Assembly (NCBI GenBank): GCA_040880525.1
Contig: JBBDIG010000024.1
Span: 12,522 to 76,521 of the forward strand
Origin: Bacteroidia bacterium
Lineage (GTDB): Bacteria > Bacteroidota > Bacteroidia > CAILMK01 > JBBDIG01
Reading direction: 5' to 3'
Length of the DNA stretch: 64,000 nucleotides
Positions 1 to 64,000 of this stretch are shown here, one piece after another. The notes beneath the pieces are model-generated. The model saw only the letters and a list, made by a program, of their open reading frames with translations, did no database searches and was not told the origin of the DNA. Position 1 is the first letter of the stretch; every line of letters begins with the position of its first letter. Position numbers and translations under genes: made by a program.

Positions 1-624
1 GGCATTGAGCAATTTACCGGAGCGGGAGTTTACTATGGCGCAGCGATGACGGAGGCAAACTCCTGCAGAGACAAGGATGTCTATATAATTGGTGGAGGAA
101 ATTCAGCCGGCCAGGCCGCCATGCACATAGCCAATTATGCCAGTCAGGTTTTTATCATTATCAGGGGCGAGAACCTTTCTGCAAGCATGAGCCAATACCT
201 GATTGATCAGATCGATAATACACAAAACGTGAGCATTATCAATAGAACTCAGGTAGAGGAGGCCATCGGAAATGGCAGGCTCGAAAAATTGCGGTTGAAG
301 AATTTAGATACCGGAAAAACACATGAAGCAGGATTGGGCGCGCTCTTCGTATTTATTGGCGCGAAGCCGTATACTGAATGGATATCCCTGGAATTGTATA
401 AAGATGATAAAGGATTTATTGAAACCGGTCGTGATCTTATGAGGCGCGAAGGCTTTAAAAAGATCTGGAAACTGAATCGTGAGCCATTTTTTCTGGAGAC
501 CTGCTCTCCGGGCATTTTTGCATCAGGCGATGTTCGTTCTGGCGCCATGAACCGGGTGGCATCTGCGGTAGGTGAAGGCGCGATGGCCATCAAATTTGTG
601 CATCAATACCTGGCTGAAAACTAA
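1..624 (+). CDS. NAD(P)/FAD-dependent oxidoreductase, thioredoxin-reductase-like (5' partial, continues upstream of window)
   Basis: The reading frame is open from base 1. It carries a GGGNSAGQAA dinucleotide-binding motif and a C-terminal GDV...G.GAMA motif typical of TrxR-family flavoproteins. The position where the CxxC redox motif normally sits reads GAAMTE, so this may be a TrxR-like ferredoxin reductase or oxidoreductase. Confidence 0.7.
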   Translation, partial: GIEQFTGAGVYYGAAMTEANSCRDKDVYIIGGGNSAGQAAMHIANYASQVFIIIRGENLSASMSQYLIDQIDNTQNVSIINRTQVEEAIGNGRLEKLRLKNLDTGKTHEAGLGALFVFIGAKPYTEWISLELYKDDKGFIETGRDLMRREGFKKIWKLNREPFFLETCSPGIFASGDVRSGAMNRVASAVGEGAMAIKFVHQYLAEN

Positions 625-671
625 GGAGCTAACAGAGGTTTAGAGGCTATCCAAATATAAATGAATTTCAC

Positions 672-1400
672 TTAAAGCCAGAAGTGATAAATATGGCTAC
701 TCCGGTCTAATTCAAATCCCAGCTTCCGATAAAATATGGTAGCCTTATTCTCTTCCTGGGTAGCTACTTCCACTTGCTCAAGCCCGTTTTTTAAAAACCA
801 TTTATCCGCTTCGTGAAGAAGATGAAGCCCGATACCTTCACCCCGCATGGCAGCAGCAACGGCAATCAATCCTATAGCACCCCGGCCATTCTTTTCCTTC
901 AGCGTTACCATGCCCATTATATCCTCATTTTCCTGATATACGAGTACGGTTTTGGCGAATTTCCGCAGGGTAGAATTCCGCATCCATAAATGATAAAGTT
1001 CTCTGAATTTCTTCCCTGGGATATTAGGATCTGTTTTGAACCGGGAATAGCGACCGCTGCTAACGGCCAGGTCCAGAAGGTTTTGGTCAGGTTCGCTTTC
1101 AGGATACTCTGAGATTCCGATGTGGCTCCGAATATTTTCCGTAAGGTTTTTATCGAGCCTTTTAACGAAGGTTACTCTCCGGTCTGCCAGGAAACCATTA
1201 TACGCTTTGAGTATCTCGTCCGGCAATTCTGTATCAGGATCTTTAGCCCAATATACGAGTTTCACTTCCTGGTCTTTGAGCTTTTGGAGCACTGCTTTAA
1301 TATGTTCAGCCTCAAGCTTTTTATTGGAGATACTGGCGACTTTAAACCCAAAGAAGCTGGAGTCCCAATTGAGTATTTGATATTCTTGCATTCCCTTCAC
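672..1400 (-). CDS. GNAT family N-acetyltransferase, WecD (dTDP-fucosamine acetyltransferase)-like
   Basis: The N-terminus has the 'W..SFFG' motif seen in WecD-type proteins. The C-terminal GNAT core reads 'IGLIAVAAAMRGEGIGLHLL...ATIFYRKLGF'. Confidence 0.6.
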   Translation of the reverse strand: MKGMQEYQILNWDSSFFGFKVASISNKKLEAEHIKAVLQKLKDQEVKLVYWAKDPDTELPDEILKAYNGFLADRRVTFVKRLDKNLTENIRSHIGISEYPESEPDQNLLDLAVSSGRYSRFKTDPNIPGKKFRELYHLWMRNSTLRKFAKTVLVYQENEDIMGMVTLKEKNGRGAIGLIAVAAAMRGEGIGLHLLHEADKWFLKNGLEQVEVATQEENKATIFYRKLGFELDRSSHIYHFWL

Positions 1401-1515
1401 AACTTCAATACAGGAGTAGCCGGCAGAAACGGCCTTTTGCCTGCAACAGAATGACTACTTAAAAATTAACGATACCCGTGAAACAGGGGGGATGGAGAGG
1501 ATTTCCGGTCAGCAG

Positions 1516-1725
1516 TTAATTACACGATATTGTATGGCTTGTTTCAGGAGTGGCAAGCGCTGCCGAAACAATAATAGGCTCCTCTTCTATACCTTTGCCG
1601 AATTTTGGACAATTGCAGTCCTTATTTAACTTCAGGCTTTTGCAGCCAGATAGCGCGAAGGCTGATGAAAGTGCGATAAGAATTACTATTTTTTTCAAAA
1701 CCATTTTTTTGATTATTGAGGGCAA
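1516..1725 (-). CDS. small putative lipoprotein (signal peptide + LSGC lipobox, Cys-rich)
   Basis: The ORF has a hydrophobic N-terminus followed by 'ALSGC'. It is short and has no recognisable domain. Confidence 0.3.
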   Translation of the reverse strand: MPSIIKKMVLKKIVILIALSSAFALSGCKSLKLNKDCNCPKFGKGIEEEPIIVSAALATPETSHTISCN

Positions 1726-1764
1726 AAACCCTGCACTACCTAAATTAGTTCAAACCGATCTATA

Positions 1765-2694
1765 ATGAATCTTTTTTTTGTGTTTTTTAAAGGAATGGCA
1801 ATGGGAGCCGCAAACGTCATTCCCGGTGTTTCAGGCGGAACGATTGCGTTTATTACAGGCATTTACGAGCGCCTGATCAATGCCATCAAGTCATTCGACC
1901 TTGAAGCTGCGAAGTTACTCCTGGCGGGTAAATTCAAAGCTTTTGTTATACATGTTGATCTCTATTTTCTGATTGCACTTTTTGCCGGTATCGGACTTAG
2001 CATCGTAAGTCTTGCCAAATTACTTGAGTTTCTGCTACTTAATTTCGAGGTGCTGACCATGGCATTTTTCTTTGGCCTCATCATCTCTTCCGTGTTGCTG
2101 GTAGGTAAGCAGGTAGAGCGTTGGGGCGTTATCACCGTGCTGATGTTCATTATCGGTACTGCTGTGGCTGCCGGCATTGCCTTTCTTAATCCCGCTACTG
2201 CTGACGACAGTTTTTTCTACCTCTTCCTCTGTGGAGTCGTGGCCATTTGCAGCATGATCCTGCCGGGCTTGTCAGGTTCGTTTGTGTTGTTGATTATGGG
2301 CAATTACCTGCTGGTGCTCGGGGCTATTGGCCGTTTTGATATGGACATACTCATTCCTCTCGGTATTGGATGCGTTATTGGCCTGGTGGCTTTTTCCTAT
2401 CTGTTGGCTTTTATTTTTAAGCACTTTAAAGATGCCACCATCGCTATTCTCACTGGGTTCGTATTCGGTTCTCTTGTTATCATCTGGCCGTGGAAAGAAA
2501 CGGAATACATGAAGGACGAGGGAGGCACTTTCGTAACCAAAGAAAACGGTGACTTGATAGAAGCGGGGTTTTTGTGGCATTTGCCGGGTATGAATATGGA
2601 GTTTCTTCTTGCTGTGCTGCTGATCGCAGCCGGAGCCCTGGCGGTTTATTTTATTGAAAAATCAGGGGAGAAAAGGGTACCCGAGGCAAAATGA
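1765..2694 (+). CDS. DUF368 family membrane protein (PopT-type polyprenyl-phosphate transporter family)
   Basis: The N-terminal motif 'GMAMGAANVIPGVSGGTIAFITGIYERLI' is the DUF368 signature. The protein is polytopic and hydrophobic throughout. Confidence 0.75.
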   Translation: MNLFFVFFKGMAMGAANVIPGVSGGTIAFITGIYERLINAIKSFDLEAAKLLLAGKFKAFVIHVDLYFLIALFAGIGLSIVSLAKLLEFLLLNFEVLTMAFFFGLIISSVLLVGKQVERWGVITVLMFIIGTAVAAGIAFLNPATADDSFFYLFLCGVVAICSMILPGLSGSFVLLIMGNYLLVLGAIGRFDMDILIPLGIGCVIGLVAFSYLLAFIFKHFKDATIAILTGFVFGSLVIIWPWKETEYMKDEGGTFVTKENGDLIEAGFLWHLPGMNMEFLLAVLLIAAGALAVYFIEKSGEKRVPEAK

Positions 2695-3473
2695 AAAAGC
2701 TCGGCCTCATTGGGTTTCCACTTTCGCATTCGCATTCAAAGCAATATTGGGAGCAGAAATTTAGCAGTGAAGGCATTAGCGGCTACGGCTATTCACTTTA
2801 TCCGCTTGCGTCAATAGAGGAGTTTCCGATGCTTTTGAAGCGCGAGCCTGAACTCGCAGGACTGAATGTCACCATTCCGTATAAAGAATCCATTCTTGCT
2901 TATCTGAATGAACTGGATAGCGAGGCCGAAGCTGTACGAGCCGTGAATACCATAAGCTTGCAACAGAAGGGAGGCAAATTATGGTGCAAAGGTTTTAATA
3001 CGGATCTGTATGGTTTCAGGCAAAGTTTCGAAAAGAAATTCGACCCTGCCATTCACAAAAAAGCCCTGGTCCTGGGAAGTGGTGGTGCAAGTAAAGCCGT
3101 GCGCTACGTTTTGGACCGGCTTGATATTCCGTTTGCAGTTGTTTCAAGATATGCAGGAAAGGGAGACTTTTCCTATGATGATATAGATGAAGAAACAATG
3201 AGGGGTCACCAGGTGATCATCAATGCCACGCCAGTCGGAATGTATCCCAATGAGCAGTCGCTGCCACCGCTTCCCTACCAATTTCTGACACCGGACCATT
3301 ACCTGTTTGATTTGGTCTATAATCCGGCAGAAACGGCATTTTTAGCAAAAGGAAAGGAGCATGGCACCACGGTGCAGAATGGCCTTGGGATGCTGCACCT
3401 CCAGGCGGACAGGGCCTGGGAGATTTGGAACCTCCAGTCGCGGTCAGACGGTTCTAAACCGTCAAGCCGCTAA
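2691..3473 (+). CDS. aroE: shikimate 5-dehydrogenase
   Basis: The N-terminus reads 'GLIGFPLSHSHSKQYW', which is the shikimate-binding motif. 'GSGGASKAV' is the NADP-binding motif. The start overlaps the upstream gene by 4 bp. Confidence 0.8.
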   Translation: MKKLGLIGFPLSHSHSKQYWEQKFSSEGISGYGYSLYPLASIEEFPMLLKREPELAGLNVTIPYKESILAYLNELDSEAEAVRAVNTISLQQKGGKLWCKGFNTDLYGFRQSFEKKFDPAIHKKALVLGSGGASKAVRYVLDRLDIPFAVVSRYAGKGDFSYDDIDEETMRGHQVIINATPVGMYPNEQSLPPLPYQFLTPDHYLFDLVYNPAETAFLAKGKEHGTTVQNGLGMLHLQADRAWEIWNLQSRSDGSKPSSR

Positions 3474-3527
3474 AGCCAGGATTCGCGTCTTTTCTTCAGG
3501 ATAATACACTAAAGAAATCCTCTGAAT

Positions 3528-4238
3528 TTAAAGGACAAATCCAAATGCTATCCATGCCATTTCTCTTCTGTATTGTATCGCGCTACCACCGATGTTCCAG
3601 AGGAGTTCACCCCTATACCCACTCGTACTGAAACTTCGGTATCCCACCATAATCACCACCGGGCGTTTATTCAAATCAAACTCAACCCCGGTTGAAGCGG
3701 ATACGAATCCCTTTCTTTTCTCCGATTCACTTGAAGTACTTGGGTATGAATCAAAGTAGTACGGTCTAAGAACCTGTACTCCTGATATTTTATAATCATA
3801 GGAGAAAAGTATTCCCGCATGAGCGGCCATTATAAGTTGTAAGGAGGGAGAAAGTGGATAGCAATAAACCAAACCTACCGGAGAAACGGAAAATGTGGTA
3901 GCATTAGAACTGAATGAGTTTTCAAATTTATACGCTGTCTGTCCAGATGGTTTGTTATTGACAAATGAACCTTCCAGCCTGAAAGTACCCATTTCTGCCA
4001 GCACAGAATAGGAAAGACCTTTCCAAATACGGAAATCCGTTTGGAACCCGCCCGTGGTGCCAAGATTAACCGGATTACTAAAAGAATTTCCATCAAGCAA
4101 AGGTTTTGATTCTTTTATAACCTGGATCCGGTTTATTGAAGGACCGGCATAAAATGTCATTATGATTTTTCTTTCCTCGTTTTGAGAAAGAAGCAACAGA
4201 GGAATAGCTATTAAGACAAGGGGCAAAAACTTTTTCAT
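3528..4238 (-). CDS. outer-membrane beta-barrel protein, hypothetical
   Basis: A signal peptide is followed by alternating hydrophobic beta-strand character, and the protein ends in an aromatic-rich C-terminus. Confidence 0.45.
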   Translation of the reverse strand: MKKFLPLVLIAIPLLLLSQNEERKIIMTFYAGPSINRIQVIKESKPLLDGNSFSNPVNLGTTGGFQTDFRIWKGLSYSVLAEMGTFRLEGSFVNNKPSGQTAYKFENSFSSNATTFSVSPVGLVYCYPLSPSLQLIMAAHAGILFSYDYKISGVQVLRPYYFDSYPSTSSESEKRKGFVSASTGVEFDLNKRPVVIMVGYRSFSTSGYRGELLWNIGGSAIQYRREMAWIAFGFVL

Positions 4239-4388
4239 TTCGATTACCGAATTTGATTATGGCTTATCAAAGATAAAAATATCAATAACCGCTTTTCGAA
4301 CTATCAGTCAATTGGCATAGGCGCGGTCAGACGGGTCCAAGCCGTCAGGCCGCTAAAGGCTACTATCTCTTTTTCTCCCTTTCAATTC

Positions 4389-6413
4389 TCAATACCCTAC
4401 CAGCTCCACCAGTGCTTTCTCAAACCGGCTTTTTGCAAGAAAATTCGCTTCAAGCTTAGGTGCCATCGGAACTGGCGTATCCAGGCTCGCTACCCGTTTC
4501 ACCGGTGCGTCTAAATGCTCAAAACAGTGTTCGCTAATCCAGGCTGCGATTTCTCCGCCTATTCCGCCCGTCAGCGTATCCTCATGCAGGATAATCGCTT
4601 TTCCGGTTTTCAGCACAGATTGTTTCACGGCCTCCTGGTCCCACGGCAAAAGGGTGCGTAAGTCAATGAGGTCCGCTGATATTCCGGGGTGTATGTTCAG
4701 CACCTCAAGCGCCCAGTGTACGCCCGCTCCGTAGGTGATGATGCTCACCTCATCTCCGTTGCGCCAGCACCTTGCCTTTCCTAATTCTATGGTATAATAG
4801 TCGTCAAAAATTTCCTCCGAAATGCTGCGGTACAAGGCTTTGTGCTCAAAGAACATCACCGGGTTAGGATCTTCAATACTGGCGGCCAGCAATCCCTTGG
4901 CATCGGAAGGGGAGGAGGGATACACCACCTTCAGGCCGGGAGTATGGAAAAACCAGGCTTCGTTGGACTGCGAATGGAATGGCCCTGCGCCAACGCCTGC
5001 TCCTGTTGGCATCCGCACCACAACATCTGCATTTTGCCCCCAGCGATAATGGATTTTTGCGAGGTTATTTATTATCTGGTTAAAACCGCAGGTTACGAAG
5101 TCTGCAAACTGCATTTCAATTACAGATTTGTAGCCTTCTATGCTTAGACCCAGGCCCATGCCCAGGATTGCTGATTCGCAAAGCGGAGTATTTCGCACCC
5201 GTTCCCGGCCAAACTGCTCAAGAAATCCTTCCGTTACTTTAAATACTCCACCATATTCAGCTACATCCTGCCCCATGATGATGAGGTTCTCGTAGCGTTC
5301 CATGCTCTGCCGCAGCCCGTCAGAAACCGCATCCACCAATCGTTTCTTTGTTTTAGCAGAGGACGCAGGGGCAATAAGAAAATCATTTTCCTGATGAGTG
5401 GCCGCATCTCCCTTCTCCCTTAGAAAAGTATGCTCGTGATAAATATCTGCGAGTTCTGCTGCTGTATGTGCTTCGGCATCTTTTTCATCAAGCGCCTCAT
5501 TCAATGTATTATCAATTTCCGAAGCCATTTCTTTTCGCAAATCTGCAATGGCTTCCAGCGTCAACAACCCTTGTTCCTGTAGATATTCCTGATAATTGCT
5601 GACCGGGTCTTTCTTGCCCCACTCGTCAAATAGCGCCTGCGGTACATACTTCACGCCCGAGGCCTCCTCATGTCCGCGCATTCTGAAGGTCATGCACTCC
5701 AGCAATACCGGACGAGGATTTTCGAGAATTTCTTCCTTTAGAATATTGATGGTGTTAAAGACTTCGAGGATGTTGTTGCCATCAATTTGCACGCCCTCCA
5801 TGCCATACCCGGCTGCCCGGCCTTTCAAATCATCTGTTGCAAATTGCTCCCGCGAAGGCGTGGAGAGGCCATAGCCATTGTTTTCTATAAGAAATATGAT
5901 GGGCAGGTTCCAGACGGCCGCCACATTCAGCGCCTCATGAAATTCCCCCTCGCTGGTTCCGCCCTCTCCCGTAAAGGCCACGGTAATCTTCTTCTCCGCT
6001 TTAAGCTTTTTGCCCAAGGCAATGCCTGCACCCACACTCAACTGCGGCCCCAGGTGGCTAATCATTCCAACGATATGATGGGGCGTGCTGCCGAAGTGAA
6101 ACGAGCGTTCGCGGCCCTTGGAGAAGCCGCTATACTTTCCCTGAAGCTGCGCAAATAGCTTTTCGAGCGGCATTTTCCTGCCAGTAAAAACGCCAAGATT
6201 GCGATGCAAAGGCAGGATAAATTCGTCCTGATCCAGGGCTTGCGTCACGCCCACCGAAATGGCCTCCTGCCCGATGCCCGAAAACCATTTGCTGATGCGA
6301 CCCTTTCGCAGCAGGAGCAGCATTTTTTCTTCGATCATCCTGGGCAGCAGCAGGGCGCGGTATAAGAAAAGCAGCTTTTCATCACTCAGGCTGCCACGGT
6401 CGTAGTTCATCAT
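4389..6413 (-). CDS. 2-oxoacid (branched-chain/pyruvate-type) dehydrogenase E1 component, fused alpha+beta subunits, TPP-dependent
   Basis: The N-terminal half resembles the E1 alpha subunit (TPP-binding region 'GEGGTSEGEFHEALNVAAVWNLPIIFLIENNGYGLSTP'). The C-terminal half resembles the transketolase-like E1 beta subunit ('FADFVTCGFNQIINNLAKIHYRWG', 'VVYPSSPSDAKGLL'). Confidence 0.85.
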   Translation of the reverse strand: MMNYDRGSLSDEKLLFLYRALLLPRMIEEKMLLLLRKGRISKWFSGIGQEAISVGVTQALDQDEFILPLHRNLGVFTGRKMPLEKLFAQLQGKYSGFSKGRERSFHFGSTPHHIVGMISHLGPQLSVGAGIALGKKLKAEKKITVAFTGEGGTSEGEFHEALNVAAVWNLPIIFLIENNGYGLSTPSREQFATDDLKGRAAGYGMEGVQIDGNNILEVFNTINILKEEILENPRPVLLECMTFRMRGHEEASGVKYVPQALFDEWGKKDPVSNYQEYLQEQGLLTLEAIADLRKEMASEIDNTLNEALDEKDAEAHTAAELADIYHEHTFLREKGDAATHQENDFLIAPASSAKTKKRLVDAVSDGLRQSMERYENLIIMGQDVAEYGGVFKVTEGFLEQFGRERVRNTPLCESAILGMGLGLSIEGYKSVIEMQFADFVTCGFNQIINNLAKIHYRWGQNADVVVRMPTGAGVGAGPFHSQSNEAWFFHTPGLKVVYPSSPSDAKGLLAASIEDPNPVMFFEHKALYRSISEEIFDDYYTIELGKARCWRNGDEVSIITYGAGVHWALEVLNIHPGISADLIDLRTLLPWDQEAVKQSVLKTGKAIILHEDTLTGGIGGEIAAWISEHCFEHLDAPVKRVASLDTPVPMAPKLEANFLAKSRFEKALVELVGY

Positions 6414-6543
6414 TGGAATAAGGAAGTTTTTGCGGGGGCAAAATTAGGGAGAAAGCGGGGGAGGAGTGGGGCGGGGTTGGGAAGTCTAAAAGATTAATAT
6501 AAACCATCATTTTAATATGGTTTATATCCTGTGTGTGAAGTAG

Positions 6544-7686
6544 TTAGTTTATTATCACTTTTTTAGTAATAAGTTTTTCATTGATTTTAATTCGAATAAA
6601 ATACATTCCTTTAGCCAATCCTGACACATTGATCTCGTTTTTTTGTCCATATACCTTTACAGTTTTCCCGTTTGAATCCATTATCTCCACCGATTTTGGG
6701 ATTTGAGTGAATTTTAATACGTTGTTAGTTGGGTTTGGAAACAAACCTATTAAATGAGAGGTATTTATTCCAGGCTTTGGAAATGAAACTCCAGAATATC
6801 TCCAAACTCCTTCATACAATGTGCTCACGATTATGGATCTGTTATGAATGACAAAGTCTGAAATAAAATTACCTAAAAAACTTGAGTTGTGAGAGGTCCA
6901 TGTGTTGCCAGTATCGGAAGATAAAAAAATGCTTTTACCCCATGTTCCGCTGAGCATTTTATCACCAGCCATAGTTACAGTTGTCACAAAATCCTCAGTT
7001 ATTCCGTTGCTTGATTTAATCCAAGTCTTTCCATAATTTTCTGATTTATAAAATCCATCTATGGTACCTGCTATTACAAGCGAATCGAAAATTTTTATGG
7101 AATTCGTTTGAATATTAACTCCACTTGGAGGGTTCCACGTGCTTCCTCCATCCGAAGACATAAAAATACCAATGTATGTTCCGGCAAAGATGGCTTGAGA
7201 GTTTATAGCTAATGATAAAGCATTCAAATTTTTTAAACCATTATTGATTGCGGTCCAGCTCGAACCGTTGTTCAATGATTTAAAGACGCCTCCACCAGCC
7301 GTGCCTACATAAAGAATGGAACCTAAAGCTACTATATCCCTTATGTCTAGATTAGTAAGCCCATTGTTTATAGGTGTCCATGACGAACCATTGTTGTCTG
7401 ATAAGAACAGACCATTCCATGTCCCCGCATAGATATTCCCCTGATTGGTTTCGATGACCCTAACTACTCTTTCAGATAGTCCGGTATTTATAGAATTCCA
7501 CGTCAATCCATTATCTGTTGAAAGGAATATTCCGTCAAAATCGGTTCCAACATAAAGATTAGTTTCATCACTTGCTACACATCTGGCTTTAACATCGGAG
7601 AGTCCTAATAAGTCCCATTGTGCAATCGCATGAAGGGAGTAAAAAATTGATAGAAATATTGTTAATAGTTGTTTCATGGCTTTCAA
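6544..7686 (-). CDS. BNR/sortilin-repeat protein with T9SS C-terminal sorting domain
   Basis: It has a signal peptide and repeated 'S.DGG.SW' BNR-like motifs. The C-terminal ~80 aa ('LFPNPTNNVLKF...GMYFIRIKIN') look like a Por secretion CTD. Confidence 0.7.
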   Translation of the reverse strand: MKAMKQLLTIFLSIFYSLHAIAQWDLLGLSDVKARCVASDETNLYVGTDFDGIFLSTDNGLTWNSINTGLSERVVRVIETNQGNIYAGTWNGLFLSDNNGSSWTPINNGLTNLDIRDIVALGSILYVGTAGGGVFKSLNNGSSWTAINNGLKNLNALSLAINSQAIFAGTYIGIFMSSDGGSTWNPPSGVNIQTNSIKIFDSLVIAGTIDGFYKSENYGKTWIKSSNGITEDFVTTVTMAGDKMLSGTWGKSIFLSSDTGNTWTSHNSSFLGNFISDFVIHNRSIIVSTLYEGVWRYSGVSFPKPGINTSHLIGLFPNPTNNVLKFTQIPKSVEIMDSNGKTVKVYGQKNEINVSGLAKGMYFIRIKINEKLITKKVIIN

Positions 7687-7695
7687 TTTTAGCTA

Positions 7696-8229
7696 TTAAT
7701 TTGTAGATAAGTCAAAGCGACCCTCTGTAATATGAATGATCTCCCCCCTGTCGTCAATGGCTGTGAACTCAAAGGTTCCGGCAAGGATGTTATTTTGGAA
7801 ATACTTTACCGTTACCCAGCCTTTATGATCTTCGTTTGTTGAATATTTAGATTCTGCTAAGACATAATTTTCCACAGGAATGTAAAAGTATCCAACGCTT
7901 TTTTCATATTGATTTAATTCCTTCGCAAAATTTAAAGACTCAAAAATGAATTTAAGTGAAATGCTTGCCTTTAGGGGTTTTTCTTCGTTAGCATTTATGT
8001 AGATCAAAGTATCACTACCGGATAATATCCAGTAATAGTCAACTCCTTTCGGACTCATTGGGTTATTATCCATTACACCTTCAGCAATAAATACCTCTCC
8101 GCTTATTTTGCAGGCAAAGATATTTTTCCCTTCCTGGGTGTAAGGAGGCAGTTGCGGTTTGGGCGGTTCCTTTTTGCAGCCACTAACCAGCGTTGCAAGG
8201 AACAGTGTCAGGAGTGCTATTGATTTCAT
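7696..8229 (-). CDS. lipoprotein, hypothetical (tandem paralog 1)
   Basis: 'MKSIALLTLFLATLVSGC' is a lipoprotein signal. It is a paralog of the ORF at 8408-8941. Confidence 0.6.
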   Translation of the reverse strand: MKSIALLTLFLATLVSGCKKEPPKPQLPPYTQEGKNIFACKISGEVFIAEGVMDNNPMSPKGVDYYWILSGSDTLIYINANEEKPLKASISLKFIFESLNFAKELNQYEKSVGYFYIPVENYVLAESKYSTNEDHKGWVTVKYFQNNILAGTFEFTAIDDRGEIIHITEGRFDLSTN

Positions 8230-8407
8230 CTTTTCATGCTTTACTGAGTGAATGAGCGCTATTCAAAATGTACAAATTTGATTTGTGTCGTTTCTTTTGC
8301 ATTATCAGGAATAAGGCGCTCATTCTGAGCAAATGTTTGGTGAGAAAAAGCAAAGCTGTCAAGTATTAAAAAGGTATAAGTTGTTTCATGGATTTCAGTG
8401 TTAGCTA

Positions 8408-8941
8408 TTATTTTGTGAAGAAGTCAAATCGTCCGTCTGTAACATGAATAATCTCTCCCCGGTCGTCAATGGCTGTGAATTCAAATGTTCCTGCAAGGAT
8501 GTTGTTTTGGAAATATTTTACCTGCACCCAGCCCTTATGCTCATCAGTTGTCTTGAAAATTGATTCAGCAAAAACATAATTTTCAACGGGTATGGAGATT
8601 CTGGCTACTGAATTTTCCTTTTGATTTAATTCAAATGTGTCTTTTATTAATGTATAGACAAAATCAACTGATACACTTGCCTCCGTTGGTTTTTTTTCCA
8701 CTGCTCTTATCTCCACTATCGTATCATTTCCCCAAACCATATAGTTATTGTCTGTTCCTTTCGGACTCATGGTATTCTTATCCATTACACCTTCAGCAAC
8801 GAATACTTCCCCATTTATTTTGCAGGCAAAGATATTTTTCCCTTCCTGGGTGTAAGGAGGCAGTTGCGGTTCAGGCAGGTCCTTTTTGCAGCCGTTTATC
8901 AGCGTTGCAAGAAACAGTGTCAGGAGGGCTATTGATTTCAT
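8408..8941 (-). CDS. lipoprotein, hypothetical (tandem paralog 2)
   Basis: 'MKSIALLTLFLATLINGC' is a lipoprotein signal. The N- and C-termini are near-identical to the ORF at 7696-8229. Confidence 0.6.
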   Translation of the reverse strand: MKSIALLTLFLATLINGCKKDLPEPQLPPYTQEGKNIFACKINGEVFVAEGVMDKNTMSPKGTDNNYMVWGNDTIVEIRAVEKKPTEASVSVDFVYTLIKDTFELNQKENSVARISIPVENYVFAESIFKTTDEHKGWVQVKYFQNNILAGTFEFTAIDDRGEIIHVTDGRFDFFTK

Positions 8942-9059
8942 CTTTTCATGCTTTTATGAGTGAATGAGCGTTATTCAAATGTACAAATTTGATTTGTGTC
9001 GTTTCTTTTGCATTGTCAGGAATAAGTCTCTCATCCTGAGCAAATGCTTTTTGAGAAAT

Positions 9060-10150
9060 CTTGAGCGTAGCGAAAGGTGTTGACTGTGGCAATCTGTAGC
9101 ACAACGAGCGTGCGTTGCGCTACAGATCGCCACGTCCTGCTTTTTCCGCTATCGCTCCAAAAGCACTCCTCGCGATGACAGTATGGAGATCGGAAGCCTA
9201 ACCCTAACGTCACTCTGATCGGAGCATAGCGGAGAGAAGAGTCTGGTGCTGAAATAACCGGGCGTGCAGCACACTACCAGATTCTTCGCTATCGCTCAGA
9301 ATGACGAGAGTTTTCCCACGCTGTCATTGCGAAGGAAACGACTTGAGCGCAGCGTAAGGTGTTGACTGTGGCAATCTGTGGCACAACGAGCGTGCGCTGA
9401 GCTACAGATTACCCACAGATCGCCACGTCCCGCTTTTTCCGCTATCGCTCCAAAAGCACTCCTCGCGATGACAGTATTGAGATTGGAAGCCTAACCCTAA
9501 CGTCACTCTGATCGGAGCATAGCGGAGAGAAGAGTCTGGTGCTGAAATAACCGGGCGTGCAGCACACTACCAGATTCTTCGCTATCGCTCAGAATGACGA
9601 GAGTTTTCCCACGCTGTCATTGCGAAGGAAACGACTTGAGCGCAGCGTAAGGTGTTGACTGTGGCAATCTGTGGCACAACGAACGTGCGCTGAACTACAG
9701 ATCACCATCAGATCACCACGTCCTGCTTTTTCCGCTTTCGCTGCAAAAGCATTCCTCGCGATGACAGTATAGAGATAGGCTGCCTAACCCTAACGTCATT
9801 CTGATCGCAGCACAGCGGAGAGAAGAGACTGGTGCTGGAATAACCGGGCGTGCAGCACACTCCCAGATTCTTCGCTATCGCTCAGAATGAGGAGAGTTTT
9901 CCCACGCTGTCATTGCGAAGGAAACGACTTGAGCGCAGCGTAAGGTGTTGACTGTGGCAATCTGTGGCACAACGAGCGTGCGCTGAGCTACAGATCACCA
10001 ACAGATCACCACGTCCCGCTTTCTCCGCTATCGCTCCAAAAGCACTCCTCGCGATGACAGTATGGAGATAGGCTGCCTAACCTCAACGTCACGCTGATCG
10101 GAGCGCAGCGGAGAGAAGAGTCTGGTGCTGGAATAACCGGGCGTGAAGTA
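9060..10150. repeat. tandem array of about 3.7 copies of a ~293-bp structured repeat with nested inverted repeats
   Basis: Unit starts ('cttgagcg[ct]agcg') fall at 9060, 9342, 9635 and 9928. The copies differ by only a few substitutions. Each unit contains long internal inverted repeats (for example 'cgtcactctgatcggagcatagcggagagaagagtctggtgctg' paired with 'cagcacactaccagattcttcgctatcgctcagaatgacg'). Confidence 0.9.
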
Positions 10151-10156
10151 AATTTA

Positions 10157-11065
10157 TTAGAATACCCTGCTAAACATTTGGCCGCCAAGGTCAGTCTTAT
10201 TTTGGTTCAATAAAAGAGTAAGCGCCAGTTGATGGCTCGCAAAAACATAATTATTACTTATAGGAAATTCATAATGGTATGATATCCTGATGACACCTTT
10301 TTGAATTCCGGTGAGTAAATAGATAGCCTCCATACTACCTTCCTCTAAAAAGACGCCTCCCGTAAACCAACCTTTGTGAGCTTGTATGCCGGTTAAAATC
10401 TTCCAGTTTGTTGACTTTTTTTCAAGAAGTACGGATGGGTTGATAACCCAACTTTTATCACCGGACGATAATTTATGCCAATAGCCACCCTGAAATCTAA
10501 AAACCCGGGGCTGTGGATTATCTCCGGAAAAAGTCCTCAGGATTGGACGGAATAAATTGTCCACACTTAATCCCCCGTAAAAGGTGTTTTTATAAAATAA
10601 AATACCAGTTCCCCAATTAATATAACTTTCGTGAGTTTCAAGATACCGGAGGTGGGAGGAAAGTGTTTCATCGGGAATTGTACTTTCAAAATAATTTGCC
10701 TTAACTCCTATGCGCATCGCCATCTTATCTGAAAACGAAATGCGGTAATTATACATCCCACCTACCGTGCTGTGTTTATCGAATGGCCAGCGATGATAGG
10801 AGGCGAAAAAGCCCAGGCCTCCACCCAATTGATCAAAGTGCTGATCATGGCTGCCAATCCATGCATCATTGGTTGCAGACAAAAAGCGTGACCAGCGTTG
10901 CATCCCACTCAGGGTTATCCGCGCATGTTCTGTGGTTCCGGCAAATGCGGGGTTTACCATCACGGGGAACGTCATTGGGTGCAGCAAACCCTCAATTTGA
11001 GCATATAAAGGGTTCGTGGTCAGTAACAGCGTGAATATCAGCAGGATTTTCATTATAGATGTCAT
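10157..11065 (-). CDS. type IX secretion system membrane protein, PorP/SprF family
   Basis: A signal peptide is followed by the PorP/SprF N-terminal signature '...NPAFAGT...LSGMQRWS'. The length is about 300 aa. Confidence 0.65.
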   Translation of the reverse strand: MTSIMKILLIFTLLLTTNPLYAQIEGLLHPMTFPVMVNPAFAGTTEHARITLSGMQRWSRFLSATNDAWIGSHDQHFDQLGGGLGFFASYHRWPFDKHSTVGGMYNYRISFSDKMAMRIGVKANYFESTIPDETLSSHLRYLETHESYINWGTGILFYKNTFYGGLSVDNLFRPILRTFSGDNPQPRVFRFQGGYWHKLSSGDKSWVINPSVLLEKKSTNWKILTGIQAHKGWFTGGVFLEEGSMEAIYLLTGIQKGVIRISYHYEFPISNNYVFASHQLALTLLLNQNKTDLGGQMFSRVF

Positions 11066-11189
11066 TGAGTGGTAAATTATAGGGTATTGAACATGCTTGA
11101 AAAGTTACCTTCTATTTTATAGGGCACAAGGAAGGTGTGAACAAGAAATTTTAATAATGAAGCAGCCGGGAACGCAGCCAACGCATTGT

Positions 11190-11440
11190 AGGATTCAGTA
11201 ATTACCGACAGAGGCTGAAGGACTGGTGGGGCGTGCAGCATGCCAGCATATTCTTCGGTGTCGCGCTGAATGACGAGGGATCCTTTCCTCCTGCCATTGC
11301 GAAGGAAAGGACTTAAGCGCCATCGAAAGGCGTTGACTGTGGCAATCTGTAGCCAAATGGAGGTGCGTTGGTCTACAGAACGCCACGTCCCACTTTCTTC
11401 GCTATCGCTCCGAATGCGGTCTTCGCGATGACATTACTGC
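11190..11440. repeat. diverged single copy of the same ~293-bp repeat family
   Basis: It shares 'gcattgcgaaggaaaggacttaagcgcc...ggcgttgactgtggcaatctgtagcc...cgccacgtcccactttcttcgctatcgctcc' with the array units. Confidence 0.75.
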
Positions 11441-11539
11441 GTCAGGCTGTGGCTTTTGTGGGAAAGATCAGGGATAAAGGGTTGAGGAATGTGAGCATTA
11501 ATTCCAGCAGGCGCCTAAATGATGCTAACGATCCTAAAC

Positions 11540-11926
11540 TCACCCCGCCACCATTCCCGCCACAACCTTCCCGCCCCAAACGGCCAGGATGCAGAGGAAT
11601 ACCTGCGCAGCTACGTATGCGGCAAAAGTGATCCAGCGGCCATGTTCCAGCATTTCGAATGACTCGAAGGCAAAGGAGGACATCGTGGTAAGGGAGCCAC
11701 AGAAACCCAGCGCTACCAGCATAAATTGTCGTTCTGAAAACAAACTGAATTGCAGGAAACCAAAAGCCATGATGCCGAAAAGGAAACTTCCCAGGAGGTT
11801 GACTGTGAGGGTTCCGAATGGCTTGTGCGGGAAATGGCCATGCATAAAATTGCTGATAAGCACCCGGAAAATGGCTCCGAAGAATCCTCCGGTTCCTATG
11901 ATCAGCAGGTTCATCAACGTGTTCAT
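11540..11926 (-). CDS. crcB: fluoride efflux channel CrcB/Fluc
   Basis: 'MNTLMNLLIIGTGGFFGAIFR...GFCGSLTTMSSF' is the CrcB signature. The start overlaps the upstream phosphatase gene by 4 bp (ATGA). Confidence 0.85.
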   Translation of the reverse strand: MNTLMNLLIIGTGGFFGAIFRVLISNFMHGHFPHKPFGTLTVNLLGSFLFGIMAFGFLQFSLFSERQFMLVALGFCGSLTTMSSFAFESFEMLEHGRWITFAAYVAAQVFLCILAVWGGKVVAGMVAG

Positions 11927-12558
11927 TCTTCTGCGTTTACCAGAATTTGGTTGAGGTGGGCGATGCAATTCTCCCGTGCAAGGGTTCGTCTTCCATCAGG
12001 TGAGATCGTAACCTGATACAGTCCAAGATTATGGTGCCTGAACTGCGACATATTTTGAAGAGGAAGCTGCAACAATTGACATAGGAAAATACGCATGGCC
12101 CGGCCATGCATACATACCAGTACGTTTTCATCATCCTCTCGCTGCATGATGAGGTCAATGACTTTTCGTTGACGCTTTGCTACGTCATCCGGGCTTTCTC
12201 CACCTTCTATCCCGTGGTGGGTTTCCCCCTTTTGCCACTTTATCACCAGTTCCTCATAATACGTTTTATGCAAATTGCTGATATGGCGTCCTTCAAAAGT
12301 GCCCCAGGAAATTTCATTTAGTCCGGGATGGCGTTCCGTAATTATATTATGGCCGGCAAAGGATTTTACAGATTCCTGTGATCTGAGTAGGGAGGAAACA
12401 TAGATTCTTGAGAATGGAATATGGCTATAATGATTGTAGAATGCCTCAGCTTGTTGCCGGCCTTTCTCATTCAGGCTCGTATCAATCCCAGAGCCCTGGA
12501 CGCAGCCAAGCCTGTTGTACTCCGTTTCTCCGTGCCTGATGATGAATATATTCTGCAT
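11923..12558 (-). CDS. histidine phosphatase family protein (phosphoglycerate-mutase-like)
   Basis: The N-terminus reads 'IFIIRHGETEYN', the RHG catalytic motif. Confidence 0.75.
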   Translation of the reverse strand: MQNIFIIRHGETEYNRLGCVQGSGIDTSLNEKGRQQAEAFYNHYSHIPFSRIYVSSLLRSQESVKSFAGHNIITERHPGLNEISWGTFEGRHISNLHKTYYEELVIKWQKGETHHGIEGGESPDDVAKRQRKVIDLIMQREDDENVLVCMHGRAMRIFLCQLLQLPLQNMSQFRHHNLGLYQVTISPDGRRTLARENCIAHLNQILVNAEE

Positions 12559-12708
12559 ATTTTTGTATTTACGTAAGAAGAATTTCCCAGTGCAAAGGAA
12601 GTGCTTCTGAAGGAAAAAATAATTTATTTGCTTTTACTATATTATTCAAAAGCAAATTATCTTTGCGAAATATTTATTTCAACCAAAAAATCGTTTTAAG
12701 ACCACGCC

Positions 12709-13146
12709 ATGAAGAACTTAAGCGCTTTTACCCTGCTCATGCTTGTGAGCTTGTTTTCCATAGAGTCAGCTCTCGCACAGCCCAAAGTTAAAGAGAATAC
12801 GGCTGTAGGAAAGTCCATAGAGTTTGACACTCAATCCTATGACTTTGGACATGTGGAGGCCGGGAATTACCCCGGCTACCGGTTTGTATTCGTAAACAAC
12901 AGTTCCAAGCGAGTGTCGGTAACCGGGTTTGGCCGGGTCTGTAACCTCACGGTTCCAGCCTATAGTCAGGAACCTATAGAGCCTGGAGAAAGCGGATTTG
13001 TTAAGATAGTGCTGAACCCCAGGGACCTGAACGGAAGTATCAGGAAAAATTTCCAGATAATATTTACGTATTCCGATGACGGACAGCAGATGAGAACAGG
13101 TAAGAATCTTATTGTAGAGGGCAATATCGTACCTGAGCAAATATAA
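12709..13146 (+). CDS. DUF1573 domain-containing secreted protein (paralog 1)
   Basis: It has a signal peptide. The DUF1573-like core reads 'FDTQSYDFGHVEAGNY...VCNLTVPAY...PIEPGESGFVKIVLNPRDLNG'. Confidence 0.65.
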   Translation: MKNLSAFTLLMLVSLFSIESALAQPKVKENTAVGKSIEFDTQSYDFGHVEAGNYPGYRFVFVNNSSKRVSVTGFGRVCNLTVPAYSQEPIEPGESGFVKIVLNPRDLNGSIRKNFQIIFTYSDDGQQMRTGKNLIVEGNIVPEQI

Positions 13147-13234
13147 ACTCCATCACCTGATGGATGTGCCTGCAAACTTTATGAATCCTGCCGGGGTTGA
13201 AATATCCTGACAGGATTTTTTATTATATAGCGAT

Positions 13235-13660
13235 ATGATCAATACCAATATTCCGCTATCCGACCTGAGAGAAATTACGAGAGGTACGATGGTGGAGACT
13301 CTGGGTATGGAGTTTATAGAATTAGGCCCGGAAATGCTGAAGATGCGAATGCCGGTTGACCATCGCACCCGGCAGCCACTTGGCCTCCTGCACGGAGGCG
13401 CCTCTGCAGCCCTGGCTGAAACCGTAGGAAGCATGGCAGCTCATCTTTATATAGATGATACCGAATATTATTGCGTGGGTATTGAGATAAAATGCAATCA
13501 CGTACGTGGAATTACTTCCGGATTCGTGATGGGAACGGCTACTCCCATTCATACCGGCAAAAGAACCCATGTATGGCAAATAGACATCACAGATGAAGAA
13601 CACATCCGGGTTGCATTTAGTACGCTTACTTTAGCGGTGCTTCCCAAAAAGAACAGATAG
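13235..13660 (+). CDS. hotdog-fold thioesterase, PaaI/YbdB/DHNA-CoA-thioesterase family
   Basis: 'LHGGASAALAETVGSMAA...GIEIKCNHVRG...GKRTHVWQIDITDE' is the PaaI-type motif. Confidence 0.75.
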   Translation: MINTNIPLSDLREITRGTMVETLGMEFIELGPEMLKMRMPVDHRTRQPLGLLHGGASAALAETVGSMAAHLYIDDTEYYCVGIEIKCNHVRGITSGFVMGTATPIHTGKRTHVWQIDITDEEHIRVAFSTLTLAVLPKKNR

Positions 13661-13740
13661 AAAGCAGGATTAAAATTGCGTACGTATAAACTTTTTTTGA
13701 GATACTTTATTAGTAGTATATCCTTAAACAGATAAAAAAA

Positions 13741-14205
13741 ATGAATAATAAAATTCTGGTTGTAATGACAGTGTCCTTGCTCTTAGTGTTTCAAACCGGC
13801 TGCGGAGTATTTGGAAACGGAGCCAAACAGGTGAATGGCAAAGACGTCAAGAAAGGGGCATTGGACATTGTTTTTGTAAAAGATAATTATGATTTTGGGG
13901 TAGTGGAGCAGGGAAATTATCCAGGCTATGAGTTCATATTCGTAAACAAAAGCGAAGTGCCTGTCCAGGTTCAGGAATTCAGAGGATGCAATCTCACGGT
14001 TCCTGCCTATAGTAAAGAAACCATCAATCCGCAGGATAGTGGTTTCTTTAAGCTCATTCTTAATCCGCGGGACATCAGCGGGAAGTTTCAGAAGAAGATG
14101 CAGCTTGTATTCAAATATGAAAAGAAAGGTGAGGATCAATATACTTATGAAGAGGTATATCTCACCGGCAAGGTGATAAGAGGCTATTCTTCCAAGCGTG
14201 AGTGA
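13741..14205 (+). CDS. DUF1573 domain-containing secreted protein (paralog 2)
   Basis: It has a signal peptide with a Cys lipobox-like 'QTGC'. The core reads 'YDFGVVEQGNYPGYEFIFVNKS...GCNLTVPAY...SGFFKLILNPRDISG'. Confidence 0.65.
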   Translation: MNNKILVVMTVSLLLVFQTGCGVFGNGAKQVNGKDVKKGALDIVFVKDNYDFGVVEQGNYPGYEFIFVNKSEVPVQVQEFRGCNLTVPAYSKETINPQDSGFFKLILNPRDISGKFQKKMQLVFKYEKKGEDQYTYEEVYLTGKVIRGYSSKRE

Positions 14206-14270
14206 GCCTGCCATGGAACTATTAGATTAATTAGATCAAATTAAATAGAGTTTTATCTCTTAAAATTTCA

Positions 14271-14305
14271 AGCCCGGCAACTTAATTCTGCTGGGCTTTT
14301 TTTTA
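14271..14305 (+). terminator. rho-independent terminator-like hairpin + T-run
   Basis: 'agcccggcaacttaattctgctgggct' is followed by 'tttttttt', directly after DUF1573 paralog 2. Confidence 0.6.
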
Positions 14306-14542
14306 TGCCTGAGCCTTGGTATATCATTAATTCAATGGGTTAAGTGAGGTTAGGATATTCAATTGTCGCTTGTTGTTCCGCAACCAAAAGCTATTATTCT
14401 GACACTAGAAAGATAGATTATGATACAGGTTTCAGAGCAAAGAGTGGTGCGCTTACTTTTGTAGCGATCAATGACGGAAGGGAAAACCCAGATTGGTCAA
14501 TAAGGGAAAATTTTTTGAATCAACGCGCTAAAATTTGATGTT

Positions 14543-15016
14543 ATGAAAAAAGTACACGCACTATCATTTTCGTTTGTTCTGCTAATGGTCGCAGGATCTT
14601 TTCAATCAGCTAACGCTCAGTTCTGGAACAAATTCAACCAGAATAACAAAGTAGGCGAAAGTGTAATTGAAATTAGTTTTGAGCAAATGCAACACGATTT
14701 CGGAAAAGTGGAAAGAGGCAACTATCCGGATTACACATTTGCCTTTAAGAACACCAGTGATAAGCCGGTAAAGGTGGTTGGCTTTGACAGAGCCTGCAAC
14801 GTTACTATTCCTGCTTATACCAAAGAGGTGATCCAGCCAGGTGAGGAAGGTTACTTCAAAGTGGTTTTTAACACCCGTGATATTAACGGTGAATTCCGCA
14901 AGCACATGAATGTGATCTTCACCTATCAGGATGAAATTACCAAGGAGCACGTGATGAGCAAGGAAATAGTGAAGCTTTCGGGAAGTGTAGCCCACGAGGT
15001 TGCCATCCAGGACTAA
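14543..15016 (+). CDS. DUF1573 domain-containing secreted protein (paralog 3)
   Basis: It has a signal peptide. The core reads 'HDFGKVERGNYPDYTFAFKNTSDKPVKVVGFDRACNVTIPAY...PGEEGYFKVVFNTRDINGEF'. Confidence 0.65.
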   Translation: MKKVHALSFSFVLLMVAGSFQSANAQFWNKFNQNNKVGESVIEISFEQMQHDFGKVERGNYPDYTFAFKNTSDKPVKVVGFDRACNVTIPAYTKEVIQPGEEGYFKVVFNTRDINGEFRKHMNVIFTYQDEITKEHVMSKEIVKLSGSVAHEVAIQD

Positions 15017-15020
15017 GCGC

Positions 15021-15665
15021 TTAGCTCAGCCGGAAATGCAGATATTTGATCGTTAAGCCCTCTGCCAGAAATTTCTTTTCATAAGTAGTTTGTATGGCGG
15101 TCAGATGATTAAGCATATTAGAATGATAAAGGTTATACGTGTATCCAAGCACGCTATAACCTTTTTCATTTAATACCTCCAGGCCATAATTAAAGAGGGC
15201 TTCATTGTCAGTTTTAAAATGCACCATGCTATTGGGCTCCAGTATCTGGCAGTAAAGATCCAGAAACCGGGGAGAGATCAATCTTTTCCCGGCTTTGCTT
15301 TTCCGGGGATACGGGTCAGGAAAAGTGATCCAGATTTCGCTGACTTCACCTTTCTCAAAAAAATCATCAATGCGCTCTATGAGGATGCGCAGAAAGGCTA
15401 CGTTGTACAGGTTCAAATCCAGGGCTTCTTTGGCTCCATTGTGTAAGCGAGGCCCTTTTACGTCTACTCCAATGAAATTATACTGCGGGTAGTGCTTCGC
15501 CAGATTAATGGTGTACTCACCCTTGCCGCAACCCAGTTCAAGAATTACCGGATGATCATTTTGAAAAACCTCCTTATTCCAGTTTCCTTTTAATGCTTTC
15601 GGTTCTTCAAACACATTGGGCATCGTTTTCAGTGCCAGGATCTTTTCTCGCTTTCTTCTTGCCAT
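15021..15665 (-). CDS. trmB: tRNA (guanine46-N7)-methyltransferase
   Basis: 'LELGCGKGEYTINLAKHYPQYNFIGVD...ITFPDPYPRK' is the TrmB signature. Confidence 0.85.
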   Translation of the reverse strand: MARRKREKILALKTMPNVFEEPKALKGNWNKEVFQNDHPVILELGCGKGEYTINLAKHYPQYNFIGVDVKGPRLHNGAKEALDLNLYNVAFLRILIERIDDFFEKGEVSEIWITFPDPYPRKSKAGKRLISPRFLDLYCQILEPNSMVHFKTDNEALFNYGLEVLNEKGYSVLGYTYNLYHSNMLNHLTAIQTTYEKKFLAEGLTIKYLHFRLS

Positions 15666-15685
15666 TTTGCCTTGTTTGGAAAATA

Positions 15686-17548
15686 TTACCGGCTTTCGCT
15701 TTGTGAATTTATTTCTTCTTCCACTTCCGAATCCGTTTTCGGTTGGTCCAGATCACCGATATATACAAGGATATCTCCTTCCTCTGAAAACAGGGACTGC
15801 CCGCTGAATGCTTCGATCCGGGCATCGCTTTTCTTGATGAAAAAAGGAATTAAATTGGGATTTGCATTTAGAAACGATTTCAGATCCGTTCCTTTTGGAA
15901 TTTCCATCTCCTGTAAATTTGGTTTTCGTCTGATGGCCTGGATGAGTTGAATGTAGTCAACGCTGGTTCCAAACAGCAGGTTTCGCGGTTTGATCAGCTC
16001 CTTAAACTCCATCTCACGCTGAGACATGAGGCGCAAGGTATGGTCCTCTCCAAACTCTTCACGGAATTTTCTCATTGCCAGAATATTGATTTCGGTATTG
16101 GAAGTGAGCGCGAACAGCCGGCCTTTATCGGCAAGGTCTATTTCCTCAAGCGCATCATCAGAAAGGATGCTCCCCTCATACACAGGCAGCCCCTGGGATT
16201 TGCTTTCCATAATATTGGAATGGGCTGTATCCGCAAGCAAAACTGGCACATCGTTATCTCTCAGGTATCTGGCCAGAAATCTGGCGATCTCATTAGCCCC
16301 CACAAAAAGAACTCCCTGCGGTTCTTTACGCGTGAGGCCCAGCCAACTCAAAACATATTTGGCTGAGCCACCCTGGAGTATTACAGTACCGATAATGATC
16401 AGAAAGGTAAGCGGAAGCAGTAACGCGGCATCCCGGTTTTCTGCCGGCAACACGGAAGTATCCTTCATGATCTCCAGCGAAAAAAGGGAAGCTACCGCAG
16501 CCGCCACAATCCCCCTCGGCCCAATCCATGAAATAAACACCTTTTCGCGAAAGCTCAGGTTAGAGCGAAAGGTGCTCATAAACACAGCCAGCGGCCTCAG
16601 CAGGAATATCACCACTAAGAAGAGGATAATGCTATTGAAGCCTAAGGACTCAATATCCTGGATTTGAATTCGGGATGAGAGAATGATAAAGAGAAGGGAA
16701 ATAAGAATGACGCTGATATCCTCTTTAAAGGAAAGGAGATTTTTTAGTTCCTCGATCCTCATATTTCCAAGGATCATTCCCATTAAGGTAACGGCCAATA
16801 AGCCGCTCTCATGATAAACCGCATCAGAAATAGCGAAGGTGCCGACAACCAGCGCCAGCGTAACAATATTTTTCAGGAAACCGGGCAGCAATCGTTTTCT
16901 GATCATAAAATAAAGGGCAAGGGCGCTGACAGTTCCGATGATAGCGCCTACCAGTATGGTGAGAAAGAAATTGGTGAAAAAAACCAGTGTGTATTCGTCA
17001 CCCGGCTTGCTGAAGCGAATGAACTCGTACACCAGCACTGCCACAAGTGCTCCAATAGGGTCAATGAGTATTCCCTCCCATTTAAGAACCGTATTGATAT
17101 TTTTTGTAGGCCTGATGTTTCTGAGGATGGGCGCAATAACGGTGGGACCGGTCACAATAATGAGCGCACCGAAGAGCAGTGAAATTTTCCAGTGCATCCC
17201 CAGGAGATAGTAGGCGGCAAGGCTTCCTCCAATCCAGGTGATGGCGGCACCGATGGTAAGCAGGTTCCTGACGGTATGGGCCAAATGCCGGATCTCCTTC
17301 AGCTTCAGGGTAAGCCCACCTTCAAATAATATTACGCCTACTGACAGCGCGACAAAGGCAAATAGCACATCACCGTTAAAAATGGCATCACCATCAATCA
17401 ACTTCTCACCGTCAGCCGTAATGAAAGTTGATAACGGGCCTACCATCAGGCCTATGATGATAAGAGGAAGAATTGCGGGCAGCTTCACCCTCCACGCAAG
17501 CCATTGTGAGAACATCCCTAGTACTAATATTGCCGCAAGCTCTATCAT
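15686..17548 (-). CDS. cation:proton (Na+/H+) antiporter, CPA1/NhaP-type, with C-terminal cytoplasmic regulatory domain
   Basis: An N-terminal polytopic Na_H_exchanger-like domain of about 400 aa is followed by a hydrophilic C-terminal region of about 200 aa. Confidence 0.75.
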   Translation of the reverse strand: MIELAAILVLGMFSQWLAWRVKLPAILPLIIIGLMVGPLSTFITADGEKLIDGDAIFNGDVLFAFVALSVGVILFEGGLTLKLKEIRHLAHTVRNLLTIGAAITWIGGSLAAYYLLGMHWKISLLFGALIIVTGPTVIAPILRNIRPTKNINTVLKWEGILIDPIGALVAVLVYEFIRFSKPGDEYTLVFFTNFFLTILVGAIIGTVSALALYFMIRKRLLPGFLKNIVTLALVVGTFAISDAVYHESGLLAVTLMGMILGNMRIEELKNLLSFKEDISVILISLLFIILSSRIQIQDIESLGFNSIILFLVVIFLLRPLAVFMSTFRSNLSFREKVFISWIGPRGIVAAAVASLFSLEIMKDTSVLPAENRDAALLLPLTFLIIIGTVILQGGSAKYVLSWLGLTRKEPQGVLFVGANEIARFLARYLRDNDVPVLLADTAHSNIMESKSQGLPVYEGSILSDDALEEIDLADKGRLFALTSNTEINILAMRKFREEFGEDHTLRLMSQREMEFKELIKPRNLLFGTSVDYIQLIQAIRRKPNLQEMEIPKGTDLKSFLNANPNLIPFFIKKSDARIEAFSGQSLFSEEGDILVYIGDLDQPKTDSEVEEEINSQSESR

Positions 17549-17674
17549 AGGTTAATTTTGGATTCTTTGGGTGTAATTTCCCGGTTCAAAACTATCCCCG
17601 GGCCCTTCAGATCATTGATTCTTCATCAAATTCTGAACAGGTATTTTTGCAAATATTGTAAATCACAGCATTAT

Positions 17675-18271
17675 ATGAAACTTATGAAATTCTTTGATCT
17701 CATAAAGAACAGGTTTTTTCCCGACCCAGCCAACCCGGCTCAACCTGTAATACACGAAGTGCTTAAAAGACGGCAGCTCGAACTTCAGCAGTACGAGGAG
17801 TGGAAAGCGGGTGGAGAACGGGCAAGTCTCACGGAATTTCTCTGCACTCAATATCACCGCAGCAAAAGTGAGCAGGAGGATCAGGCAATGGTGCGGGTTT
17901 TAACCACCGTTTCCTCCAAAGGTTTTCTCCTGAGATTTCCAGCCAGCGTACAAGCTGCCGGGTTTCAGCATTTCTTTGATTTGCTCAAAGATAAATTTTT
18001 AGAGGACGGTTACCGGCTTTATGCCTCTGACAGGAAGATTTACAACCGAAAGGAGTTTGCTGAAACCATAGAGCGGCATTATCTCAAGCCGAGCATAGAA
18101 CGAACCATGCCTTTTCCACTCGATCAGCGTTTTGGAAATATCAGTGTGGAATTGGTGAAGATCAATGACCGGCCCACGCACATCAAGCTATTGTGCAACA
18201 GTTACAGCGATGCGAAATATCTGGATGCCCAGGGAATGGACGAAATGATGGCGGTGATTTGCGGTGAATGA
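17675..18271 (+). CDS. hypothetical protein
   Basis: The ORF starts at MKLMKFFDL and is soluble. No recognisable motif was found. Confidence 0.4.
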   Translation: MKLMKFFDLIKNRFFPDPANPAQPVIHEVLKRRQLELQQYEEWKAGGERASLTEFLCTQYHRSKSEQEDQAMVRVLTTVSSKGFLLRFPASVQAAGFQHFFDLLKDKFLEDGYRLYASDRKIYNRKEFAETIERHYLKPSIERTMPFPLDQRFGNISVELVKINDRPTHIKLLCNSYSDAKYLDAQGMDEMMAVICGE

Positions 18272-18305
18272 TGAATTTGCAGATCATCGCAGCGATATAG
18301 CAGAA

Positions 18306-20516
18306 TTATTTGCTTTCAATTGTAAACAGAGGGGAGAACTTTATTTTACCCGTTTTCCGTACAAAAAATGCAGAGCAAAGACCAATATTGCCTTTTGCCA
18401 CTTGTTCACGAATGTAGGGGCTGCCCTCCACAATCCTGATTTTTGATTCGTTCAGGTTCCACAGGGTAATTTCATCAGCCAAAGTATTCAGATCTTCTTT
18501 CTCCAGCTTTTCCTTACTGAATGCCCCTGAATCAAGCGCAGGAGACAGCAACGGATGGAGGTAGGATTCTTTCCCTGCACGATAATTTTCCAGTGCCTCC
18601 TGAATAAATGAATTGCCGGAATTTCCCATAAGCAGAATTAATTTGGCCCCTTGCTTCCGGCAGGCAATTTCAGCACTGTAAATCGAATAGGCGCTCACCA
18701 GGTTGCCGGCAGTTCGTAACGGAATCAAATCTCCGATTCCTGTATTAAGAAGCATATTTAATGGCTCCCGCATATCTATGCTATTGACCACAGTAGCCAG
18801 CGGAGCTTCTTTAATGAAATCTATAAGTTCTTTATTCCGGTAACGCCTTGATACCAATTTGCCATCCACATAAAGCTGATTTCCTTCGATCATGTAATTC
18901 AGAATATCCTGCGGTGTGTGCAATTCTTTTTTCTCGGGAAGAGGTGTTTTAATTAAGTTCTTATTCTTATTGCTGCCATAGCTTTCCTTAAGGCCGGTTA
19001 TGACGACCTGGATATTGTTTTCAGGGGCAAATGTGTTTTCAAAATCATGTAATATTTCGATAATGTCCTGCTCTACATAGGTTGAAAATGTGGCATCAAT
19101 AATTACTCTTGAGTTTTTAGGAAGGCCCCACAATGTCTTTTTTATTGCTGGTTTATTAAGAAACGATACTTCGTTAGATAACTCCAGCCGGATGGCTTCC
19201 CCCTTTTTTGATTTAGAACTCTCAATGTAAAAGGGATTATAAAAATTACCCCTTAGTAAATAAAAAATGCTTACGGCAGTACCGATCATTACTCCGATCA
19301 GCACATCCGTGACCAGGATTCCGATGGTGGTGACAACGAAAGGGATGAACTGGTCCCAGCCTTTCAAAAACATGCTTCTGAAAATAGAAATAGAAGCAAG
19401 TTTGTACCCCACAACAAGCAGGATGGCCGCAAGGGATGCAAGGGGGATTAAATTGATAACCGGACTTATCGCTAAAACGCTGGCGAGCAATAATGTGCCA
19501 TGAAGAATGGTGGAAAGCCTGGTTTCAGCACCGGCCGCTATGTTTACCGAGCTCCTGACGATTACCGAAGTGATAGGTATGCCACCGATCAATCCTGCCA
19601 GCGTATTTCCTATTCCCTGCGCCACCAATTCGCGGTTGGGCGGGCTTCTCCTTTTATGCGGATCCAGGTTATCAGCCGCTTCTATAGCAAGCAAGGAAGC
19701 AATAGACGCAATCAGCGCAATGGTAAATGCATAGGTCCATACCTTAAAATTTGAGATGGAACTAAAATCAGGGAAGGTAACAGAGGAGGTAAATTCCTGC
19801 ACATCTGGTATGTTGACCAAATGATTTTCGTCAAGATAAAAATAGGGGGTAACATGCTTAAAAAATAAATTAATTAATACGCCAAAAAACACAACGAAAA
19901 GAAAAGAGGGCAAAAATTTAATATTCTTGAGAAAAGTTTTATCCCAATATATAAGTATTAATAATGAAAAAGTCGTTAATATGAGAGCGCCTGGCGATAT
20001 GGAATTAAAAACCACAAGAATCATATCTGGCGAAGTGAGGATAAAATCGCGGGAGTAGTCAGCCATACGGCTATCCAACTCCACTCCCAGGGCGTAAGGA
20101 ATTTGCGAAATAATGAGAATAAGACCGATGGCAGCCAGCAATCCTTTAATAATGCTGGTAGGCATATAATCCGCGATCATGCCGGCTTTTAACATTCCGA
20201 GTATGAACTGAAAGATACCGCCAATAGTCAGCGCCAGCAAAAAGACATCGAAGTTGCCGAGCTCCTTTATCGCAACCAGTACCACGGCTGTAAGGCTTGC
20301 GGCAGGTCCGCTTACGCTGATGTGCGACTGGCTGATGAAACCGATGACAATACCTCCGATAATGCCTGAAATGAGGCCGGAAATCAGAGGAGCTCCGGAG
20401 GCAAGCGCTATGCCCAGGCACAGCGGCAACGCTACTAAAAATACCACTAAACCTGCCGGGATGTCTTTATCCGGTCGGGAAAAAAGCGGCCTGCTTATGT
20501 CCTTAAAATTTGGCAT
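18306..20516 (-). CDS. SulP family inorganic anion transporter with C-terminal beta-carbonic-anhydrase-like domain (apparently lacking Zn ligands)
   Basis: The N-terminus carries the SulP signature ('PAGLVVFLVALPLCLGIALASGAPL...'). The C-terminal ~220 aa have a beta-CA-like layout, but 'SIDMR' replaces 'CxDxR' and 'GNSGNS' replaces 'HxxCG'. Confidence 0.7.
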   Translation of the reverse strand: MPNFKDISRPLFSRPDKDIPAGLVVFLVALPLCLGIALASGAPLISGLISGIIGGIVIGFISQSHISVSGPAASLTAVVLVAIKELGNFDVFLLALTIGGIFQFILGMLKAGMIADYMPTSIIKGLLAAIGLILIISQIPYALGVELDSRMADYSRDFILTSPDMILVVFNSISPGALILTTFSLLILIYWDKTFLKNIKFLPSFLFVVFFGVLINLFFKHVTPYFYLDENHLVNIPDVQEFTSSVTFPDFSSISNFKVWTYAFTIALIASIASLLAIEAADNLDPHKRRSPPNRELVAQGIGNTLAGLIGGIPITSVIVRSSVNIAAGAETRLSTILHGTLLLASVLAISPVINLIPLASLAAILLVVGYKLASISIFRSMFLKGWDQFIPFVVTTIGILVTDVLIGVMIGTAVSIFYLLRGNFYNPFYIESSKSKKGEAIRLELSNEVSFLNKPAIKKTLWGLPKNSRVIIDATFSTYVEQDIIEILHDFENTFAPENNIQVVITGLKESYGSNKNKNLIKTPLPEKKELHTPQDILNYMIEGNQLYVDGKLVSRRYRNKELIDFIKEAPLATVVNSIDMREPLNMLLNTGIGDLIPLRTAGNLVSAYSIYSAEIACRKQGAKLILLMGNSGNSFIQEALENYRAGKESYLHPLLSPALDSGAFSKEKLEKEDLNTLADEITLWNLNESKIRIVEGSPYIREQVAKGNIGLCSAFFVRKTGKIKFSPLFTIESK

Positions 20517-20810
20517 TCAGGAAATTTCAAGTATTCTATGGATGAAAATGTTCAATTGCTTTTCCGGCCCCGGATGTTCGTTAGGATAATAAGAAAAACT
20601 TAAAGGATTGAGTTACAGCCATGCATGAAGTGTGTTTATATTGGCAAACTCCAAATGCTCTTAACGCCTCGTATTCTCCTTGAGAATGCGTGATGCTATC
20701 TGGTGGCAAATTTAATCTTTGCCGGTTTGAACAAGGATAGAGTGAAAAAACTTCCTTCTTTTGCCTGATTCAATATTTGTTAATTTTACGACTTCAAATT
20801 TTACAACTCA

Positions 20811-21269
20811 ATGAAAAATCAACGATTCGACATTAAGACGGTCATCCAGGTTTTAAAACCGGCCAATGAAGTTTTTGAGGCTATTGTTGATCCTGAAGGG
20901 CTGACCCGTTACTTTATTTCAGAAAGCACTGGAAGGATGGAGCCGGGGAAGGAGCTTATCTGGCGGTTCCCTGAATTTGATATGGATGTGCCGGTACGGA
21001 TCGACAAAGTGGAGCAGGACAAGTTTATTTCCTTTTACTGGGATGCGGATGGAAAGGAGTATCCGGTGGAAATATCTTTAACACCGAATGGCCCTGAAGC
21101 GACTGTTGTTCGCATTACAGAAAAGGGAGGGGATAATGATGATGCAGGCATTAAATGGCTCAAAGAAAATACCGAGGGCTGGGCAAACTTCCTGGCATGC
21201 CTCAAAGCCTACCTCGAGTACGGAATTAATTTAAGGAAAGGTGCCTTTGATTTTAAACCTGAGAAATAG
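20811..21269 (+). CDS. SRPBCC family protein (AHSA1/polyketide-cyclase-like)
   Basis: It is about 150 aa. The N-terminal 'IKTVIQVLKPANEVFEAIVDPEGLTRYF' matches the SRPBCC fold signature. Confidence 0.55.
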   Translation: MKNQRFDIKTVIQVLKPANEVFEAIVDPEGLTRYFISESTGRMEPGKELIWRFPEFDMDVPVRIDKVEQDKFISFYWDADGKEYPVEISLTPNGPEATVVRITEKGGDNDDAGIKWLKENTEGWANFLACLKAYLEYGINLRKGAFDFKPEK

Positions 21270-21279
21270 ATTATAATTA

Positions 21280-22149
21280 TTGGGTTTTATTATAAAAATG
21301 GGAAAGGAAGATCAGATACCGCTGCACAATTTTACCAAAGATGACGAGGACAGTATTGCTTTTAAGCTGCATTCCCTCGAAAAGCGGAGTTACTATGATT
21401 TTACAGTGCCTCACCGGCATAATTACTTTGAGATATTTTTCTTTGAAGTGGGCGGAGGCTATCATCTTATTGACTTCGAGGAATTTGAGATACAGGATGG
21501 AAGTATTCATTTCGTGTCTCCAGGTCAGGTACATGTGCTGAAAAGAGCTCCCGGCTCTTATGGTTATATCGTCATTTTTTCTCGTGAATTTTTCTACAAA
21601 GCCACGCCTGATAACCGGCTCCTCTTCCGGCACCCGCTTTTGCACAATCGTACCAATTATCCCATCATAAAGCCGGTGCAAAAGCATTTTCAAGAATTGG
21701 TGAATTGCGTTACCAGGATGGGGCAGGAGCTCGCCCGCAACAGTCCCTACATGGAAGAATTAATGCGCCTTTATCTCCATGAAATGCTTTTCAGAAGTGC
21801 TGAAAACCTGGAACGGAAGCAACAGGAGCCGGATCTGGTCATGAGCTTTTTCGCCTTGCTGGAAACTCATTTCTATGAATGGCATTTCGTAACACAATAT
21901 GCAGACGAACTGGCCGTCTCTGACAGGCAGTTGGGGCATGAACTCAGCAACTCCACCGGAAAAACCACCCTGGAGCATATCGCGCAGCGCCTGATGCTGG
22001 AGGCAATGAGGCTTCTGCAATACAGCGAACTGAGCGTGAAGGAAATCGGCTTCCGGCTGGGATTTGACGACCCGGCCCATTTCGGCAAATTTTTTAAAAA
22101 GCACAGAAAAATTTCGCCTGGGGCATTCCGCAGTAAAAGCAATGAATAA
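21280..22149 (+). CDS. AraC family transcriptional regulator (cupin-like N-domain + HTH)
   Basis: The C-terminal HTH_AraC reads 'LSVKEIGFRLGFDDPAHFGKFFKKHRKISPGAFR'. The N-terminus is cupin-like ('HRHNYFEIFF...HFVSPGQVHV'). Confidence 0.8.
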   Translation: MGFIIKMGKEDQIPLHNFTKDDEDSIAFKLHSLEKRSYYDFTVPHRHNYFEIFFFEVGGGYHLIDFEEFEIQDGSIHFVSPGQVHVLKRAPGSYGYIVIFSREFFYKATPDNRLLFRHPLLHNRTNYPIIKPVQKHFQELVNCVTRMGQELARNSPYMEELMRLYLHEMLFRSAENLERKQQEPDLVMSFFALLETHFYEWHFVTQYADELAVSDRQLGHELSNSTGKTTLEHIAQRLMLEAMRLLQYSELSVKEIGFRLGFDDPAHFGKFFKKHRKISPGAFRSKSNE

Positions 22150-22237
22150 ATAAAAACAGGATTTACCATAGTTATGAATTAATATACTATTGTTAATATT
22201 TTGTGGTAAAGTAGTTTTGTTAAAAATATTAATCAAA

Positions 22238-23086
22238 ATGAAACTACGATACTTACTTCTTTCCCTGGCCCTGATCCCGGGGTACTCACTTTTGCACGGA
22301 CAAACCTCATTGCCTTATTACTCAGCCTTTGACGATGCTTCGCAGCAGGACGGCTGGGAGGAATACGAAACGGGCACAGACAGCGATCCTTACCACTGGA
22401 ATTTTGCATCATTTGCAGCCTACTCCCCTCCACATAGCCTGAATCACAACTATCCTGTGGGCGGCTCGGAGCGCACCGATGACTGGTTTGTATCACCCGA
22501 ATTCGATTTTAGCAATGGCGCTACTATAGATTCATTGCGGTATGTTTTCACAGGTTTCGGTACACCCATGGACGGAGATACGATCGCGATCTATCTTATT
22601 AATGGTTCGAAAGATCCGGAGACAGCCACAACCCGCACCATTCTTTACAATTTTACTGACAGCACCTATGAGAATGATAATGTTTGGCGAAAGCTGGAGG
22701 CATTGAATATTCCCGCCACCAGCGGACAAAGCCACATAGCATTCCGTTATACCACCATTGTGAACTGGCTGGATGTGAGACTGGATAATTTAAAGATCAG
22801 CGAAAAGCCCACTGGTATAAATGAACCGGCAGCAATCAATGAGGCGATTACTATATATCCAAATCCGGTTATCACAGAATTAACGGTAGCGTGGAATTTC
22901 AGATCTGAAGGAGCCACCATTACGCTGTTCAATATGAATGGAAAAGTGATGCAGCGCCAATTGATCGCAGGAGAATCTCAGCAGAAGCTTATCCTGGAAA
23001 CCGGTGGGTTAAAGCCGGGAATATATATGTTACAGGTTACCGGCACGTCAGGCCGTGTTTTTTCCAGAAGATTTTTGAAACAATAA
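22238..23086 (+). CDS. secreted protein with T9SS C-terminal sorting domain
   Basis: It has a signal peptide 'MKLRYLLLSLALIPGYSLLHGQ'. The C-terminal CTD reads 'ITIYPNPVITELTV...GIYMLQVTGTSGRVFSRRFLK'. Confidence 0.65.
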   Translation: MKLRYLLLSLALIPGYSLLHGQTSLPYYSAFDDASQQDGWEEYETGTDSDPYHWNFASFAAYSPPHSLNHNYPVGGSERTDDWFVSPEFDFSNGATIDSLRYVFTGFGTPMDGDTIAIYLINGSKDPETATTRTILYNFTDSTYENDNVWRKLEALNIPATSGQSHIAFRYTTIVNWLDVRLDNLKISEKPTGINEPAAINEAITIYPNPVITELTVAWNFRSEGATITLFNMNGKVMQRQLIAGESQQKLILETGGLKPGIYMLQVTGTSGRVFSRRFLKQ

Positions 23087-23153
23087 ATTATTTTAATGTA
23101 AAAAGTGATCTTAATATTCAAATTAGGATTGCATAAATTAAATAGTAAAACCA

Positions 23154-24056
23154 ATGAAAGTTTCGAGACGCACAGCCATAAAATCTTCTCTGCTAACTGG
23201 CCTGGGCCTGATGATGCCCGCAAGAATGATAGCGGATGAATGCCTAACAACGGCAGACATTGAAGGACCATATTATATACCCGGTTCTCCACACAGCAGC
23301 AAAATAGCATCATCCGGATCAGCGGGCACAAAGCTGTTCATCACAGGCAGCGTGTATGCTAACGATTGCACTACGCCCATAAAGGGTGCTGTGGTTGACG
23401 TGTGGCAGGCAAATGATGGTGGCGGATATGAGGATGAAAATTATCGCGGAATTATTAAGACAGATCAAACCGGGAAATATGCGTTTGAGTCAATTCTACC
23501 CGGCAAATACCTGAACGGTTCCCAATACCGGCCGCGCCACCTGCACTATAAGGTATCGGCTCCGGACATTATTCCCGGCCTCGTTCTCACCACCCAGATA
23601 TATTTTGAGGGCGATACCTCGATTCCTATAGATCCATGGGCCTCTGATCCTGATGCTGCAGAAAGGATCATTGCGCTGAGCACAGACCAGAACAATGCTG
23701 AGCATGGCGTGGCAGATATAGTGATAGACATTGATCCTGAGTTGGTGACCGGCACAGGCGCTCAGCCGGCTGAGATGGGAACCGGGATCGGCAGCATTAA
23801 GCCCAACCCGGTGCAGGAATCAGCAACCGTAATAATAGCGCTTGCACGGGCAGGCCGTGCATCTCTGAAAGTATATAATCTGGATGGCCGGGAAATAATG
23901 AAGGTGATTGAGAATAAAGCCATGAATGCAGGTGAGCACCGGCTGCCCTTTTTTGCACGGAACCAATATGGGCTGAAACTAAGCTCCGGCATCTATATTA
24001 TGAAGTTATGGCAGGAGGGTATTCCTGCAGATGTGAAGCGATTTGTAGTGCGTTGA
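23154..24056 (+). CDS. intradiol ring-cleavage dioxygenase-like protein with Tat signal and T9SS C-terminal sorting domain
   Basis: 'SRRTAIKSSLLTGLGLMMPA' is a twin-arginine signal. The dioxygenase core reads 'EGPYYIPGSP...GAVVDVWQANDGGGYED...YRPRHLHYKVSAP...TQIYFEGD'. The C-terminal ~80 aa form a T9SS CTD ('...GIYIMKLWQEG...'). Confidence 0.7.
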   Translation: MKVSRRTAIKSSLLTGLGLMMPARMIADECLTTADIEGPYYIPGSPHSSKIASSGSAGTKLFITGSVYANDCTTPIKGAVVDVWQANDGGGYEDENYRGIIKTDQTGKYAFESILPGKYLNGSQYRPRHLHYKVSAPDIIPGLVLTTQIYFEGDTSIPIDPWASDPDAAERIIALSTDQNNAEHGVADIVIDIDPELVTGTGAQPAEMGTGIGSIKPNPVQESATVIIALARAGRASLKVYNLDGREIMKVIENKAMNAGEHRLPFFARNQYGLKLSSGIYIMKLWQEGIPADVKRFVVR

Positions 24057-24513
24057 GATAAGACGTTTATCCTTTAATCCTATACTGTATTTAAGTTATC
24101 CGAAACAGGCCGGAAGCAGGTGATCCTGCTCCGGGCATTATATCCTTTCCTATTTCTTTATCCTCATCTCCGAGGGAACGGTTGCAGATCGCCTGCTTTT
24201 CCAGGCATCTTCAGCATCGTTTATCAGCGGGTTTTTTCGCTGATTTTAAATAAGAAATCCAAAACATTTCCCCTATTAGAATCCTTAGTGCTTACTGTTA
24301 AATTTGCACAAAAAGCATTGCAGCGTTGTCGTTTCAGGATTCGGTAAAATTAACTGTATGCCGCTGTTGAAGGGTTTGCGTCAGTGAGCATTTGGCGATT
24401 TCCCGGAATTTCCTGCTGCCGTATTGGTGCAACCGTTTATTGCACTGATACATCTCTCTTGGGCATTTTGCATTTATTTTTAAGATAGAATTTTTCACTA
24501 AACAAAAATTGAT

Positions 24514-25044
24514 ATGAGCCAACTTAAAATTTTTCTCCTGCTTACCCTGGGTGGAACCCTCCTGTTGGGTTGCGAAAGAAATACTGAATGGGAGGTTGAA
24601 GGGTATCAACCGGTTTACTCAGCAGATTCGGTTGCCATAAAATCCGTGGAAGCCCGCCCGGTGAAGAACCCCGGAAAGATTTATTATAAGGACAACTTCA
24701 TTTTTATAAATGAAAAAAGCCTGGGTGTTCACGTTATTGACAACACCGATCCTACCCATCCCAAGAATATTTCGTTCATCAGGATCCCCTATAACAGCGA
24801 TGTTTCTATTAAAGAGACTTACATGTATGCGAACAATGGGAATCATCTGGCAGTGATTGATATTTCAAATCCGCTCGCTGCGGTGGTAGTGAAGGAAGTG
24901 CAGAACGTGATAGACTTCGACAAGAATTCGCAGGATCTGTATCCACCAGAGCAGGGATTTTATTTTGATTGTGTAGATCCCGACAAAGGAATGGTGATAG
25001 GCTGGGAAAAAGCTGACCTGACCAATCCTCAATGTTTCCGCTAA
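24514..25044 (+). CDS. lipoprotein, LVIVD-repeat-like (beta-propeller) hypothetical
   Basis: It has the 'LLLGC' lipobox and 'LGVHVIDNTDPTHP...LAVIDISNP' repeats. Confidence 0.5.
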   Translation: MSQLKIFLLLTLGGTLLLGCERNTEWEVEGYQPVYSADSVAIKSVEARPVKNPGKIYYKDNFIFINEKSLGVHVIDNTDPTHPKNISFIRIPYNSDVSIKETYMYANNGNHLAVIDISNPLAAVVVKEVQNVIDFDKNSQDLYPPEQGFYFDCVDPDKGMVIGWEKADLTNPQCFR

Positions 25045-25074
25045 AAGTAAAAGATAACCTTAAAGAATAATAAG

Positions 25075-25866
25075 ATGAAGAAGATATTAATGCTAATGAT
25101 GATTGCGGCAGGGGCCTTTGCCTTTCAAGGCTGCAGCAAAGGAGATATGGACAGTCCCTCGCAAAGTCCCACACAAGGAAATACCGGAACCGGTGGAACT
25201 GGAACCGGTACGGGTGGGTCCATGGCGAGGTTTACCATAGCCAAAGATTTTTTGTACATCATCCAGAACGACCGTCTGGAGGTATTTTCTCTGGCGAATG
25301 CAGCCGAACCTGTACATTCTTCCGGGATGAAGTTACAAGGGAGTGAAATAGAAACCATTTTTGCTTTCCACGAATATTTGCTGATGGGAACCCGTTCAGG
25401 AATGCTGATCTACAGCATTACAAATCCGAGCCAGCCGGTATATGTTTCCACTTATGCACACATTCGCAGATGCGACCCCGTAGTGGCGCAGGGAAATTAT
25501 GCCTATGTCACGCTTCGCACGGGCACGGATTGCGGAGGCACACCGGTAAATGAACTTCAGGTGATTGATATCAGCAATATGAGTTCCCCAAGTTTGGTAA
25601 ACACATATCCGTTGAGCAATCCATTTGGCCTGGGCGTAGATGGCAACCACCTTTTTGTTTGTGATGGAACGGATGGTTTGAAAGTATTTGACAACGAGGA
25701 TCCGGAGAGCCTGGAAATGACCAACCATATTACCGGCATTGAAACTTTTGATGTGATTCCGTACAACAACTTGCTAATGGTGATTGGACCGGATGGTCTT
25801 AGCCAATATGACTACTCTGATATTAACTATCTCAAGTTGCTTTCTACAATTCCAGTGACCGAATAA
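25075..25866 (+). CDS. lipoprotein, LVIVD-repeat-containing hypothetical
   Basis: It has the 'AFQGC' lipobox and a Gly/Thr-rich linker 'GNTGTGGTGTGTGG'. It also has 'LQVIDISNMSSP', 'LFVCDGTDGLKVFDNEDP' repeats. Confidence 0.5.
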   Translation: MKKILMLMMIAAGAFAFQGCSKGDMDSPSQSPTQGNTGTGGTGTGTGGSMARFTIAKDFLYIIQNDRLEVFSLANAAEPVHSSGMKLQGSEIETIFAFHEYLLMGTRSGMLIYSITNPSQPVYVSTYAHIRRCDPVVAQGNYAYVTLRTGTDCGGTPVNELQVIDISNMSSPSLVNTYPLSNPFGLGVDGNHLFVCDGTDGLKVFDNEDPESLEMTNHITGIETFDVIPYNNLLMVIGPDGLSQYDYSDINYLKLLSTIPVTE

Positions 25867-26163
25867 GACTTATTTTTTATTCCTCTTATCTGTGGGCCTG
25901 AGTTCCGGAATATAAATCCGGAATTCAGGCTTTTTTATTTTGCCGTTGCCCTGCTGCAAAATTCCTGGCTTCCATTGATCCTTTCCAAACCAGATTTGTT
26001 CATCGGGGTAATGGCGGAACCAAATTTTGTGTTTCGGATTGCAGATGGTTTTGGAAGAAGCGAATTATAAGGATTAATTTTACAGCCGCTAATGAAGGTA
26101 CCTTCACTGTGTAAATGAAAGCAGGAAGCGAACGTATCAATCAAAAAAGATAAACCAGGAAAT

Positions 26164-27531
26164 ATGTCTGACTCAGTTGACCTTATCATGCCCAAGATGG
26201 GCGAAAGCATTGCAGAAGCTACCATTCTGAAATGGTTGAAAAAGGAAGGAGATGATATTAAAATTGACGAGCCCGTACTGGAAATAGCTACGGACAAGGT
26301 GGATTCAGAGGTGCCTTCACCTGTGGAAGGGAAGCTGGGAAAGATATTATTTCAGGAAGGTGATGTGGTGGCTGTGGGCGATTCTGTGGCTAAGATTATT
26401 ACAGCAGGCGGTGGAGCGGATTCCAGCGCTCCTGCACGGGAAGAAGCAGAAACGGAACCCGCAAGGGCAGAATCCGGATCCGGCAAGGAATCCCGCACGG
26501 CCAGTGCCTTAACTTCCGGTGAAACTAAAGGAGAGCTGAAGTCGCGCACTGAAGGCGGGAAATTTTATTCTCCGCTGGTGCTGAATATTGCCCGCAGAGA
26601 GGGAATTACTTCCGGAGAGTTGGAAGCAATGGAAGGCAGCGGCCGTGAAGGACGTGTTACAAAAAAAGACATCCTTGCGTACGTTAGCAACGGACGGAAA
26701 GCACAGGAAAAGCAGGAACAACCGGCACAATCCGCAGCCCCTGCAGGCCAGCCTTCTGATAAAATTACAGTTCAGGAGAAGCCGCAGGCAGGTATAAAAG
26801 AGATGGATGTGCCGCTTTATCCCGGTGATGAGATCATAGAAATGGACAGAATGCGGAAGCTCATTTCTGCGCACATGGTGCATTCCAAGCATACTTCTGC
26901 CCACGTCACCAGCATGGTAGAAGTGGACGTAACCAATCTTGTGAAATGGCGCGACAGGATCAAGAAGGATTTTGAGAAACGGGAAGGAGAGAAAATCACA
27001 TTTACGCCCATATTCATTGAGGCCCTTGCAAAGGCTATCCGCGATTTTCCGATGATCAATATTTCTGTAGCCGGAGATAAGATCATAAAGCGCAAAGCCA
27101 TTAATATCGGCATGGCGGCAGCTTTACCTTCCGGAAATCTGATCGTGCCCGTAATTCGCAATGCAGATGAGAAAAACCTGCTGGGACTGACGAAGGCTGT
27201 GAACGACCTGGCAAAACGTGCCCGCGAAAACAAATTAAAACCGGAAGAAATACAGGGCGGCACTTTTACGCTCACCAACGTAGGAACTTTCGGAAACGTG
27301 ATGGGAACTCCGGTCATCAACCAGCCCCAGGTAGCCATTATGGCTGCAGGAGCAATAAAGAAAAAGCCGGCAGTGCTCGAAACCGAAGATGGAGATGTTA
27401 TCGCCATTCGCCACATGATGTTCCTTTCACATGCTTACGACCATCGCGTTGTGGACGGAATGCTGGGCGGCAGTTTCGTGAGGCGCGTGGCAGACTACCT
27501 GGAGGCCTGGGACGTGAACCGGACATTGTAA
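26164..27531 (+). CDS. 2-oxoacid dehydrogenase E2 component (dihydrolipoyllysine-residue acyltransferase)
   Basis: The N-terminal lipoyl domain reads 'LEIATDKVDSEVPSP'. A Pro/Ala/Glu-rich linker and an E3-binding domain follow. The C-terminal catalytic domain carries 'SHAYDHRVVDG'. Confidence 0.85.
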   Translation: MSDSVDLIMPKMGESIAEATILKWLKKEGDDIKIDEPVLEIATDKVDSEVPSPVEGKLGKILFQEGDVVAVGDSVAKIITAGGGADSSAPAREEAETEPARAESGSGKESRTASALTSGETKGELKSRTEGGKFYSPLVLNIARREGITSGELEAMEGSGREGRVTKKDILAYVSNGRKAQEKQEQPAQSAAPAGQPSDKITVQEKPQAGIKEMDVPLYPGDEIIEMDRMRKLISAHMVHSKHTSAHVTSMVEVDVTNLVKWRDRIKKDFEKREGEKITFTPIFIEALAKAIRDFPMINISVAGDKIIKRKAINIGMAAALPSGNLIVPVIRNADEKNLLGLTKAVNDLAKRARENKLKPEEIQGGTFTLTNVGTFGNVMGTPVINQPQVAIMAAGAIKKKPAVLETEDGDVIAIRHMMFLSHAYDHRVVDGMLGGSFVRRVADYLEAWDVNRTL

Positions 27532-27584
27532 TTTCGATACAACCTTCTGAATTTGCTCAACTCCGGCCATTATCTGCCTGAAGT

Positions 27585-28619
27585 TCATCGCATTATTCTC
27601 CGTCTGTTCAACTCTCGTTGATACTTTCGTGCATTGATCAGATGCTGCGAGTAAGTTTTGGAGAACACGGAATAACCGGAAAAATCATCCCTGGCAACAA
27701 AATACAGGTAGTCATGATCTTCATGGTTCAGCACCGCATCAATGGTTACAGGATTAGCCAGGCAGATAGGCCCCGGTGGGAGGCCCGCGTATTTATAAGT
27801 GTTGTATCGGCTATCCACAAGTTTGTCCTTATTTAAAACCCGTTTTGCGTCAAAATTCTGAAGCGCCCATTTTAGCGTGGGATCCGCCTGCAGGGGCATT
27901 CCTATTCGCAAACGGTTGAGGTACACTCCGGCTATTTTTGGCATATCCTCTTTCCTGTTGGTTTCCTGCTGCACAATGGATGCAAGGATGTAAACCTCGC
28001 TTTGAGACAAGTCTGCTTCTTTTGCTTTCTGCATCCGCTCCGCTGTCCAGAACCTTTTGAACTCCACGGCCATTCGATCCAGAAATTCCTGCGCTGAAGT
28101 GTTCCAGAAAAACTGGTAGGTATTGGGCAGAAACATCACCATGATCTTTTCGGCATCAAATCCGTATTTAGCCTCCAGCAGCGTATCATTCTGCAAGAGC
28201 CGTATAATCTGCAGAGAATCGGTTTCCAAAGCCTGGCCCGCAATTTCAGCCAGATCTTCTTTTGTTCTGACGTTATATATCACCAGATCCACAGGCTCCT
28301 GGTTTCCTGAAAGCCGGAGATGGTTGATGAGTTCATTGTTTCCCATACCTTCCCTGAGCCGGAAACGCCCTGACTTAATGGCTGAGGGATATTTTTTCTG
28401 TTGCGCCACCCGGTCAAAAGTCTTGGCATTGAGGAGAAAATTATTGTGCTGAAGACTATCCAATACTTCCTGATAAGTAGCCCCTGTAGGAACATAAAGA
28501 AAGGGCGAGCCCTCTACCTGAACGTTAGGCTGGAAGGCATAATGATAAATAAACCAGGCACCTGTACCTCCCGCCAATAAGGCGAGCAGGAATATTAAAA
28601 TGAAAATTCTCTTTAACAA
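27585..28619 (-). CDS. mltG: endolytic murein transglycosylase MltG (YceG family)
   Basis: It has an N-terminal transmembrane segment. The YceG-like motifs are 'LASIVQQETNRKEDMPKIAGVYLNRL' and 'LPPGPICLANP'. Confidence 0.8.
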   Translation of the reverse strand: MLKRIFILIFLLALLAGGTGAWFIYHYAFQPNVQVEGSPFLYVPTGATYQEVLDSLQHNNFLLNAKTFDRVAQQKKYPSAIKSGRFRLREGMGNNELINHLRLSGNQEPVDLVIYNVRTKEDLAEIAGQALETDSLQIIRLLQNDTLLEAKYGFDAEKIMVMFLPNTYQFFWNTSAQEFLDRMAVEFKRFWTAERMQKAKEADLSQSEVYILASIVQQETNRKEDMPKIAGVYLNRLRIGMPLQADPTLKWALQNFDAKRVLNKDKLVDSRYNTYKYAGLPPGPICLANPVTIDAVLNHEDHDYLYFVARDDFSGYSVFSKTYSQHLINARKYQRELNRRRIMR

Positions 28620-28904
28620 AAAAACCGTTTTTTTTAGCGTATAACTTTATCTTCCAATATTTTGTAAAACATTCAAGAACACTGGACACATGAATACATT
28701 TACAATGATTTTATACAACAAATTGCCGCAGGATTCTGGTACTGATTTGCCAGGGAAAGAAATGCAAAAATAAAGCGTTTCCGGCCAGCGGGCCTGCGGC
28801 AACTCCGTGATGAATCAAAAAAGTATTTTTGCCAATAAAACTTCTTTTTTCCAAACAACCGTGTGTGGTTAAGGATTTGTAAGTTCAGTACTAAAGAAAT
28901 TTCA

Positions 28905-29435
28905 ATGAAAAATATATTGATGAATACCGTTTTAATATTGGCTGCCCTGCTTTTTTTTACAAGCTGTGGGGAATCCAATAAGCAAAGAGACACAAGCCGA
29001 CCGGAGGTGGATTATCCCGTTAACAAAGTAACCACTGAAACCACTCCTGTACAGGCCAAAGCAGAAAACAAAGACCTTATCGTTTACCTCACCTCGGCTC
29101 AGTTCCGGGAGTTGATCTTCGACTATCGCAACAATACCCAATGGAAATACAACGGAACGGAGCCCGCCATTGTAGATTTTTACGCTGACTGGTGCAGGCC
29201 CTGCAAAATGATGGAACCCACCCTCAGAAAGGTAGCCGCAGAATATGAGGGCCGGGTGAAGGTGTATAAAGTAGATACTGAAGCAGAAAAGGAGGTAGCT
29301 GCCAAGCTTCAGATCATGAGCCTGCCTTCCATTCTTTTTATTCCCGGTAATGGCGATCAGCCTCAAATGGCACAGGGCGCACTTCCCAAGGCATCATTCG
29401 ATCAGATGATCAATGAATTTCTGCTGGCCAAATAG
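28905..29435 (+). CDS. thioredoxin family lipoprotein
   Basis: It has the 'FFTSC' lipobox and the thioredoxin active site 'FYADWCRPCKMMEP'. Confidence 0.75.
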   Translation: MKNILMNTVLILAALLFFTSCGESNKQRDTSRPEVDYPVNKVTTETTPVQAKAENKDLIVYLTSAQFRELIFDYRNNTQWKYNGTEPAIVDFYADWCRPCKMMEPTLRKVAAEYEGRVKVYKVDTEAEKEVAAKLQIMSLPSILFIPGNGDQPQMAQGALPKASFDQMINEFLLAK

Positions 29436-29478
29436 AGCTGGCTTGCTGATTTTATTTTTCCAGGTCTAATCATTTTCC

Positions 29479-30762
29479 ATGAATTTTCAGAAAAGCCAGG
29501 CGCTTTTTTCAAGGGCTGAAAAACATCTTGTAGGTGGCGTCAACAGCCCCGTTCGTGCATTCAGATCGGTAGGTGGAAATCCGCTGATCATCAGGCGCGG
29601 GTCCGGTGCGTGGATTGAAGATGCTGACGGAAATCGCTACATTGATCTTGTAGGCAGCTACGGTCCGCTTATCCTCGGCCATTCCCATCCCACCATTACC
29701 AGTGCGCTCAATGAAGCGCTGAATAACGGGACCAGCTTTGGTGCAACTACTGAAATTGAAATAAAACTCGCTGAACTTGTTAAAGAAGCCTTTCCGGGAA
29801 TGGATAAGGTACGTTTCGTGAATTCGGGAACGGAAGCGGTGATGAGTGCCATTCGCCTGGCCCGCGGGTTTACCGGACGAAACAAGGTCATCAAGTTTGC
29901 CGGTTGCTACCACGGCCATTCTGATTTCCTTCTTGCGCAATCCGGGTCAGGCCTTATGACCTTCGGAATGCCGACCAGTGCAGGCGTGCCGGAAGGAACA
30001 GTGAAGGATACGTTAATAGCAAAATTCAATGATATAGAAAGCGTGGAAGCCATATTCCGGGAGCATGGAAAGGCTGTCGCGGCTGTTGTTACAGAACCCG
30101 TTGCAGGCAATATGGGAGTTGTTGTGCCGGAAAATGATTTTCTTAAAAAAGTACAGGAACTGTCGCACCGCTATGGGGCGCTGCTGGTGGTTGACGAAGT
30201 GATGAGCGGATTTCGTAAAAACTTTGGTGGAGCACAGGCAGAATTTGGTGTGGAGGCTGACATCACCTGTCTTGGGAAGATTATTGGCGGGGGCTTGCCG
30301 GTGGGGGCGTTTGGCGCGCGAGCCGAAATAATGGATAAACTTGCTCCCCTTGGTGGCGTATACCAGGCCGGGACATTGAGTGGTAACCCGCTTGCGATGA
30401 CGGCCGGATACTATACGCTGAAATATCTGCAGGAGCATCCCCAAGGCTATCAACATCTGATGCAGATGACTGAGCGCCTGGAAACGGGCATCAAAAAAGC
30501 CGTGGCCGATGCAGGTGCACCTGTCACGGTAAACCGGTTCGGCTCAATGATAAATCCCTTTTTTACTTCGCATCACGTCAAGGATTTTGATTCGGCATCC
30601 ACATCTGATACCGCAGCATTCGCCCGGTTCTTTTGGGGCCTCATCCAAAACGGGGTGTATATACCGCCCAGCCAGTTTGAAGCCTGGTTTGTACCTATGA
30701 TAATCCAGGAAGATGAGTTGGATAAAATAATTGCCGCAGTCAGGATTGCACTGAACGATTAA
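29479..30762 (+). CDS. hemL: glutamate-1-semialdehyde 2,1-aminomutase
   Basis: The N-terminus 'LFSRAEKHLVGGVNSPVRAF' and the class-III aminotransferase core (PLP lysine region 'LGKIIGGGLPVGAFG') match HemL. Confidence 0.85.
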   Translation: MNFQKSQALFSRAEKHLVGGVNSPVRAFRSVGGNPLIIRRGSGAWIEDADGNRYIDLVGSYGPLILGHSHPTITSALNEALNNGTSFGATTEIEIKLAELVKEAFPGMDKVRFVNSGTEAVMSAIRLARGFTGRNKVIKFAGCYHGHSDFLLAQSGSGLMTFGMPTSAGVPEGTVKDTLIAKFNDIESVEAIFREHGKAVAAVVTEPVAGNMGVVVPENDFLKKVQELSHRYGALLVVDEVMSGFRKNFGGAQAEFGVEADITCLGKIIGGGLPVGAFGARAEIMDKLAPLGGVYQAGTLSGNPLAMTAGYYTLKYLQEHPQGYQHLMQMTERLETGIKKAVADAGAPVTVNRFGSMINPFFTSHHVKDFDSASTSDTAAFARFFWGLIQNGVYIPPSQFEAWFVPMIIQEDELDKIIAAVRIALND

Positions 30763-31215
30763 ATCGGGAAGGTTCCCGGAGATTCTCCTTCTGCAGAAGG
30801 TCATTGTCGCGAGATACCCAAATGTAAGTCTGGCTTTCAGCCGGACAATTCGCGTCAGCGGATAATGTAAATGGGTCAATTTTCCGGGCGGAAGCCCAGC
30901 GTTATAAAATCACCGTCAATTTCGATTAGAAAATAAATATGGCGCACCTGTGCGGCTCATATTGAGGATTTCCTGTAGGCGCGGAAATATATTTTATTAT
31001 TTATGGGTTAAATTATAATTTAGGATGGAATGTAATGGATATTAATTATTTAAATTTATAAAATAAAATTCAAAAGCAATATTTAAAAAAATACTCAGAA
31101 TAAAAATAGCACTAAATTTAAAGGGTTATTTAATAAAAGACAATTGAATAAGTGCTGTTTCAAAATATGAAGAAAGCAATTTCCCTAAATTTTAAGCATT
31201 CGCTGAAAGGAAAAA

Positions 31216-31923
31216 TTATTGGACAAGTGTCCCTACCTGTTCGCCTTTCACCACGCGCAGGAGATTGCCCCGCTCATTCATGTCAAAAACAATAATGGGA
31301 ATGTTGTTTTGCTTGCATAGCGTAAAAGCCGTCATATCCATCACGTTGAGGTTTTTCTCGTAAGCTTCGTCAAATGTGAGGTTCGTATACTTCTCTGCCG
31401 TTAAATCTTTGAGCGGATCAGCAGTGTATATGCCATCCACACGGGTTCCTTTGAGGATGACATCGGCTTCAATCTCCACAGCCCTGAGTGCGGCTGCCGT
31501 ATCCGTGGTGAAATAAGGGTTACCGGTGCCCGCTGCAAAAATTACGATCCGGCCCTTTTCGAGGTGGCGAATGGCCCTGCGCCTGATGAAGGGCTCGCAG
31601 ATCTGCTCCATCTTAATGGCTGATTGCAGGCGCGTTTTCATGCCATGCGATTCTAAGGCAGTTTGAAGCGCCATGCCATTGATGACGGTGGCCAGCATTC
31701 CCATATAATCTGCCTGTGCCCGGTCTTCCATCCCACCCTTTACGGCCTCCAGCCCACGGAAAATATTGCCACCGCCTATCACGATACCTACCTCGTATTT
31801 TTCGGCTACCAGCGTCCGCATCTCATCAGCATATTGCTCAAGAACTTCAGAATTTATTCCGAAATTATTTTTCCCCATCAGGGCTTCTCCGCTCAGTTTA
31901 AGCAGAACTCGTTTATAGGCCAT
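31216..31923 (-). CDS. pyrH: UMP kinase
   Basis: '[13 protein letters not shown]...[12 protein letters not shown]' is the PyrH signature. Confidence 0.9.
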
Positions 31924-31964
31924 TATTCTTTATTTTTTTACTGAAACAGAAGGAAAAGCCACGG

Positions 31965-32004
31965 CAAAAAAAAGAGTTGCCGGAATCACCCGGCAACTCT
32001 TTTA
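31965..32004. terminator. bidirectional hairpin terminator (A-run/hairpin/T-run)
   Basis: 'aaaaaaaagagttgccggaatcacccggcaactctttt' lies just 3' of the minus-strand tRNA. Confidence 0.5.
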
Positions 32005-32024
32005 GCTTGCTTTATAGCAATGAG

Positions 32025-32097
32025 TCGGAGTGGCGAGACTCGAACTCGCGACCCCCAGCACCCCATGCTGGTACGCTACCAACTGCGCCACACCCCG
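32025..32097 (-). tRNA. tRNA-Pro (anticodon GGG)
   Basis: The reverse complement folds as a cloverleaf. The acceptor stem is CGGGGTG/CACTCCG. The anticodon stem CCAGC/GCTGG closes the loop ATGGGGT. The T-arm is GCGAG-TTCGAGT-CTCGC and the discriminator is A. Confidence 0.85.
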
Positions 32098-32226
32098 ATG
32101 AAAATTCAATAACGTAATATTTAAAAAGTGATGGTACAAAATTAACTGACCTGCCCCGGATTTGCCAATTTAAATCCAATGACACCTGAAAATGCCATCC
32201 TATGCATCGTTAGTAATTCACAGAAC

Positions 32227-33117
32227 TTATTTGTTACTCATTAATATTCTGAGTGCTTCATCTTCCTTGCCTTCAGCAATTAAATTTTTTGCCAGGTTGT
32301 GAAGTTTTGATTCCAGCATTACCCCATCATGTCCGTATTTCTCATAGATCTCCTTCATACCTGTGGAGTGGCGAACCATCTCCACCTCTGCTTCGGAAGG
32401 CAAGTGGGTGGCTTTTGCCAGGCGCGCCAGTTCATTTGCTGTGAAATGGCGGCTTTCGCGTATCCAAGCAGGCAGGCCGTCCATTCCAAGATTGTTGGTT
32501 CCACGTGGTGGGGCTACTTCAAATATGCCTTCCGAAACGCGACAATAGTAGCCTTCGGCAAGACGGGCAACCTGATCCATTTTTACGGGATCAATGCGGC
32601 CATTTTCTTTTAGCACGCTTTCGTCAATATGCACGTATACCACTTCGCAGATCACGAGGTTGCCGGCTCCACCTTCCTTTCCAAGATGAATAATATCTTT
32701 TACCACGCACTCTAGTTGCGCTTTGGCTTCCTTCACCCGGAAAGGTTTCACTTTGATGCTGTCAATAGGTGTGAGGGCGCTGCGCTCAAATTCATTTACA
32801 TCACGGTCATATTCAGTACTGGTGAGCACCATCTGGTTCAGAATGCTGTAGCTCACAATATTCACCACCACTTCGGGCACCTCCATTACATTCTCCAGGG
32901 TATGCTTCACGGTATTGTCCCGGCCCCTCCGTGCAGGTGAGAAAATGAGCGTTGGCGGATTGCTGCTGAAAATGTTGAAAAAACTAAACGGGGAAAGATT
33001 TGGATTTCCTGCCTTATCAATAGTGCTGGCGAATGCAATAGGCCGTGGCGCTACAGCTCCGAGCAACAACTGGTGGCGCTCTTTCAAATCCAAATCTTGC
33101 GGTTCAAATGACTTCAT
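32227..33117 (-). CDS. flavin reductase family protein (FMN-binding split-barrel) with C-terminal extension
   Basis: The N-terminal 'LLGAVAPRPIAFASTIDKAGNPNLSPFSFFN' matches the flavin reductase-like domain. Confidence 0.6.
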   Translation of the reverse strand: MKSFEPQDLDLKERHQLLLGAVAPRPIAFASTIDKAGNPNLSPFSFFNIFSSNPPTLIFSPARRGRDNTVKHTLENVMEVPEVVVNIVSYSILNQMVLTSTEYDRDVNEFERSALTPIDSIKVKPFRVKEAKAQLECVVKDIIHLGKEGGAGNLVICEVVYVHIDESVLKENGRIDPVKMDQVARLAEGYYCRVSEGIFEVAPPRGTNNLGMDGLPAWIRESRHFTANELARLAKATHLPSEAEVEMVRHSTGMKEIYEKYGHDGVMLESKLHNLAKNLIAEGKEDEALRILMSNK

Positions 33118-33180
33118 AAGGATTTCATATTTGCCTTCGCTTTAGGGACAGACGGACAGGCATTTGGCGGTGTCTGCGAG

Positions 33181-34185
33181 TTAAGTGTTCTTTTTCTGTT
33201 GAAATATAGAATAGGAAGTGTCTTCCATTTCCATGGTATTGCGCAGGAGTCCAAGTCCTTCCACTTCCAGTTCTACCTGGTCGCCATCGTTTAGCCACTG
33301 ATCTTCATGTTCAGGATTTTTGAGGCGGGCGGTGCCGTTCAATTCCAGGAAGCAGCCTGTGCCCACCGTACCTGAACCGATGATGTCCCCAGGCATCAGG
33401 TCTACTCCGTAAGAAACACGCTCAATGATCTCGGCAAAAGTCCAGTCCATATCTTTCAGGTTGCCACGGCTCACTTCTTTACCGTTTACCCGCGCGACCA
33501 TTTTCAGATCATAAGCATTTCCGGTGTGGCCGTTTTTAGCCGGGGTTTTATACTGTTCCAGTTCATCAGGGGTTACCAGCCAGGGCCCTATTATAGTAGA
33601 GAAATCTTTTCCTTTTGCAGGACCGAGGTTCAGCTTCATCTCCTCCATTTGCAGCCTGCGGGCACTTAGGTCGTTCATTATCATGTATCCAGCAATGTAA
33701 TCGTCTGCTTCTTCTGCGCGGATGTTCCGGCCATCTTTTCCAATCACTATCGCCACCTCCAGTTCAAAATCCAGCTTCTCGAAGTGGTCCGGCATCAGTT
33801 CAATTTCGCCTGGTCCCATTACCGCATTGTGGTTGGTAAAGTAAAATACCGGGAATTGATCAAATTCGGGGATCATCTCTACTCCACGGTTTCTGCGGGC
33901 GGTAGCTACATGCTGCCGAAAGGCATAAGCATCGCGGCAACTGGTGGGATAAGGCACCGGTGCCATCACGTCAAGCGTATTAAAATCCAGTGCCTTTTCA
34001 CTGTATTTTCCCTCCAGCAGCTTTTTGTTCAGCTTCCTGGCCCTCGGTATGGCATCTTCTTCCATGAGGAAATCCAGCATATTGTCCGGCATTCCCGGTT
34101 CTATTTCGTCCAACGGATATACGTTGCCATCGTGGTAAAATCCCAGCCGGTCGCAATCTCCGTCAAGGTAGGATACTAACTTCAT
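33181..34185 (-). CDS. fumarylacetoacetate hydrolase (FAH) family protein
   Basis: The FAH fold motifs are 'VFYFTNHNAVMGPGE...ELEVAIVIGKDGRNI' and 'IGSGTVGTGCFLE'. The start was chosen at MKLVSYLDG. Confidence 0.75.
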   Translation of the reverse strand: MKLVSYLDGDCDRLGFYHDGNVYPLDEIEPGMPDNMLDFLMEEDAIPRARKLNKKLLEGKYSEKALDFNTLDVMAPVPYPTSCRDAYAFRQHVATARRNRGVEMIPEFDQFPVFYFTNHNAVMGPGEIELMPDHFEKLDFELEVAIVIGKDGRNIRAEEADDYIAGYMIMNDLSARRLQMEEMKLNLGPAKGKDFSTIIGPWLVTPDELEQYKTPAKNGHTGNAYDLKMVARVNGKEVSRGNLKDMDWTFAEIIERVSYGVDLMPGDIIGSGTVGTGCFLELNGTARLKNPEHEDQWLNDGDQVELEVEGLGLLRNTMEMEDTSYSIFQQKKNT

Positions 34186-34335
34186 TTTTTCGTCTTTAGG
34201 TGTGGGTGATCTTTTTGATAATTTGCCTCGGGGATATTTCCCGAAGCTATTTAAACATTGCCCCCTGGAAATGTTTAAATCTCGTGGCAAAGGTAGAAAG
34301 GCAGAAGGAACCTTTTATAGCCGTAAACACCAGGT

Positions 34336-34500
34336 AATAGATGCTTCTAGGTTCAATGTTCAATGTTCCGAGTTCAACGTTCGATGTTCCGAGTTCAACG
34401 TTCAATGTTCGATGTTCACTGGTCAGTGGTCGATGCTTCGTAGAACACAGAACCCGGAACCCGGAACGCAGAACCCGGAACGCAGAACTCGTTTCAGTAT
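34336..34500. repeat. heptanucleotide-phased GTTC/GAAC repeat tract (imperfect long palindrome)
   Basis: The sequence (gttcNNN)x~10 runs into (NNNgaac)x~7, for example 'gttcaatgttcaatgttccgagttcaacgttcgat...agaacccggaacccggaacgcagaacccggaacgcagaac'. It sits in a divergent intergenic region. Confidence 0.85.
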
Positions 34501-34540
34501 AATTTGGTAATTCTGCGGAATCATTTCATAAAAAATTGTA

Positions 34541-34918
34541 TTGATGGAAGATTACAAAAAGGGAAGTTCGAACATGTTATTCGTGGTGCTTGGGGTGTTT
34601 ATCCTGCTTCTGGGAATCGTGTTCGCGTTACAGAATTCTCAGGTTACGCCCATTAAATTCCTGTTGTGGGAATTTCAGGGTTCACTCGCCCTTGTACTGG
34701 CCATAGTGTTTGTGGGTGGAGTATTGTTAGGGTTGTTCAGCATTATCAATAATGTATGGCGCAGAGACCGGATGATTTCCCGTCAGAAGAAGGAGATGAA
34801 AAATCTGAATGTGCAGATACAAACACTAAAAGAAGAAAAGGCTGCACTTCAAAACCAGGAGATTGATGGAGGCGGTAAACGCGGCTCTTCTGGTGGGATC
34901 AAGGATTTTACTGAATAG
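34541..34918 (+). CDS. LapA-family (DUF1049) inner-membrane protein
   Basis: Two transmembrane helices ('LFVVLGVFILLLGIVFALQN...', 'LALVLAIVFVGGVLLG') are followed by a coiled-coil tail. Confidence 0.6.
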   Translation: MMEDYKKGSSNMLFVVLGVFILLLGIVFALQNSQVTPIKFLLWEFQGSLALVLAIVFVGGVLLGLFSIINNVWRRDRMISRQKKEMKNLNVQIQTLKEEKAALQNQEIDGGGKRGSSGGIKDFTE

Positions 34919-35060
34919 AAAATGGGTGTCAGTTCTTAGAATTAAAACTATTATTTATGAATTGAAATGCAAGCCGAAAATGGAAAATTCAGCTCCAAAA
35001 TTTTGAACATCTTAATGAATTCCCGGTTTACTCTATAACAAACTCATAAAAAATAATCTC

Positions 35061-35267
35061 ATGGACGATCTAAGAATTAAAGGGAACTGGAACCAGACTA
35101 AAGGCAAACTCAAAGAAAAATGGGGCCAGCTAACGGATGACGATCTTACCTATTCCGAAGGACAAGAAGAACAACTTATTGGCAACATCCAGAAAAAGAC
35201 TGGAAAAGCAAGAGATGAAATCAGAGCTGAAATTCAGCGGCTGGACAGAGAAGCCAGCAAGGCTTGA
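35061..35267 (+). CDS. CsbD family stress-response protein
   Basis: 'IKGNWNQTKGKLKEKWGQLTDDDL...GKARDEI' is the CsbD-like motif. Confidence 0.75.
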   Translation: MDDLRIKGNWNQTKGKLKEKWGQLTDDDLTYSEGQEEQLIGNIQKKTGKARDEIRAEIQRLDREASKA

Positions 35268-35298
35268 TTGAGAGTCTAAGTTTATCTTGTTTGTAAGT

Positions 35299-35334
35299 AA
35301 AAACCGCTTTGGCAAATTGCCGGGCGGTTTTTTA
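35299..35334 (+). terminator. rho-independent terminator
   Basis: 'aaaaccgctttggcaaattgccgggcggtttttt' lies directly after csbD. Confidence 0.65.
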
Positions 35335-35520
35335 CATTTAGGCCTTGTTTACCCCCGGTCCAGGTGCCGGGTTCGAGGTTTGTATTGTATCTATTTTAGA
35401 AAAAACTATTTTTTAGGTAAGCCATTTTCGGGTGTTTATATGTGGCGGTTAAATTTTATCTGAGAATAAACTATTTTTTTAATAGTTATCAATATCTTTG
35501 GACGATAATTGAGCATTTAA

Positions 35521-36612
35521 ATGATAGCCTTACAAAATATAGCCGTTTGCCAACCCTTCATGCCTCCGATGGAAAGTTATACGGAGAAGCTACACGGCAT
35601 TTGGCAGCGAAACCGCATTACCAATAATGGCCCGCTGGTGAAGGAACTGGAGGAGGAACTACGTCAATATCTGAACGTGCCGTACCTGCACTTTGTGGCA
35701 AATGGTACGATAGCTTTACAAATAGCTATAAGGAGTCTGGAACTGAAAGGAGATGTTATTACTACACCATTTTCTTACGTAGCCTCTACTACTTCTATTA
35801 TCTGGGAGAATTGCCAGCCTCTTTTCGTGGATATAGATCCTTTGACGATGTGCATTGACCCGAAGAAAATTGAGGATGCCATCACGCCCGAAACTACGGC
35901 TATTGTTGCCACCCACGTATATGGCTATAGTTGCGATGTAGAGGCAATCAGAAGCATAGCGGATCGCCACGGCCTGAAGGTGATTTATGATGCGGCCCAT
36001 GCTTTTGGCTCCTCGTTCCAGGGGAGCTCACTGCTTAGCCATGGCGATGTAACTGCTGTAAGCTTTCATGCCACCAAGATTTTTCATACGGTGGAGGGCG
36101 GAGCGGTAATTACCCATAATGAGAAGCTGGCGGAGAAAATGTTCCTGATGAAAACGTTTGGTCACCGGGAGGAAGAATTCATTTGCGCAGGCATTAACGG
36201 AAAAAATTCGGAATTCCATGCGGCAATGGGCCTGTGTGTGCTCCCCTATGTAGAATCGTTGATTAAAGCGCGCAAGGAATTATGGGAGAGCTATTGCATC
36301 AACCTGGCGAATGCTGGCCTGGTGCTGCCCTATTTGCAATCCGGCCTGGATTACAACTATGCTTACTTTCCCGTCATTTTTCAATCGGATAAAGAGCTGC
36401 TTTACGTAAAAGAGCGGCTCCAGTCTGAAAACATTATTACCAGGAGATACTTCTACCCATCGCTGAACAAATTGCCATATTTAAAAGGAGCCGATTGTCC
36501 GGTGGCAGAAACGGTAGCCGAGCGGGTACTATGCCTGCCGCTTTATTCCGATCTGCAGATGGAGCAGGTAGCGTATATTTCATCTATTATTACTGAAGCT
36601 CTTAATCCATGA
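35521..36612 (+). CDS. DegT/DnrJ/EryC1/StrS family sugar aminotransferase (WecE/ArnB-like)
   Basis: The PLP-dependent layout includes '...LHFVANGTIALQIAI...GDVITTPFSYVASTTSI...PLFVDID...' and a Lys region 'SFHATKIFHTVEGG'. Confidence 0.8.
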   Translation: MIALQNIAVCQPFMPPMESYTEKLHGIWQRNRITNNGPLVKELEEELRQYLNVPYLHFVANGTIALQIAIRSLELKGDVITTPFSYVASTTSIIWENCQPLFVDIDPLTMCIDPKKIEDAITPETTAIVATHVYGYSCDVEAIRSIADRHGLKVIYDAAHAFGSSFQGSSLLSHGDVTAVSFHATKIFHTVEGGAVITHNEKLAEKMFLMKTFGHREEEFICAGINGKNSEFHAAMGLCVLPYVESLIKARKELWESYCINLANAGLVLPYLQSGLDYNYAYFPVIFQSDKELLYVKERLQSENIITRRYFYPSLNKLPYLKGADCPVAETVAERVLCLPLYSDLQMEQVAYISSIITEALNP

Positions 36613-37343
36613 GGATTGCCATCATGCAACCTTACCTCTTTGCGTATCCAGGCTATTTTGAGCTGCTGGCTTCTGTGGATAAATTTATCCTTTATGATGA
36701 TGTTAACTATATAAAAAATGGCTGGATAAACAGGAACCGGATCGCCATTAATGATCAACCCGTATATTTTACGGTGCCTCTTCAAAAACAAAGTTCATTC
36801 AGAACCATTGCTGAAACTTCTATTCATAAAAAGTTATACAGCCATTGGAAGCTTAAATTTCTGCTCACACTAAAGATGCAATATAGCCAGGCGCCTTATT
36901 ATTCGGAAGTATATGATTTAGTACAGAAAGTTATTGATCCGCCACCGGTCTCTATAGCTGCCCTGGCTGGGAAAAGTGTGGTGGCGGTGGCAGATTACCT
37001 GGGACTGGAAATTCCGGTTTCCCATAGCAGCGACAACCGGTACGGAAACCATGATTTAAAAGCAGAGAAGCGCGTACTGGATATTTGCAGGCAAGAAGGT
37101 GCAGATGAATATGTGAACAATGCTGGCGGCATCAAATTATATTCTCCCGCTATTTTTCAGGAGGCCGGAATTACGTTGCATTTTCTTCATCCCCGGTTGC
37201 TGACCTACGCGCAGCAGAAGGAACCATTTATTCCAAACCTCTCCATCCTGGATGCAATGATGCACCTTTCTCCTGAGCAGATCCAGGATTGGCTGCGGAA
37301 ATACCGGCTGCAAACACCCATCGAAAAACCAGTATTAAGATGA
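36609..37343 (+). CDS. WbqC-like family protein
   Basis: 'MRIAIMQPYLFAYPGYFELL...FILYDDVNYIKNGWINRNRI' is the WbqC signature. The start overlaps the DegT stop. Confidence 0.7.
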   Translation: MRIAIMQPYLFAYPGYFELLASVDKFILYDDVNYIKNGWINRNRIAINDQPVYFTVPLQKQSSFRTIAETSIHKKLYSHWKLKFLLTLKMQYSQAPYYSEVYDLVQKVIDPPPVSIAALAGKSVVAVADYLGLEIPVSHSSDNRYGNHDLKAEKRVLDICRQEGADEYVNNAGGIKLYSPAIFQEAGITLHFLHPRLLTYAQQKEPFIPNLSILDAMMHLSPEQIQDWLRKYRLQTPIEKPVLR

Positions 37344-38035
37344 CAAAAGAAAAAGCAAAGAAAATTGTGATTTTCGGAGCAAGCCAGTTGGCAAGCCTTG
37401 CTCATTTTTATTTTAAACATGATTCCCCGCATTCTGTGGTGGCTTTTACTGTGGACGCAGAATATTGCAGGAATGAAGAATATGAAAAGCTGCCCCTCGT
37501 GCCATTTGAAAAAGTACAGGAAATTTACCCTCCCTCAGAATATGCAATGTTTCTTCCCATCAGCTTCAAGCGGATGAGCCTGTTGCGCAGAGAAAAATAT
37601 GAGGCGGCTAAGGCCAAAGGATATGAGATCGTGAGTTATGTGAGTTCGAAAGCTACCACGTGGCCTGGCCTCGACATTGGAGAAAACTGTTTCATTTTCG
37701 AGGATAATACCATTCAGCCGTTCGTCAGGATCGGTGACAACTGTATTTTATGGAGTGGTAATCATATCGGCCACCATACTACCATTGGCAGCCATGTTTT
37801 TATCACTTCGCACGTAGTGATCTCCGGCTGTTGCCAGATTGGCGAGCATTCATTTTTTGGCGTTAATTCTACCGTACGTGATGAAACCGATATTGCGCCT
37901 TTTTCACTCATCGGAATGGGAGCCATCATTACCAGGGACACGGCTCCACAACAAATTGTATTAGGTGCAAAATCCAGCGCCATTGACAAGAAAAGCATTG
38001 AGTTGGACAGCATTTCGCATAAAACCGGGGGCTGA
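37340..38035 (+). CDS. sugar N/O-acetyltransferase, NeuD/PglD/VioB family (left-handed beta-helix)
   Basis: The N-terminus reads 'KIVIFGASQLA'. The hexapeptide repeats read 'IGDNCILWSGNHIGHHTTIGSHVFITSHVVISGCCQIGEHSFFGVNSTV'. Confidence 0.75.
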   Translation: MTKEKAKKIVIFGASQLASLAHFYFKHDSPHSVVAFTVDAEYCRNEEYEKLPLVPFEKVQEIYPPSEYAMFLPISFKRMSLLRREKYEAAKAKGYEIVSYVSSKATTWPGLDIGENCFIFEDNTIQPFVRIGDNCILWSGNHIGHHTTIGSHVFITSHVVISGCCQIGEHSFFGVNSTVRDETDIAPFSLIGMGAIITRDTAPQQIVLGAKSSAIDKKSIELDSISHKTGG

Positions 38036-38036
38036 T

Positions 38037-38966
38037 ATGTGGGAGAAAAAAGGGCTGATCTTTAATACAAATAAAAACCACGAATGGATGGTAAGCCATG
38101 CCTGCGTACCCACCGCATGGCAGAAGGATGCAGAAACCATCAGAATATTTTTTGCTCCGCGAAATGCCAAAGGACAAAGCATTCCCACTTTCCTGGATGT
38201 TGCCGCGGCCGATCCTTCCAAAGTCATTCACCTGCATGATGCCCCGATTATGAATCCGGGCGAAACGGGAACTTTTGATGACAGCGGCATTATGCCCTGT
38301 TCAATTACAGAACATGAAGGGCGGCTCTACCTGTACTATGTAGGCTGGAATCCTGCGGTTACGGTGCCCTACCGTAATTCCATAGGGCTGGCAGTGAGTG
38401 ATAACGGGGGTGTAACATTTCAGCGGCTATTCAAAGGACCGGTGGTAGACCGTAACCTGCACGAACCGTTTTTTACCGCTTCCCCCTGCGTATTGAAAGA
38501 GGGAGATCTATGGCGAATGTGGTATGCCTCTTCCACGGGATTCGTAATGGCCAATGGAAAACCGGAACCACTGTATGTTATTAAATACGCAACTTCTTCG
38601 GATGGCATCCATTGGCAGCGGCCCAATATTACCTGCATTCTTCCAAAATCAGAGTATGAAGCCAATGCCCGGCCTACAGTAATTATCGAAGGCGGGATCT
38701 ACAAGATGTGGTTCACCTACCGTGGCAGTTTTGATTATCGCGATGGCAAGGATAGCTACCGCATCGGCTATGCAGAATCTACAGATGGTATTGACTGGAA
38801 GCGAATGGATGAGCGAGCCGGGATCAACCTCTCTCCGGACGGCTGGGACAGCAAAATGCAAACTTATCCTGACGTGCTGCGGGTGGGAGAGGAGCTCTAT
38901 TTATTTTACAATGGAAATGGATTCGGCCGCACCGGAATTGGTTATGCGCGCTGGGTTCATGATTAA
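38037..38966 (+). CDS. 5-bladed beta-propeller glycosidase-like protein (GH43/GH32/GH130-like fold), hypothetical
   Basis: Recurring 'DGG..W.R' and 'lY.fY' blade-like motifs ('SDNGGVTFQR', 'SSDGIHWQR', 'STDGIDWKRMD') are typical of beta-propeller glycosidase folds. Confidence 0.45.
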   Translation: MWEKKGLIFNTNKNHEWMVSHACVPTAWQKDAETIRIFFAPRNAKGQSIPTFLDVAAADPSKVIHLHDAPIMNPGETGTFDDSGIMPCSITEHEGRLYLYYVGWNPAVTVPYRNSIGLAVSDNGGVTFQRLFKGPVVDRNLHEPFFTASPCVLKEGDLWRMWYASSTGFVMANGKPEPLYVIKYATSSDGIHWQRPNITCILPKSEYEANARPTVIIEGGIYKMWFTYRGSFDYRDGKDSYRIGYAESTDGIDWKRMDERAGINLSPDGWDSKMQTYPDVLRVGEELYLFYNGNGFGRTGIGYARWVHD

Positions 38967-38978
38967 AATTATTATTAA

Positions 38979-39647
38979 ATGAAATTACTCAAATACGATC
39001 TTGAGAAATTTAATTTTCCTGCCCTTATCGCGTCTTTCCTGAATGTGGAAAGTCTTGCAGATATGAAGGCGGAGAAAAATGAAGCCATAAAAAATGAAAA
39101 TTCTCTGTATAAAAATATGGAGCAATCCAAATGGTATAAACTTCTTTATAGCAAATTAAATTCTGGTGAAGGCGAGGCTTTTTATGAGATGTATGAAAAA
39201 TTTATTCAAGAAGTTATAAGACCGCAATACCCGGAGGCCATATTTTACCAGGCACGGCCCACCCACCGGATCCATTTCTCAAATGGCAGTGGCATCAGCC
39301 GCTTTCATCGCGACAGCGATTATGGCCATAACCTGGCTGAGGTGAACTACTCCGTTCCACAAACCCCGGCTTTTGATACCAATGCCATCTGGATTGAAAG
39401 CGAGGAGGGAAAAGCGGATTTTCAACCCATGAATATGCAACCTGGCCAATACGCTGAATTCAAAGGATGCAGCCTGATGCATGGTGCCAGGAAAAATGAA
39501 ACCGGGGCTACCCGCGTCTCCTTCGATTTCCGGGTCATGCCCGTTTCCGCTGCCCCTGACGTATACACAGACCAATCAAAATGGAGCGAGCAGGACAAGC
39601 AGAATCCATTGTTCCTCAATGCACATCAATTTGTCATTTGTAATTAG
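38979..39647 (+). CDS. hypothetical protein, putative Fe(II)/2-oxoglutarate-dependent oxygenase (PhyH-like)
   Basis: 'FHRDSDYGH' provides the HxD motif. 'LMHGARKN...RVSFDFR' provides the distal His plus Arg. Confidence 0.4.
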   Translation: MKLLKYDLEKFNFPALIASFLNVESLADMKAEKNEAIKNENSLYKNMEQSKWYKLLYSKLNSGEGEAFYEMYEKFIQEVIRPQYPEAIFYQARPTHRIHFSNGSGISRFHRDSDYGHNLAEVNYSVPQTPAFDTNAIWIESEEGKADFQPMNMQPGQYAEFKGCSLMHGARKNETGATRVSFDFRVMPVSAAPDVYTDQSKWSEQDKQNPLFLNAHQFVICN

Positions 39648-39692
39648 AACCCCATTTTTTAAGCATATTAAGAAGCAACGGCAGGTAAGTTT

Positions 39693-40634
39693 GTGCAGAT
39701 GCAAAATCCTAAAGTGACCGTCTCGGTCATCACCTACAATCAGGCAAAGTATGTGGAAAAGGCGCTGCAAAGCGTCCTCAGCCAGGAGGTGGATTTCGCT
39801 TATGAAATTCTGATCGGAGATGACTGCTCAACGGATGGCACAAGGGAGTTGCTAAAGCAATTTCAGCAATCCTTTCCTGATCGTATCCGGCTTTTTCTCC
39901 ATGAAAAAAAGTACCAGGGCGTACCGGGAAAACTCAGCATTGTCACAAACCTGGAAGCCGCAAAGGGAGAATACATAGCATTGCTTGATGGGGACGATTG
40001 GTGGGAAAGCAACAATAAACTCCAGGTACAGGCTGATTTCCTGGACCAGCATCAGGACTTCGCGCTCACCTTTCACAATACCAGCTTTCTGTGGGAAGAG
40101 AACCTGCATCCTGCATGGAGTTACAATGATCGCTACCACCATTATGGGAAAACAGCCGGATTCACCCACCAGGAGGTTGTGGCAGGATTGGATATAAATT
40201 CCTCCTCTATGATGTTCAGGCTCAGTGCTTTACTGCCAATCCCGGAGTGGTACTGGCAGGTGTATAATGGCGATTATGCAATGGCGCTGCTAACCTCCCG
40301 TCATGGCAAAGTGAAGTATTTCGAGGGCCTCACCTGCTGTTGTTTCAAGAATACCAGCAGCATGACGAGGGTAAGCGAGAATTCGCTGTGGGCCAATAGC
40401 ATTATGATTAAACAAAACCGGGCTTTTAAGAAGCATTTTAAGCGGGAGTATGCACCGGTTTTCCAGCAGCGAATTGCTGATCTGTATTTTAAGCGTGGAT
40501 TTATTCTTCGCAGAATAGGAAAGTATGCCGCTATGTCTGCAGCATTTGCAAGAGCCGCAGCCATTTCACCAACGACTGCCATTCACTACCTGAAGAAGAA
40601 ATTCAACAATAACGGAATAAAGCAGCAGGTGTGA
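39693..40634 (+). CDS. family 2 glycosyltransferase
   Basis: 'VSVITYNQAKYVEKALQSVLSQ...ILIGDDCSTDGT' and 'LLDGDDWW' are GT2 motifs. Confidence 0.8.
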   Translation: MQMQNPKVTVSVITYNQAKYVEKALQSVLSQEVDFAYEILIGDDCSTDGTRELLKQFQQSFPDRIRLFLHEKKYQGVPGKLSIVTNLEAAKGEYIALLDGDDWWESNNKLQVQADFLDQHQDFALTFHNTSFLWEENLHPAWSYNDRYHHYGKTAGFTHQEVVAGLDINSSSMMFRLSALLPIPEWYWQVYNGDYAMALLTSRHGKVKYFEGLTCCCFKNTSSMTRVSENSLWANSIMIKQNRAFKKHFKREYAPVFQQRIADLYFKRGFILRRIGKYAAMSAAFARAAAISPTTAIHYLKKKFNNNGIKQQV

Positions 40635-41578
40635 AAGTTAGTGTATCCATTATTACCTACAACCAGGAAAAATACATAGCTAAGGCCATTGAAAGCGTGC
40701 TGATGCAGGAAGTAGATTTTGACTACGAGATCATCATTGGAGACGATTGTTCAACGGACGGTACCCAAGCCATAATTGAAAAATACCGTCAGCAATACCC
40801 GGAGTTGATACGCTTTATAGCCCATAAGGAGCGCTATTCCGGAGTTCCGGGCCGCCTCAATTTAATCACGAATATTCAGGCTGCCAAAGGCGAATACGTA
40901 GCGCTGCTGGATGGAGACGATTACTGGCTGGACAAACATAAGCTCCAGCAGCAGGTAACGTTCCTGGACGAAAACCCGGATTACGTCATGTGTTTCCATG
41001 ATGCCATCGTGGAGTCTGATGAAAACAACCTCAAGCCTTTTCTCTACAGCAAGCAATTGCGCCTGTCTCCGGGAATGGTCGTGGAGCATAATGAACTGGT
41101 TTCGCGGTGCCTCATACCTGCTTCCTCCACGGTTTATCGCAGAAGTGTACTCAGCGAAATACCGGAGTGGTTCTGGGAAGTATACAGCGGCACCTGGATA
41201 TTGCAGATGCTGATCTCCAAAAAGGGACGCGTAAAATATTTCCATGACCTGAAGTACAGATATACTGTAAATAAAGGAAGCATTAGCCACAGGGATAAAT
41301 TGTCGCTGGATGTGAATCGCATTAAGATCCGCCAAACGAAGACGCTGCAAAAGCATTTCCCGGAAGTGCCGGGTTCTGTTTTTCGCCATAAGCTTGCGGC
41401 CCTTTATTTCAGACGCGCCATCTTCGCCAGCCACAGGAAAGACTTTCTGCGGGTATTATTATACCTTCTTAAAAGCGCACTGATTAACAGAAAAGCATTT
41501 ATGATTATGCTGAAGAAATACGGCAGCCGTGTAAACGGCAGAACTGGCGGTGCGATAGAAAACGGAGCACAGGAATAG
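40631..41578 (+). CDS. family 2 glycosyltransferase (tandem paralog, GTG start)
   Basis: 'VSIITYNQEKYIAKAIESVLMQ...IIIGDDCSTDGT' and 'LLDGDDYW' are GT2 motifs. It is about 50% identical to the upstream GT2. Confidence 0.75.
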   Translation: MKVSVSIITYNQEKYIAKAIESVLMQEVDFDYEIIIGDDCSTDGTQAIIEKYRQQYPELIRFIAHKERYSGVPGRLNLITNIQAAKGEYVALLDGDDYWLDKHKLQQQVTFLDENPDYVMCFHDAIVESDENNLKPFLYSKQLRLSPGMVVEHNELVSRCLIPASSTVYRRSVLSEIPEWFWEVYSGTWILQMLISKKGRVKYFHDLKYRYTVNKGSISHRDKLSLDVNRIKIRQTKTLQKHFPEVPGSVFRHKLAALYFRRAIFASHRKDFLRVLLYLLKSALINRKAFMIMLKKYGSRVNGRTGGAIENGAQE

Positions 41579-41717
41579 AAATAGCGGGTTAATTCAATCA
41601 TAGAATATTCCTCATTAAATTTAGAATTATAAAAAGGATGCTTCTACCCCTCCAATCTTTACCCGGCCGCTGATCCGGAACTATGCTACTTTTGAAAGCA
41701 TGAAAACTGAAGGGCAA

Positions 41718-42782
41718 ATGAAGAACACCCACATCGTTCTTGGCCTGATGAGCGGCACTTCTCTGGATGGGCTGGATGTGGCATTTTGCCGGTTTCGGTT
41801 TGATGGCCGCTGGCATTTCGAAATAGAAAAGGCCGAAACATTTAATTATACCGATGAATGGCGGCAGCGCCTGCAGGCACTCCCCTTTTCTTCTGCTCAT
41901 GAACTGGCCCTGGCAGATGTAGCCTATGGCCGGTTGCTGGGCGAAGTATCACAGCAATTTCTTGAGAGATACAACCTCAGGCCGGAACTGATAGCATCTC
42001 ATGGCCATACTGTTTTTCATGAACCGGAGCGGCATCTTAGCCTTCAAATCGGAGATGGGGCCGCCATTCATGCCCTGACGGGTTTGCCGGTGGTTTCCAA
42101 TTTCCGCAGCCTGGATGTTCATTTGGGAGGCCAGGGAGCGCCATTGGTTCCTATAGGGGATAAACTTCTTTTCGCAGAATATGAATATCTCCTCAATCTG
42201 GGCGGAATCGCTAATATTTCATTTGAAAGAAATGGCGAAAGAGTGGCTTTTGATATCTGTCCATGCAATTTGCTGCTAAACAGGCTGGCACAGGAAGTCG
42301 ACCGGCCTTATGATGAGGATGGGCGCATAGCCTCTTCAGGAATGGTCAAAGCGGAACTGCTAGATAAACTTGAGGAAGATGCATATCTGCGGCAGGCTCC
42401 ACCTAAATCTCTGGACAAGACGGCTGTGGAGGGCCAGTTCTTTCCGCTGCTGTTGGAATCAGGTTTTGCTGAGAATGACAGGCTGGCAACGGTAGTGGAG
42501 CATATTGCAATTCAGGTAGGCAATTCGCTGGGACCCGGCTCAAAAGGAAAAAAAATGCTGGTAACCGGTGGAGGCGCTTTCAACCGGTTTCTCATAGACC
42601 GGCTGCGAACCCATTGTGAGGCTGAAGTAGTGGTGCCTGAAAAGTCTCTGGTGGAATTTAAAGAAGCGCTGGTGTTTGCATTTTTAGGGTTGCTGAGAAT
42701 ACAACAGCAGGAGAACGTCCTTAGCAGTTGTACAGGCGCCAGCCGAAACAGCCTGAGCGGAGCGCTGTGGGGGAAGCGCTGA
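41718..42782 (+). CDS. anmK: anhydro-N-acetylmuramic acid kinase
   Basis: 'IVLGLMSGTSLDGLDVAFCRF' is the AnmK N-terminal signature. 'VTGGGAFNRFL' is near the C-terminus. Confidence 0.85.
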   Translation: MKNTHIVLGLMSGTSLDGLDVAFCRFRFDGRWHFEIEKAETFNYTDEWRQRLQALPFSSAHELALADVAYGRLLGEVSQQFLERYNLRPELIASHGHTVFHEPERHLSLQIGDGAAIHALTGLPVVSNFRSLDVHLGGQGAPLVPIGDKLLFAEYEYLLNLGGIANISFERNGERVAFDICPCNLLLNRLAQEVDRPYDEDGRIASSGMVKAELLDKLEEDAYLRQAPPKSLDKTAVEGQFFPLLLESGFAENDRLATVVEHIAIQVGNSLGPGSKGKKMLVTGGGAFNRFLIDRLRTHCEAEVVVPEKSLVEFKEALVFAFLGLLRIQQQENVLSSCTGASRNSLSGALWGKR

Positions 42783-42791
42783 CGATAGGTA

Positions 42792-43616
42792 TTACTTTTT
42801 TACCAGTGGAAGTTCCATTTCATCTACCATCCACCAGCCATCGTCATTCGTAAGGTGGATCCGTGCATTCGCTTTCATCCCGGTATGGGTGGTTTTTCCT
42901 TTGGGAAAGGCTTTGCAGGTAATCAGTATTTTGATGAATGCAGAACCTGAGTCACCCATTTGCAGATCCGTTACCCTTACGTCCTGCACTTCTATTGAAA
43001 AGTATGCATCAGAGAAATGAGTGAGGTACCGCTTCAGGTCTTTTCTCCTGGAAAACGTCAGGCCGTTGAATTTCAGGATTTTTGCAAAATGATACCATTG
43101 CTCATAATCCGGGTTCTGAAGCAGGTCCCTGGCCACTTGTGTCGCGGCGTCTACAACGTCTTCTGAATCATTTGGATGAAACTCTTCATAAGTGAAGCAC
43201 ATTTTCATCCCGGGTATGTCGTGGGCAATTACCTCCTGCTGCATCAGATCTTCGGTCATAAATCTGTACATTTCCTCCTCCGCCACTTCATGCAGCGAGT
43301 CCACTGCAATATTGTGTCTCTTCAGGAGCGACCGGAGTTTCCGCAATGAACTTTCAACATCCTTTGGCTCCAGATCTTTCAGTGGGACCAGATCCGGTTG
43401 GCCTATCACGTCAAATACTTTCCTGGCAGGCTCGTCTTCCATGCGCTGATGAAAGGACCGGATGTGATGCAGAAACTGCATTTCCACATCGGGTGGAAGT
43501 TCAGGGTTTCCCTCAATGAAAAAGGCCCCCAACTCCGCCTGGATCTTCAATTTTTCCACTTCAACTGCCTGACGCTGCTGTTCCATTCTGCTTTTTCCTT
43601 GTGGCATGTGTTTCAC
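42792..43616 (-). CDS. hypothetical protein (C-terminal NTF2-like/DUF4440-like region)
   Basis: No clear family could be assigned. The C-terminal region 'RVTDLQMGDSGSAFIKILITCKAF...IHLTNDDGWWMVDEMEL' resembles NTF2-like folds. Confidence 0.35.
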   Translation of the reverse strand: MKHMPQGKSRMEQQRQAVEVEKLKIQAELGAFFIEGNPELPPDVEMQFLHHIRSFHQRMEDEPARKVFDVIGQPDLVPLKDLEPKDVESSLRKLRSLLKRHNIAVDSLHEVAEEEMYRFMTEDLMQQEVIAHDIPGMKMCFTYEEFHPNDSEDVVDAATQVARDLLQNPDYEQWYHFAKILKFNGLTFSRRKDLKRYLTHFSDAYFSIEVQDVRVTDLQMGDSGSAFIKILITCKAFPKGKTTHTGMKANARIHLTNDDGWWMVDEMELPLVKK

Positions 43617-44204
43617 TGCGGTTTTTAATGAAGGGCAATTTAAGAAGAAGGCATGCGCTCCGGTTAATGGTTTTCAGGGATTTTGCCTGGTTATTACAAA
43701 TGTTTCTGAATGGGATATTTTTAATTCTGGTGATCATGTTTTGAGGGTGATTGTGTTTTGCGGATGGGAGCGCTTGGGCTGCTTGCTATAATAATTTCAT
43801 CCCTTCAGAATTTCCAAAAATTGATGAAAAAAATGGATGACAACATTTCCAACATTTCGATCCATACCCCCGGTTTCAACCGGGGGTATGAAGAATGCCG
43901 ACCCATAACCGTTTCAACGGTTTATTGTAGCGGCTAACCCTTCACTCCCAACCCTTCAAGGGTTTTGCTGCAACAATATATGATATCAATTGGATTTAAA
44001 GCGCTGATTTTTAGTATCAACGCAACAATCGCCAGGATAGATTTTCTGTATTGAGTTTAATAGTATCTTTGATAACGACTTCCCCGGAATTCATTTTTTT
44101 CACACCTAACATTAAAAGATAACCCTTATGAAAAATATGAATTCTTTCTTACGGCTTTTCGCAGCAGTTTGTCTTATCGTTATCCAGGGCAAGTTTATTA
44201 TCCA

Positions 44205-46898
44205 ATGAAATATTTAATGTTCATACTCCTTTCATTCCCCTCCTGCCTATTGGCGCAGGAGGGGAATGTCTGGATTTTTGGGAGTAAAAACGGCCTTGAC
44301 TTTAATACGGAACCCCCTACAGTTATAACCAATGGGGCATCGCTAGGTACGGCTTCTTGTGCCAGCTATTGTGACAGCCTGGGCAGGTTACTATTTTATT
44401 GTCTCGATGATTCGATATACAATAGGAATCATCAATTCATACCTGATGGGAAATTTGGACAGGAATCCGGTTCCTATTCCCAAGCCGCTATTATCCTTCC
44501 TGTTGTCGGCCAACCATCCCTGTATTATCTGTTTCTGGTAGATAATATTCTGGGCGGTGTTGGTGTTAAAAAGGACGGTGCTACCTATTCTGTTATAGAC
44601 ATGCGGTTGAATAATGGTTTAGGAGGAATTGCAACAAAGGAAGTACCTTTTTTTAAAAAAACCTGCCATAAAATCACGGCCATTCAGCATGTCAATCAAA
44701 AGGATTACTGGGTCATCACCCGGAGTGGGGACAGCCTCTTTGCCTTTCCAATTACGGAAGCTGGAATTGGCTCCCCCGTTACTTCCTATATGCCAGCCCT
44801 TGAAGGCATAGGAAATATAAAAGCTTCACGGGATGGGAAGATTTTGATCGAATGCAGTTCCACTTTTGACAGTTTTGTATATATCTACGATTTTGATCCG
44901 GGTTCAGGCGTTTTTTCCAATCAAAGCATCCTAGAGCAATTTATCCGTGAATTCAATCAAGAAACACTTTTCCGGTATCAGGATGCTACATTTTCACCCA
45001 ATGATTCTTTACTGTATATTGTAGGATATGGTCATGATAATAAAGGCCAAGTCTATAGTTCAAACCGACAGCCTCTGGCCCAATACCAGCGTTATGCACC
45101 GGATATAAAATCTACCCGGCATTGGGTGTTTCCTCCTGCTAATGATGGGTTTGCTTCACTTCAACTTGCACCCAATGGAAAAATTTATGTCAACCCTATT
45201 GGGCATGACCACATGGCGGTGATCCATTCTCCTGACTCTATAGGGGAGGCCATGCAGCTAGAATTTCAGTATATTGACTATCCCCAAAACCAGTATAGCC
45301 GCTTTGCCTTCCCCAACATCATCAATGCCTATAAATCCGTTAAATTCCGCTACACCCAAAACTGCAGCTACAGATATCAGAATGTATCTGACACCCAGTT
45401 CTTCAGCACCTACACCTGGTTCTTTGCCGATCATTTTACCGGGATTACCGACAGCGTTGAAGGGTTTGCACCCTCGTATCAATTTTCGCGCACGGGGAAA
45501 TACCTCGTGAAGCTGCGGGCCACCACGCCAGCGGGCTACAACCAGTGGTACAGTGACAGTGTGCTGTTTATTTCCCGCCCCCAGGCAACTTTTACCACAG
45601 AAGATACTACCGGCTGCCAGTGGTTGGGCTTCCGGTTTGCGGATGCATCCACCACCGATACCCTGGATACCACGCGCGGTGAAAGCTGGCTATGGCACTT
45701 CGGTGATGGCACCACCGGCACGGAACAAAATCCCACCCACATCTACACCGAAAACGGCAGCTATACCGTGAGCCTGATTTACAACAACGGCTTCTGTAGC
45801 GATACCATTACCAGAAAGCAGGTGGTAGAGATATTGCCTGCCCCCAAACCGGGCTTTTCGCTCAGTGCTGCTTCGGGCTGTGCGCCTTTCACTGCGCAAG
45901 TCACGGATCAATCGCAGGGGCAGGTAACGCACTATACCTACTACTACGGCCACCTCACCGGCCTTCATATTCCCGATCCGGAGATCAGCTTCCCCGAACC
46001 GGGCGATTTCTGGGTGCATCAAATTCTGCTCTCACCCACCGGCTGCATCACGCAAGATTCCGTGGCCGTGGATGTTTCAGATGGCTTCTCTGAAAATGAC
46101 AGCATTCATACGGTGGTAGCCACGGTTACAGCCAGCCAGCATGTATCGCTGCAATGGCAGCCGCACCCGCTGGCCCGGCTCTACCAAGTGTTCCGGCTGG
46201 ATGACGGCACTTTCACGGAGTTGGCAAAAACATCATTTACCGACTACACGGACCACGGTGCGCCCGTGGCAGCGCAGCCGGTAACCTACCGCATTACCGC
46301 CAGCGACAGTTGCGGCAAACAATCCTCTGCAGGCCGTGTGGCCACCACCATCCACCTTTCCGGAACCAGCCATGGCAATGAGTTCAACCTCATCCGCTTT
46401 TCGGCTTATGAAGAATGGCCCAATGGCGTTGGCCACTACACAATCGAGATTCAGCAGCCGGAGGGCACTTTCGATTCCGTAGCCTCTATGCCGCAACCCG
46501 TTGCAGATTACAAACTGGACTTCACACCCACAAACGGGCAATACCAAACCTGTTACCGCATAAAAGCCGTGAAGAAGGAGGGAAACTTTGTCAGCCTTAG
46601 CAACCGCCTGTGCCTGCCTTATCAGCCCACCGTCTGGGTGCCCACGGCCTTCAGCCCCAATGGTGACGGCTACAACGACACGTTCAGCGCCACCGCCATT
46701 GGCATCCATTCCTTCAAGATGGAAATCTACACCCGCTGGGGGGAGCAGGTATTTTCTTCAGGCGACCTTAACCAAAGCTGGGACGGCAGCATCAATGGAA
46801 AACCTGCACAGGCAGGCGTTTACCTCTACAAGTTGCGCGTATTCGGTAGCGACAATAAATACACAGAAAGCGAAGGGACGCTGTTGCTGGTGAAGTGA
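44205..46898 (+). CDS. large secreted PKD-domain protein with T9SS type-B (gliding-motility-associated) C-terminal domain
   Basis: It has a signal peptide 'MKYLMFILLSFPSCLLAQ'. A PKD-like segment reads 'WHFGDGTTGTEQNPTHIYTENGSYTVSLI'. The C-terminus 'PTAFSPNGDGYNDTF...YTRWGEQVF...WDGS...GVYLYKLRVFG' is a CHU_C/type-B CTD. Confidence 0.75.
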   Translation: MKYLMFILLSFPSCLLAQEGNVWIFGSKNGLDFNTEPPTVITNGASLGTASCASYCDSLGRLLFYCLDDSIYNRNHQFIPDGKFGQESGSYSQAAIILPVVGQPSLYYLFLVDNILGGVGVKKDGATYSVIDMRLNNGLGGIATKEVPFFKKTCHKITAIQHVNQKDYWVITRSGDSLFAFPITEAGIGSPVTSYMPALEGIGNIKASRDGKILIECSSTFDSFVYIYDFDPGSGVFSNQSILEQFIREFNQETLFRYQDATFSPNDSLLYIVGYGHDNKGQVYSSNRQPLAQYQRYAPDIKSTRHWVFPPANDGFASLQLAPNGKIYVNPIGHDHMAVIHSPDSIGEAMQLEFQYIDYPQNQYSRFAFPNIINAYKSVKFRYTQNCSYRYQNVSDTQFFSTYTWFFADHFTGITDSVEGFAPSYQFSRTGKYLVKLRATTPAGYNQWYSDSVLFISRPQATFTTEDTTGCQWLGFRFADASTTDTLDTTRGESWLWHFGDGTTGTEQNPTHIYTENGSYTVSLIYNNGFCSDTITRKQVVEILPAPKPGFSLSAASGCAPFTAQVTDQSQGQVTHYTYYYGHLTGLHIPDPEISFPEPGDFWVHQILLSPTGCITQDSVAVDVSDGFSENDSIHTVVATVTASQHVSLQWQPHPLARLYQVFRLDDGTFTELAKTSFTDYTDHGAPVAAQPVTYRITASDSCGKQSSAGRVATTIHLSGTSHGNEFNLIRFSAYEEWPNGVGHYTIEIQQPEGTFDSVASMPQPVADYKLDFTPTNGQYQTCYRIKAVKKEGNFVSLSNRLCLPYQPTVWVPTAFSPNGDGYNDTFSATAIGIHSFKMEIYTRWGEQVFSSGDLNQSWDGSINGKPAQAGVYLYKLRVFGSDNKYTESEGTLLLVK

Positions 46899-46922
46899 GT
46901 TTCCCCGTTCCGATTATATATA

Positions 46923-46954
46923 AGACCTTCAAGGTTTTAAAACCTTGAAGGTCT
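46923..46954 (+). terminator. strong hairpin terminator (14-bp perfect stem)
   Basis: 'agaccttcaaggttttaaaaccttgaaggtct' lies immediately after the large T9SS gene. Confidence 0.55.
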
Positions 46955-47240
46955 GAAGGCCGAATGGATCATCTCAGTTTTGTGAAGTTGCTATAAAGAA
47001 AAAATCAAGGATCTAACAATAACCTTATTTTCATTTCTTTAGATCTTTAAAACCTTAGTAGCACTGTAAATAGAAGTAAGCCAACCTTATTTTAGCTGCG
47101 TGAAACCACCTCATAAGCTTTTATTAATGAAGTTGGGAAAGACGGTCTCAAATATTTCCAATTAATTAAAAATAAAACCATATAACGATCCCATTAAATG
47201 TTATTCGATATTTAAATATTTATATTAATTTTTTAATTGC

Positions 47241-47780
47241 TCAAATTTTTTCTGCAATCCGGAGTATTGTTTTCCAGTTTCGGGTTGTAATGTCTTTTCC
47301 ATAAAATTTCTCCAGCGCTTCCATTCCTTTAGGTGTGCTGGTGACAGACAAATCCAGTACGCTGCAAATTTCTTTTTCCCGCACGTTTATGATGCTGAAG
47401 GATTGATCTTCAGCAATCCAGGGAAGATTTAGCGATACTCCGTGAGGTTCTTTCAGAAAGGATACATAGAGGCGAATGTCATCGGTCACTTTCACTTCCT
47501 TAAAAGGATCAGCTTTGACCAGTTTAATGATCGCTTCTGCTTTGCGAACCAAAACCGGTATGGCAAAACCAAAAGCTTTTTCAAGGTGAGCGGCTATCTT
47601 TTTCTCGAGCTTTTCCTCCTGGCCCCCGGCTCCCTTGAATATTACGTTACCGGAGTTTAGCAGGGTAATTATATTCTCAAAACCAAGCCTTTCCATTTCC
47701 TGGCGGAGAAGCGCCATCGGTACTTTATGGTGCCCGCCTACATTGATGCCCCTGAGCAGTGCGATAAACGTTTGTGCCAT
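47241..47780 (-). CDS. DUF1697 domain-containing protein
   Basis: 'FIALLRGINVGGHHKVPMALLR' is the DUF1697 signature. Confidence 0.7.
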   Translation of the reverse strand: MAQTFIALLRGINVGGHHKVPMALLRQEMERLGFENIITLLNSGNVIFKGAGGQEEKLEKKIAAHLEKAFGFAIPVLVRKAEAIIKLVKADPFKEVKVTDDIRLYVSFLKEPHGVSLNLPWIAEDQSFSIINVREKEICSVLDLSVTSTPKGMEALEKFYGKDITTRNWKTILRIAEKI

Positions 47781-47833
47781 CTTTTATTGCGTAATTAAAA
47801 GGCAAAGGAATGAAAAACGATAGGATTGCCCGG

Positions 47834-48187
47834 CTACTTTGCAGTTTTTGCAAGGTTCTCCATTACCCTTCTTTCTACCATCCGGCTTATCAGGTCAAAA
47901 GGAATGGGTTTATCAAGTGGAAATTGAATGGAACCTTTTCCTTGTTTATACTTTGAGAGTTCTTCAATAAACGCTTCGTGGCCTGATGGCGTGGCATAAA
48001 AACCAATATGATTTTTATAACCCGCAAAATATACGAGCGGTTTTCCATTGGTTTTGTAGCCAGGTATACCATAGCTGATGCCTTCAATACTATCCGGAGC
48101 TTTTTCTTTAATAATCGATCTGATCCTGTTCAGCAAGATCTGCACATTCCCGGGAAAATTGCTAATGTATTCATCTACAGATTTCAT
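47834..48187 (-). CDS. DUF1801 (YdhG-like) domain-containing protein
   Basis: 'VDEYISNFPGNVQILLNRIRSIIKEKAPDSIEGISYGIPGY' is the DUF1801 signature. Confidence 0.65.
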   Translation of the reverse strand: MKSVDEYISNFPGNVQILLNRIRSIIKEKAPDSIEGISYGIPGYKTNGKPLVYFAGYKNHIGFYATPSGHEAFIEELSKYKQGKGSIQFPLDKPIPFDLISRMVERRVMENLAKTAK

Positions 48188-48341
48188 AATTAAAACTATT
48201 GGTTAGTTATTCCAAAGCATTCTTTTTTATTTCGCAAATATTTGCATTAATTTTAACAAAAAGGTGTTAGCAAGAAAGTTTTACCGCCCTCAATTCCGCA
48301 CAAACCCTGAACTTCGCCCGCGAAAACACTATCCGAAAATA

Positions 48342-49082
48342 ATGTTGACACGCCAAACGCCCGGTACTTACATCTTCGAAATAGACAATGGCGAGGTTAT
48401 GCTCGTTGATAAACCGGAAGGGTGGACTTCGTTTGATGTGGTGAATAAGATTCGATACCGGGTGCCCTTCAAAAAGGTAGGCCATGCAGGAACCCTGGAT
48501 CCGCTGGCCACGGGGCTGCTGATTGTTTGTGCCGGCAAAATGACGCGGCAGATCCACACTTTTCAGGGGCTTGAGAAGGTTTATTCCGGCACCATCATCC
48601 TTGGGGCAGAGACGCCCTCTTTTGACCGCGAAACGGAGGTGAGCCGCGAGTTTCCGGTGGCGCACATTGCAGAGGCAGATATTATTGCTGCGGCAAGAGC
48701 AATGGAGGGCACCTTGATGCAGCAGCCTCCTGATTTCTCGGCATTGCAGCAGGGCGGGCAGCGGGCCTATAAGCGAGCCCGAAAAGGCGAAGCAGTAGCA
48801 TTGCAGCCACGCGAGGTGCATGTGGAATATTTCAGCATTACGGACGTGAAGATGCCGGAGGTGCATTTTGAAGTGAAGTGCAGCAAGGGTACCTACATCC
48901 GGGCGCTGGCGCGGGACCTGGGCCGCAACCTGCAAAGTGGCGGCTACCTGGGGAGCCTCAGGCGTACAGCAATTGGTGAGCATACGGTGGACGAGGCGCT
49001 GAGCATAGAGGCGCTGGCTCCGCGGTTGGAGGCATGGAGCGAACAGACGCGCATTATGCACGAACAATCGGAGGGAGATTAG
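48342..49082 (+). CDS. truB: tRNA pseudouridine(55) synthase
   Basis: 'MLVDKPEGWTSFDVVNKIR...GHAGTLDPLATGLLIVCAG' is the TruB catalytic Asp motif. Confidence 0.85.
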   Translation: MLTRQTPGTYIFEIDNGEVMLVDKPEGWTSFDVVNKIRYRVPFKKVGHAGTLDPLATGLLIVCAGKMTRQIHTFQGLEKVYSGTIILGAETPSFDRETEVSREFPVAHIAEADIIAAARAMEGTLMQQPPDFSALQQGGQRAYKRARKGEAVALQPREVHVEYFSITDVKMPEVHFEVKCSKGTYIRALARDLGRNLQSGGYLGSLRRTAIGEHTVDEALSIEALAPRLEAWSEQTRIMHEQSEGD

Positions 49083-49130
49083 CGGTTATTGCCCTAAATT
49101 GCCAGCCCTCACCGCTATGATTTTTATTAC

Positions 49131-50069
49131 ATGAAAATATTCAGAGGTTTAAAGGAACTACCCAGGATCACACGCCCCATCCTTACGGTGGGAACTTTTG
49201 ATGGCGTACACATCGGGCACCGGCAGATCCTCGACAGGCTCAACACGATTGCGGAAGCAGAGCAGGGCGAAAGCATGCTGATGACTTTCTGGCCGCATCC
49301 GCGCATGGTGCTCAACCCGGATGATGATTCGCTGAAATTGCTGAATACGCTGGACGAGCGGGCCGGCCTGCTGCGTGAGGCTGGACTGAAAAACCTGCTT
49401 ATCATTGAATTTACTATAGATTTTTCGCGCACCACTTCGCTGGAGTTTGTGCAGCAGATACTCGTGGATGCAATTGGTGTACATACACTGGTGATTGGTT
49501 ACGACCATCATTTTGGGAAAAACAGGGAAGGCTCGCTGGAGCAGTTGGCAGCTCTGGCACCCAAATATGGGTTTGCGCTGGAGGAGATATCAGCACAGCA
49601 AATTGATGATGTAAACGTGAGCAGTACAAAGATCCGCAAAGCACTGGAAGCCGGACAAATTGAGCAGGCAAATGAATTTCTTGGCTATAGTTATTTTCTT
49701 CAGGGAACGGTGGCAGCCGGTGAAAAGCTGGGCCGCCAATTGGGTTATCCTACCGCTAATATCCAATTAAACGAACCATATAAGCTGATCCCGGCTGATG
49801 GCGTGTATGTAGCCGAAATAATCATTGGAAATGAAAGTTGGTACGGAATGCTGAATACCGGCCTTAACCCGACTATTGAAGGGAAAGGCCGCACCATTGA
49901 GGTGCATATCTTCAATTTTACGGATGACATTTACGGAAAGGAAATTTGTATACGCTTTCTTTACCGGATGCGGGATGAAATTAAGTTCGAATCAGTTGAC
50001 GAACTGAAGGAGCAAATGGAGGCGGATCAGCACCATGCATTTGAATTGCTTGAAAAACACAAGACCTGA
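49131..50069 (+). CDS. ribF: bifunctional riboflavin kinase / FMN adenylyltransferase
   Basis: 'TVGTFDGVHIGHRQIL' is the FAD synthetase motif. 'GYPTANI' and 'EVHIFNFTDDIYGKEI' are the riboflavin kinase motifs. The truB-ribF order is conserved. Confidence 0.9.
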   Translation: MKIFRGLKELPRITRPILTVGTFDGVHIGHRQILDRLNTIAEAEQGESMLMTFWPHPRMVLNPDDDSLKLLNTLDERAGLLREAGLKNLLIIEFTIDFSRTTSLEFVQQILVDAIGVHTLVIGYDHHFGKNREGSLEQLAALAPKYGFALEEISAQQIDDVNVSSTKIRKALEAGQIEQANEFLGYSYFLQGTVAAGEKLGRQLGYPTANIQLNEPYKLIPADGVYVAEIIIGNESWYGMLNTGLNPTIEGKGRTIEVHIFNFTDDIYGKEICIRFLYRMRDEIKFESVDELKEQMEADQHHAFELLEKHKT

Positions 50070-50251
50070 GATTTAAAAAAAATCCGGACTTTAGACACAA
50101 AGGCTTCAGGACTCAAAGTAACCCAAAGTTTTATTTTAAATACAAGTGTATTCACCCCAGGGAAGTAAAGTTTGCTGAAGCCATATTTTCTTTTTGGTAA
50201 AACTCAGAATTCAACAAAAGCAGGCAGGGATATTCATCATTAGAATCCTGC

Positions 50252-50593
50252 TTATTTCTTTTTCTTTGTTCGCAGATATTTGGCAAATTCGTCTGTCAAT
50301 GTTTTTTTCCATAGCGGGAGTTTGTGAAGATAAGCTTCTCGGGCCATAAGGTGGGATGAAACCGGGGTGGTGAGAAGCAAAAATAAAATAATGAGAATCG
50401 CCTTAATAATAATAGGCACCGTATTAAAAAAAATACACGCCCCTATCAAAATCAGGCCGACCTTAAAGGTAACCGCCTTCGTTACCGCAGACATGCGCGT
50501 ATAAACGTCAGGGAGCCGGAAGAGCCCCAGGGAAGCGACAAACATGAGGAACACGCCTGCATAAACAAATACTAAAACCAGGATCTCTTTCAT
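50252..50593 (-). CDS. mrpG: Na+/H+ antiporter Mrp subunit G
   Basis: It is a small three-helix membrane protein in the last position of the mrp operon. Confidence 0.65.
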   Translation of the reverse strand: MKEILVLVFVYAGVFLMFVASLGLFRLPDVYTRMSAVTKAVTFKVGLILIGACIFFNTVPIIIKAILIILFLLLTTPVSSHLMAREAYLHKLPLWKKTLTDEFAKYLRTKKKK

Positions 50594-50865
50594 TCTTCTT
50601 TTTTTCGGTATTTAATATAATAAGCAAAAGCAACAATAGCGAAAAAGCCGATCAGCGCCAGCACCAGTGCCACATCCAGCAGCAGCGGTTCATTTGAATA
50701 AATTGAATAAATGGCAATCACGCCAATCAGGTTGGCAGTCATCAGGTCGAAGGTGATGACCCGGTCTACGAACTGCTTACCATACATGAACCGGATCATT
50801 GTAATGAGAAATGCCACGATAAGAGCTAAAAAGGCAACGAGCAAAAGAAATTCAAAATAGTTCAT
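50590..50865 (-). CDS. mrpF: Na+/H+ antiporter Mrp subunit F
   Basis: It is a 91-aa three-helix membrane protein. Its stop overlaps the next gene's start. Confidence 0.65.
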   Translation of the reverse strand: MNYFEFLLLVAFLALIVAFLITMIRFMYGKQFVDRVITFDLMTANLIGVIAIYSIYSNEPLLLDVALVLALIGFFAIVAFAYYIKYRKKEE

Positions 50866-51362
50866 CTTGTCATTTTTAGGATTCGTTTTTCAAAGCCCTC
50901 TTTTATTTGTCGTTTGGCTTCTTCAGGATCTTTATTGGGTACATTAATAATATGAAAAAAAAGAAATTTATGATCGTCACTTATTTCCAGCGTCAGTGTG
51001 CCGGGCGTGAGTGTAATGAGGTTGGCCAGCAGCGCAATTTCCACATCCGACTTTACCGTGAGTGGAAGCGCAAGTACGGCAGGTGTAAACTGAAGATCAG
51101 GAGTAATGACGTACCACACTATTTTTAAATTGCTTATAAATAATTCTTTTATAAAAAATATCATTAATAAAATAAAATAATAAAATTGGCGGAAATACTT
51201 TCTGCTATAAATAAAACTGGTGAGCCACAGAGATGTAAAGAAGCCGCAATAAATTGCAAATTCCCAAAGGCCAGCCATCACCGAATGTAATTCTTCATGA
51301 AGAAAAAAGCCGGTTATAATCACCACTAAGAGGTGGGCCACAAGTATTTTGAAACTATTCAT
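50862..51362 (-). CDS. mrpE: Na+/H+ antiporter Mrp subunit E
   Basis: Its size and position fit MnhE, with two N-terminal transmembrane helices and a soluble C-terminus. Confidence 0.65.
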   Translation of the reverse strand: MNSFKILVAHLLVVIITGFFLHEELHSVMAGLWEFAIYCGFFTSLWLTSFIYSRKYFRQFYYFILLMIFFIKELFISNLKIVWYVITPDLQFTPAVLALPLTVKSDVEIALLANLITLTPGTLTLEISDDHKFLFFHIINVPNKDPEEAKRQIKEGFEKRILKMTR

Positions 51363-52878
51363 CCGGTTGAAATTCTGGCTGCGTTAAAACTGCATTAATA
51401 TATTCGTCAGGGTTCATTAATTGTTCTGCTGCCAGAGTGGAATAGTGCATTAACGGGCCAGAGAACAAACCAATAAAAATGGTGCAAAGTGCCAGAACAA
51501 TGATGGGTGTAAGCATTTGCCAGTGAGATTTGAACAACACCGGCTCGCTGAATATCCGGTCGTTTTGCGTTGATGGATCACTTTTCCAAAAAGCAAAGTT
51601 CCAGATCTTGGTCATGGAAAATAAGGTAAGCAAACCGGTGATAATGGCCACTACCACAATGGTGTATTCCTGAATTTCAAAGCCCGCCTTTATGAGAATA
51701 AATTTAGACCAGAAGCCGGAAAGGGGCGGCAGTCCGGCAAGAGACAGAGCCGGGATGAGAAACAAAAGTGAAAGCAATGGAAAACTTTTATACAACCCTC
51801 CGATATATTCAAGTTCAGAAGAACCTTTAATTTTTTCTACAACACCGGATATCAGGAAAAGATTGGTTTTTACGATAATATGATGGATAATATAAAATAT
51901 GGCTCCGGCCAGCGCCAGCGGGGTAAAAAGCGCCAGGCCCATCACCATATATCCTATCTGGCTGATAATGTGGAAAGACAGGATTCGCCTCATTTGATTC
52001 ATGGCAACAGCGCCAAGCACGCCAGTAATCATCGTGAATCCTGCACCGGCCAGTAATATGGAATGCGTATAACTTACGTCATTCACAAAAATTAAAGTAA
52101 AAAATCTGATCAGCGAATAAACGCCCACTTTGGTAAGCAAACCGGCAAAAATGGCCGAAGTGGAAATAGGGGGCGTATGGTAAGAGGAAGGCAGCCAAAA
52201 GAAGACAGGAAACATCGCGGATTTCAGGGCAAAAGGAATCATGAAGAACACGGCAGCAACAGTGATCAAAGGATTTTCAGGATGCTCGCGGAAAAAGAGC
52301 GCTACATCTGCCATATTCAGGCTGCCGGTGATGCCGTATATCATGCCGGTTCCTGCCAGCAAAAAAGTGGAAGCAATGAAATTGAGCAGCATATATTTCA
52401 CGCCTCCTACAAGCTGATCACGCGTGCCGCCCAGGGTGAGCAATACAAAAGAAGAGATCAGCATTACCTCAAACCAAACGTACAGGTTGAAAATATCTCC
52501 GGCCAGGAAAGCTCCGTTTACGCCCATCAGGAGGAAATGAAAAAGGGCAAAAAACCCGAAACGGTTGCGGGCTTTGTCCATATCCTGCAAAGCATAAATG
52601 TTCACCATCAATCCCATCAGGCTGGTAATGCCCACCATCATGGCTGAGAATATATCCGCCACCACAGAAATACCAAAAGGCGCCTGCCAGCCGCCTGACT
52701 GCACAATCAGGATCCGGTGTTCTTCAACCATAAAAAATAAATATACAGAAGCCGCAAAAAGGATAATACTTCCGGCCATTGAAATTATTTTTTGCCATTC
52801 TTTATTTTTAAATAAGAGCAGGCAGCCAACGGCCGTCAGAAAAGGAAGAAGAATTGGGGCGAGTATTATTGCCTGCAT
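51355..52878 (-). CDS. mrpD: Na+/H+ antiporter Mrp subunit D (NuoN/NuoM-like)
   Basis: A 507-aa polytopic proton-pumping-subunit-like sequence. Confidence 0.8.
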   Translation of the reverse strand: MQAIILAPILLPFLTAVGCLLLFKNKEWQKIISMAGSIILFAASVYLFFMVEEHRILIVQSGGWQAPFGISVVADIFSAMMVGITSLMGLMVNIYALQDMDKARNRFGFFALFHFLLMGVNGAFLAGDIFNLYVWFEVMLISSFVLLTLGGTRDQLVGGVKYMLLNFIASTFLLAGTGMIYGITGSLNMADVALFFREHPENPLITVAAVFFMIPFALKSAMFPVFFWLPSSYHTPPISTSAIFAGLLTKVGVYSLIRFFTLIFVNDVSYTHSILLAGAGFTMITGVLGAVAMNQMRRILSFHIISQIGYMVMGLALFTPLALAGAIFYIIHHIIVKTNLFLISGVVEKIKGSSELEYIGGLYKSFPLLSLLFLIPALSLAGLPPLSGFWSKFILIKAGFEIQEYTIVVVAIITGLLTLFSMTKIWNFAFWKSDPSTQNDRIFSEPVLFKSHWQMLTPIIVLALCTIFIGLFSGPLMHYSTLAAEQLMNPDEYINAVLTQPEFQPDE

Positions 52879-52945
52879 TATTCGTTTAAGGCTTTAATTT
52901 CAGTTTTATTTAAATTATATATTTTTAATTTATAGATTAAATTAA

Positions 52946-53287
52946 CTATTTTTTCAAATCGTCAATCTCCTCAATTCCGGGCATATCGTATAGTTTCTTA
53001 AAAAGCGTGAGAGCAAATGCCTGGATGCCAAAACTAATTACCAGCGCGGTGAGAATCAGCGCCTGGGGCACCGGATCTGCAAAGGCTTCGAGTTGTGGCA
53101 GCGCTTCTTCATTTTCAATGATGGGAGCCTCCTCGCGGACAATTCTTCCGGCAGCAAAAATGAACAGAGCCGTGGCATTACTGATAATTACGATCCCAAT
53201 GATTAGCTTAACGAAATCGCGATGCAGCAATAAATAAACACCGGCTGTAAATAATATTCCCACTAATATGGATAACCAGACTTCCAT
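52946..53287 (-). CDS. mrpC: Na+/H+ antiporter Mrp subunit C (NuoK-like)
   Basis: A 113-aa protein with three transmembrane helices, for example 'LVGILFTAGVYLLL'. Confidence 0.75.
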   Translation of the reverse strand: MEVWLSILVGILFTAGVYLLLHRDFVKLIIGIVIISNATALFIFAAGRIVREEAPIIENEEALPQLEAFADPVPQALILTALVISFGIQAFALTLFKKLYDMPGIEEIDDLKK

Positions 53288-53289
53288 TT

Positions 53290-53700
53290 TTAATCACTTT
53301 GAATGTTTGGAAAGATTATTAACAAAACAGTCCCGATCACACACAAATAAACACCCATATCAAAAAACAATGGAGTGCCGGGGACGGGAAGGAAAGGCAC
53401 TTCCCAGTTGAGCCAAAGCCCGGTAAGGAAAGGCTGGCCCTGGAAAATAGCCGGAAGCCCGCTGGCAAATGCTATCAGGAGTCCTGCACTGATAATGGTG
53501 ACGGGGCTGAAGCGGATTCGCCTCAATACCCGCTTTACGTTCGTGGCAAAAGCGTATAGCACCAGCGCTGCTCCGCCCATCAGCCCTCCTGCAAACCCGC
53601 CACCTGGCAGATGGTGGCCTCTTGCAAGCAGATACACGGAAAACAGCAGCATGACAGGAACAATAAGTTTTGCGCTCACAGAGAGAATGAGGGAGTTCAT
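53290..53700 (-). CDS. mrpB: Na+/H+ antiporter Mrp subunit B
   Basis: The MnhB/DUF4040-like motif is 'GHHLPGGGFAGGLMGGAALVL'. Confidence 0.75.
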   Translation of the reverse strand: MNSLILSVSAKLIVPVMLLFSVYLLARGHHLPGGGFAGGLMGGAALVLYAFATNVKRVLRRIRFSPVTIISAGLLIAFASGLPAIFQGQPFLTGLWLNWEVPFLPVPGTPLFFDMGVYLCVIGTVLLIIFPNIQSD

Positions 53701-56009
53701 GCCTTTTCTTTTTTTCTGTTCATTGAAAGCCTGATAAGCGTGTAAACACCGAGGGCAGAAATAGCCAGGACGGTGATCTCACCAAACGTATCAAGTGCCC
53801 GGAAATCTACCAGGATCACGTTCACAATATTTCTTCCGTGCGCCTCTGTCAGGCTATTGGCTGCATAGAATTCCTTCAGTTTTGAATGGAGCGGATCATT
53901 CGTGAGGGAAAAAAGAATGGCGGTGATCATGGCACCGGCAGCCACTGATATTGCGGTATCACGCGCTATAGATATTCGGGATTTCCGTACTTCACGTTTC
54001 GGCATCCGGTGCAGGATCAGAACAAAAACCGTAATGGTAAGCGCATCAATTAAAATCCAGGTAATGGCGAGGTCCGGGGCTCCATATTCCAGAAAAATAA
54101 TGGAGACGATAATCCCCACAATGCCCAGAGAGAGCAGCGAGCCAATCCTGTGCGTTATGGCAAGAATAAATATCAGCGCCAGGATCATGACTACTCCCAG
54201 CACAACTTCAAAAACGTAGAGGTTGGTATCCGAAATATTAACCCTGAGCTCCGCCCGTGAAAAGAAAGTGTAGGCCATAGCAACTATAAAGGTGATAAAG
54301 CACACCATTATATAATATCGGAGATGTTCCCGTTGCAAAATCCGGGTTTGCCATGCGGCCACTTCTTTCAGTACCACCAGCGAATAATTATAAATTGATG
54401 AAGGCGTAAAACGCGGATATTTAAAGGATCGCTCTTCGCCCCATTTTTGGGATTTATGGTAAATTAAATAAATAATAAAGCCGGTTGCAAGAGAAATAAT
54501 GCTAAGCAATAACGCCTGGTTCCATCCATGCCATAGGGAAATGTTCAGCGGGTCAACTCCGGGAGAAATGGACGAGGCAGCTTGCGTGACCAGCGTTTGC
54601 ACCGAACCGGGAAAAACTCCTACCACCAACCCGGCAAGGGCAGGTAAAAGGGCGGGAAGGAAAAGCCAGGGAGTGATTTCTTTTATTGCCTCGTTACTAC
54701 CCTTTTTATTTTTACTGAAAAAAGTGCGATGCGTGAGGATGAGTGCGATAACCGTGAAAAGGGCTCCGGTAATGACCACTGCCGCCACCAAAAGCATTGA
54801 GTACTGCCGGGCTAAAAGCACTGATTCAATAAGCATTTCCTTGGCAATGAACCCGAACATCGGAATGATCCCGGCCAGCGAAAGTGCGGCTGCGGCTGCC
54901 ACTGCGAAGGATACCGGCATATTCCTGAAAAGACCTTCCGGCTGATCCTGTAGCTCGCGCGAACCGGTTTTGATTTCAATGATACCGGCAATCATGAAAA
55001 GTGCAGACTTATAAAAAGCATGTGCAATAACGTACACCAGGGCCGCAGCAATCGCGGCCTCCGAGCCTATTCCCAAAGAGAGCGTCATGATGCCTAATGC
55101 ACTGATGGTAGAATATGCCAGGATCTGTTTAAGGTCCGTAGCGCCAATGGCCATTGCCGCTCCCGTGAGCATGGTAAGCGCTCCAAAAACGGTGATCGTT
55201 CCGTTCCACAAAGGATCGCCTTCCAGAATTTGCGAGAAGCGGGCGATGAGAAAAATTCCGGCTTTTACCATTGTGGCTGAATGCAGAAAGGCGCTCACAG
55301 CCGTGGGCGCGGCCATCGCATTCGGTAGCCAGAAATGAAATGGTATCTGTGCAGATTTGGTGAACGCTCCCAGCAACACGCATATCACAATGGCCGCATA
55401 AACCGGAGAAGCCGTCAAATCGCCCTCCCATTGCAGGAGTTCGGAAATGGTGTAGGTTCCGGTTTCTCCTCCAAGCAGTACCAGGCCCGCCAGCAATGCG
55501 AGGCCGCCCAGAGCCGTCACCAGCAAACCCTGGAGAGCAGCCTTCCGGGCACTTTCCTTTTCATGGTCAAATCCTATGAGCAGGAAAGACGTTATGCTCG
55601 TTAATTCCCAAAATACCACCAGGGTGAGCACATTATCCGCCAGCACCAATCCAAGCATGGAACCCAGAAATGCAGTGAGGAAGATGAAAAACCGGATGTA
55701 ATACCGGTGATCGCGCATAGTATGGGCGGCATAAGCGAAAATAAGAACTCCTATGCCGCTGATAATCATGGCAAAGAGGAGGCTCAGGCCATCTAAATAA
55801 AATGCCAGTTCCAGGTTAAAGTATTCGTTCCAGCTTATGGCTTCCCGCAGCGGGGTTTGTCCGGATCTTTCAAGATTTTGCTGTAAAAACCATACGAATA
55901 TTCCCAGCGGCAGCAAGGCCAGGATATACCCGGTTTTTTGCCTGAAAAGCCGGGTGATGACGGGAATAAATATGGCGACAATAAATGCCAGGAGAACAGC
56001 TAAAGTCAT
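53697..56009 (-). CDS. mrpA: Na+/H+ antiporter Mrp subunit A (NuoL-like, with fused MrpB-like C-terminal domain)
   Basis: A 770-aa polytopic protein with a NuoL-like core. Its gene is transcribed first in the minus-strand operon. Confidence 0.8.
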   Translation of the reverse strand: MTLAVLLAFIVAIFIPVITRLFRQKTGYILALLPLGIFVWFLQQNLERSGQTPLREAISWNEYFNLELAFYLDGLSLLFAMIISGIGVLIFAYAAHTMRDHRYYIRFFIFLTAFLGSMLGLVLADNVLTLVVFWELTSITSFLLIGFDHEKESARKAALQGLLVTALGGLALLAGLVLLGGETGTYTISELLQWEGDLTASPVYAAIVICVLLGAFTKSAQIPFHFWLPNAMAAPTAVSAFLHSATMVKAGIFLIARFSQILEGDPLWNGTITVFGALTMLTGAAMAIGATDLKQILAYSTISALGIMTLSLGIGSEAAIAAALVYVIAHAFYKSALFMIAGIIEIKTGSRELQDQPEGLFRNMPVSFAVAAAAALSLAGIIPMFGFIAKEMLIESVLLARQYSMLLVAAVVITGALFTVIALILTHRTFFSKNKKGSNEAIKEITPWLFLPALLPALAGLVVGVFPGSVQTLVTQAASSISPGVDPLNISLWHGWNQALLLSIISLATGFIIYLIYHKSQKWGEERSFKYPRFTPSSIYNYSLVVLKEVAAWQTRILQREHLRYYIMVCFITFIVAMAYTFFSRAELRVNISDTNLYVFEVVLGVVMILALIFILAITHRIGSLLSLGIVGIIVSIIFLEYGAPDLAITWILIDALTITVFVLILHRMPKREVRKSRISIARDTAISVAAGAMITAILFSLTNDPLHSKLKEFYAANSLTEAHGRNIVNVILVDFRALDTFGEITVLAISALGVYTLIRLSMNRKKEKA

Positions 56010-56423
56010 TAGAACCTCATTTGGACTGCTATGGATGTAAGAGGGCCATCCGTGAAGCTTTCACAGTAACATCAATGATTTGCTTTGGTTTTAAGCAGGG
56101 AATTACTCCGGAGGTATTGCAAAGCCTTGTTTGCCGGATTTAAATTTTTCACTTAAACGGAAATTTTAAATATAATTATGTTATTCAATTTTTAATTAAA
56201 AACTAATATTTCCGTTTTGATATTTTCATAAAATGCTCAGGAAGGTTAGGCTAAGCGTTTTTTAAAAAATGAAAGGAGCCATTCATTATGCTGCTATCTT
56301 TGCGGGGGCTATTGCCAGAGGCTGTATTTGAAAAAAGTGAACCACCGGTTTTCATTACAATTGAATTATGAACATTGCCTGCACCCGTGTGCTTTATTAA
56401 TTGAATTTTAAATTTAAGGAAAG

Positions 56424-58049
56424 ATGGCTGATAAAGATGTTGAAACTATAAATAATGGATTTGAGCACCGGCTGGTATTGCGTACGCTTGAGGTCAAGGA
56501 TTTTGATGATATTAAACTGATCATGGACCAGGTGTATTCTAACATTGGCGGCTCATGGACAAGGAAGGAATATCTTTCTCAACTGAAGAAATTCCCGGAG
56601 GGCCAGATCTGCATTGAGGACAAAGGAACCGTTGTGGCTGCAGCGCTGAGCCTTATTGTGCTTTACAGCGATTTCGGGGACAAGCATACCTACGAAGAGA
56701 TCATCGGGAACGGCTCCTTTTCCACGCACGATCCTGATGGCGATACGCTGTACGGGGTGGATGTTTTTGTGCATCCTGAGTACCAGGGAATGCGGCTGGG
56801 AAGGAGGCTCTATGATGCCCGGAAAGAGATTTGTGAAAAGCTGAATCTCCGCGCCATCATTGCCGGAGGGAGAATTCCCGGCTACCTGAAATATTCAAAA
56901 GACCTGACACCACGGGAATATATTGAGCGGGTAAAGAATAAAGAGATCTACGATCCGATCCTGACATTTCAGATCAGCAATGATTTCCATGTGAGGCGAA
57001 TTCTTACTAATTATAATAAGAAAGATAAAGCTTCCAAGTCCTTTGCAACGCTACTGGAATGGATCAACATTTATTACGAAGAAAAGGAGAAACTTATCGG
57101 GGCCAAAAAAACTGTGGTGCGCATTGGCGTGGTGCAGTGGCAAATGCGGAGGGTTCGTGATTTTGAGGACCTGATGCAGCAGATTGAATTTTTTATTGAC
57201 ACAATGGGCAGCTACAATGCTGACTTTGTGGTGTTTCCTGAATTTTTTGCCGGGCCGCTCATGGCCCAGTATAATGAGGCTTCACCGGCTGATGCCATCC
57301 GTTCGCTGGCCGATTATTCTGAAAGGCTTCGGGAGCGGCTGCTCGATCTGGCTATTTCTTATAATACCAACATAATTGCCGGAAGCATGCCTGAATATGA
57401 GGATCATAAGCTTCGCAATGTTTCTTACCTGCTGAGGCGTGACGGAACCTGGGATGCCCAATACAAACTCCACGTAACGCCTGATGAGAAAAACTACTGG
57501 GGACTTCAGGGTGGCGATAAGCTGGTGGCTTTTGATACCGATGCCGGAAAGATAGGAATATTGATATGCTACGATGTGGAATTTCCTGAGTTATCGCGCA
57601 TTCTCAGCGACCAGGGAATGAAGATATTGTTTGTGCCCTATTGGACCGATACCAAGAATGCCTACCTGCGGGTGAGAAGATGCGCACAGGCCAGGGCCAT
57701 TGAAAATGAATGTTACGTGGTAATTACCGGCAGCGTTGGCAACCTGCCACGCGTGGAAAACATGGACATCCAGTATTCGCAGGCGGCAGTTTTTTCGCCA
57801 TCAGATTTTGCGTTTCCGCACGATGCTACTATCGCGGAGGCTACACCTAACACGGAGATGACGCTGATCGCTGATATTGACTTGGACTTGCTGAAGGAAC
57901 TGAATACGAAAGGAAGTGTGCGGAACCTGCAGGACAGGCGATTAGATCTTTACAACCTGGCCTGGACCTATAATGTGAAAACCGGCCAGGCGGAGAAGGT
58001 GAAAGAGGATAAGCAGGAAGTGGAGATTATTCAAAAAGAAGGGAAATAA
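56424..58049 (+). CDS. bifunctional GNAT N-acetyltransferase / carbon-nitrogen hydrolase (nitrilase superfamily) protein
   Basis: The N-terminal GNAT motif is 'VFVHPEYQGMRLGRRLY'. The C-terminal CN-hydrolase has a catalytic Cys region ('GILICYDVEFPE') and an 'RIGVVQW' start. Confidence 0.8.
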   Translation: MADKDVETINNGFEHRLVLRTLEVKDFDDIKLIMDQVYSNIGGSWTRKEYLSQLKKFPEGQICIEDKGTVVAAALSLIVLYSDFGDKHTYEEIIGNGSFSTHDPDGDTLYGVDVFVHPEYQGMRLGRRLYDARKEICEKLNLRAIIAGGRIPGYLKYSKDLTPREYIERVKNKEIYDPILTFQISNDFHVRRILTNYNKKDKASKSFATLLEWINIYYEEKEKLIGAKKTVVRIGVVQWQMRRVRDFEDLMQQIEFFIDTMGSYNADFVVFPEFFAGPLMAQYNEASPADAIRSLADYSERLRERLLDLAISYNTNIIAGSMPEYEDHKLRNVSYLLRRDGTWDAQYKLHVTPDEKNYWGLQGGDKLVAFDTDAGKIGILICYDVEFPELSRILSDQGMKILFVPYWTDTKNAYLRVRRCAQARAIENECYVVITGSVGNLPRVENMDIQYSQAAVFSPSDFAFPHDATIAEATPNTEMTLIADIDLDLLKELNTKGSVRNLQDRRLDLYNLAWTYNVKTGQAEKVKEDKQEVEIIQKEGK

Positions 58050-58788
58050 ACCAGAATTGCGAAAAGAGCTTATCGAAAGAACGGCTGATAATGGAGCGGT
58101 CAGGTTCCAGCACGTTCACCAGTCCGCGGCTGAGTTTTAATTCCGGAGAAAATTTGAAATAAGGGAAATACAGATCGAGCCCGAAACCGTATTCATAATA
58201 ATAATTATGAGGATACACATAAATTTCCGGCTTGTTTATGTTTCGGGCGCTGCCGGCATCCGAAGAAATATCATATCCATACTTCACGCCTGCTAATATA
58301 TAGTAGCGGATATTCCGGTGGCGGGTAGATTTAAATTTGATGCTCAGCGGAGCCTCCACCATTACTGATTCGATTTCCTTGAGGCTGCGGGGCGTGGTGT
58401 CGTTCAGGGTGTATTCTATTCCGCGCTGGGCAAGGATCAGGGTTGGTGTAAAGCGAAGGTCAAAATGCTCCCCGAGGCGGAAGTTGCTGATTGCTCCGAA
58501 CTGGATGCCGGGGTATCGCACCATGTTGATGCGTTGAACGCTGTCGGTGGCATAGAAATCCTCACTCAGTTCGTACCTGAAGTGCGCAGCATCCGTCCCG
58601 AAGAAAACGCCAAAATGGACCGGTTTCAGATCGTAAAACGGGGTGTTCATATTTTGTGCTACCAATTTGCCATTCGAGAAGAGCAGCAATAGGAGCAATA
58701 CCAGAAAGAGAATGCGGCAGATAATTACAGGCAAAGCGTTTAAAATGGAAATTAGCATACTAAAGTGTCGTAAGTACCCAATGTTCAA
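58027..58788 (-). CDS. outer-membrane beta-barrel protein, possibly PorT/SprT-like
   Basis: A signal/TM segment is followed by beta-strand-rich sequence with aromatic girdles. The PorT assignment is tentative. Confidence 0.4.
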   Translation of the reverse strand: MNIGYLRHFSMLISILNALPVIICRILFLVLLLLLLFSNGKLVAQNMNTPFYDLKPVHFGVFFGTDAAHFRYELSEDFYATDSVQRINMVRYPGIQFGAISNFRLGEHFDLRFTPTLILAQRGIEYTLNDTTPRSLKEIESVMVEAPLSIKFKSTRHRNIRYYILAGVKYGYDISSDAGSARNINKPEIYVYPHNYYYEYGFGLDLYFPYFKFSPELKLSRGLVNVLEPDRSIISRSFDKLFSQFWFISLLFE

Positions 58789-58896
58789 TTCCGTTGATAT
58801 TCAGAATTAAAAGGTTGCAAAATAAAATATTTCTATAGGTTGCCTGAATTTTTTATAAAATGAAAACAAATGCCGGAAATACATAAACGTGAATTT

Positions 58897-59625
58897 TTAC
58901 TTTTTGATACCGGTATAAACGGACGCGATACCAAACGTAAGCCTTTGCGTGCGGGGTGAAACGAAGCCTGCAAGCTCCAGCCTATTTTCAAAATCTTTAC
59001 CAGATGGAAAGGCATAAACAGATTCAGGCAGATAATCATACGCGCGTGAATTTTTTGAAACCAGCCTACCCACTGCGGGCAATACGTGCATGAAATATAA
59101 CTTGTACAATTGCCTGACAGGAAACTTAGGGGGCTGCGAAAATTCCAGTACTGCCAGCTTTCCACCGGGTTTTAATACGCGGTGAATTTCGCTAAGGCCC
59201 TTGTCCAGATTTTCAAAGTTTCGCACACCAAAGGCAACCATAGCCGCATCGAAGTGACCGTCAGCAAAAGGCAGGTCTTCGGAATCGGCCTGTTGCAGAT
59301 TGATCCTGTCCTGCAGCCCCTTTTTGCGGATCTTAATGATTCCTTTCTCCAGCATTCCGGCTGAGATGTCCACGCCAATGATTTTGCGGGGTTTCAGCTT
59401 CATTGCCTGTATCGCGAAATCCGCAGTTCCGGTGGCCACGTCCAGCAATATCTGCGGTTGATCCTGTTTTAGATGGGCAATGGCTTTATTTCGCCAAATG
59501 ATGTCAATGCCAAAAGAAAGAAGGTGGTTCAGAAAGTCGTAATAAGGAGAAATATTGTCGAACATCTGTTCCACCTGTTGCTTCTTTTTTTCTTTCGAGG
59601 CTTTATCAGGAACTACAGTTGCCAT
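58897..59625 (-). CDS. ubiE: demethylmenaquinone / ubiquinone C-methyltransferase
   Basis: 'ILLDVATGTADFAI' is the SAM-binding motif I. The 'VAFGVRNFENLDKGLSEIHRVLKPGGKLAVLEFSQP' region is UbiE/MenG-typical. Confidence 0.85.
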   Translation of the reverse strand: MATVVPDKASKEKKKQQVEQMFDNISPYYDFLNHLLSFGIDIIWRNKAIAHLKQDQPQILLDVATGTADFAIQAMKLKPRKIIGVDISAGMLEKGIIKIRKKGLQDRINLQQADSEDLPFADGHFDAAMVAFGVRNFENLDKGLSEIHRVLKPGGKLAVLEFSQPPKFPVRQLYKLYFMHVLPAVGRLVSKNSRAYDYLPESVYAFPSGKDFENRLELAGFVSPRTQRLTFGIASVYTGIKK

Positions 59626-59734
59626 TTATCATCAATTGATTTTTTGAATAAAAGGAATGCCAGCAGGGATGGTCCGCCAAAATTAACGCTAATAAACCGC
59701 TTAGCTTTGCTGCATATTCCGTTAAGCACTTCTT

Positions 59735-60334
59735 ATGAAAATTTCCTCAGCTACGTTCGTTATCAGCAGCACCAGTTACCAGGGCTGTCCGGCCCCTGAC
59801 AAACCTGAGTATGCATTTGTGGGGCGCAGCAATGTGGGAAAGTCTTCGCTCATAAATATGCTGGTAGGGCGCAAGAAACTCGCAAAAACATCATCCCACC
59901 CGGGTAAGACCCAAACGATAAATCATTTCCTGGTAAATGAAAATTGGTATCTGGTGGATCTGCCTGGCTACGGCTATGCTAAAATCTCGAAGAAAATGCG
60001 TGAAGAGTGGCAGGTCTTTATCCGGGACTATGTGCTCTACCGGGAAAATCTGGGTTGCGTCTTTGTGCTGGTAGATTCAAGCATTCCTCTCCAAAAAATT
60101 GACCTGGAGTTCCTGGAATGGCTTGGGGAAAAGGGAGTGGCTTTTGCGATAGTATTTACGAAAACGGATAAGGAGAAACGTAACATCATTAATAAGCACG
60201 TTGCAACATTCAAGGAACGGATTCTTGAAAACTGGGAGGAGCTTCCGCCTGTATTCCTCACATCGGCCGGAAAGAAAGAGGGAGCTGAAGAGATTCTCAC
60301 TTTTATTGAGGAAGTGAGCCGCCAGTTCGGGTAG
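59735..60334 (+). CDS. engB: ribosome biogenesis GTPase YsxC/EngB
   Basis: 'FVGRSNVGKSSLIN' is the P-loop. 'DLPGYGYA' is G3. 'TKTDK' is G4. Confidence 0.85.
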   Translation: MKISSATFVISSTSYQGCPAPDKPEYAFVGRSNVGKSSLINMLVGRKKLAKTSSHPGKTQTINHFLVNENWYLVDLPGYGYAKISKKMREEWQVFIRDYVLYRENLGCVFVLVDSSIPLQKIDLEFLEWLGEKGVAFAIVFTKTDKEKRNIINKHVATFKERILENWEELPPVFLTSAGKKEGAEEILTFIEEVSRQFG

Positions 60335-60506
60335 GGTTACTATTGAGTGGCACTCAAACCTCCGGTTTATGAACTGCCTTGGCGGTCTTATAAAGGTTCA
60401 TTTGCTATCCGGCATGTAATTGCAGACGTCTCGTCACGGGCTAGCAGCCTAAATAAACGACATTATCTCCCAACCTCTATTTTTGAATTTTGAAAAATTA
60501 TTGATT

Positions 60507-61778
60507 ATGATGACACCTGAAGTAATGGACAAGCGATACAGCAGTGATGAATTGATAGAAATGGAAGCGCAGTTTGGCGCGCACAATTATAAACCGCTGC
60601 CTGTGGTGCTTTCGCGCGGAGAGGGTGTTTTTGTATGGGATGTGGAAGGAAGCCGGTATTTCGATTTTCTTGCGGCCTATAGTTCACTTAACCAGGGTCA
60701 CTGCCATCCGCGCCTTGTAAAAGCGATGCGCGAACAGATAGGGACGCTGACGCTCACCTCGCGCGCGTTCTATAATGATATGCTGGGCCGGGCAGAAAAA
60801 TTCCTCGCTGAAACTTTTGGCTATGATAAAGTCCTCCTGATGAACTCCGGTGCAGAAGCAGTGGAAACGAGCATTAAGCTGGCCAGGCGCTGGGCCTACG
60901 ACACAAAAGGTATTGAGGAAAACAAGGCGAAAATTGTGGTGGCCGAAAACAACTTTCATGGCCGTACCACGGGTGTGATCAGCTTTTCAACGGATCCTTC
61001 CAGCAAGAAGCATTTCGGACCGTTTATGCCGGGATTTGAAGTTGTGCGATTTAATGATACCGAAGTTTTGGAGCGGGCATTTCAGGATGAGGCAGTTTGC
61101 GCATTTCTGGTGGAACCGATCCAGGGCGAAGCCGGTGTGCAGATCCCTGATCCCGGATATTTGAAGACAATCCGGGAGCTATGTGACCAATACAATGTAC
61201 TGCTCCTGGCAGATGAAATTCAGACCGGGTTGGGGAGAACGGGTAAAATGCTTGCCTGCGAACATGAGGACGTAAGGCCCGATGTGATATTGCTCGGCAA
61301 GGCGCTATCCGGAGGGATGATGCCGGTAAGTGCAGTACTCTGTGATGATTATATAATGATGAATATTAAGCCGGGTGAACATGGTTCTACCTATGGTGGC
61401 AATCCCCTTGGCGCTCGCATCGTTATTGAGGCTGTGCAGATCATTACAGAAACAGGACTCCTGGAAAAGGTGGCGACAATGGGGGAATATTTCAGGATGA
61501 GGATCCGGGATGCAGGTATTCCTTACCTGAGTGATGTACGCGGGAAAGGCTTGTTCAGTGCCATTGAAATTGACAATTCCAAGATTGAGGCCAGCGCCTA
61601 TGATATTTGCAAAATGCTGAAGGAAAATGGACTTCTGGCAAAGCAGACACATGGCAATATTATCCGCTTTGCCCCTCCTTTGATTATAACTCAGCCACAG
61701 CTTGAAGCTTGTTGCGAAATTATCATAAATACTTTGAGGGTGGCCGAGGAAGAAGATGGCCTCACCAGCTTGCCGTAA
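60507..61778 (+). CDS. rocD: ornithine--oxo-acid aminotransferase
   Basis: 'FGAHNYKPLPVVLSRGEGVFVWDVEGSRYFDFL...SLNQGHCHP' and the class-III aminotransferase core 'LLADEIQTGLGRTGK' match OAT. Only the start is uncertain, between 60483 and 60510. Confidence 0.8.
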   Translation: MMTPEVMDKRYSSDELIEMEAQFGAHNYKPLPVVLSRGEGVFVWDVEGSRYFDFLAAYSSLNQGHCHPRLVKAMREQIGTLTLTSRAFYNDMLGRAEKFLAETFGYDKVLLMNSGAEAVETSIKLARRWAYDTKGIEENKAKIVVAENNFHGRTTGVISFSTDPSSKKHFGPFMPGFEVVRFNDTEVLERAFQDEAVCAFLVEPIQGEAGVQIPDPGYLKTIRELCDQYNVLLLADEIQTGLGRTGKMLACEHEDVRPDVILLGKALSGGMMPVSAVLCDDYIMMNIKPGEHGSTYGGNPLGARIVIEAVQIITETGLLEKVATMGEYFRMRIRDAGIPYLSDVRGKGLFSAIEIDNSKIEASAYDICKMLKENGLLAKQTHGNIIRFAPPLIITQPQLEACCEIIINTLRVAEEEDGLTSLP

Positions 61779-62220
61779 TTTGGCTAAGGTATTCTAAATC
61801 TTACAAGGCCCCGGTCAATTCTTATATTTAGCACTGATCATCTAAATAAGATCCGGATAATAGGATATTTGTTCAGGCTTCGAATTGTGTTTCAAGCACA
61901 GGCCATTTGGAATAACTCCTGCTAAAATTTTATTTCAACCGTTGTGGATGTGTTTTCTTACATCCCGATCACTACCTGTGTCTGACCAAGAGAAATTTCT
62001 TAGAAAGGGCGTATTCCGCAGGAAAAGGGGTGCGAAGGAGGATATGGAGCCTTGAAATGAGCCGACCGGGCAGGGCAATTGAACAAATATTCTAATAAAA
62101 AAATAGTGATGTCTTACAAGTGTAAGCAAGAGAAACAGTAATAAAAAAGCTGCACATATTCATCAGGTAGTTTTGTCAGAGTTACTAAATCAATAATTCC
62201 AACCAACAAAACTTAATAGA

Positions 62221-63138
62221 ATGAATATGAAGCTAAAAATACTTGGACTTGCATGCTTGGCGCTACTCATGATCCAGTGCCAGAAAGAGGCGATGTTAAC
62301 CCCTTCAGGACCGGCAGCTCCGGTCAGGATTTCCTCTGACTACAATATGTTGGTTTTTGCAGATCAGGCAAGTTTCGACAGTACTATGAAAGTACTATTT
62401 AGCTATGAAAGCAAAGATCTTCACCTATGGGAAGAATCTATGAACTTCCATTCCATGAGAGCCTTTTACAATCCCATTCCTGAGGATTTAGGTGATACGC
62501 TTTTGGCTCCTCTTACAGAAATGGCACCTCAACCTGTAGAGGATCATTGGCTGGCCGCGATCCTAACGCCTGAAGGTTTTATGGGGATTGCAGATACGGT
62601 TTACCTTTTTACGAGGGATACCACTTATTCTTATGTCGACAATCAAGAGGTTAAAGCTTTCCCGATCAAGAGATATCTGATTACCCGCCCGGCTGATCCA
62701 GGGCTCATTTCCTGTGATGATGTAGCCGATTATGAATATAATGTCAAGATGTCGACAGTGAAAACTACGCTTAACGCAGGAATCCTTAAAACGCATTCCT
62801 GGGCGATTCGATTTAGCTTTTTCTATTCTTCCACGGGGGTTACAGTAGTTCATTACAAGGAAACACCTTACTATTTTCAGGGTACATGGAGTACATATTT
62901 AAAAGAAACACCTGCGGATTTTCTGGGACTGGAATGGAATATATGCTCGATTGAAGGGTATTGGGGATTTCCCAAAAGTCATGTAGGATCAATGCAGAAG
63001 TGGGGTCACTCAACCATTTCAAAAGTTGTGAGAACAGTAGTATTTGCAGATGTGGGAATTAAAGGCATCTATAAATCGGAGTATAATAATTCTTCGTATA
63101 GCGATAATGTCATAACACCTCAATATTATGGAATCTAA
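62221..63138 (+). CDS. hypothetical lipoprotein
   Basis: 'LGLACLALLMIQC' is a lipobox. No other motif was recognised. Confidence 0.4.
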   Translation: MNMKLKILGLACLALLMIQCQKEAMLTPSGPAAPVRISSDYNMLVFADQASFDSTMKVLFSYESKDLHLWEESMNFHSMRAFYNPIPEDLGDTLLAPLTEMAPQPVEDHWLAAILTPEGFMGIADTVYLFTRDTTYSYVDNQEVKAFPIKRYLITRPADPGLISCDDVADYEYNVKMSTVKTTLNAGILKTHSWAIRFSFFYSSTGVTVVHYKETPYYFQGTWSTYLKETPADFLGLEWNICSIEGYWGFPKSHVGSMQKWGHSTISKVVRTVVFADVGIKGIYKSEYNNSSYSDNVITPQYYGI

Positions 63139-63766
63139 AATGCCAGGCTGCCCTTTACTATTGAATCAAATAAAACCACTCTTAAGCATACTGTTCAGCT
63201 TGTGGTTTGTCTCTGGCTCTCCTGTTTTGGCCCAGGAAATATCGCTATATGACACGGCCATTGTTGAACAATATTCTGAGTCAACGGGGATTTCTTCCAG
63301 TGAGAGCGAACCCAGGCTCCAAAGGTCCAGGAATGTGGTGTATGCAGAGTTTCTTGGAATCAGCCACTTTGAGTCAATCAACTATGAACGGATTTTTTTT
63401 AGGAGCGGCAATGTGCATTTTTCAGGCAGGGCAGGAGTAAGCCTGATGGAGATTCTATTGGTGCGCTCCGCATCAGGTGAAAATCCAGGGAGCGGCCTCA
63501 ACTGTGGTATCGGGACTCCGGCATGGTTTCCGGTGTCGTTCAATGCGATGTATGGAAAGAAAAAGAATTTCCTTGAAGCAAATGTTGGGATGACCTTCAG
63601 CACACAGCCTGACCATGTACTCTTTCCTTCAGCCGGGCTGGCTTATCGTCACCAGGCCCTTGAGCGGGGAATATTCCTTCGGATAAGTTGCTACTCTATG
63701 TATACCTCTGTACTTGGTAAAGTATCGCTGAGACCCGGTTTGAGCGTGGGTTATGCGTTTGATTAA
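63128..63766 (+). CDS. hypothetical secreted/outer-membrane protein
   Basis: It has a signal peptide ('LLSILFSLWFVSGSPVLAQ'). The rest is beta-rich. Confidence 0.35.
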   Translation: MESKMPGCPLLLNQIKPLLSILFSLWFVSGSPVLAQEISLYDTAIVEQYSESTGISSSESEPRLQRSRNVVYAEFLGISHFESINYERIFFRSGNVHFSGRAGVSLMEILLVRSASGENPGSGLNCGIGTPAWFPVSFNAMYGKKKNFLEANVGMTFSTQPDHVLFPSAGLAYRHQALERGIFLRISCYSMYTSVLGKVSLRPGLSVGYAFD

Positions 63767-63791
63767 GAAATAGGTGAGACGGGCAGGAATG

Positions 63792-64000
63792 TTATCCTGC
63801 CGCTGCCAATTCCTTCTCCATTTTGAGCTTCTGGGTTTTAGCAGCGTCCACAAATTTTACAAAGAGCGGATGGGGTTCAGCCACCGTGCTTTGATATTCC
63901 GGATGAAATTGTGTTCCGATGAACCACGGATGGTTTTTCAATTCTATGATCTCCACAAGAGCTGAATCAGGATTGATGCCTGTAGCCAGCATGCCGGCCT
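63792..64000 (-). CDS. pyrG: CTP synthase, C-terminal glutamine-amidotransferase end (3' partial in window; gene continues beyond 64000)
   Basis: '[31 protein letters not shown]' is the conserved PyrG C-terminus. The ORF is open to the window edge. Confidence 0.75.

Follow-up and report, generated by a model that had tools for sequence, protein, structure and literature searches.

A tandem pair of DUF6252-related lipoprotein genes with ends probably homogenised by recombination around older, distinct cores

The duplicated lipoprotein genes and their T9SS cargo neighbour

Two tandem lipoprotein genes, here called A and B, lie in the 64-kb window (the whole stretch of DNA that we analysed), and A is the copy closest to a neighbouring T9SS cargo gene (Table 1). 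Both proteins match the curated model of the Riean_0653 family (NF052634), A with 122.9 bits over residues 1-174 (model positions 1-174 of 176) and B with 124.1 bits. Both scores exceed the curated cutoff of 57 bits, and both matches run end to end. Matches to Pfam PF19765 (DUF6252) cover the C-terminal part only and stay below the gathering threshold of 27.2 (22.1 bits for A and 22.3 bits for B). Profile searches with the window proteins return many PF19765-carrying proteins, and on sequence A and B are homologous to DUF6252 proteins, though outside the PF19765 threshold.

The lipobox reads MKSIALLTLFLATLVSG in A and ...LING in B, each followed by Cys18, a residue that is at least 90% conserved in an alignment of 118 sequences. 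By these marks, A and B are lipoproteins with a predicted signal peptide and a lipidated Cys18. The linker motif LPPyTQEGKN is conserved in the family. The AlphaFold model of A (pLDDT 92.5) contains 11 β-strands and a helix at residues 3-14, and the predicted fold is a small up-and-down β-barrel that is most similar to LpqH. An exact-sequence look-up of protein A gave no match, and a PDB sequence search returned nothing meaningful. PADLOC gave no match, which implies that no known defence system is involved.

Table 1. Features of the duplicated locus, in window coordinates.
Feature	Position	Strand	Description
Downstream cargo gene	6544..7677	-	BNR/Sortilin-type β-propeller with T9SS C-terminal sorting domain
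Repeat unit, copy 1	7667..8347		3′ flank, gene A and A upstream region
Gene A (WD077_06675, P0004)	7696..8229	-	177-aa lipoprotein ORF, Riean_0653/DUF6252 family
Longest identical run of A and B, 57 nt	8103..8159 = 8815-8871	-	codons 24-42
A upstream region	8230..8347	-	91.5% identical to B upstream region
Filler at junction of the two units, 31 nt	8348..8378		6/31, unlike either flank
Repeat unit, copy 2	8379..9058		remnant flank, gene B and B upstream region
Remnant of A-to-cargo-gene junction	8379..8407	-	26/29 against 7667-7695
Gene B (WD077_06680, P0001)	8408..8941	-	177-aa paralogue ORF, 69% identical to A
B upstream region	8942..9058	-	exact Bacteroidota -7 consensus TAnnTTTG

The tandem duplication that a sequence-only reading of this DNA had proposed is real. 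Direct repeats are spaced 712 nt apart, and a gapped alignment delimits two units that each include about 118 nt of upstream DNA. Copies 1 and 2 share 26/29 positions of the 3′ flank, 403/534 of the CDS, and 108/118 of the upstream region, and identity just beyond the unit is at chance level (9/30 and 6/31). The unit takes in the first 11 nt of the cargo gene, whose start is likely the ATG at 7677 rather than the TTG at 7686. Correspondingly, the remnant 3′ of copy B consists of an 18-nt spacer and ATGAAACAACT, these same first 11 nt, and was brought along with the duplication. The string ttgtttcatgg, correctly picked out before as a trace of the T9SS gene's start, lies at 7669-7679 and 8381-8391 and contains the reverse-complemented ATG and the cargo gene's first 11 nt. 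The ORF that begins in the remnant has only 7 codons. That a non-functional remnant is still so well preserved (26/29) is more simply explained if the duplication took place in situ fairly recently than if it is ancient. The BNR cargo gene itself shares only the T9SS C-terminal domain with the downstream genes at homologous loci, except for one propeller at locus L048 that is 23% identical, so there is no conserved lipoprotein-propeller pairing.

Upstream of B, the match to the -7 consensus (TACATTTG) lies at 8983-8976, 34 nt 5′ of the ATG, and the -7-like box upstream of A carries a 1-nt insertion (TACATTTTG). The A upstream region also holds a terminator-like hairpin at 8331-8317, and a promoter may lie in this region. 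However, the window shows no enrichment of the Bacteroidota -7 motif, which makes the promoter reading weak, and a sigma-70 promoter scan did not rise above shuffled expectation. Both A and B are probably expressed, since each is intact, under purifying selection, and provided with its own upstream region. An Rfam search of 6000-12500 gave only a sub-threshold chance match to a miRNA. Inverted repeats bracketing the repeat unit were not found, nor were short tandem repeats in 7000-9060, and programmed variation by a DGR or an invertible element was rejected on these grounds.

Identity and synonymous divergence along the two genes

A and B are identical at 122/177 residues, with 82-89% identity in the first ~62 and last ~45 residues and 44% in residues 63-132, which bears out the mosaic of near-identical ends and divergent middle that had been described from sequence alone. 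Conserved ends around a variable core also characterise 118 distant homologues, and the conserved N and C motifs are still present in homologues at about 30% identity. Per strand, the family's top-residue frequency is 0.45-0.73 for b1, b2, b9, b10, and b11 and 0.27-0.46 for b3-b8; A and B agree at 38/44 positions in the conserved strands compared to 20/47 in the variable strands. Between genomes, pN at the ends is 0.07-0.15 for the copies on an independent metagenome contig (L001) and 0.17-0.27 for a more distant copy (L002), and pN in the middle is 0.25-0.38. As judged from these alignments, much of the protein-level mosaic is the plain conservation profile of the whole family, in which purifying selection holds the linker and strands b1, b2, b9, b10, and b11 near-constant and lets b3-b8 drift. 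The variable part, for which a surface-exposed middle had been suggested, is not a surface loop but comprises six of the eleven β-strands in the AlphaFold model. Were strand b1 to meet b11 and close the barrel, as happens in the 8-stranded barrels that it resembles, the conserved strands would form one contiguous face, an argument drawn from topology rather than from coordinates.

Compared codon by codon, the two genes show synonymous divergence that is heterogeneous along their length and not uniform. pS between A and B is 0.26 in the N-end, 0.68 in the middle, and 0.47 in the C-end, and codons at identical residues differ at 7/48, 14/33, and 12/36 positions, respectively. The N-end differs from the middle in these counts (p=0.009), the C-terminal segment does not differ significantly from the middle, and all of the counts are small, because the window comparison is of two sequences. 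Between genomes, pS in the N segment is 0.68-0.78, which argues against codon-level constraint. Signal peptide identity is 89% within the genome compared to 41-50% between genomes.

Trees of the separate segments are discordant. The 5′ segment unites A with B (100% bootstrap) and L001_1 with L001_2 (93%). In the middle segment A and B are never placed together; L001_2 joins P0003 (100%), and A falls with P0007 and P0008 (65-78%). The C-terminal segment reaches only 73% bootstrap and is not significant. Moreover, the middle of B is 60-61% identical to other genomes' genes compared to 44% to A. Only about nine close homologues exist, several of them on short contigs; searching metagenomes for genes close to B yielded only two matches, both distant, and a scan of species genomes gave no homologue above about 35% identity. 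The signs of concerted evolution were found together: in part of the gene the paralogues of one genome resemble each other more than types shared between genomes, the segment trees are discordant, and 5′ synonymous divergence is lowered.

We conclude, with a probability of roughly 0.7, that the A/B mosaic arose from ends homogenised by recombination and held by family-wide constraint, on older distinct cores. Recombination between family members is supported statistically by the synonymous counts and trees; gene conversion would have relied on homology in the flanks and conserved ends and would have kept the promoter region, signal peptide, and N-terminal third alike within the genome. The C-terminal quarter may have been kept similar in the same way, less clearly, and the 57-nt identical run is a putative core of a conversion tract. 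The cores would be different and much older sequence types, that of B resembling L001_1 and P0006 and that of A nearest to the P0007/P0008 type. Conversion at the ends was one of two explanations offered in the sequence-only reading, and the pS gradient, the N-end contrast, and the discordant trees support it. By contrast, the description of the duplication as recent does not hold for the genes as a whole, where dS is about 0.75, the middle is saturated at synonymous sites, and the core of B is nearer to other genomes' genes.

A young in-situ duplication could still underlie the pair if recombination with a divergent family member (a further paralogue or DNA of foreign origin) had later overwritten the core, roughly codons 60-135, in one of the copies, with the conserved ends acting as homology arms in a cassette-exchange-like manner. 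This explanation is consistent with non-coding flanks that are only 8-10% diverged, the functionless cargo-start remnant included, and with an N-terminal synonymous divergence (7/48) of the same order. It is also consistent with the core of A, an outlier with pN of 0.36-0.38 to everything that groups with the P0007/P0008 type, of which P0008 is in the same genome. We nonetheless consider it unlikely. No plausible donor was found, the core of P0008 being 48% identical to that of A, and the saturation of the ends between genomes (pS 0.68-0.78) implies that the long identical stretches needed for recombination with foreign DNA would be rare. In addition, the C-terminal synonymous divergence (12/36) exceeds expectation for a young duplicate, and the L001 pair independently shows ends that group by genome and cores that group by type, for which recurrent homogenisation of the ends is simpler. 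We therefore favour old distinct cores with homogenised ends over a younger duplication with core replacement.

Two further explanations dispense with recombination, and dN/dS bears on both (0.27 in the middle and 0.1-0.2 at the ends). A single old duplication, followed only by purifying selection that is stronger on the ends than on the middle, agrees with dN/dS below 1 everywhere and with the fit of the mosaic to the family-wide conservation profile. However, it predicts uniform synonymous and non-coding divergence where the observed divergence is non-uniform; the signal peptide and 5′ segment group by genome (100% and 93% bootstrap) and the cores do not; and the same codons vary freely between genomes. 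We regard it as highly improbable. Equally little credence can be given to the second explanation in the sequence-only reading, in which positive, diversifying selection acted on an exposed middle segment after a recent duplication. Radical replacements in b3-b8 do often alternate with hydrophobic positions that are conserved, the pattern expected of outward-facing side chains, and highly variable cores occur in other arrays of the family too. But the synonymous saturation of the middle (pS 0.68; 14/33 codons at identical residues) is not producible by selection on the protein, and the core of B is nearer to other genomes' genes than to the core of A. Positive selection was not detected at a dN/dS of about 0.27, in a test weakened by dS saturation, and was rejected as the main cause on the basis of this ratio and the saturated synonymous sites.

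An assembly artefact, in which two strain variants were set in tandem, is scarcely credible and was rejected, although the sequence comes from a MAG. Between the copies, 25% of the CDS positions are different, which together with the tandem pair on L001 makes an assembly duplicate very unlikely; the junction is defined by the 31-nt filler and the carried-along remnant, and tandem arrays occur in 26/78 species, isolate genomes included. Taken as a whole, the sequence-only reading was supported on the duplication, the mosaic, and conversion at the ends, was not supported on recency and diversifying selection, and missed the family-wide profile.

Tandem arrays and esterase neighbours across the family

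At 50% identity this large family comprises about 5,500 clusters, and NF052634 is also matched by a Bergeyella homologue and by members of large arrays. Tandem arrays of 2-10 copies were found at 26 of the 78 species loci, some of them in isolate genomes, and contig L001 carries a tandem pair of close homologues of A and B. The same mosaic identity profile was present in the eight larger arrays examined; at L059, for example, identity is 0.93-1.00 in the N-end, 0.22-0.34 in the middle, and 0.96-0.98 in the C-end. N-end synonymous divergence was lower than that of the middle in 7/7 arrays tested, the window pair included, with a weak contrast in some arrays (e.g., L073). The window pair is thus an ordinary member of a pattern that recurs in the family and is not special to this locus. 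Taken alone, it is a small, standard example of concerted evolution in a tandem gene pair and adds little beyond correcting the claim of recency.

A T9SS-secreted PGAP1-like esterase adjoins the lipoprotein gene or array at 36/78 loci (34/64 of those evaluable). The neighbour homologue is a protein of about 1000 aa with a T9SS C-terminal domain and a PGAP1/DUF676 α/β-hydrolase domain, and it is present in Bergeyella and beside P0008, the third paralogue in the same genome, where it has 998 aa (L005 1292-4288). No esterase homologue was found near the window pair within the 64-kb window, and the functional inference is therefore not directly applicable to this pair. From this genomic context, the family may consist of partner-binding lipoproteins of T9SS-secreted PGAP1-like serine esterases, in which the conserved barrel face would provide a common contact and the variable face would determine specificity. 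The window pair would then be an orphan whose esterase neighbour was lost or never present and which adjoins an unrelated T9SS cargo gene.

Transposon mutants of Riemerella that lack Riean_0653 are less haemolytic, complementation restores haemolysis, and the recombinant protein is inactive (PMC7881567). This haemolysis work is the only experiment on the family, and it leaves the binding partner unstated. We propose, as a tentative and rather doubtful reading, that Riean_0653/DUF6252 lipoproteins are the specificity-bearing partners of a widespread class of T9SS-secreted PGAP1-like esterases, either as immunity proteins or inhibitors or as surface receptors or activators. If this proposal is true, the arrays would form a polymorphic repertoire, comparable to T6SS effector-immunity arrays, in which a homogenised conserved half-barrel is combined with ancient, exchangeable variable half-barrels. 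The window pair would then represent orphan genes for protection against, or use of, the esterases of other cells.

No paper was found in the literature on the regular association of lipoprotein arrays with esterases or on a class of esterase partners. The lipoprotein-esterase link at the family level is a more interesting lead than the window pair. If the lipoproteins are cognate partners, the link would offer a handle on the role of a common class of T9SS cargo, on the unexplained Riean_0653 haemolysis phenotype in Riemerella, and on whether T9SS substrates have immunity-like or receptor-like repertoires.

Comparison with known systems

The window proteins share size, lipoprotein signal, and N and C motifs with Riean_0653 of Riemerella anatipestifer (NF052634). 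However, the haemolysis phenotype comes from a distant species and is not transferable to the window proteins, and the typical esterase neighbour of the family is absent beside the pair.

Across the family, the gene for a small lipoprotein, frequently in several tandem copies, directly adjoins the gene of a secreted PGAP1-like or α/β-hydrolase esterase, an arrangement that resembles the T6SS lipase pairs Tle/Tli (PMC6099711). Such pairs include the PGAP1-like TplE (Tle4) with Tli4 and the outer-membrane lipoprotein Tli1, and three tandem immunity genes (PA5086-5088) adjoin PldB. Orphan copies without an effector occur, as with the window pair. In contrast, Tle/Tli pairs use the T6SS and the esterases of this family use the T9SS. 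Moreover, loss of the Riemerella lipoprotein lowers haemolysis and does not harm the cell, so an accessory or anchoring role fits at least as well as immunity. No sequence or fold relationship of A or B to a known Tli family was found, and where a Tli gene adjoins its cognate secreted lipase or esterase, the gene downstream of the window pair encodes a BNR propeller.

The barrel predicted here resembles LpqH, the mycobacterial 19-kDa lipoprotein, which is likewise a lipid-anchored small antiparallel β-barrel; the barrel lobes of TbpB, LbpB, HpuA, and hemophilin and the barrel of YceI are alike as well. Sequence identity of LpqH and the other barrels to the window model is only 3-14%, which gives no evidence of common ancestry, and the model has 11 strands compared to 8 in closed barrels.

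The Vlp and Vsp proteins of mycoplasmas form tandem surface-protein families in which the 5′ ends and signal peptides are conserved and the mature parts vary. The window pair resembles them in its tandem genes, in upstream regions and signal peptides that are near-identical within the genome, and in divergent mature cores. It differs from them in having no visible phase-variation machinery (neither an invertible element nor a simple-sequence tract), and the variable part of A and B is predicted to be a folded half-barrel rather than a repetitive tail.

Structure of the duplicated unit

Genes A and B (WD077_06675 and WD077_06680; source, a Bacteroidia MAG), which encode paralogous lipoproteins, lie in direct repeats that a repeat finder spaced 712 nt apart. 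Between the two units, identity is 26/29 in the 3' flank, 403/534 nt in the coding sequence, and 108/118 in the 118 nt that precede the start codons, and it falls to chance level (9/30 and 6/31) outside the unit edges. Included in the 3' end of the unit are an 18-nt spacer and 11 nt (ATGAAACAACT) from the start of the next gene (the cargo gene), whose 380-aa product has a BNR/Sortilin-type beta-propeller and a T9SS C-terminal sorting domain. The dead remnant of this junction behind gene B shows in-situ duplication of an A-type unit that adjoined the cargo gene. The tandem duplication of a lipoprotein gene unit proposed in the sequence-only reading is real.

Features of the window and of esterase loci outside it
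Feature	Position	Strand	Remark
Gene A	7696-8229	minus	intact 177-codon ORF
Gene B	8408-8941	minus	intact 177-codon ORF; head to tail with A
Repeat unit copies	7667-8347 and 8379-9058		bounds from gapped alignment of both units
Remnant of A/cargo-gene junction	8379-8407		dead; behind gene B
Filler, 31 nt	8348-8378		joins the two repeat units
-7 site of B	8983-8976	minus	TACATTTG; 34 nt 5' of ATG
-7 site of A	8271-8263	minus	TACATTTTG
Terminator-like hairpin	8331-8317		only between B and A
293-bp tandem repeat	9060-10145		partial copy near 11329-11350
21-nt hairpin in 293-bp repeat	9086-9106 / 9113-9133
PorP/SprF-family gene	10157-11065	minus	just past 293-bp repeat array
ORF with T9SS sorting domain	22190-23086	plus	domain matches residues 840-997 of L005 esterase
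Esterase genes (examples)	L059 8783-12486; L038 7358-10357; L005 1292-4288
Esterase stubs	L002 10515-10739; L004 810-1154
Split esterase (example)	L007 845-1612 and 2229-4625
Bergeyella PorP/SprF gene	L086 10889-11860

The mechanically called ORF of the cargo gene begins at TTG 7686 (minus strand); a start at ATG 7677 (MKQLLTIF...) is more likely, and this ATG is the codon carried into the duplicated remnant. The G+C of both lipoprotein genes (0.38-0.39) is below the window mean (0.453). Upstream of B lies an exact Bacteroidota -7 consensus, and the homologous site of A contains a 1-nt insertion. Judged from sequence, expression may differ between the copies.

The upstream edge of repeat unit 2 is exactly where a GC-rich (0.535 vs 0.453 for the window) 293-bp tandem repeat of 3.7 copies with 93% matches begins. 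This tandem repeat matched no Rfam family and was absent from 89/89 loci compared; the 11-mer GCTCAGAATGA is common to this repeat and the gene A upstream region. The PorP/SprF-family gene beyond it encodes a T9SS membrane protein, and the presence of such a gene near the Bergeyella lipoprotein-esterase locus may be coincidence.

Divergence of A and B and discordant trees

Proteins A and B are identical at 122/177 residues, with about 85-89% identity in residues 1-62 (N-end), 44% in 63-132 (middle), and 82% in 133-177 (C-end). The earlier description of conserved ends and a divergent middle was thus correct in every particular. By the Nei-Gojobori method, dS, dN, and dN/dS were 0.75, 0.21, and 0.29 for the whole gene; 0.32, 0.065, and 0.20 for the N-end; 1.78 (saturated), 0.49, and 0.27 for the middle; and 0.75, 0.089, and 0.12 for the C-end. 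The whole-gene dS and the saturated middle imply that the pair is not, as had been proposed, recent as a whole. The ratios (0.12-0.29) show no sign of positive selection and provide no evidence for the suggested diversifying selection, although the middle ratio is unreliable because dS is saturated.

A cleaner measure is the number of conserved residues that the two genes encode with different codons. The N-end had 7/48 such differences, the middle 14/33, and the C-end 12/36; the N-end differed from the middle (Fisher p=0.009), and the C-end did not. By this codon-level comparison, silent divergence is non-uniform along the gene, contrary to the uniform nucleotide divergence that the sequence-only reading had named as its possible refutation. 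Selection at the protein level cannot produce such a pattern, and codon-level constraint was ruled out as the cause of the low N-end value, because the same N-terminal codons have pS of 0.68-0.78 between genomes.

There are few close homologues, namely a tandem pair on one JGI contig (L001) and proteins P0003, P0006 (loci L002-L004), P0007, and P0009. The third paralogue of the genome, P0008 (WD077_03425), is 46% identical and lies on another contig. In bootstrapped neighbour-joining trees of the three gene segments, A grouped with B for codons 1-62 (100%, nucleotides), as did the two L001 genes with each other (93%), and A grouped with B for codons 133-177 (73%). For codons 63-132, A and B were never together; instead, L001_2 grouped with P0003 (100%) and A with P0007 and P0008 (65-78%), and B was placed with L001_1 and P0006. 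Signal peptides are 89% identical within the genome vs 41-50% between genomes. The middle of A is an outlier (pN 0.36-0.38 to every compared gene), and the middle of B is 60-61% identical to foreign genes vs 44% to A. The ends thus sort by genome, and the cores by older types. This discordance is the signature of recombination, most simply of gene conversion between tandem paralogues. Of the conversion earlier suggested for both ends, the 5' end is supported by the low silent divergence and the 100% grouping, but the C-end is indistinguishable from the middle by silent differences.

The cores may be old and the ends homogenised, a reading favoured by the independent occurrence of the pattern in L001 and by the failure to find a donor for core replacement. 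Alternatively, the pair may include a younger in-situ duplicate in which one core was replaced, a reading favoured by the preserved junction remnant.

Family profile, fold, and arrays

A and B have full-length hits to NCBIfam NF052634 ('Riean_0653 family'; 123-124 bits; cutoff 57) and fall just under the Pfam DUF6252 threshold (22 bits vs 27.2); NF052634 is also matched by Bergeyella homologues and members of large arrays. An exhaustive profile search gave a family size of 5,514 clusters (50% identity) at E<=1e-3. In alignments of 15 and 118 homologues, with identities as low as about 25-30%, an N-terminal block (LPPxTQEGKNxFxCKxNGE) and a C-terminal block (G.V...I.(A/S)GTFEF...(I/V)T(D/E)GRFD) are conserved, and the interior between them is poorly conserved. 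The A/B mosaic is thus at the same time the conservation profile of the whole family.

The AlphaFold model of A (pLDDT 92.5, pTM 0.83) has a helix at 3-14 followed by 11 beta-strands (b1-b11). Mapped onto this model, the top-residue frequency in the family is 0.74 in the linker, 0.66 in b1, 0.45 in b2, 0.27-0.46 in b3-b8, 0.53 in b9, 0.67 in b10, and 0.73 in b11. A and B are identical at 38/44 positions in b1, b2, b9, b10, and b11 vs 20/47 in b3-b8, which implies that the variable segment, earlier pictured as a surface-exposed middle, is about half of the barrel and no loop. Within b4 and b5, conserved hydrophobic positions and radical changes tend to alternate. A barrel closed between b1 and b11 would bring the conserved strands together as one contiguous face.

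Among 78 loci from a one-genome-per-species collection, 26 contained arrays (at least 2 full-length same-strand copies), the largest being L020 (Wandonia haliotis) and L073 with 10 copies each and L059 with 7. Mean pairwise identity along the protein showed the pattern of the window pair in 8/8 larger arrays examined. Identity in L059 was 0.93-1.00 in the first quarter including the signal peptide, 0.22-0.34 in the middle, and 0.96-0.98 at the end, and profiles were similar in L038, L073, L018, and L020. In 7/7 arrays tested, the N-end had fewer silent codon differences than the middle, weakly so in some (e.g. L073); the N-end, middle, and C-end values were 0.12, 0.50, and 0.10 in L059 and 0.29, 0.55, and 0.18 in the L001 pair (p=0.018 and 0.001). 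This shared behaviour implies that the window pair is an ordinary small case of a recurrent family pattern; the pair is a member of a known family showing a known evolutionary mechanism. From comparative context beyond the window, the coupling of the family to T9SS esterases and its half-conserved, half-variable barrel arrays would merit follow-up.

Esterase neighbours and comparison with T6SS pairs

The gene or array is usually followed directly by a large same-strand ORF. Among 40 such downstream proteins, serine-esterase models of the PGAP1-like type are matched by 15 and those of DUF676 by 12, and 21 have a T9SS sorting domain, with others cut by contig ends; the consensus of these proteins includes GxSMGG. 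An iterated search that started from the 998-aa protein encoded beside P0008, in which an adjacent homologue was counted if the catalytic region was included, found one at 36/78 loci and at 34/64 of those with enough flanking sequence. This neighbour, a protein of ~1000 aa with a T9SS CTD and a PGAP1-like/DUF676 alpha/beta-hydrolase domain, directly adjoins Riean_0653-family genes or arrays. Bergeyella has the same arrangement, with a fragmented esterase gene. At L006, L007, L010, L014, and L029, the first ~245 esterase-like residues form a separate ORF upstream of the lipoprotein gene and residues ~260-996 come after it, so that the lipoprotein gene lies between two esterase parts that are fused elsewhere.

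No esterase homologue was found in the 64-kb window, where matches were confined to the sorting domains encoded by two cargo genes, which implies that A and B are orphan copies; P0008 keeps its esterase neighbour. P0006, which of the single-copy relatives is closest to A and B, adjoins only a stub, in which the signal peptide and ~45 residues of the N-terminus lead directly into the T9SS sorting domain, implying internal deletion of the esterase gene.

A literature search found a single experimental paper on the family, in which transposon insertions in Riean_0653 greatly reduced haemolysis by R. anatipestifer, complementation restored it, and the recombinant protein was not haemolytic (PMC7881567); no publication on DUF6252, or on partner lipoproteins of T9SS esterases, was found. 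The nearest functional analogy for the lipoprotein/esterase pairing is provided by the Tle/Tli pairs of the T6SS, which include PGAP1-like TplE with Tli4, the lipoprotein Tli1, and the tandem immunity genes PA5086-5088 (PMC6099711). In sequence, fold, and gene context, the window pair shows none of the defining features of the Tle/Tli family. The Riemerella phenotype fits immunity no better than it fits an accessory or anchoring role.

Follow-up and report, generated by a model that had tools for sequence, protein, structure and literature searches.

A probable BIME-like cluster of REP-type hairpin modules downstream of a PorP/SprF family gene in an uncultured Bacteroidia lineage

What kind of repetitive DNA follows the PorP/SprF family gene of this Bacteroidia bacterium, and how did it come to be there in several copies? 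Within the window (the whole 64-kb stretch of DNA that was analysed), Tandem Repeats Finder delimits an array at positions 9060-10145 with a period of 293, 3.7 copies, 93% matches and a score of 1829. The unit starts obtained by repeat search and by blastn agree with this result, and the direct-repeat families D1 and D3 are concordant, which confirms the tandem array first described in a sequence-only reading of this DNA. The description of the copies as near-identical is not borne out, the units being 92-97% identical. Units 1 and 2 share 97.2% identity (8 substitutions and an 11-nt indel), the remaining unit pairs share 91.8-93.6% with 14-23 substitutions each, and 40 of the 293 columns are variable across the array. 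Amplification in tandem stands, but calling it recent was an overstatement because most unit pairs differ by 6-8%. An 11-nt microduplication, located in the right arm of the central palindrome of hairpin I (described below), is present in units 2-4 (9402-9426, 9695-9719 and 9988-10012) and absent from unit 1. The GC content of the array is 52%, against 33-41% in its neighbours. As the same reading had proposed, the small ORFs called at 9031-9213 and 10006-10188 are present but spurious: they have no Pfam family, the array contains stops in all six frames and its period is not a multiple of 3.

Each unit comprises four hairpin modules, M1 to M4, arranged as two head-to-head dimers with their tags pointing outwards (Table 1). 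A module carries an unpaired tag (CGTC or TGTC) on a basal stem of 5 bp that leads to an apex of the GAGCG-N-GCGA type, and its 3' tail reads CTG or CTC. The basal stem begins A-T (A-C in M3) directly 3' of the tag, and is followed by a purine-rich internal loop (a tandem G·A in M4) and then by an apical GC-GNA/GNNA-GC mini-hairpin. The M4 stem, ATTCT+GA+GC, spans 9 positions, 7 of them Watson-Crick, and closes on a 4-nt GATA loop; in M1 and M2 the 5-bp basal stems enclose long interiors. When the module motifs were compared with chance expectation, 7 matches were obtained where 0.1 was expected and 5 where 0.3 was expected. In total, approximately 18 modules were found among the ~74 kb of genome examined, all of them at this one locus.

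Table 1. Positions in the window of the repeat units, their modules and the neighbouring features
Feature	Position	Strand	Description
Unit 1	9060-9341		282 nt
Unit 2	9342-9634
Unit 3	9635-9927
Unit 4 (partial)	9928-10145
M1, TGTC-tagged long hairpin	9321-9377	+	Basal stem ATTGC/GCAAT, apex GAGCGCAGCG; from regex map
M1, further copies	9614-9670, 9907-9963		5'-truncated copy at 9060-9095, array left edge
M2, TGTC-tagged long hairpin	9418-9474	-	Basal stem ATCGC/GCGAT, apex GAGCGATAGCG
M2, further copies	9125-9181, 9711-9767, 10004-10060
Hairpin I, central 21-bp palindrome	9086-9133		GTGGCAATCTGTAGC.../...GCTACAGATCGCCAC; formed by the 3' ends of M1 and M2
M3, CGTC-tagged hairpin	9208-9243	+	Basal stem ACTCT/AGAGT; left arm of hairpin II
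M3, further copies	9501-9536, 9794-9829, 10087-10122
M4, CGTC-ATTCT-GA-GC-GATA-GC-GA-AGAAT-CTGG	9277-9308	-	Right arm of hairpin II
M4, further copies	9570-9601, 9863-9894		Last copy (unit 3) CCTC-tagged
Single diverged unit	~11205-11445		Direct orientation; ~80% identical, 82-96% over matching pieces
Diverged-unit M4	11248-11275	-
Diverged-unit M1	11291-11348	+
Diverged-unit M2	11378-11434	-
PorP/SprF family gene	10157-11065	-	Pfam PF11751, E 6.7e-27
CrcB-like gene	11540-11968	-	Pfam PF02537, E 9.4e-26
DUF6252-like lipoprotein gene	8408-8941	-	Downstream of array
Lipoprotein paralogue	7696-8229
Degenerate REP-like remnant	9030-9058	+	CTCATCCTGAGCAAATG...; abuts array start; families D6, D7
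Remnant duplicate	8318-8347		Inside the ~680-bp lipoprotein duplication

M1 and M2, placed head to head, make up hairpin I, whose palindrome corresponds to inverted repeat I3 (90% complementary, with a 6-nt loop). M3 and M4 form hairpin II, a stem with arms of 44 and 40 nt and a 15-nt loop. The nested inverted repeats reported earlier are thus real, and comprise this stem together with a second, longer hairpin. In single-module folds the tags are unpaired, and the predicted energies differ between strands: -14.7 kcal/mol (sense) versus -7.0 (antisense) for M1, and -18.7 versus -11.2 kcal/mol for M2. The two arms of a dimer can also pair together rather than fold singly, which gives rise to the long stems that were noticed at the outset. 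Basal stems vary within the unit, with ATTGC/GCAAT alongside ATCGC/GCGAT and ATTCT/AGAAT alongside ACTCT/AGAGT, so that M2 differs from M1 by one compensatory pair change.

The copy said to lie across the PorP/SprF gene is indeed there, in direct orientation, and together with the array it brackets the gene. This diverged unit does not carry the 11-nt microduplication, and its M3 has decayed to about 11205-11235. Both the array and the diverged unit follow a stop codon and lie between co-directional genes. On the minus strand the PorP/SprF stop codon precedes the array by ~9-12 nt, and the diverged unit is found ~95 nt downstream of the CrcB-like stop codon. Databases contain no homologue of the PorP/SprF protein other than that same protein in an NCBI 'Bacteroidia bacterium' MAG. 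As read from the sequence, a TACATTTG box at 8976-8983 on the minus strand precedes the lipoprotein ATG by ~35 nt, and we take this box to be a putative Bacteroidota -7 promoter element. Scans for sigma-70 promoters and intrinsic terminators gave nothing above shuffled controls in the region.

A 17-nt motif at ~8318 and ~9030 had been put forward as a further fragment of the repeat. The motif exists at both places, but it has just 11 nt in common with the repeat (E 3.5), and its two occurrences are explained entirely by a tandem duplication of ~680 bp that carries the lipoprotein genes and contains both sites (7667-8347 versus 8379-9058, 79% identical by blastn). The remnant at 9030-9058 was not significant under R1, a covariance model introduced below.

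Taken together, this organisation makes it probable that the array is a BIME-like cluster of REP-type palindromic elements in which the unit is a four-module cassette. The basic BIME unit is two inverted REPs, and clusters reiterate such dimers with their linkers (PMC3733652 and PMC6006769, the latter of which also covers REPINs); the array is built in just this way. The closest description is that of the CGTC-tagged REP superfamily (Di Nocera et al., 2013, BMC Genomics 14:522; PMC3733652), which includes Neisseria dRS3 and Rickettsia RPE-4/-6, carries CGTC, TGTC or CCTC tags and A-T-first stems, and occurs mostly as head-to-head dimers. According to the same paper, these elements are extragenic, lie between unidirectional or convergent genes, have no known dedicated transposase and are found in Bacteroidetes and four other phyla; a family comprises anything from 20 to thousands of copies scattered over its host's genome, and clusters, which are rare, are dimers reiterated in tandem with flanking DNA. 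The published descriptors are a stem of 8-9 bp with A-T at its first two positions, a loop of 4-5 nt and a 3-nt CCA tail (PMC3733652).

Set against those descriptions, the modules share the unpaired CGTC/TGTC/CCTC tag at one end of the palindrome (CGTC in M3 and M4, TGTC in M1 and M2), the A-T-first stem (save in M3, which begins with A-C), the predominance of head-to-head dimers and the extragenic position between unidirectional or convergent genes. The superfamily, moreover, is reported there from Bacteroidetes and Chlorobi and is unusually alike in sequence across phyla. Differences are also apparent: the stem here is broken by tandem G·A mismatches, the loop has 3-4 nt, CTC or CTG replaces CCA as the tail, the long forms M1 and M2 measure 57 nt, and modules are clustered only, within the ~74 kb examined, whereas clusters are rare in the published account. 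The published stem, loop and tail descriptors are matched only loosely. One counterpoint to the REP reading is that REP families are normally dispersed, whereas the modules here occupy one locus in the ~74 kb examined. The earlier remark that the repeat was not recognised as a named family holds for the 293-nt composite but not for its four building blocks, which have the CGTC/TGTC-tagged REP layout and are matched by R1.

Two better-known systems offer further points of comparison. Like E. coli BIME-2 (tandem Y/Z2), the array has alternating REPs, conserved linkers and a dimer unit reiterated head to tail in a 3' intergenic region. BIME-2, however, is made of GTAG-tagged REPs with a cognate RAYT and gyrase binding, and its unit is much shorter than the 293-bp unit found here, with its four modules of two types. 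Hairpin II resembles a REPIN (Bertels and Rainey, 2011) in consisting of two inverted REP-like modules with a 15-nt loop over ~100 nt, but REPINs have tens to hundreds of dispersed copies and a single-copy RAYT, neither of which was seen in the ~74 kb. BIME and REPIN-RAYT systems combine a GTAG or GTGG guide tetranucleotide with a cognate RAYT (HUH-Y1) gene that the REPs flank; the tag here is (C/T)GTC, and no RAYT lies within the window. Neither a Y1_Tnp domain nor any other transposase was identified among the 63 long ORFs of the window. A crude HUH...Y motif scan for RAYT-like ORFs, which is insensitive, also found none in the window or in 223 environmental loci.

Membership of a wider module family was examined with covariance model R1, which was trained solely on 42 IMG/VR instances from unrelated contigs. 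R1 matches M4 three times (E 4.9e-7, 4.9e-7 and 1.1e-4) and also matches M3 (E 1.4e-3 for two copies, and 0.65), and over the 64-kb window it returns nothing else better than E 4. The 26-nt core of M4 is identical in IMG/VR loci L024, L036 and L096. The type-1 pattern was found at 107 IMG/VR loci with unrelated flanks and the type-2 pattern, which has the tag and basal stem of M1, at >120. Basal stems covary (ATTCT/AGAAT, ATCCT/AGGAT, ACCCT/AGGGT, ATTTT/AAAAT and ATGTT/AACAT), type-2 interiors are differing self-complementary sequences, and the environmental copies have a 3-nt loop. The long, 57-nt M1 and M2 variants have no exact-pattern match in JGI metagenomes, so that their link to the wider family runs through the tag, basal stem and apex alone.

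The environmental modules are distributed much as REPs are described to be. With crude ORF calling over 223 loci, 61% of modules fall within the 17% of sequence called non-coding, and their intergenic contexts are unidirectional in 113 cases, convergent in 36 and divergent in 14. The median distance from a module to the upstream stop codon is 37 nt. Pairs of modules no more than 200 nt apart are head to head in 80 cases versus tail to tail in 27 (223 loci), and orientation relative to genes is the same in 62 cases versus opposite in 51. Tandem reiteration also occurs elsewhere, at L083 (78 nt, 4.9 copies), L061 (33 nt, 4 copies) and L106 (108 nt, 2 copies).

Two recurring forms, TGTC-ATTCT-GA-GC-GNA-GC-GA-AGAAT-CTC and TGTC-ATTGC-GAG-[variable stem-loop]-GTG-GCAAT-CT, are conserved in sequence across >220 IMG/VR contigs that are classed as viral, range in GC from 32% to 69% and have unrelated flanks. 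The hairpins may accordingly be more than passive REPs: such conservation across contigs of varied GC would point to a cross-phylum element that a conserved putative enzyme reads or moves, in which case the array would be a naturally amplified substrate and possibly a landing pad; we regard this as unlikely. The putative enzyme would recognise the tag, basal stem and internal loop, and would ignore the apex.

A different view of the locus is that of a long, highly structured non-coding RNA transcribed from the array, or of a 3' UTR with many hairpins whose fold is kept by selection, with the unit as one structural domain. Both hairpins do fold beyond shuffled controls (z-scores of -3.7 and -4.3), and the minus strand of the array, which is sense for every flanking gene, gains 6-13 kcal/mol of stability per unit over the plus strand, with approximately twice as many G-U pairs. 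However, the strand favoured by folding energy and G-U counts is the opposite one in the diverged copy, both strands fold, and this copy lacks most of one arm of hairpin II (the 40-bp stem). Covariation between the copies is unfavourable: the RNAalifold term is +5.19, compensatory double changes are confined to 2 of 86 pairs, and numerous pairs are disrupted. Rfam 15 yields no family match even at E <= 10, the sole signal being noise from microRNA models at E 0.018, and across unrelated contigs the building blocks are found singly and in either orientation to genes. The highly structured RNA suggested by the sequence-only reading, with no Rfam match, unfavourable covariation and no consistent strand preference, is consequently improbable.

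The same reading had raised a MITE-like element. The 293-bp unit would then be a composite MITE inserted twice and then into itself, or the PorP/SprF gene would have inserted into a pre-existing array. Like MITEs, the repeat is small, non-coding, palindromic and GC-rich relative to its flanks, which it does not resemble in GC content; short inverted tags (CGTCA...TGACAG) delimit the unit, the gene has a direct-orientation copy site on either side, and the array ends within the hairpin II loop, the same loop being present in the diverged copy. Against this, no target-site duplication is seen at the boundaries of the array or the single unit, no long terminal inverted repeats or dispersed copies were found, the window contains no transposase, and the head-to-tail arrangement of units without spacers is that expected of duplication and not of repeated insertion. 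Moreover, no further copy of the composite turned up in any collection searched. Neither the remainder of the window nor another 10 kb of this genome contains it; searching 185,579 species genomes for a 19-mer common to all five copies gave 7 seed-only chance matches; JGI metagenomes had no match to a 22-mer or to a gapped pattern specific to M2, nor IMG/VR to a 27-mer, nor PLSDB or INPHARED to the unit by blastn. Among 5.8 billion proteins no candidate matched a 64-aa stop-free translation of hairpin I, and a literature search with motif strings returned PCR primers only. A composite MITE, or insertion of the gene into an existing array, is on this evidence very improbable.

An assembly artefact of misjoined or over-expanded repeat reads, affecting either the copy number or the array as a whole, is scarcely credible: although the only independent assembly (Logan) is a short-read one that ends 106 nt inside the array, so that the count of 3.7 copies has no independent confirmation, it is 100% identical over 7,026 nt, a stretch that takes in the right junction together with the 106 nt of array that it reaches, the single diverged unit sits in unique sequence in both assemblies, and the four units carry private substitutions, with an 11-nt segment missing from one, which artificial expansion would not yield. 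A CRISPR array, already discounted in the sequence-only reading, is rejected, as the units abut with no unique spacers and every part of the period is repeated; also rejected were a protein-coding repeat, a hammerhead-like core (the sequence has CUGA...GAA but lacks the UGA of CUGAUGA), an integron attC cassette (no GTTRRRY core, no integrase) and an iteron or origin (no Rep gene).

On our reading, the locus belongs to a known class of repetitive DNA in bacteria and is a REP cluster duplicated in tandem within a 3' intergenic region. The data show the anatomy of the unit, the family membership of its modules, their tandem amplification and their location, whereas the mechanism of duplication and any effect on mRNA are inferred. 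An ancestral 282-nt cassette, of the form kept in unit 1 and the diverged copy, may have lain in the intergenic DNA after the PorP/SprF gene and been multiplied head to tail, presumably by unequal recombination or replication slippage. The 11-nt microduplication would have arisen before later rounds of amplification, and the copies would then have drifted 3-8% apart without preservation of pairing. Any effect would be expected to be that known for REP/BIME elements. Placed where the PorP/SprF transcript ends (for the single unit, after CrcB), GC-rich hairpins would block 3'-to-5' exonucleases, and could reduce read-through towards the following gene, in front of which there is a separate promoter-like box. 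Shuffled sequence contains terminator-like sites at least as often as this region does.

In practical terms the locus has modest consequences. The array explains a break point in the short-read assembly and accounts for several of the spurious ORFs that gene callers will emit. The direct repeats that flank the PorP/SprF gene could mediate its deletion, but their identical stretches are of 24 nt or less. To our knowledge, REPs are poorly catalogued in the phylum Bacteroidota, and the locus adds a well-dissected REP/BIME-type architecture from an uncultured Bacteroidia lineage. We know of no enzyme that mobilises the tagged hairpins. Of more interest is the family-level by-product of the analysis, namely that these tagged hairpins are unusually conserved across very different environmental contigs.

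Tandem Repeats Finder returned one large array in the window (period 293, 3.7 copies, 93% matches, score 1829), and the unit starts given by the sequence-only reading were reproduced by repeat search and blastn, as was a diverged copy in direct orientation across the PorP/SprF gene. The copies had been described as near-identical; however, while units 1 and 2 are separated by 8 substitutions and an 11-nt indel, the remaining unit pairs differ by 14–23 substitutions (91.8–93.6% identity), and 40 of the 293 columns are variable. Unit 1 is 282 nt long; units 2–4, but not the diverged copy, have an 11-nt microduplication within one arm of a hairpin. The array is non-coding, in keeping with the earlier view that its ORFs are spurious: the period of 293 is not divisible by 3, all six reading frames contain stops, and the 50–63-aa ORFs within the repeat match no Pfam family. 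Its GC content is 52% against 33–41% in the neighbouring sequence, and the array is the only interruption in a low-GC stretch (window mean 45%) that holds PorP/SprF and both lipoprotein genes as well as a T9SS-CTD BNR/sortilin-like protein.

On either strand, one unit folds into a pair of long, imperfect hairpins, with energies for 331 nt of -118.9 kcal/mol (plus) and -127.9 kcal/mol (minus) and z-scores of -3.7 and -4.3. Dissection of the hairpin arms gave four modules per unit (M1–M4, see the table), all with an unpaired (C/T)GTC tag, a 5-bp basal stem and then a purine-rich internal loop. In M4, as in the common environmental form, this loop is made up of two G·A mismatches around a GC-GNA-GC mini-hairpin. 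Fold energies for the tag-sense versus the antisense strand were -14.7 versus -7.0 kcal/mol (M1), -18.7 versus -11.2 (M2), -8.8 versus -5.3 (M3) and -6.7 versus -4.3 (M4). M1/M2 and M3/M4 are head-to-head dimers with their tags outward, and arm-to-arm pairing within the dimers accounts for the 40-bp stem with its 15-nt loop (M3/M4) and for the longer hairpin with a 21-bp inner palindrome. The basal stems within each dimer differ by compensatory changes (ATTGC/GCAAT versus ATCGC/GCGAT; ACTCT/AGAGT versus ATTCT/AGAAT).

Modules of one repeat unit, and coordinates of features in the window and in three environmental loci
Feature	Position	Strand	Sequence or remark
M1		+	CTGTC-ATTGC-...GAGCGCAGCG...-GCAAT-CT
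M2		-	CTGTC-ATCGC-...GAGCGATAGCG...-GCGAT-C
M3		+	CGTC-ACTCT-GA...-AGAGT-C
M4		-	CGTC-ATTCT-GA-GC-GATA-GC-GA-AGAAT-CTGG
Tandem array	9060-10145		
Diverged copy	~11229-11436		
CrcB	11968-11540	minus	
PorP/SprF	11065-10157	minus	
Two lipoprotein genes (DUF6252-like)	8941-8408; 8229-7696	minus	
~680-bp tandem duplication	7667-8347; 8379-9058		carries both lipoprotein genes
Low-GC stretch	~6450-10650		33-41% GC
DUF1573/HYDIN-like Ig-domain genes	12709-13146; 13741-14205; 14543-15016		three paralogues, interleaved with 4HBT thioesterase gene
Genes with T9SS C-terminal sorting domains	22190-24056		two neighbours; one is Dioxygenase_C fused to Por_Secre_tail
FAA-hydrolase gene	33181-34290	minus	
Heptad repeats	34351-34488		~ten (GTTCAAT, GTTCCGA, GTTCGAT), then ~seven (AGAACCC, GGAACGC)
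LapA-domain gene	34541-34918	plus	
CHU_C-domain gene	44169-46898		nearest to PorP/SprF
L061 tandem dimers	9365-9496		
L106 tandem dimers	9535-9751		
L083 tandem dimers	8923-9485		adjoin a cspA-thermoregulator-like leader (Rfam E 2e-9, below gathering score)

The modules of the array belong to a widespread hairpin family. In IMG/VR the pattern GTCATTCTGAGCG-N(1-6)-GCGAAGAATC, with 23 fixed bases, matched 107 loci with unrelated flanks, and TGTCATTGCGAG-N(8-38)-GTGGCAATCT matched at least 120. The interiors of the latter are many differing self-complementary sequences, which indicates a conserved base with a variable apical stem. The basal-stem variants in the environmental loci all retain full complementarity (ATCCT/AGGAT, ACCCT/AGGGT, ATTTT/AAAAT and ATGTT/AACAT), and the host contigs span 32–69% GC. 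A covariance model (R1) trained solely on 42 environmental instances was applied, unfiltered, to the entire window, where it matched M4 in three copies (E 4.9e-7, 4.9e-7 and 1.1e-4), M3 in two (E 1.4e-3) and the apex of a truncated M1 (E 0.25), with no further match better than E 4 in the remaining window. Ten further kb of the same genome gave no module match, and the modules in this genome segment are confined to one cluster. Rfam has no model for them, as judged from searches of the window and of module-rich environmental loci.

ORFs were called crudely in 223 environmental loci (83% coding sequence), and 194 of 319 full modules fell in the non-coding 17%. The intergenic contexts were unidirectional (113), convergent (36) or divergent (14), modules lay a median of 37 nt past the upstream stop codon, and orientation relative to the genes was unbiased in these loci (62 same versus 51 opposite). 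Neighbours no more than 200 nt apart were arranged head-to-head (80 pairs), tail-to-tail (27) or directly (110). Tandemly reiterated dimers also occur outside the window, in L083 (78 nt x 4.9), L061 (33 nt x 4) and L106 (108 nt x 2). Two sequence-conserved tagged hairpin types recur amid unrelated flanks in the viral-classed contigs L009–L231 of IMG/VR (more than 220), some of which hold up to 25 modules.

The layout of the modules would be that of Neisseria dRS3 (CGTC-ATTCCCGC-loop-GCGGGAAT-CCA). Di Nocera et al. (2013; PMC3733652) describe the CGTC-tagged REP superfamily as having an unpaired tag that reads CGTC, or frequently TGTC or CCTC, 8–9 bp stems opening with A-T pairs, 4–5 nt loops and a 3-nt tail; head-to-head dimers predominate, lying extragenically between genes that run in one direction or converge. 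The superfamily occurs in Proteobacteria, Chlorobi, Bacteroidetes, Spirochaetes and Thermotogae, with high cross-taxon similarity and without an associated transposase. The array modules agree with this description in their tag, head-to-head arrangement and location, and, except for M3 (A-C), in the A-T start; stem length, loop length and tail fit only loosely. In BIMEs and REPINs the basic unit is a pair of inverted REPs, and a RAYT recognises the GTAG or GTGG guide of classical REPs (Quentin et al., 2018; PMC6006769). In contrast to that system, the array modules lack a GTAG guide and the window lacks a RAYT: none of its 63 long ORFs encodes a transposase or HUH protein, and a crude regex found no HUH-Y protein in the 223 loci. 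The array is probably a REP/BIME-type cluster, a known kind of element.

The sequence-only reading, which had raised a highly structured RNA or a MITE-like element as possibilities, is confirmed in its observation and supported in part in its interpretation. In favour of an RNA gene, the array units carry more G-U pairs on the minus strand. However, RNAalifold on three full units and the diverged copy gave a covariation term of +5.19, and in these four sequences, which afford low power, double changes affect only 2 of 86 pairs and many pairs are broken. M3 is largely gone from the diverged copy, and with it one arm of the 40-bp stem; in addition, the array units prefer the minus strand by 6–13 kcal/mol whereas the diverged copy prefers the plus strand. 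These four sequences, with their low power, give no sign that the composite fold is under selection. As to a MITE, the 293-nt composite was not found elsewhere: a 19-mer common to all five copies gave seed-length chance matches only among 185,579 species genomes, two composite-unit patterns had no match in JGI metagenomes, nor had the composite in IMG/VR, PLSDB or INPHARED, and a translated stop-free frame had none among 5.8 billion proteins. Finally, an assembly artefact is argued against by the private substitutions and indel of the units, which artificial expansion would not generate, and by the Logan short-read assembly of SRR27977663, which is 100% identical to 10040–17065 (7,026 nt), therefore includes the diverged unit and the right junction of the array, and, with the copy number of 3.7 outside its reach, stops 106 nt into the array as a de Bruijn assembler is expected to at a genuine repeat.

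The setting of the array is a 3′ intergenic one. Every flanking gene is encoded on the minus strand, and the order is CrcB, single unit, PorP/SprF, array, two lipoprotein genes. Read on that strand, the array begins ∼ 9–12 nt past the PorP/SprF stop codon and ends ∼ 75 nt short of a TACATTTG box that precedes the lipoprotein ATG by ∼ 35 nt and that we take to be a putative Bacteroidota -7 promoter element; sigma-70 promoter and terminator scans of the region remained at background level. A repeat fragment reported upstream of both lipoprotein genes is present at ∼ 8318 and ∼ 9030, but at 11 nt its resemblance to the repeat is at chance level, and it is doubled only because both sites sit inside the ∼ 680-bp duplication. 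The latter is 79% identical overall and 91–94% in its upstream and 5′ part, and on its right it runs directly up to the first base of the array. Direct copies do flank PorP/SprF, as had been noted, with at most 24 identical bases shared; this ‘bracketing’ is best interpreted as two successive intergenic regions each occupied by REP clusters. PorP/SprF is not adjacent to a type-B CTD cargo gene. Elsewhere, the GTTC and GAAC heptad cores in the divergent FAA-hydrolase/LapA-domain intergenic region are reverse-complementary and so form a long imperfect palindrome.

The array probably arose by amplification of a cassette, made up of two REP dimers, in the 3′ intergenic region. Slippage or unequal recombination would have multiplied it, with the 282-nt form ancestral and the 11-nt microduplication preceding the later rounds of amplification, and the copies would at present be drifting. 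Any function would most likely be a generic REP/BIME one, with 3′ hairpins hindering exonucleases and read-through. The source organism is barely sampled: apart from an identical NCBI ‘Bacteroidia bacterium’ MAG protein, PorP/SprF had no homologue at E < 1e-20 among 5.8 billion proteins. The curiosity lies at the level of the family, in which tagged hairpins with no known mobilising enzyme are conserved in sequence across very different contigs.

Follow-up and report, generated by a model that had tools for sequence, protein, structure and literature searches.

The gene at 23154..24056 of the window (the whole 64-kb stretch of DNA analysed here) encodes a 300-residue precursor whose parts are, from N- to C-terminus, a leader of the Tat type, an intradiol dioxygenase domain in minimal form, a linker and, last, a type A C-terminal domain (CTD) of the T9SS kind. 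We propose that it is an Fe(III) intradiol dioxygenase that is secreted or exposed at the surface, predicted to be exported by Tat and then by T9SS, under the control of an HpaA-like AraC regulator. We give this reading, which we draw from sequence comparison, a probability of about 0.6. A wider claim, which we hold at slightly better than even odds, is that T9SS has a second entry route: Tat proteins folded and loaded with their cofactor in the cytoplasm would be passed on by means of a standard type A CTD, and the dioxygenase family would be the first example. The new part would be the Tat-to-T9SS route; extracellular intradiol dioxygenases are already known.

Leader, dioxygenase domain and CTD had all been named in a preliminary description of this DNA. 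All three are recovered here, and they are kept together across a large family: relatives of the window dioxygenase occur in 357 species genomes, and the best 80 relatives are almost all from Bacteroidota, with Ignavibacteriota in addition. As judged from the aligned proteins, the combination is a family trait and no chance motif.

The reading frame is clear. The gene starts with ATG and an in-frame stop stands four codons upstream (the stop-to-stop ORF runs from 23142), so that the N-terminus MKVSRRTAIK is unambiguous. A protein 100% identical to that of the window (P0001) bears the NCBI name 'T9SS type A sorting domain-containing protein [Bacteroidia bacterium]'. The gene and its first segment are laid out as follows.

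23154..24056, + strand: whole gene for the 300-residue precursor, stop codon included, from the ORF list and domain matches.
23154..23234, + strand: predicted Tat signal peptide, residues 1-27, with n-region MKVS-RR-TAIK, h-region SSLLTGLGLMMPA and a c-region holding the basic residue R24.
23166..23171, + strand: codons of the twin arginines R5 and R6, both columns invariant in the homologue alignment.

The leader reads S-R-R-T-A-I-K, followed by 13 uncharged residues, and fits the TatP-style pattern RR.[FGAVML][LITMVF]. With the pattern [ST]RR.[FLAI][LI]K, SRRTAIK is the sole match in a six-frame translation of the whole window. The h-region is weakly hydrophobic, and from the -3/-1 rule signal peptidase I likely cleaves after MIA27. 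Confidence of the AF2 model is low over residues 1-30. In full-length homologues (~40-62% identity), all 111 aligned N-termini have the RR pair while the adjoining residues vary; a lysine stands at RR+4 in 96 of them, and position 24, in the c-region, is K or R in 72 of 116 homologues. Because RR is conserved across homologues, the SRRTAIK motif picked out in the preliminary description goes beyond chance.

It could still be argued that two arginines happen to meet in what is an ordinary Sec leader: the protein would cross the inner membrane unfolded, fold and take up iron either in the periplasm or outside the cell, and use T9SS as other cargo does. The window leader, which has A-I where the Tat consensus has F-L, does stay under the threshold of the Tat HMM PF10518 (13.1 bits vs 22.7), and the curated Tat model TIGR01409 gives no match on the window protein. 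Experimentally verified T9SS cargo, moreover, is all Sec-type, none of it with a Tat signal, and a few relatives (P0155, P0170, P0179, P0154) have clear Sec-type leaders. We nevertheless consider this reading unlikely, as the invariance of RR amid variable neighbours is hard to reconcile with chance. The TIGR01409 cut-off is reached by 8 of 10 tested homologue leaders (16.7 to 24.6 bits); PF10518 is passed by one of the ten (26.8 bits), and in distant family members the leader reads SRRQFLKNT.

The physical character of the leaders also speaks against a Sec signal: their hydrophobicity is lower, and the c-region has a basic residue of the kind typical of Sec avoidance. The maximal 10-residue Kyte-Doolittle value of the h-region is 1.87 ± 0.27 in the dioxygenase family, against 2.58 ± 0.56 in 53 other CTD ORFs of the same contigs, a control that is slightly inflated by taking the most hydrophobic candidate start of each ORF. 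Those same 53 T9SS-tailed ORFs all fail the Tat-like filter, and the 68 ORFs that pass it on these contigs are all dioxygenase homologues. The co-occurrence of Tat and T9SS signals, which the preliminary description had suggested seeking in other T9SS cargo, was thus seen in the dioxygenase family but not in the other CTD ORFs of these contigs. A strict scan for Tat-motif ORFs over 1.4 Mb of related contigs returned a fragment of the dioxygenase gene only, and a motif scan of the 64-kb window found neither tatA nor tatC; Tat and T9SS are both present in at least one Flavobacteriia genome.

Tat-like leaders are not limited to proteins with a T9SS tail. When relatives of the catalytic domain are clustered at 50% identity, 108 of the nearest 150 representatives have such a leader, as do 84 of the 118 among these that have no CTD; the dominance of Tat-like leaders in such relatives from other phyla is a further point against a Sec leader with accidental arginines. 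The few relatives with Sec-type leaders show that Tat is not strictly needed by the dioxygenase fold. Since most non-Bacteroidota relatives are Tat-led, the T9SS tail looks added to an already Tat-exported enzyme. From these comparisons, it looks as though the tail was gained, in the Bacteroidota and Ignavibacteriota lineage, by a minimal dioxygenase that Tat already exported and that is common in other phyla.

The tail closes the precursor.

23784..24053, + strand: C-terminal sorting domain of T9SS type A, residues 211-300; its motifs are PNP, G-x-Y and a terminal K-R-x-x-x.

TIGR04183 recognises it at 25.8 bits (cut-off 23) over residues 217-290 of 300, at the extreme C-terminus, in keeping with the preliminary description. 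PF18962, Pfam's model of the CTD, is under its gathering score in the window protein (21.2 vs 27) and has precomputed matches in most homologues. Residues P217, N218, P219, G279, Y281, K295 and R296 are conserved among homologues. In the AF2 model, residues 211 to 299 hold seven predicted β-strands with pLDDT >95, which agrees with the seven-strand Ig-like sandwich published for type A CTDs. Other type A and type B T9SS cargo is encoded in the same window, implying that the host has a T9SS; an NCBIfam scan of the window's ten largest ORFs found no T9SS machinery genes.

If the low PF18962 score of the window protein were taken at face value, the enzyme could be periplasmic after Tat, and its C-terminal sandwich a degenerate or repurposed Ig-like domain (serving substrate binding or oligomerisation) with no working T9SS signal. 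Many non-Bacteroidota relatives are indeed predicted to be periplasmic or lipoprotein forms, and the pTM of 0.86 of the AF2 model suggests packing of the two domains. This is quite improbable, however, in the face of a TIGR04183 score over cut-off, the PF18962 matches of the homologues, the conservation of the hallmark CTD positions, the placement of the domain at the very C-terminus, and its near-confinement to lineages that use T9SS-type tails. We retain export by Tat followed by T9SS as the more probable reading.

The catalytic domain lies between leader and linker.

23235..23753, + strand: catalytic β-sandwich domain of the SACTE_2871 type, residues 28-200 (PF00775, 4ILT match, Foldseek).
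23241..23243, + strand: Cys30, kept in 115 of 116 homologues.
23367-23369, + strand: Cys72, kept in 116 of 116 homologues.
23427..23429, + strand: Tyr92, ligand of Fe(III), corresponding to Tyr408 of the 3,4-PCD β chain (it aligns with the tyrosine of GGRY in 2pcd_M).
23508..23510, + strand: Tyr119, ligand of Fe(III), corresponding to Tyr447 of the 3,4-PCD β chain (PGKY aligned to PGPY).
23538..23546, + strand: His129-Leu-His131, ligands of Fe(III), corresponding to His460 and His462 (RPRHLH aligned to RPAHIH).

PF00775 (Dioxygenase_C) matches residues 36-193 with 84.8 bits, against a cut-off of 27.3, which bears out the intradiol dioxygenase-like domain of the preliminary description. The N-terminal helical dimerisation domain is absent, and the catalytic domain begins directly after the leader. 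A loss of iron ligands, named there as the sign of a non-enzymatic domain, is not borne out: Y92, Y119, H129 and H131 are all intact and invariant in 116 of 116 homologues, and the second-sphere residue Arg126 and P127 are invariant as well. The AF2 model has a pLDDT of 92.1 overall and >93 across the catalytic domain, and Foldseek links it with probability 1.00 to many intradiol dioxygenases. We predict that the protein is an Fe(III) intradiol (ortho-cleaving) dioxygenase of the catechol type; iron can be inserted into this fold inside a cytoplasm.

The two conserved cysteines, Cys30 and Cys72, probably form a disulfide. A lipoprotein reading of Cys30 was rejected: D, E, N or Q predominate just ahead of it, which does not suit a lipobox.

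The protein belongs to the same superfamily as the cytoplasmic enzymes CatA and PcaH, with the same iron ligands and RPxHxH motif. It differs from them in having no helical N-terminal domain, no α subunit and no β-ketoadipate neighbours, and in being predicted as exported. An orthology with either enzyme was rejected, the scores with TIGR02439 and TIGR02422 (the CatA and PcaH equivalogs) being far under both cut-offs (62.7 vs 392 and 64 vs 296.4, respectively). Near the dioxygenase gene, we found no genes of the muconate or β-ketoadipate pathways. That these low equivalog scores and the lack of downstream catabolic genes nearby reflect a non-catalytic catechol- or iron-binding module, for instance one that captures catecholate siderophores without ring cleavage, is very improbable given the invariance of the four Fe ligands and of the Arg-Pro-x-His-x-His motif, and the close superposition on the active enzyme SACTE_2871.

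SACTE_2871 is the best match by both sequence (phmmer against 4ILT, E 1.5e-18) and structure (Foldseek against 4ILT/4ILV, target-normalised TM 0.90-0.93, rmsd 1.4-1.7 Å, 32% identity). Streptomyces sp. SirexAA-E secretes this intradiol dioxygenase, which is the reference enzyme for the clade named 'extracellular intradiol dioxygenase' (EID); a 2025 study of the whole clade found signal peptides in 97% of its bacterial members. An extracellular non-heme-iron ring-cleaving enzyme is thus less unusual than the preliminary description had it, the closest match being secreted and belonging to a known clade.

Both proteins are built on a minimal β-sandwich without the helical dimerisation domain and with the same site of two tyrosines and two histidines. 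In both, an N-terminal export signal precedes the catalytic domain and a non-catalytic C-terminal domain follows it. The cluster representatives nearest to the SACTE_2871 sequence all have RR leaders. SACTE_2871 itself was reportedly described as Tat-secreted by Bianchetti et al. in 2013. The two differ, however, in their hosts and in their C-terminal domains. The Streptomyces host is monoderm, and Tat alone reaches the outside; the window host is diderm, so that the protein must be translocated a second time. The C-terminal domains differ in kind: that of SACTE_2871 is a lignin-binding CBM5/12, which is not found clade-wide, whereas that of the window protein is a T9SS CTD, which would be cleaved.

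Two genes on the same strand precede the dioxygenase gene.

21280..22149, + strand: AraC-family regulator with a cupin sensor and HTH_18 (PF12833, PF02311), a possible regulator of the dioxygenase.
22238..23086, + strand: upstream T9SS cargo gene, with a choice-of-anchor J domain, a type A CTD and a Sec-type leader (NF038128 41.5 bits, TIGR04183 43.7 bits).

The preliminary description saw these two genes and the dioxygenase gene as one regulated module, which holds in part. A same-strand AraC-family gene lies upstream of the dioxygenase in seven or eight of 80 related loci, from different lineages. It adjoins the dioxygenase gene in three of them (L016, L045, L046) and is separated from it by one gene in four (L035, L036, L037, L041). 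In four of those AraC loci the order is that of the window, namely AraC, T9SS-tailed gene, dioxygenase. The upstream AraC homologues match HpaA (TIGR02297) best, with 113-117 bits, under its cut-off. On the other hand, the middle genes of the other AraC loci show no homology to the window's choice-of-anchor J protein, nor does the latter have a homologue at the equivalent position in other loci, and the AraC gene is absent in the closest relatives examined (P0007, P0011).

Within the window, a Bacteroidota-type -7 box (TAGTTTTG) is located at 22212, and none was found in the 67-bp spacer between the cargo gene and the dioxygenase gene. Analysis of the intergenic regions for promoters, terminators and hairpins gave nothing of significance (z -1.3 and -1.4). 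The cargo gene may be co-transcribed with the dioxygenase gene, its membership of the unit being uncertain. A conserved operon was rejected: all-against-all clustering of the neighbours gives lineage-level synteny only. The SulP, AHSA1, LVIVD, E2 and MltG neighbours of the window are not kept beside the dioxygenase gene in related loci.

According to current reviews, and as the preliminary description had noted, T9SS cargo enters the periplasm by Sec. The cargo predictor T9GPred even demands 'no Tat signal', so that the window protein, with its twin-arginine leader, would be rejected by it. In full-text literature that pairs T9SS, type IX secretion or TIGR04183 with Tat, we found generic statements only and no Tat-routed cargo. 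Canonical T9SS type A cargo, such as gingipains and F. johnsoniae enzymes, likewise has, at its extreme C-terminus, the TIGR04183 domain with its Ig-like fold of seven strands. It carries Sec leaders, in contrast to the conserved twin-arginine leader and metal cofactor of the dioxygenase family.

Two published observations concern the second half of the route: a CTD alone is enough for sfGFP to be exported from the periplasm by T9SS, and folded proteins are carried by this system. A parallel is Tat followed by T2SS, where a folded protein is also brought to the periplasm by Tat and then taken up by an outer-membrane system that accepts folded proteins. There, however, the T2SS signal is conformational, while T9SS would use a discrete and cleavable C-terminal domain.

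We now propose a path for the window protein. The twin-arginine leader of about 27 residues would direct the precursor to TatABC. Before transport, the β-sandwich catalytic domain would fold in the cytoplasm and its iron would be bound by Tyr92, Tyr119, His129 and His131. Tat would then bring the folded holoenzyme, together with the folded CTD, into the periplasm, where signal peptidase I would remove the leader near Ala27 and the Cys30-Cys72 disulfide would probably form. With the type A CTD recognised by T9SS, the protein would pass through the outer membrane while folded; the CTD would next be cleaved, and the enzyme released or anchored at the surface. Outside the cell, it would open catecholic rings with O2, as SACTE_2871 does. 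Expression is probably controlled by the upstream HpaA-like AraC-family sensor, maybe in response to an aromatic effector; this is the weakest-supported step of the path.

The pairing of a Tat leader with a type IX tail is unreported, and it suggests that Tat can hand over to type IX secretion proteins that are already folded and loaded with iron. Should this route exist, the textbook Sec-only entry of T9SS cargo is incomplete, and pipelines that filter out Tat-signal proteins systematically miss a conserved class of cargo. T9SS would accept a metallo-holoenzyme folded before it crosses the inner membrane, which would bear on CTD recognition and on how T9SS might be used for the display or secretion of enzymes with cofactors. 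For the bacteria themselves (Saprospiraceae, Lewinellaceae and uncultured Flavobacteriales, all abundant Bacteroidota of the sea and of wastewater), it would mean that Fe(III) ring cleavage takes place outside the cell, with relevance for the turnover of catecholic compounds such as polyphenols, lignin fragments, DOPA-type compounds and catecholate siderophores.

The dioxygenase is encoded where the preliminary description had placed it, downstream of two genes read in the same direction:

21280-22149, + strand: AraC-family regulator
22238-23086, + strand: choice-of-anchor J protein with a Sec-type leader and a type A T9SS C-terminal sorting domain (CTD)
23154-24056, + strand: dioxygenase, 300 aa, ATG start

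An in-frame stop lies just four codons 5' of this ATG (stop-to-stop ORF from 23142), so the N-terminus, MKVSRRTAIKSSLLTGLGLMMPARMIADEC, is not a start-codon artefact. Both expected domains score above their cut-offs: PF00775 (Dioxygenase_C, Pfam) reaches 84.8 bits over residues 36-193 (gathering score 27.3) and TIGR04183, the NCBIfam type A sorting domain, 25.8 bits over residues 217-290 (cut-off 23). The Pfam tail model PF18962 (Por_Secre_tail) stays at 21.2 bits, under its 27-bit threshold. An identical public protein is named ‘MAG: T9SS type A sorting domain-containing protein [Bacteroidia bacterium]’. Scores with the equivalog models PcaH (64 vs 296) and CatA (63 vs 392) fall far under the cut-offs; the protein therefore falls within the superfamily but is orthologous to neither of these classical cytoplasmic enzymes.

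Homology searching gave 308 relatives. Nearly all of the top 120 have a length of 280-310 aa, most with PF00775 and PF18962, and every complete N-terminus among them carries x-R-R-x-h-h-K near the start, the exceptions being obviously mis-started. In the aligned homologues RR is present in 111/111 N-termini, between a variable preceding (K, N, S, D, E) and a variable following residue (Q, N, K, T, D); at the fourth residue after RR, 96 have K and 9 have R. Position 24, in the c-region, is basic in 72/116. Natural RK/KR variants that keep the rest of the consensus occur at loci L038, L043 and L048 and in homologues P0163 and P0183 (ITRKYFLKS, SKRLFIKT, MNRKDFML, TRKKFLKL).

Scanning GTDB with one genome per species, we found relatives in the genomes of 357 species. 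Those with the 80 best matches, all metagenome-assembled, span Saprospiraceae, Lewinellaceae, Phaeodactylibacter and uncultured marine Flavobacteriales, and also take in Chitinophagales, Cytophagales, Ignavibacteriota or Kapaibacterium. Distant members of these 80 loci (34-40% identity) have a textbook Tat motif, e.g. MKNNSRRQFLKNTTLAG, and still end in a T9SS CTD. When ten leaders of distant homologues were tested, eight scored 16.7 to 24.6 bits with TIGR01409 (cut-off 16.7) and one passed PF10518 (26.8 vs 22.7). The leader of the window protein has Ala-Ile at the consensus Phe-Leu positions, no TIGR01409 match and 13.1 bits on PF10518, under the cut-off of 22.7; given this weak score of its own, its putative assignment to Tat would rest mainly on positional homology to the passing leaders. 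The pattern [ST]RR.[FLAI][LI]K occurs within the window only in the dioxygenase ORF. The combination of Tat-type leader, dioxygenase and CTD, described at first for one protein, is confirmed and extends to a family in hundreds of species.

Other T9SS-tailed proteins of the same genomes served as controls for the leader. An iteratively built CTD profile, run on every ORF of the 80 loci and of the window, detected 128 ORFs with a C-terminal CTD. RR-x-h-h with an uncharged stretch behind it occurs in 68 of these, all of them dioxygenase homologues; the 53 non-dioxygenase ORFs have short MKK...AQ-type leaders, and none of them passes this filter. One non-dioxygenase ORF does start with MMNRRVLQL, but its core is strongly hydrophobic. 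The maximum 10-residue Kyte-Doolittle value is 1.87 ± 0.27 for dioxygenase leaders vs 2.58 ± 0.56 for the 53 controls (Welch t about 8.5, from means and spreads), the control value being somewhat inflated because the most hydrophobic candidate start was picked for each ORF. The window also encodes a 909-aa T9SS cargo with a type B CTD (44169-46898, +; TIGR04131, 50.5 bits) and a 380-aa F510_1955-like glycosylhydrolase with a type A CTD (6544-7686, -; 47.3 bits), in whose candidate leader a twin-arginine is absent. Locus L032 (CAYULF010000035.1) is labelled Hyphomicrobiales; the first 48 residues of its dioxygenase differ from those of L030 at one position, its contig encodes other T9SS-CTD ORFs, and the label probably reflects a binning error.

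With residues 28-205, the catalytic domain only, as query, an exhaustive HMMER search of cluster representatives gave 3283 at E ≤ 0.001, 1062 at ≤ 1e-10 and 60 at ≤ 1e-30. Among the best 150 of the 3283, 108 have a Tat-like leader, 32 a T9SS CTD and 24 both. The eight CTD-bearing representatives that fail the Tat filter comprise three truncated N-terminally, two with RR and a pattern-excluded residue, and three variants (two RK, one SRSDFIIK). A Tat-like leader is found in 84 of the 118 without a CTD, many continuing into a lipobox-like ...GC, and in all representatives nearest in sequence (~50% identity) to SACTE_2871, a secreted Streptomyces intradiol dioxygenase. In the simplest reading of these sequences, Tat export would be ancestral for the minimal-dioxygenase clade and the T9SS tail an addition in Bacteroidota and Ignavibacteriota. 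Where the window-type dioxygenases carry this tail, SACTE_2871 has a carbohydrate-binding module; Bianchetti et al. are said to have described it in 2013 as itself Tat-secreted. Since a few catalytic-domain relatives (P0154, P0155, P0170 and P0179) have plain Sec leaders, Tat is preferred, not obligatory, for the fold, and the export route has switched at least occasionally within the clade. These leaders are typical Bacteroidota MKK…FGQ, and two belong to much longer architectures (P0155, 597 aa; P0170, 495 aa).

The catalytic part is intact. Aligned by phmmer with 2pcd_M, the Pseudomonas protocatechuate 3,4-dioxygenase beta chain used as reference, Tyr92 falls on the GGRY tyrosine (chain residue 108, conventional Tyr408), Tyr119 on Tyr447, and His129 and His131 on His460 and His462, the four being the established Fe(III) ligands of the family. 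All four positions are invariant in the alignment of 116 full-length homologues, and so are Arg126-Pro127, Trp84, Arg98 and the YF(E)G motif. Loss of the ligands, which the preliminary description had considered a mark of a non-enzymatic domain, therefore does not apply: two Tyr and two His are kept.

The AlphaFold2 model (mean pLDDT 92.1, pTM 0.86; 102-sequence alignment) starts with a leader of low confidence (residues 1-30), continues as a beta-sandwich to about residue 200 and, after a short linker of lower confidence, ends in a seven-strand C-terminal domain. Its top PDB match by Foldseek is the dioxygenase domain of SACTE_2871 (4ILT/4ILV; target-normalised TM-score 0.90-0.93, rmsd 1.4-1.7 Å, identity 32%), which outranks every catechol, chlorocatechol, hydroxyquinol and protocatechuate dioxygenase; by sequence, too, this entry comes first (phmmer, E 1.5e-18). 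Cys30 (window 23241-23243) is present in 115/116 homologues and Cys72 (23367-23369) in 116/116, with an equivalent pair in Tat-lipoprotein relatives lacking the CTD. The two would probably form a structural disulfide after export.

The surroundings of the gene are less constant. Spacers of 88 and 67 bp separate the three genes. A Bacteroidota-type -7 box, TAGTTTTG, lies 26 nt 5' of the choice-of-anchor J gene and none was found in the 67-bp spacer before the dioxygenase; hairpins in that spacer and 3' of the dioxygenase are statistically unremarkable. Co-transcription with the upstream gene is possible. Among the 80 loci, L016, L045 and L046 have an AraC homologue on the same strand directly upstream of the dioxygenase, and L035, L036, L037 and L041 have one with a single gene in between; L050 has a partial AraC match only, at the equivalent position. 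The four intervening genes are one family, unrelated to the choice-of-anchor J gene, with a T9SS CTD detected at L036 and L041 and none at L037. The best model for the adjacent AraC proteins is the 4-hydroxyphenylacetate regulator HpaA, at 113-117 bits, well under the equivalog cut-off (window AraC, 72.8 bits). Another group of loci has, in place of AraC, an ECF sigma factor and a 431-aa protein without a family match, possibly an anti-sigma factor; this layout is seen at L076 (8138-9992) and about nine similar loci (Saprospiraceae, Chitinophagales, Ignavibacteriota). At the closest relatives examined (P0007, P0011) the AraC gene is absent. A recurrent, not universal, regulatory link is plausible; of the proposed three-gene module, the upstream AraC recurs in several loci, but the set itself is not conserved.

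A co-oriented T9SS-CTD gene lies directly upstream of the dioxygenase in the window (22238-23086) and at L083 (5319-5972), L012 (344-1045), L036 (8884-9882), L041 (8961-9956) and L063 (8646-9983), those of L036 and L041 sharing a passenger family unrelated to the window's. As these contigs hold about one CTD ORF per 26 kb, the enrichment is only mild, and it is partly non-independent between lineages. On the 3' side, two adjacent LVIVD-repeat genes (24514-25044 and 25075-25866, +) encode lipoprotein-like leaders (…LLLGCERN, …AFQGCSKGD); they are not conserved beside the dioxygenase in other loci. Elsewhere in the window, two genes are fusions: one joins a SulP sulfate permease to a beta-carbonic anhydrase (18306-20516, -), the other E1 alpha to E1 beta of a 2-oxoacid dehydrogenase in one 674-aa protein (4389-6413, -). 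No muconate or beta-ketoadipate pathway genes were found near the dioxygenase, which fits an enzyme acting outside the cell, not in a cytoplasmic pathway.

That T9SS cargo normally crosses the inner membrane via Sec, as the preliminary description held, agrees with reviews and primary papers; T9GPred, with a rule from 102 experimentally identified cargo, calls a protein T9SS cargo only with a Sec signal and without a Tat signal. Full-text searches of the open-access literature turned up no T9SS substrate described as Tat-routed, though one may have been reported elsewhere. Nothing in the known mechanism forbids such a route, since the T9SS translocon moves folded proteins, fusion to a CTD is enough to have sfGFP exported from the periplasm, at least one Flavobacteriia genome has both Tat and T9SS, and the analogous Tat-to-T2SS route is accepted. 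An extracellular non-heme-iron ring-cleaving enzyme is not unusual, contrary to the initial view: SACTE_2871 is secreted, and a 2025 study describes a whole extracellular clade around it, with signal peptides in 97% of bacterial members. Secreted homologues are also known from spider mites.

Most likely, judging each step by sequence, structure prediction and comparison, the dioxygenase would fold and load iron in the cytoplasm, leave by Tat, be exported by the T9SS through its type A CTD, and perform ortho-cleavage of catecholic compounds outside the cell or at its surface. It would be a secreted enzyme of the SACTE_2871 type, but one that bears a T9SS tail. Of greater interest than the enzyme itself is the implied, apparently undescribed route from Tat to T9SS.
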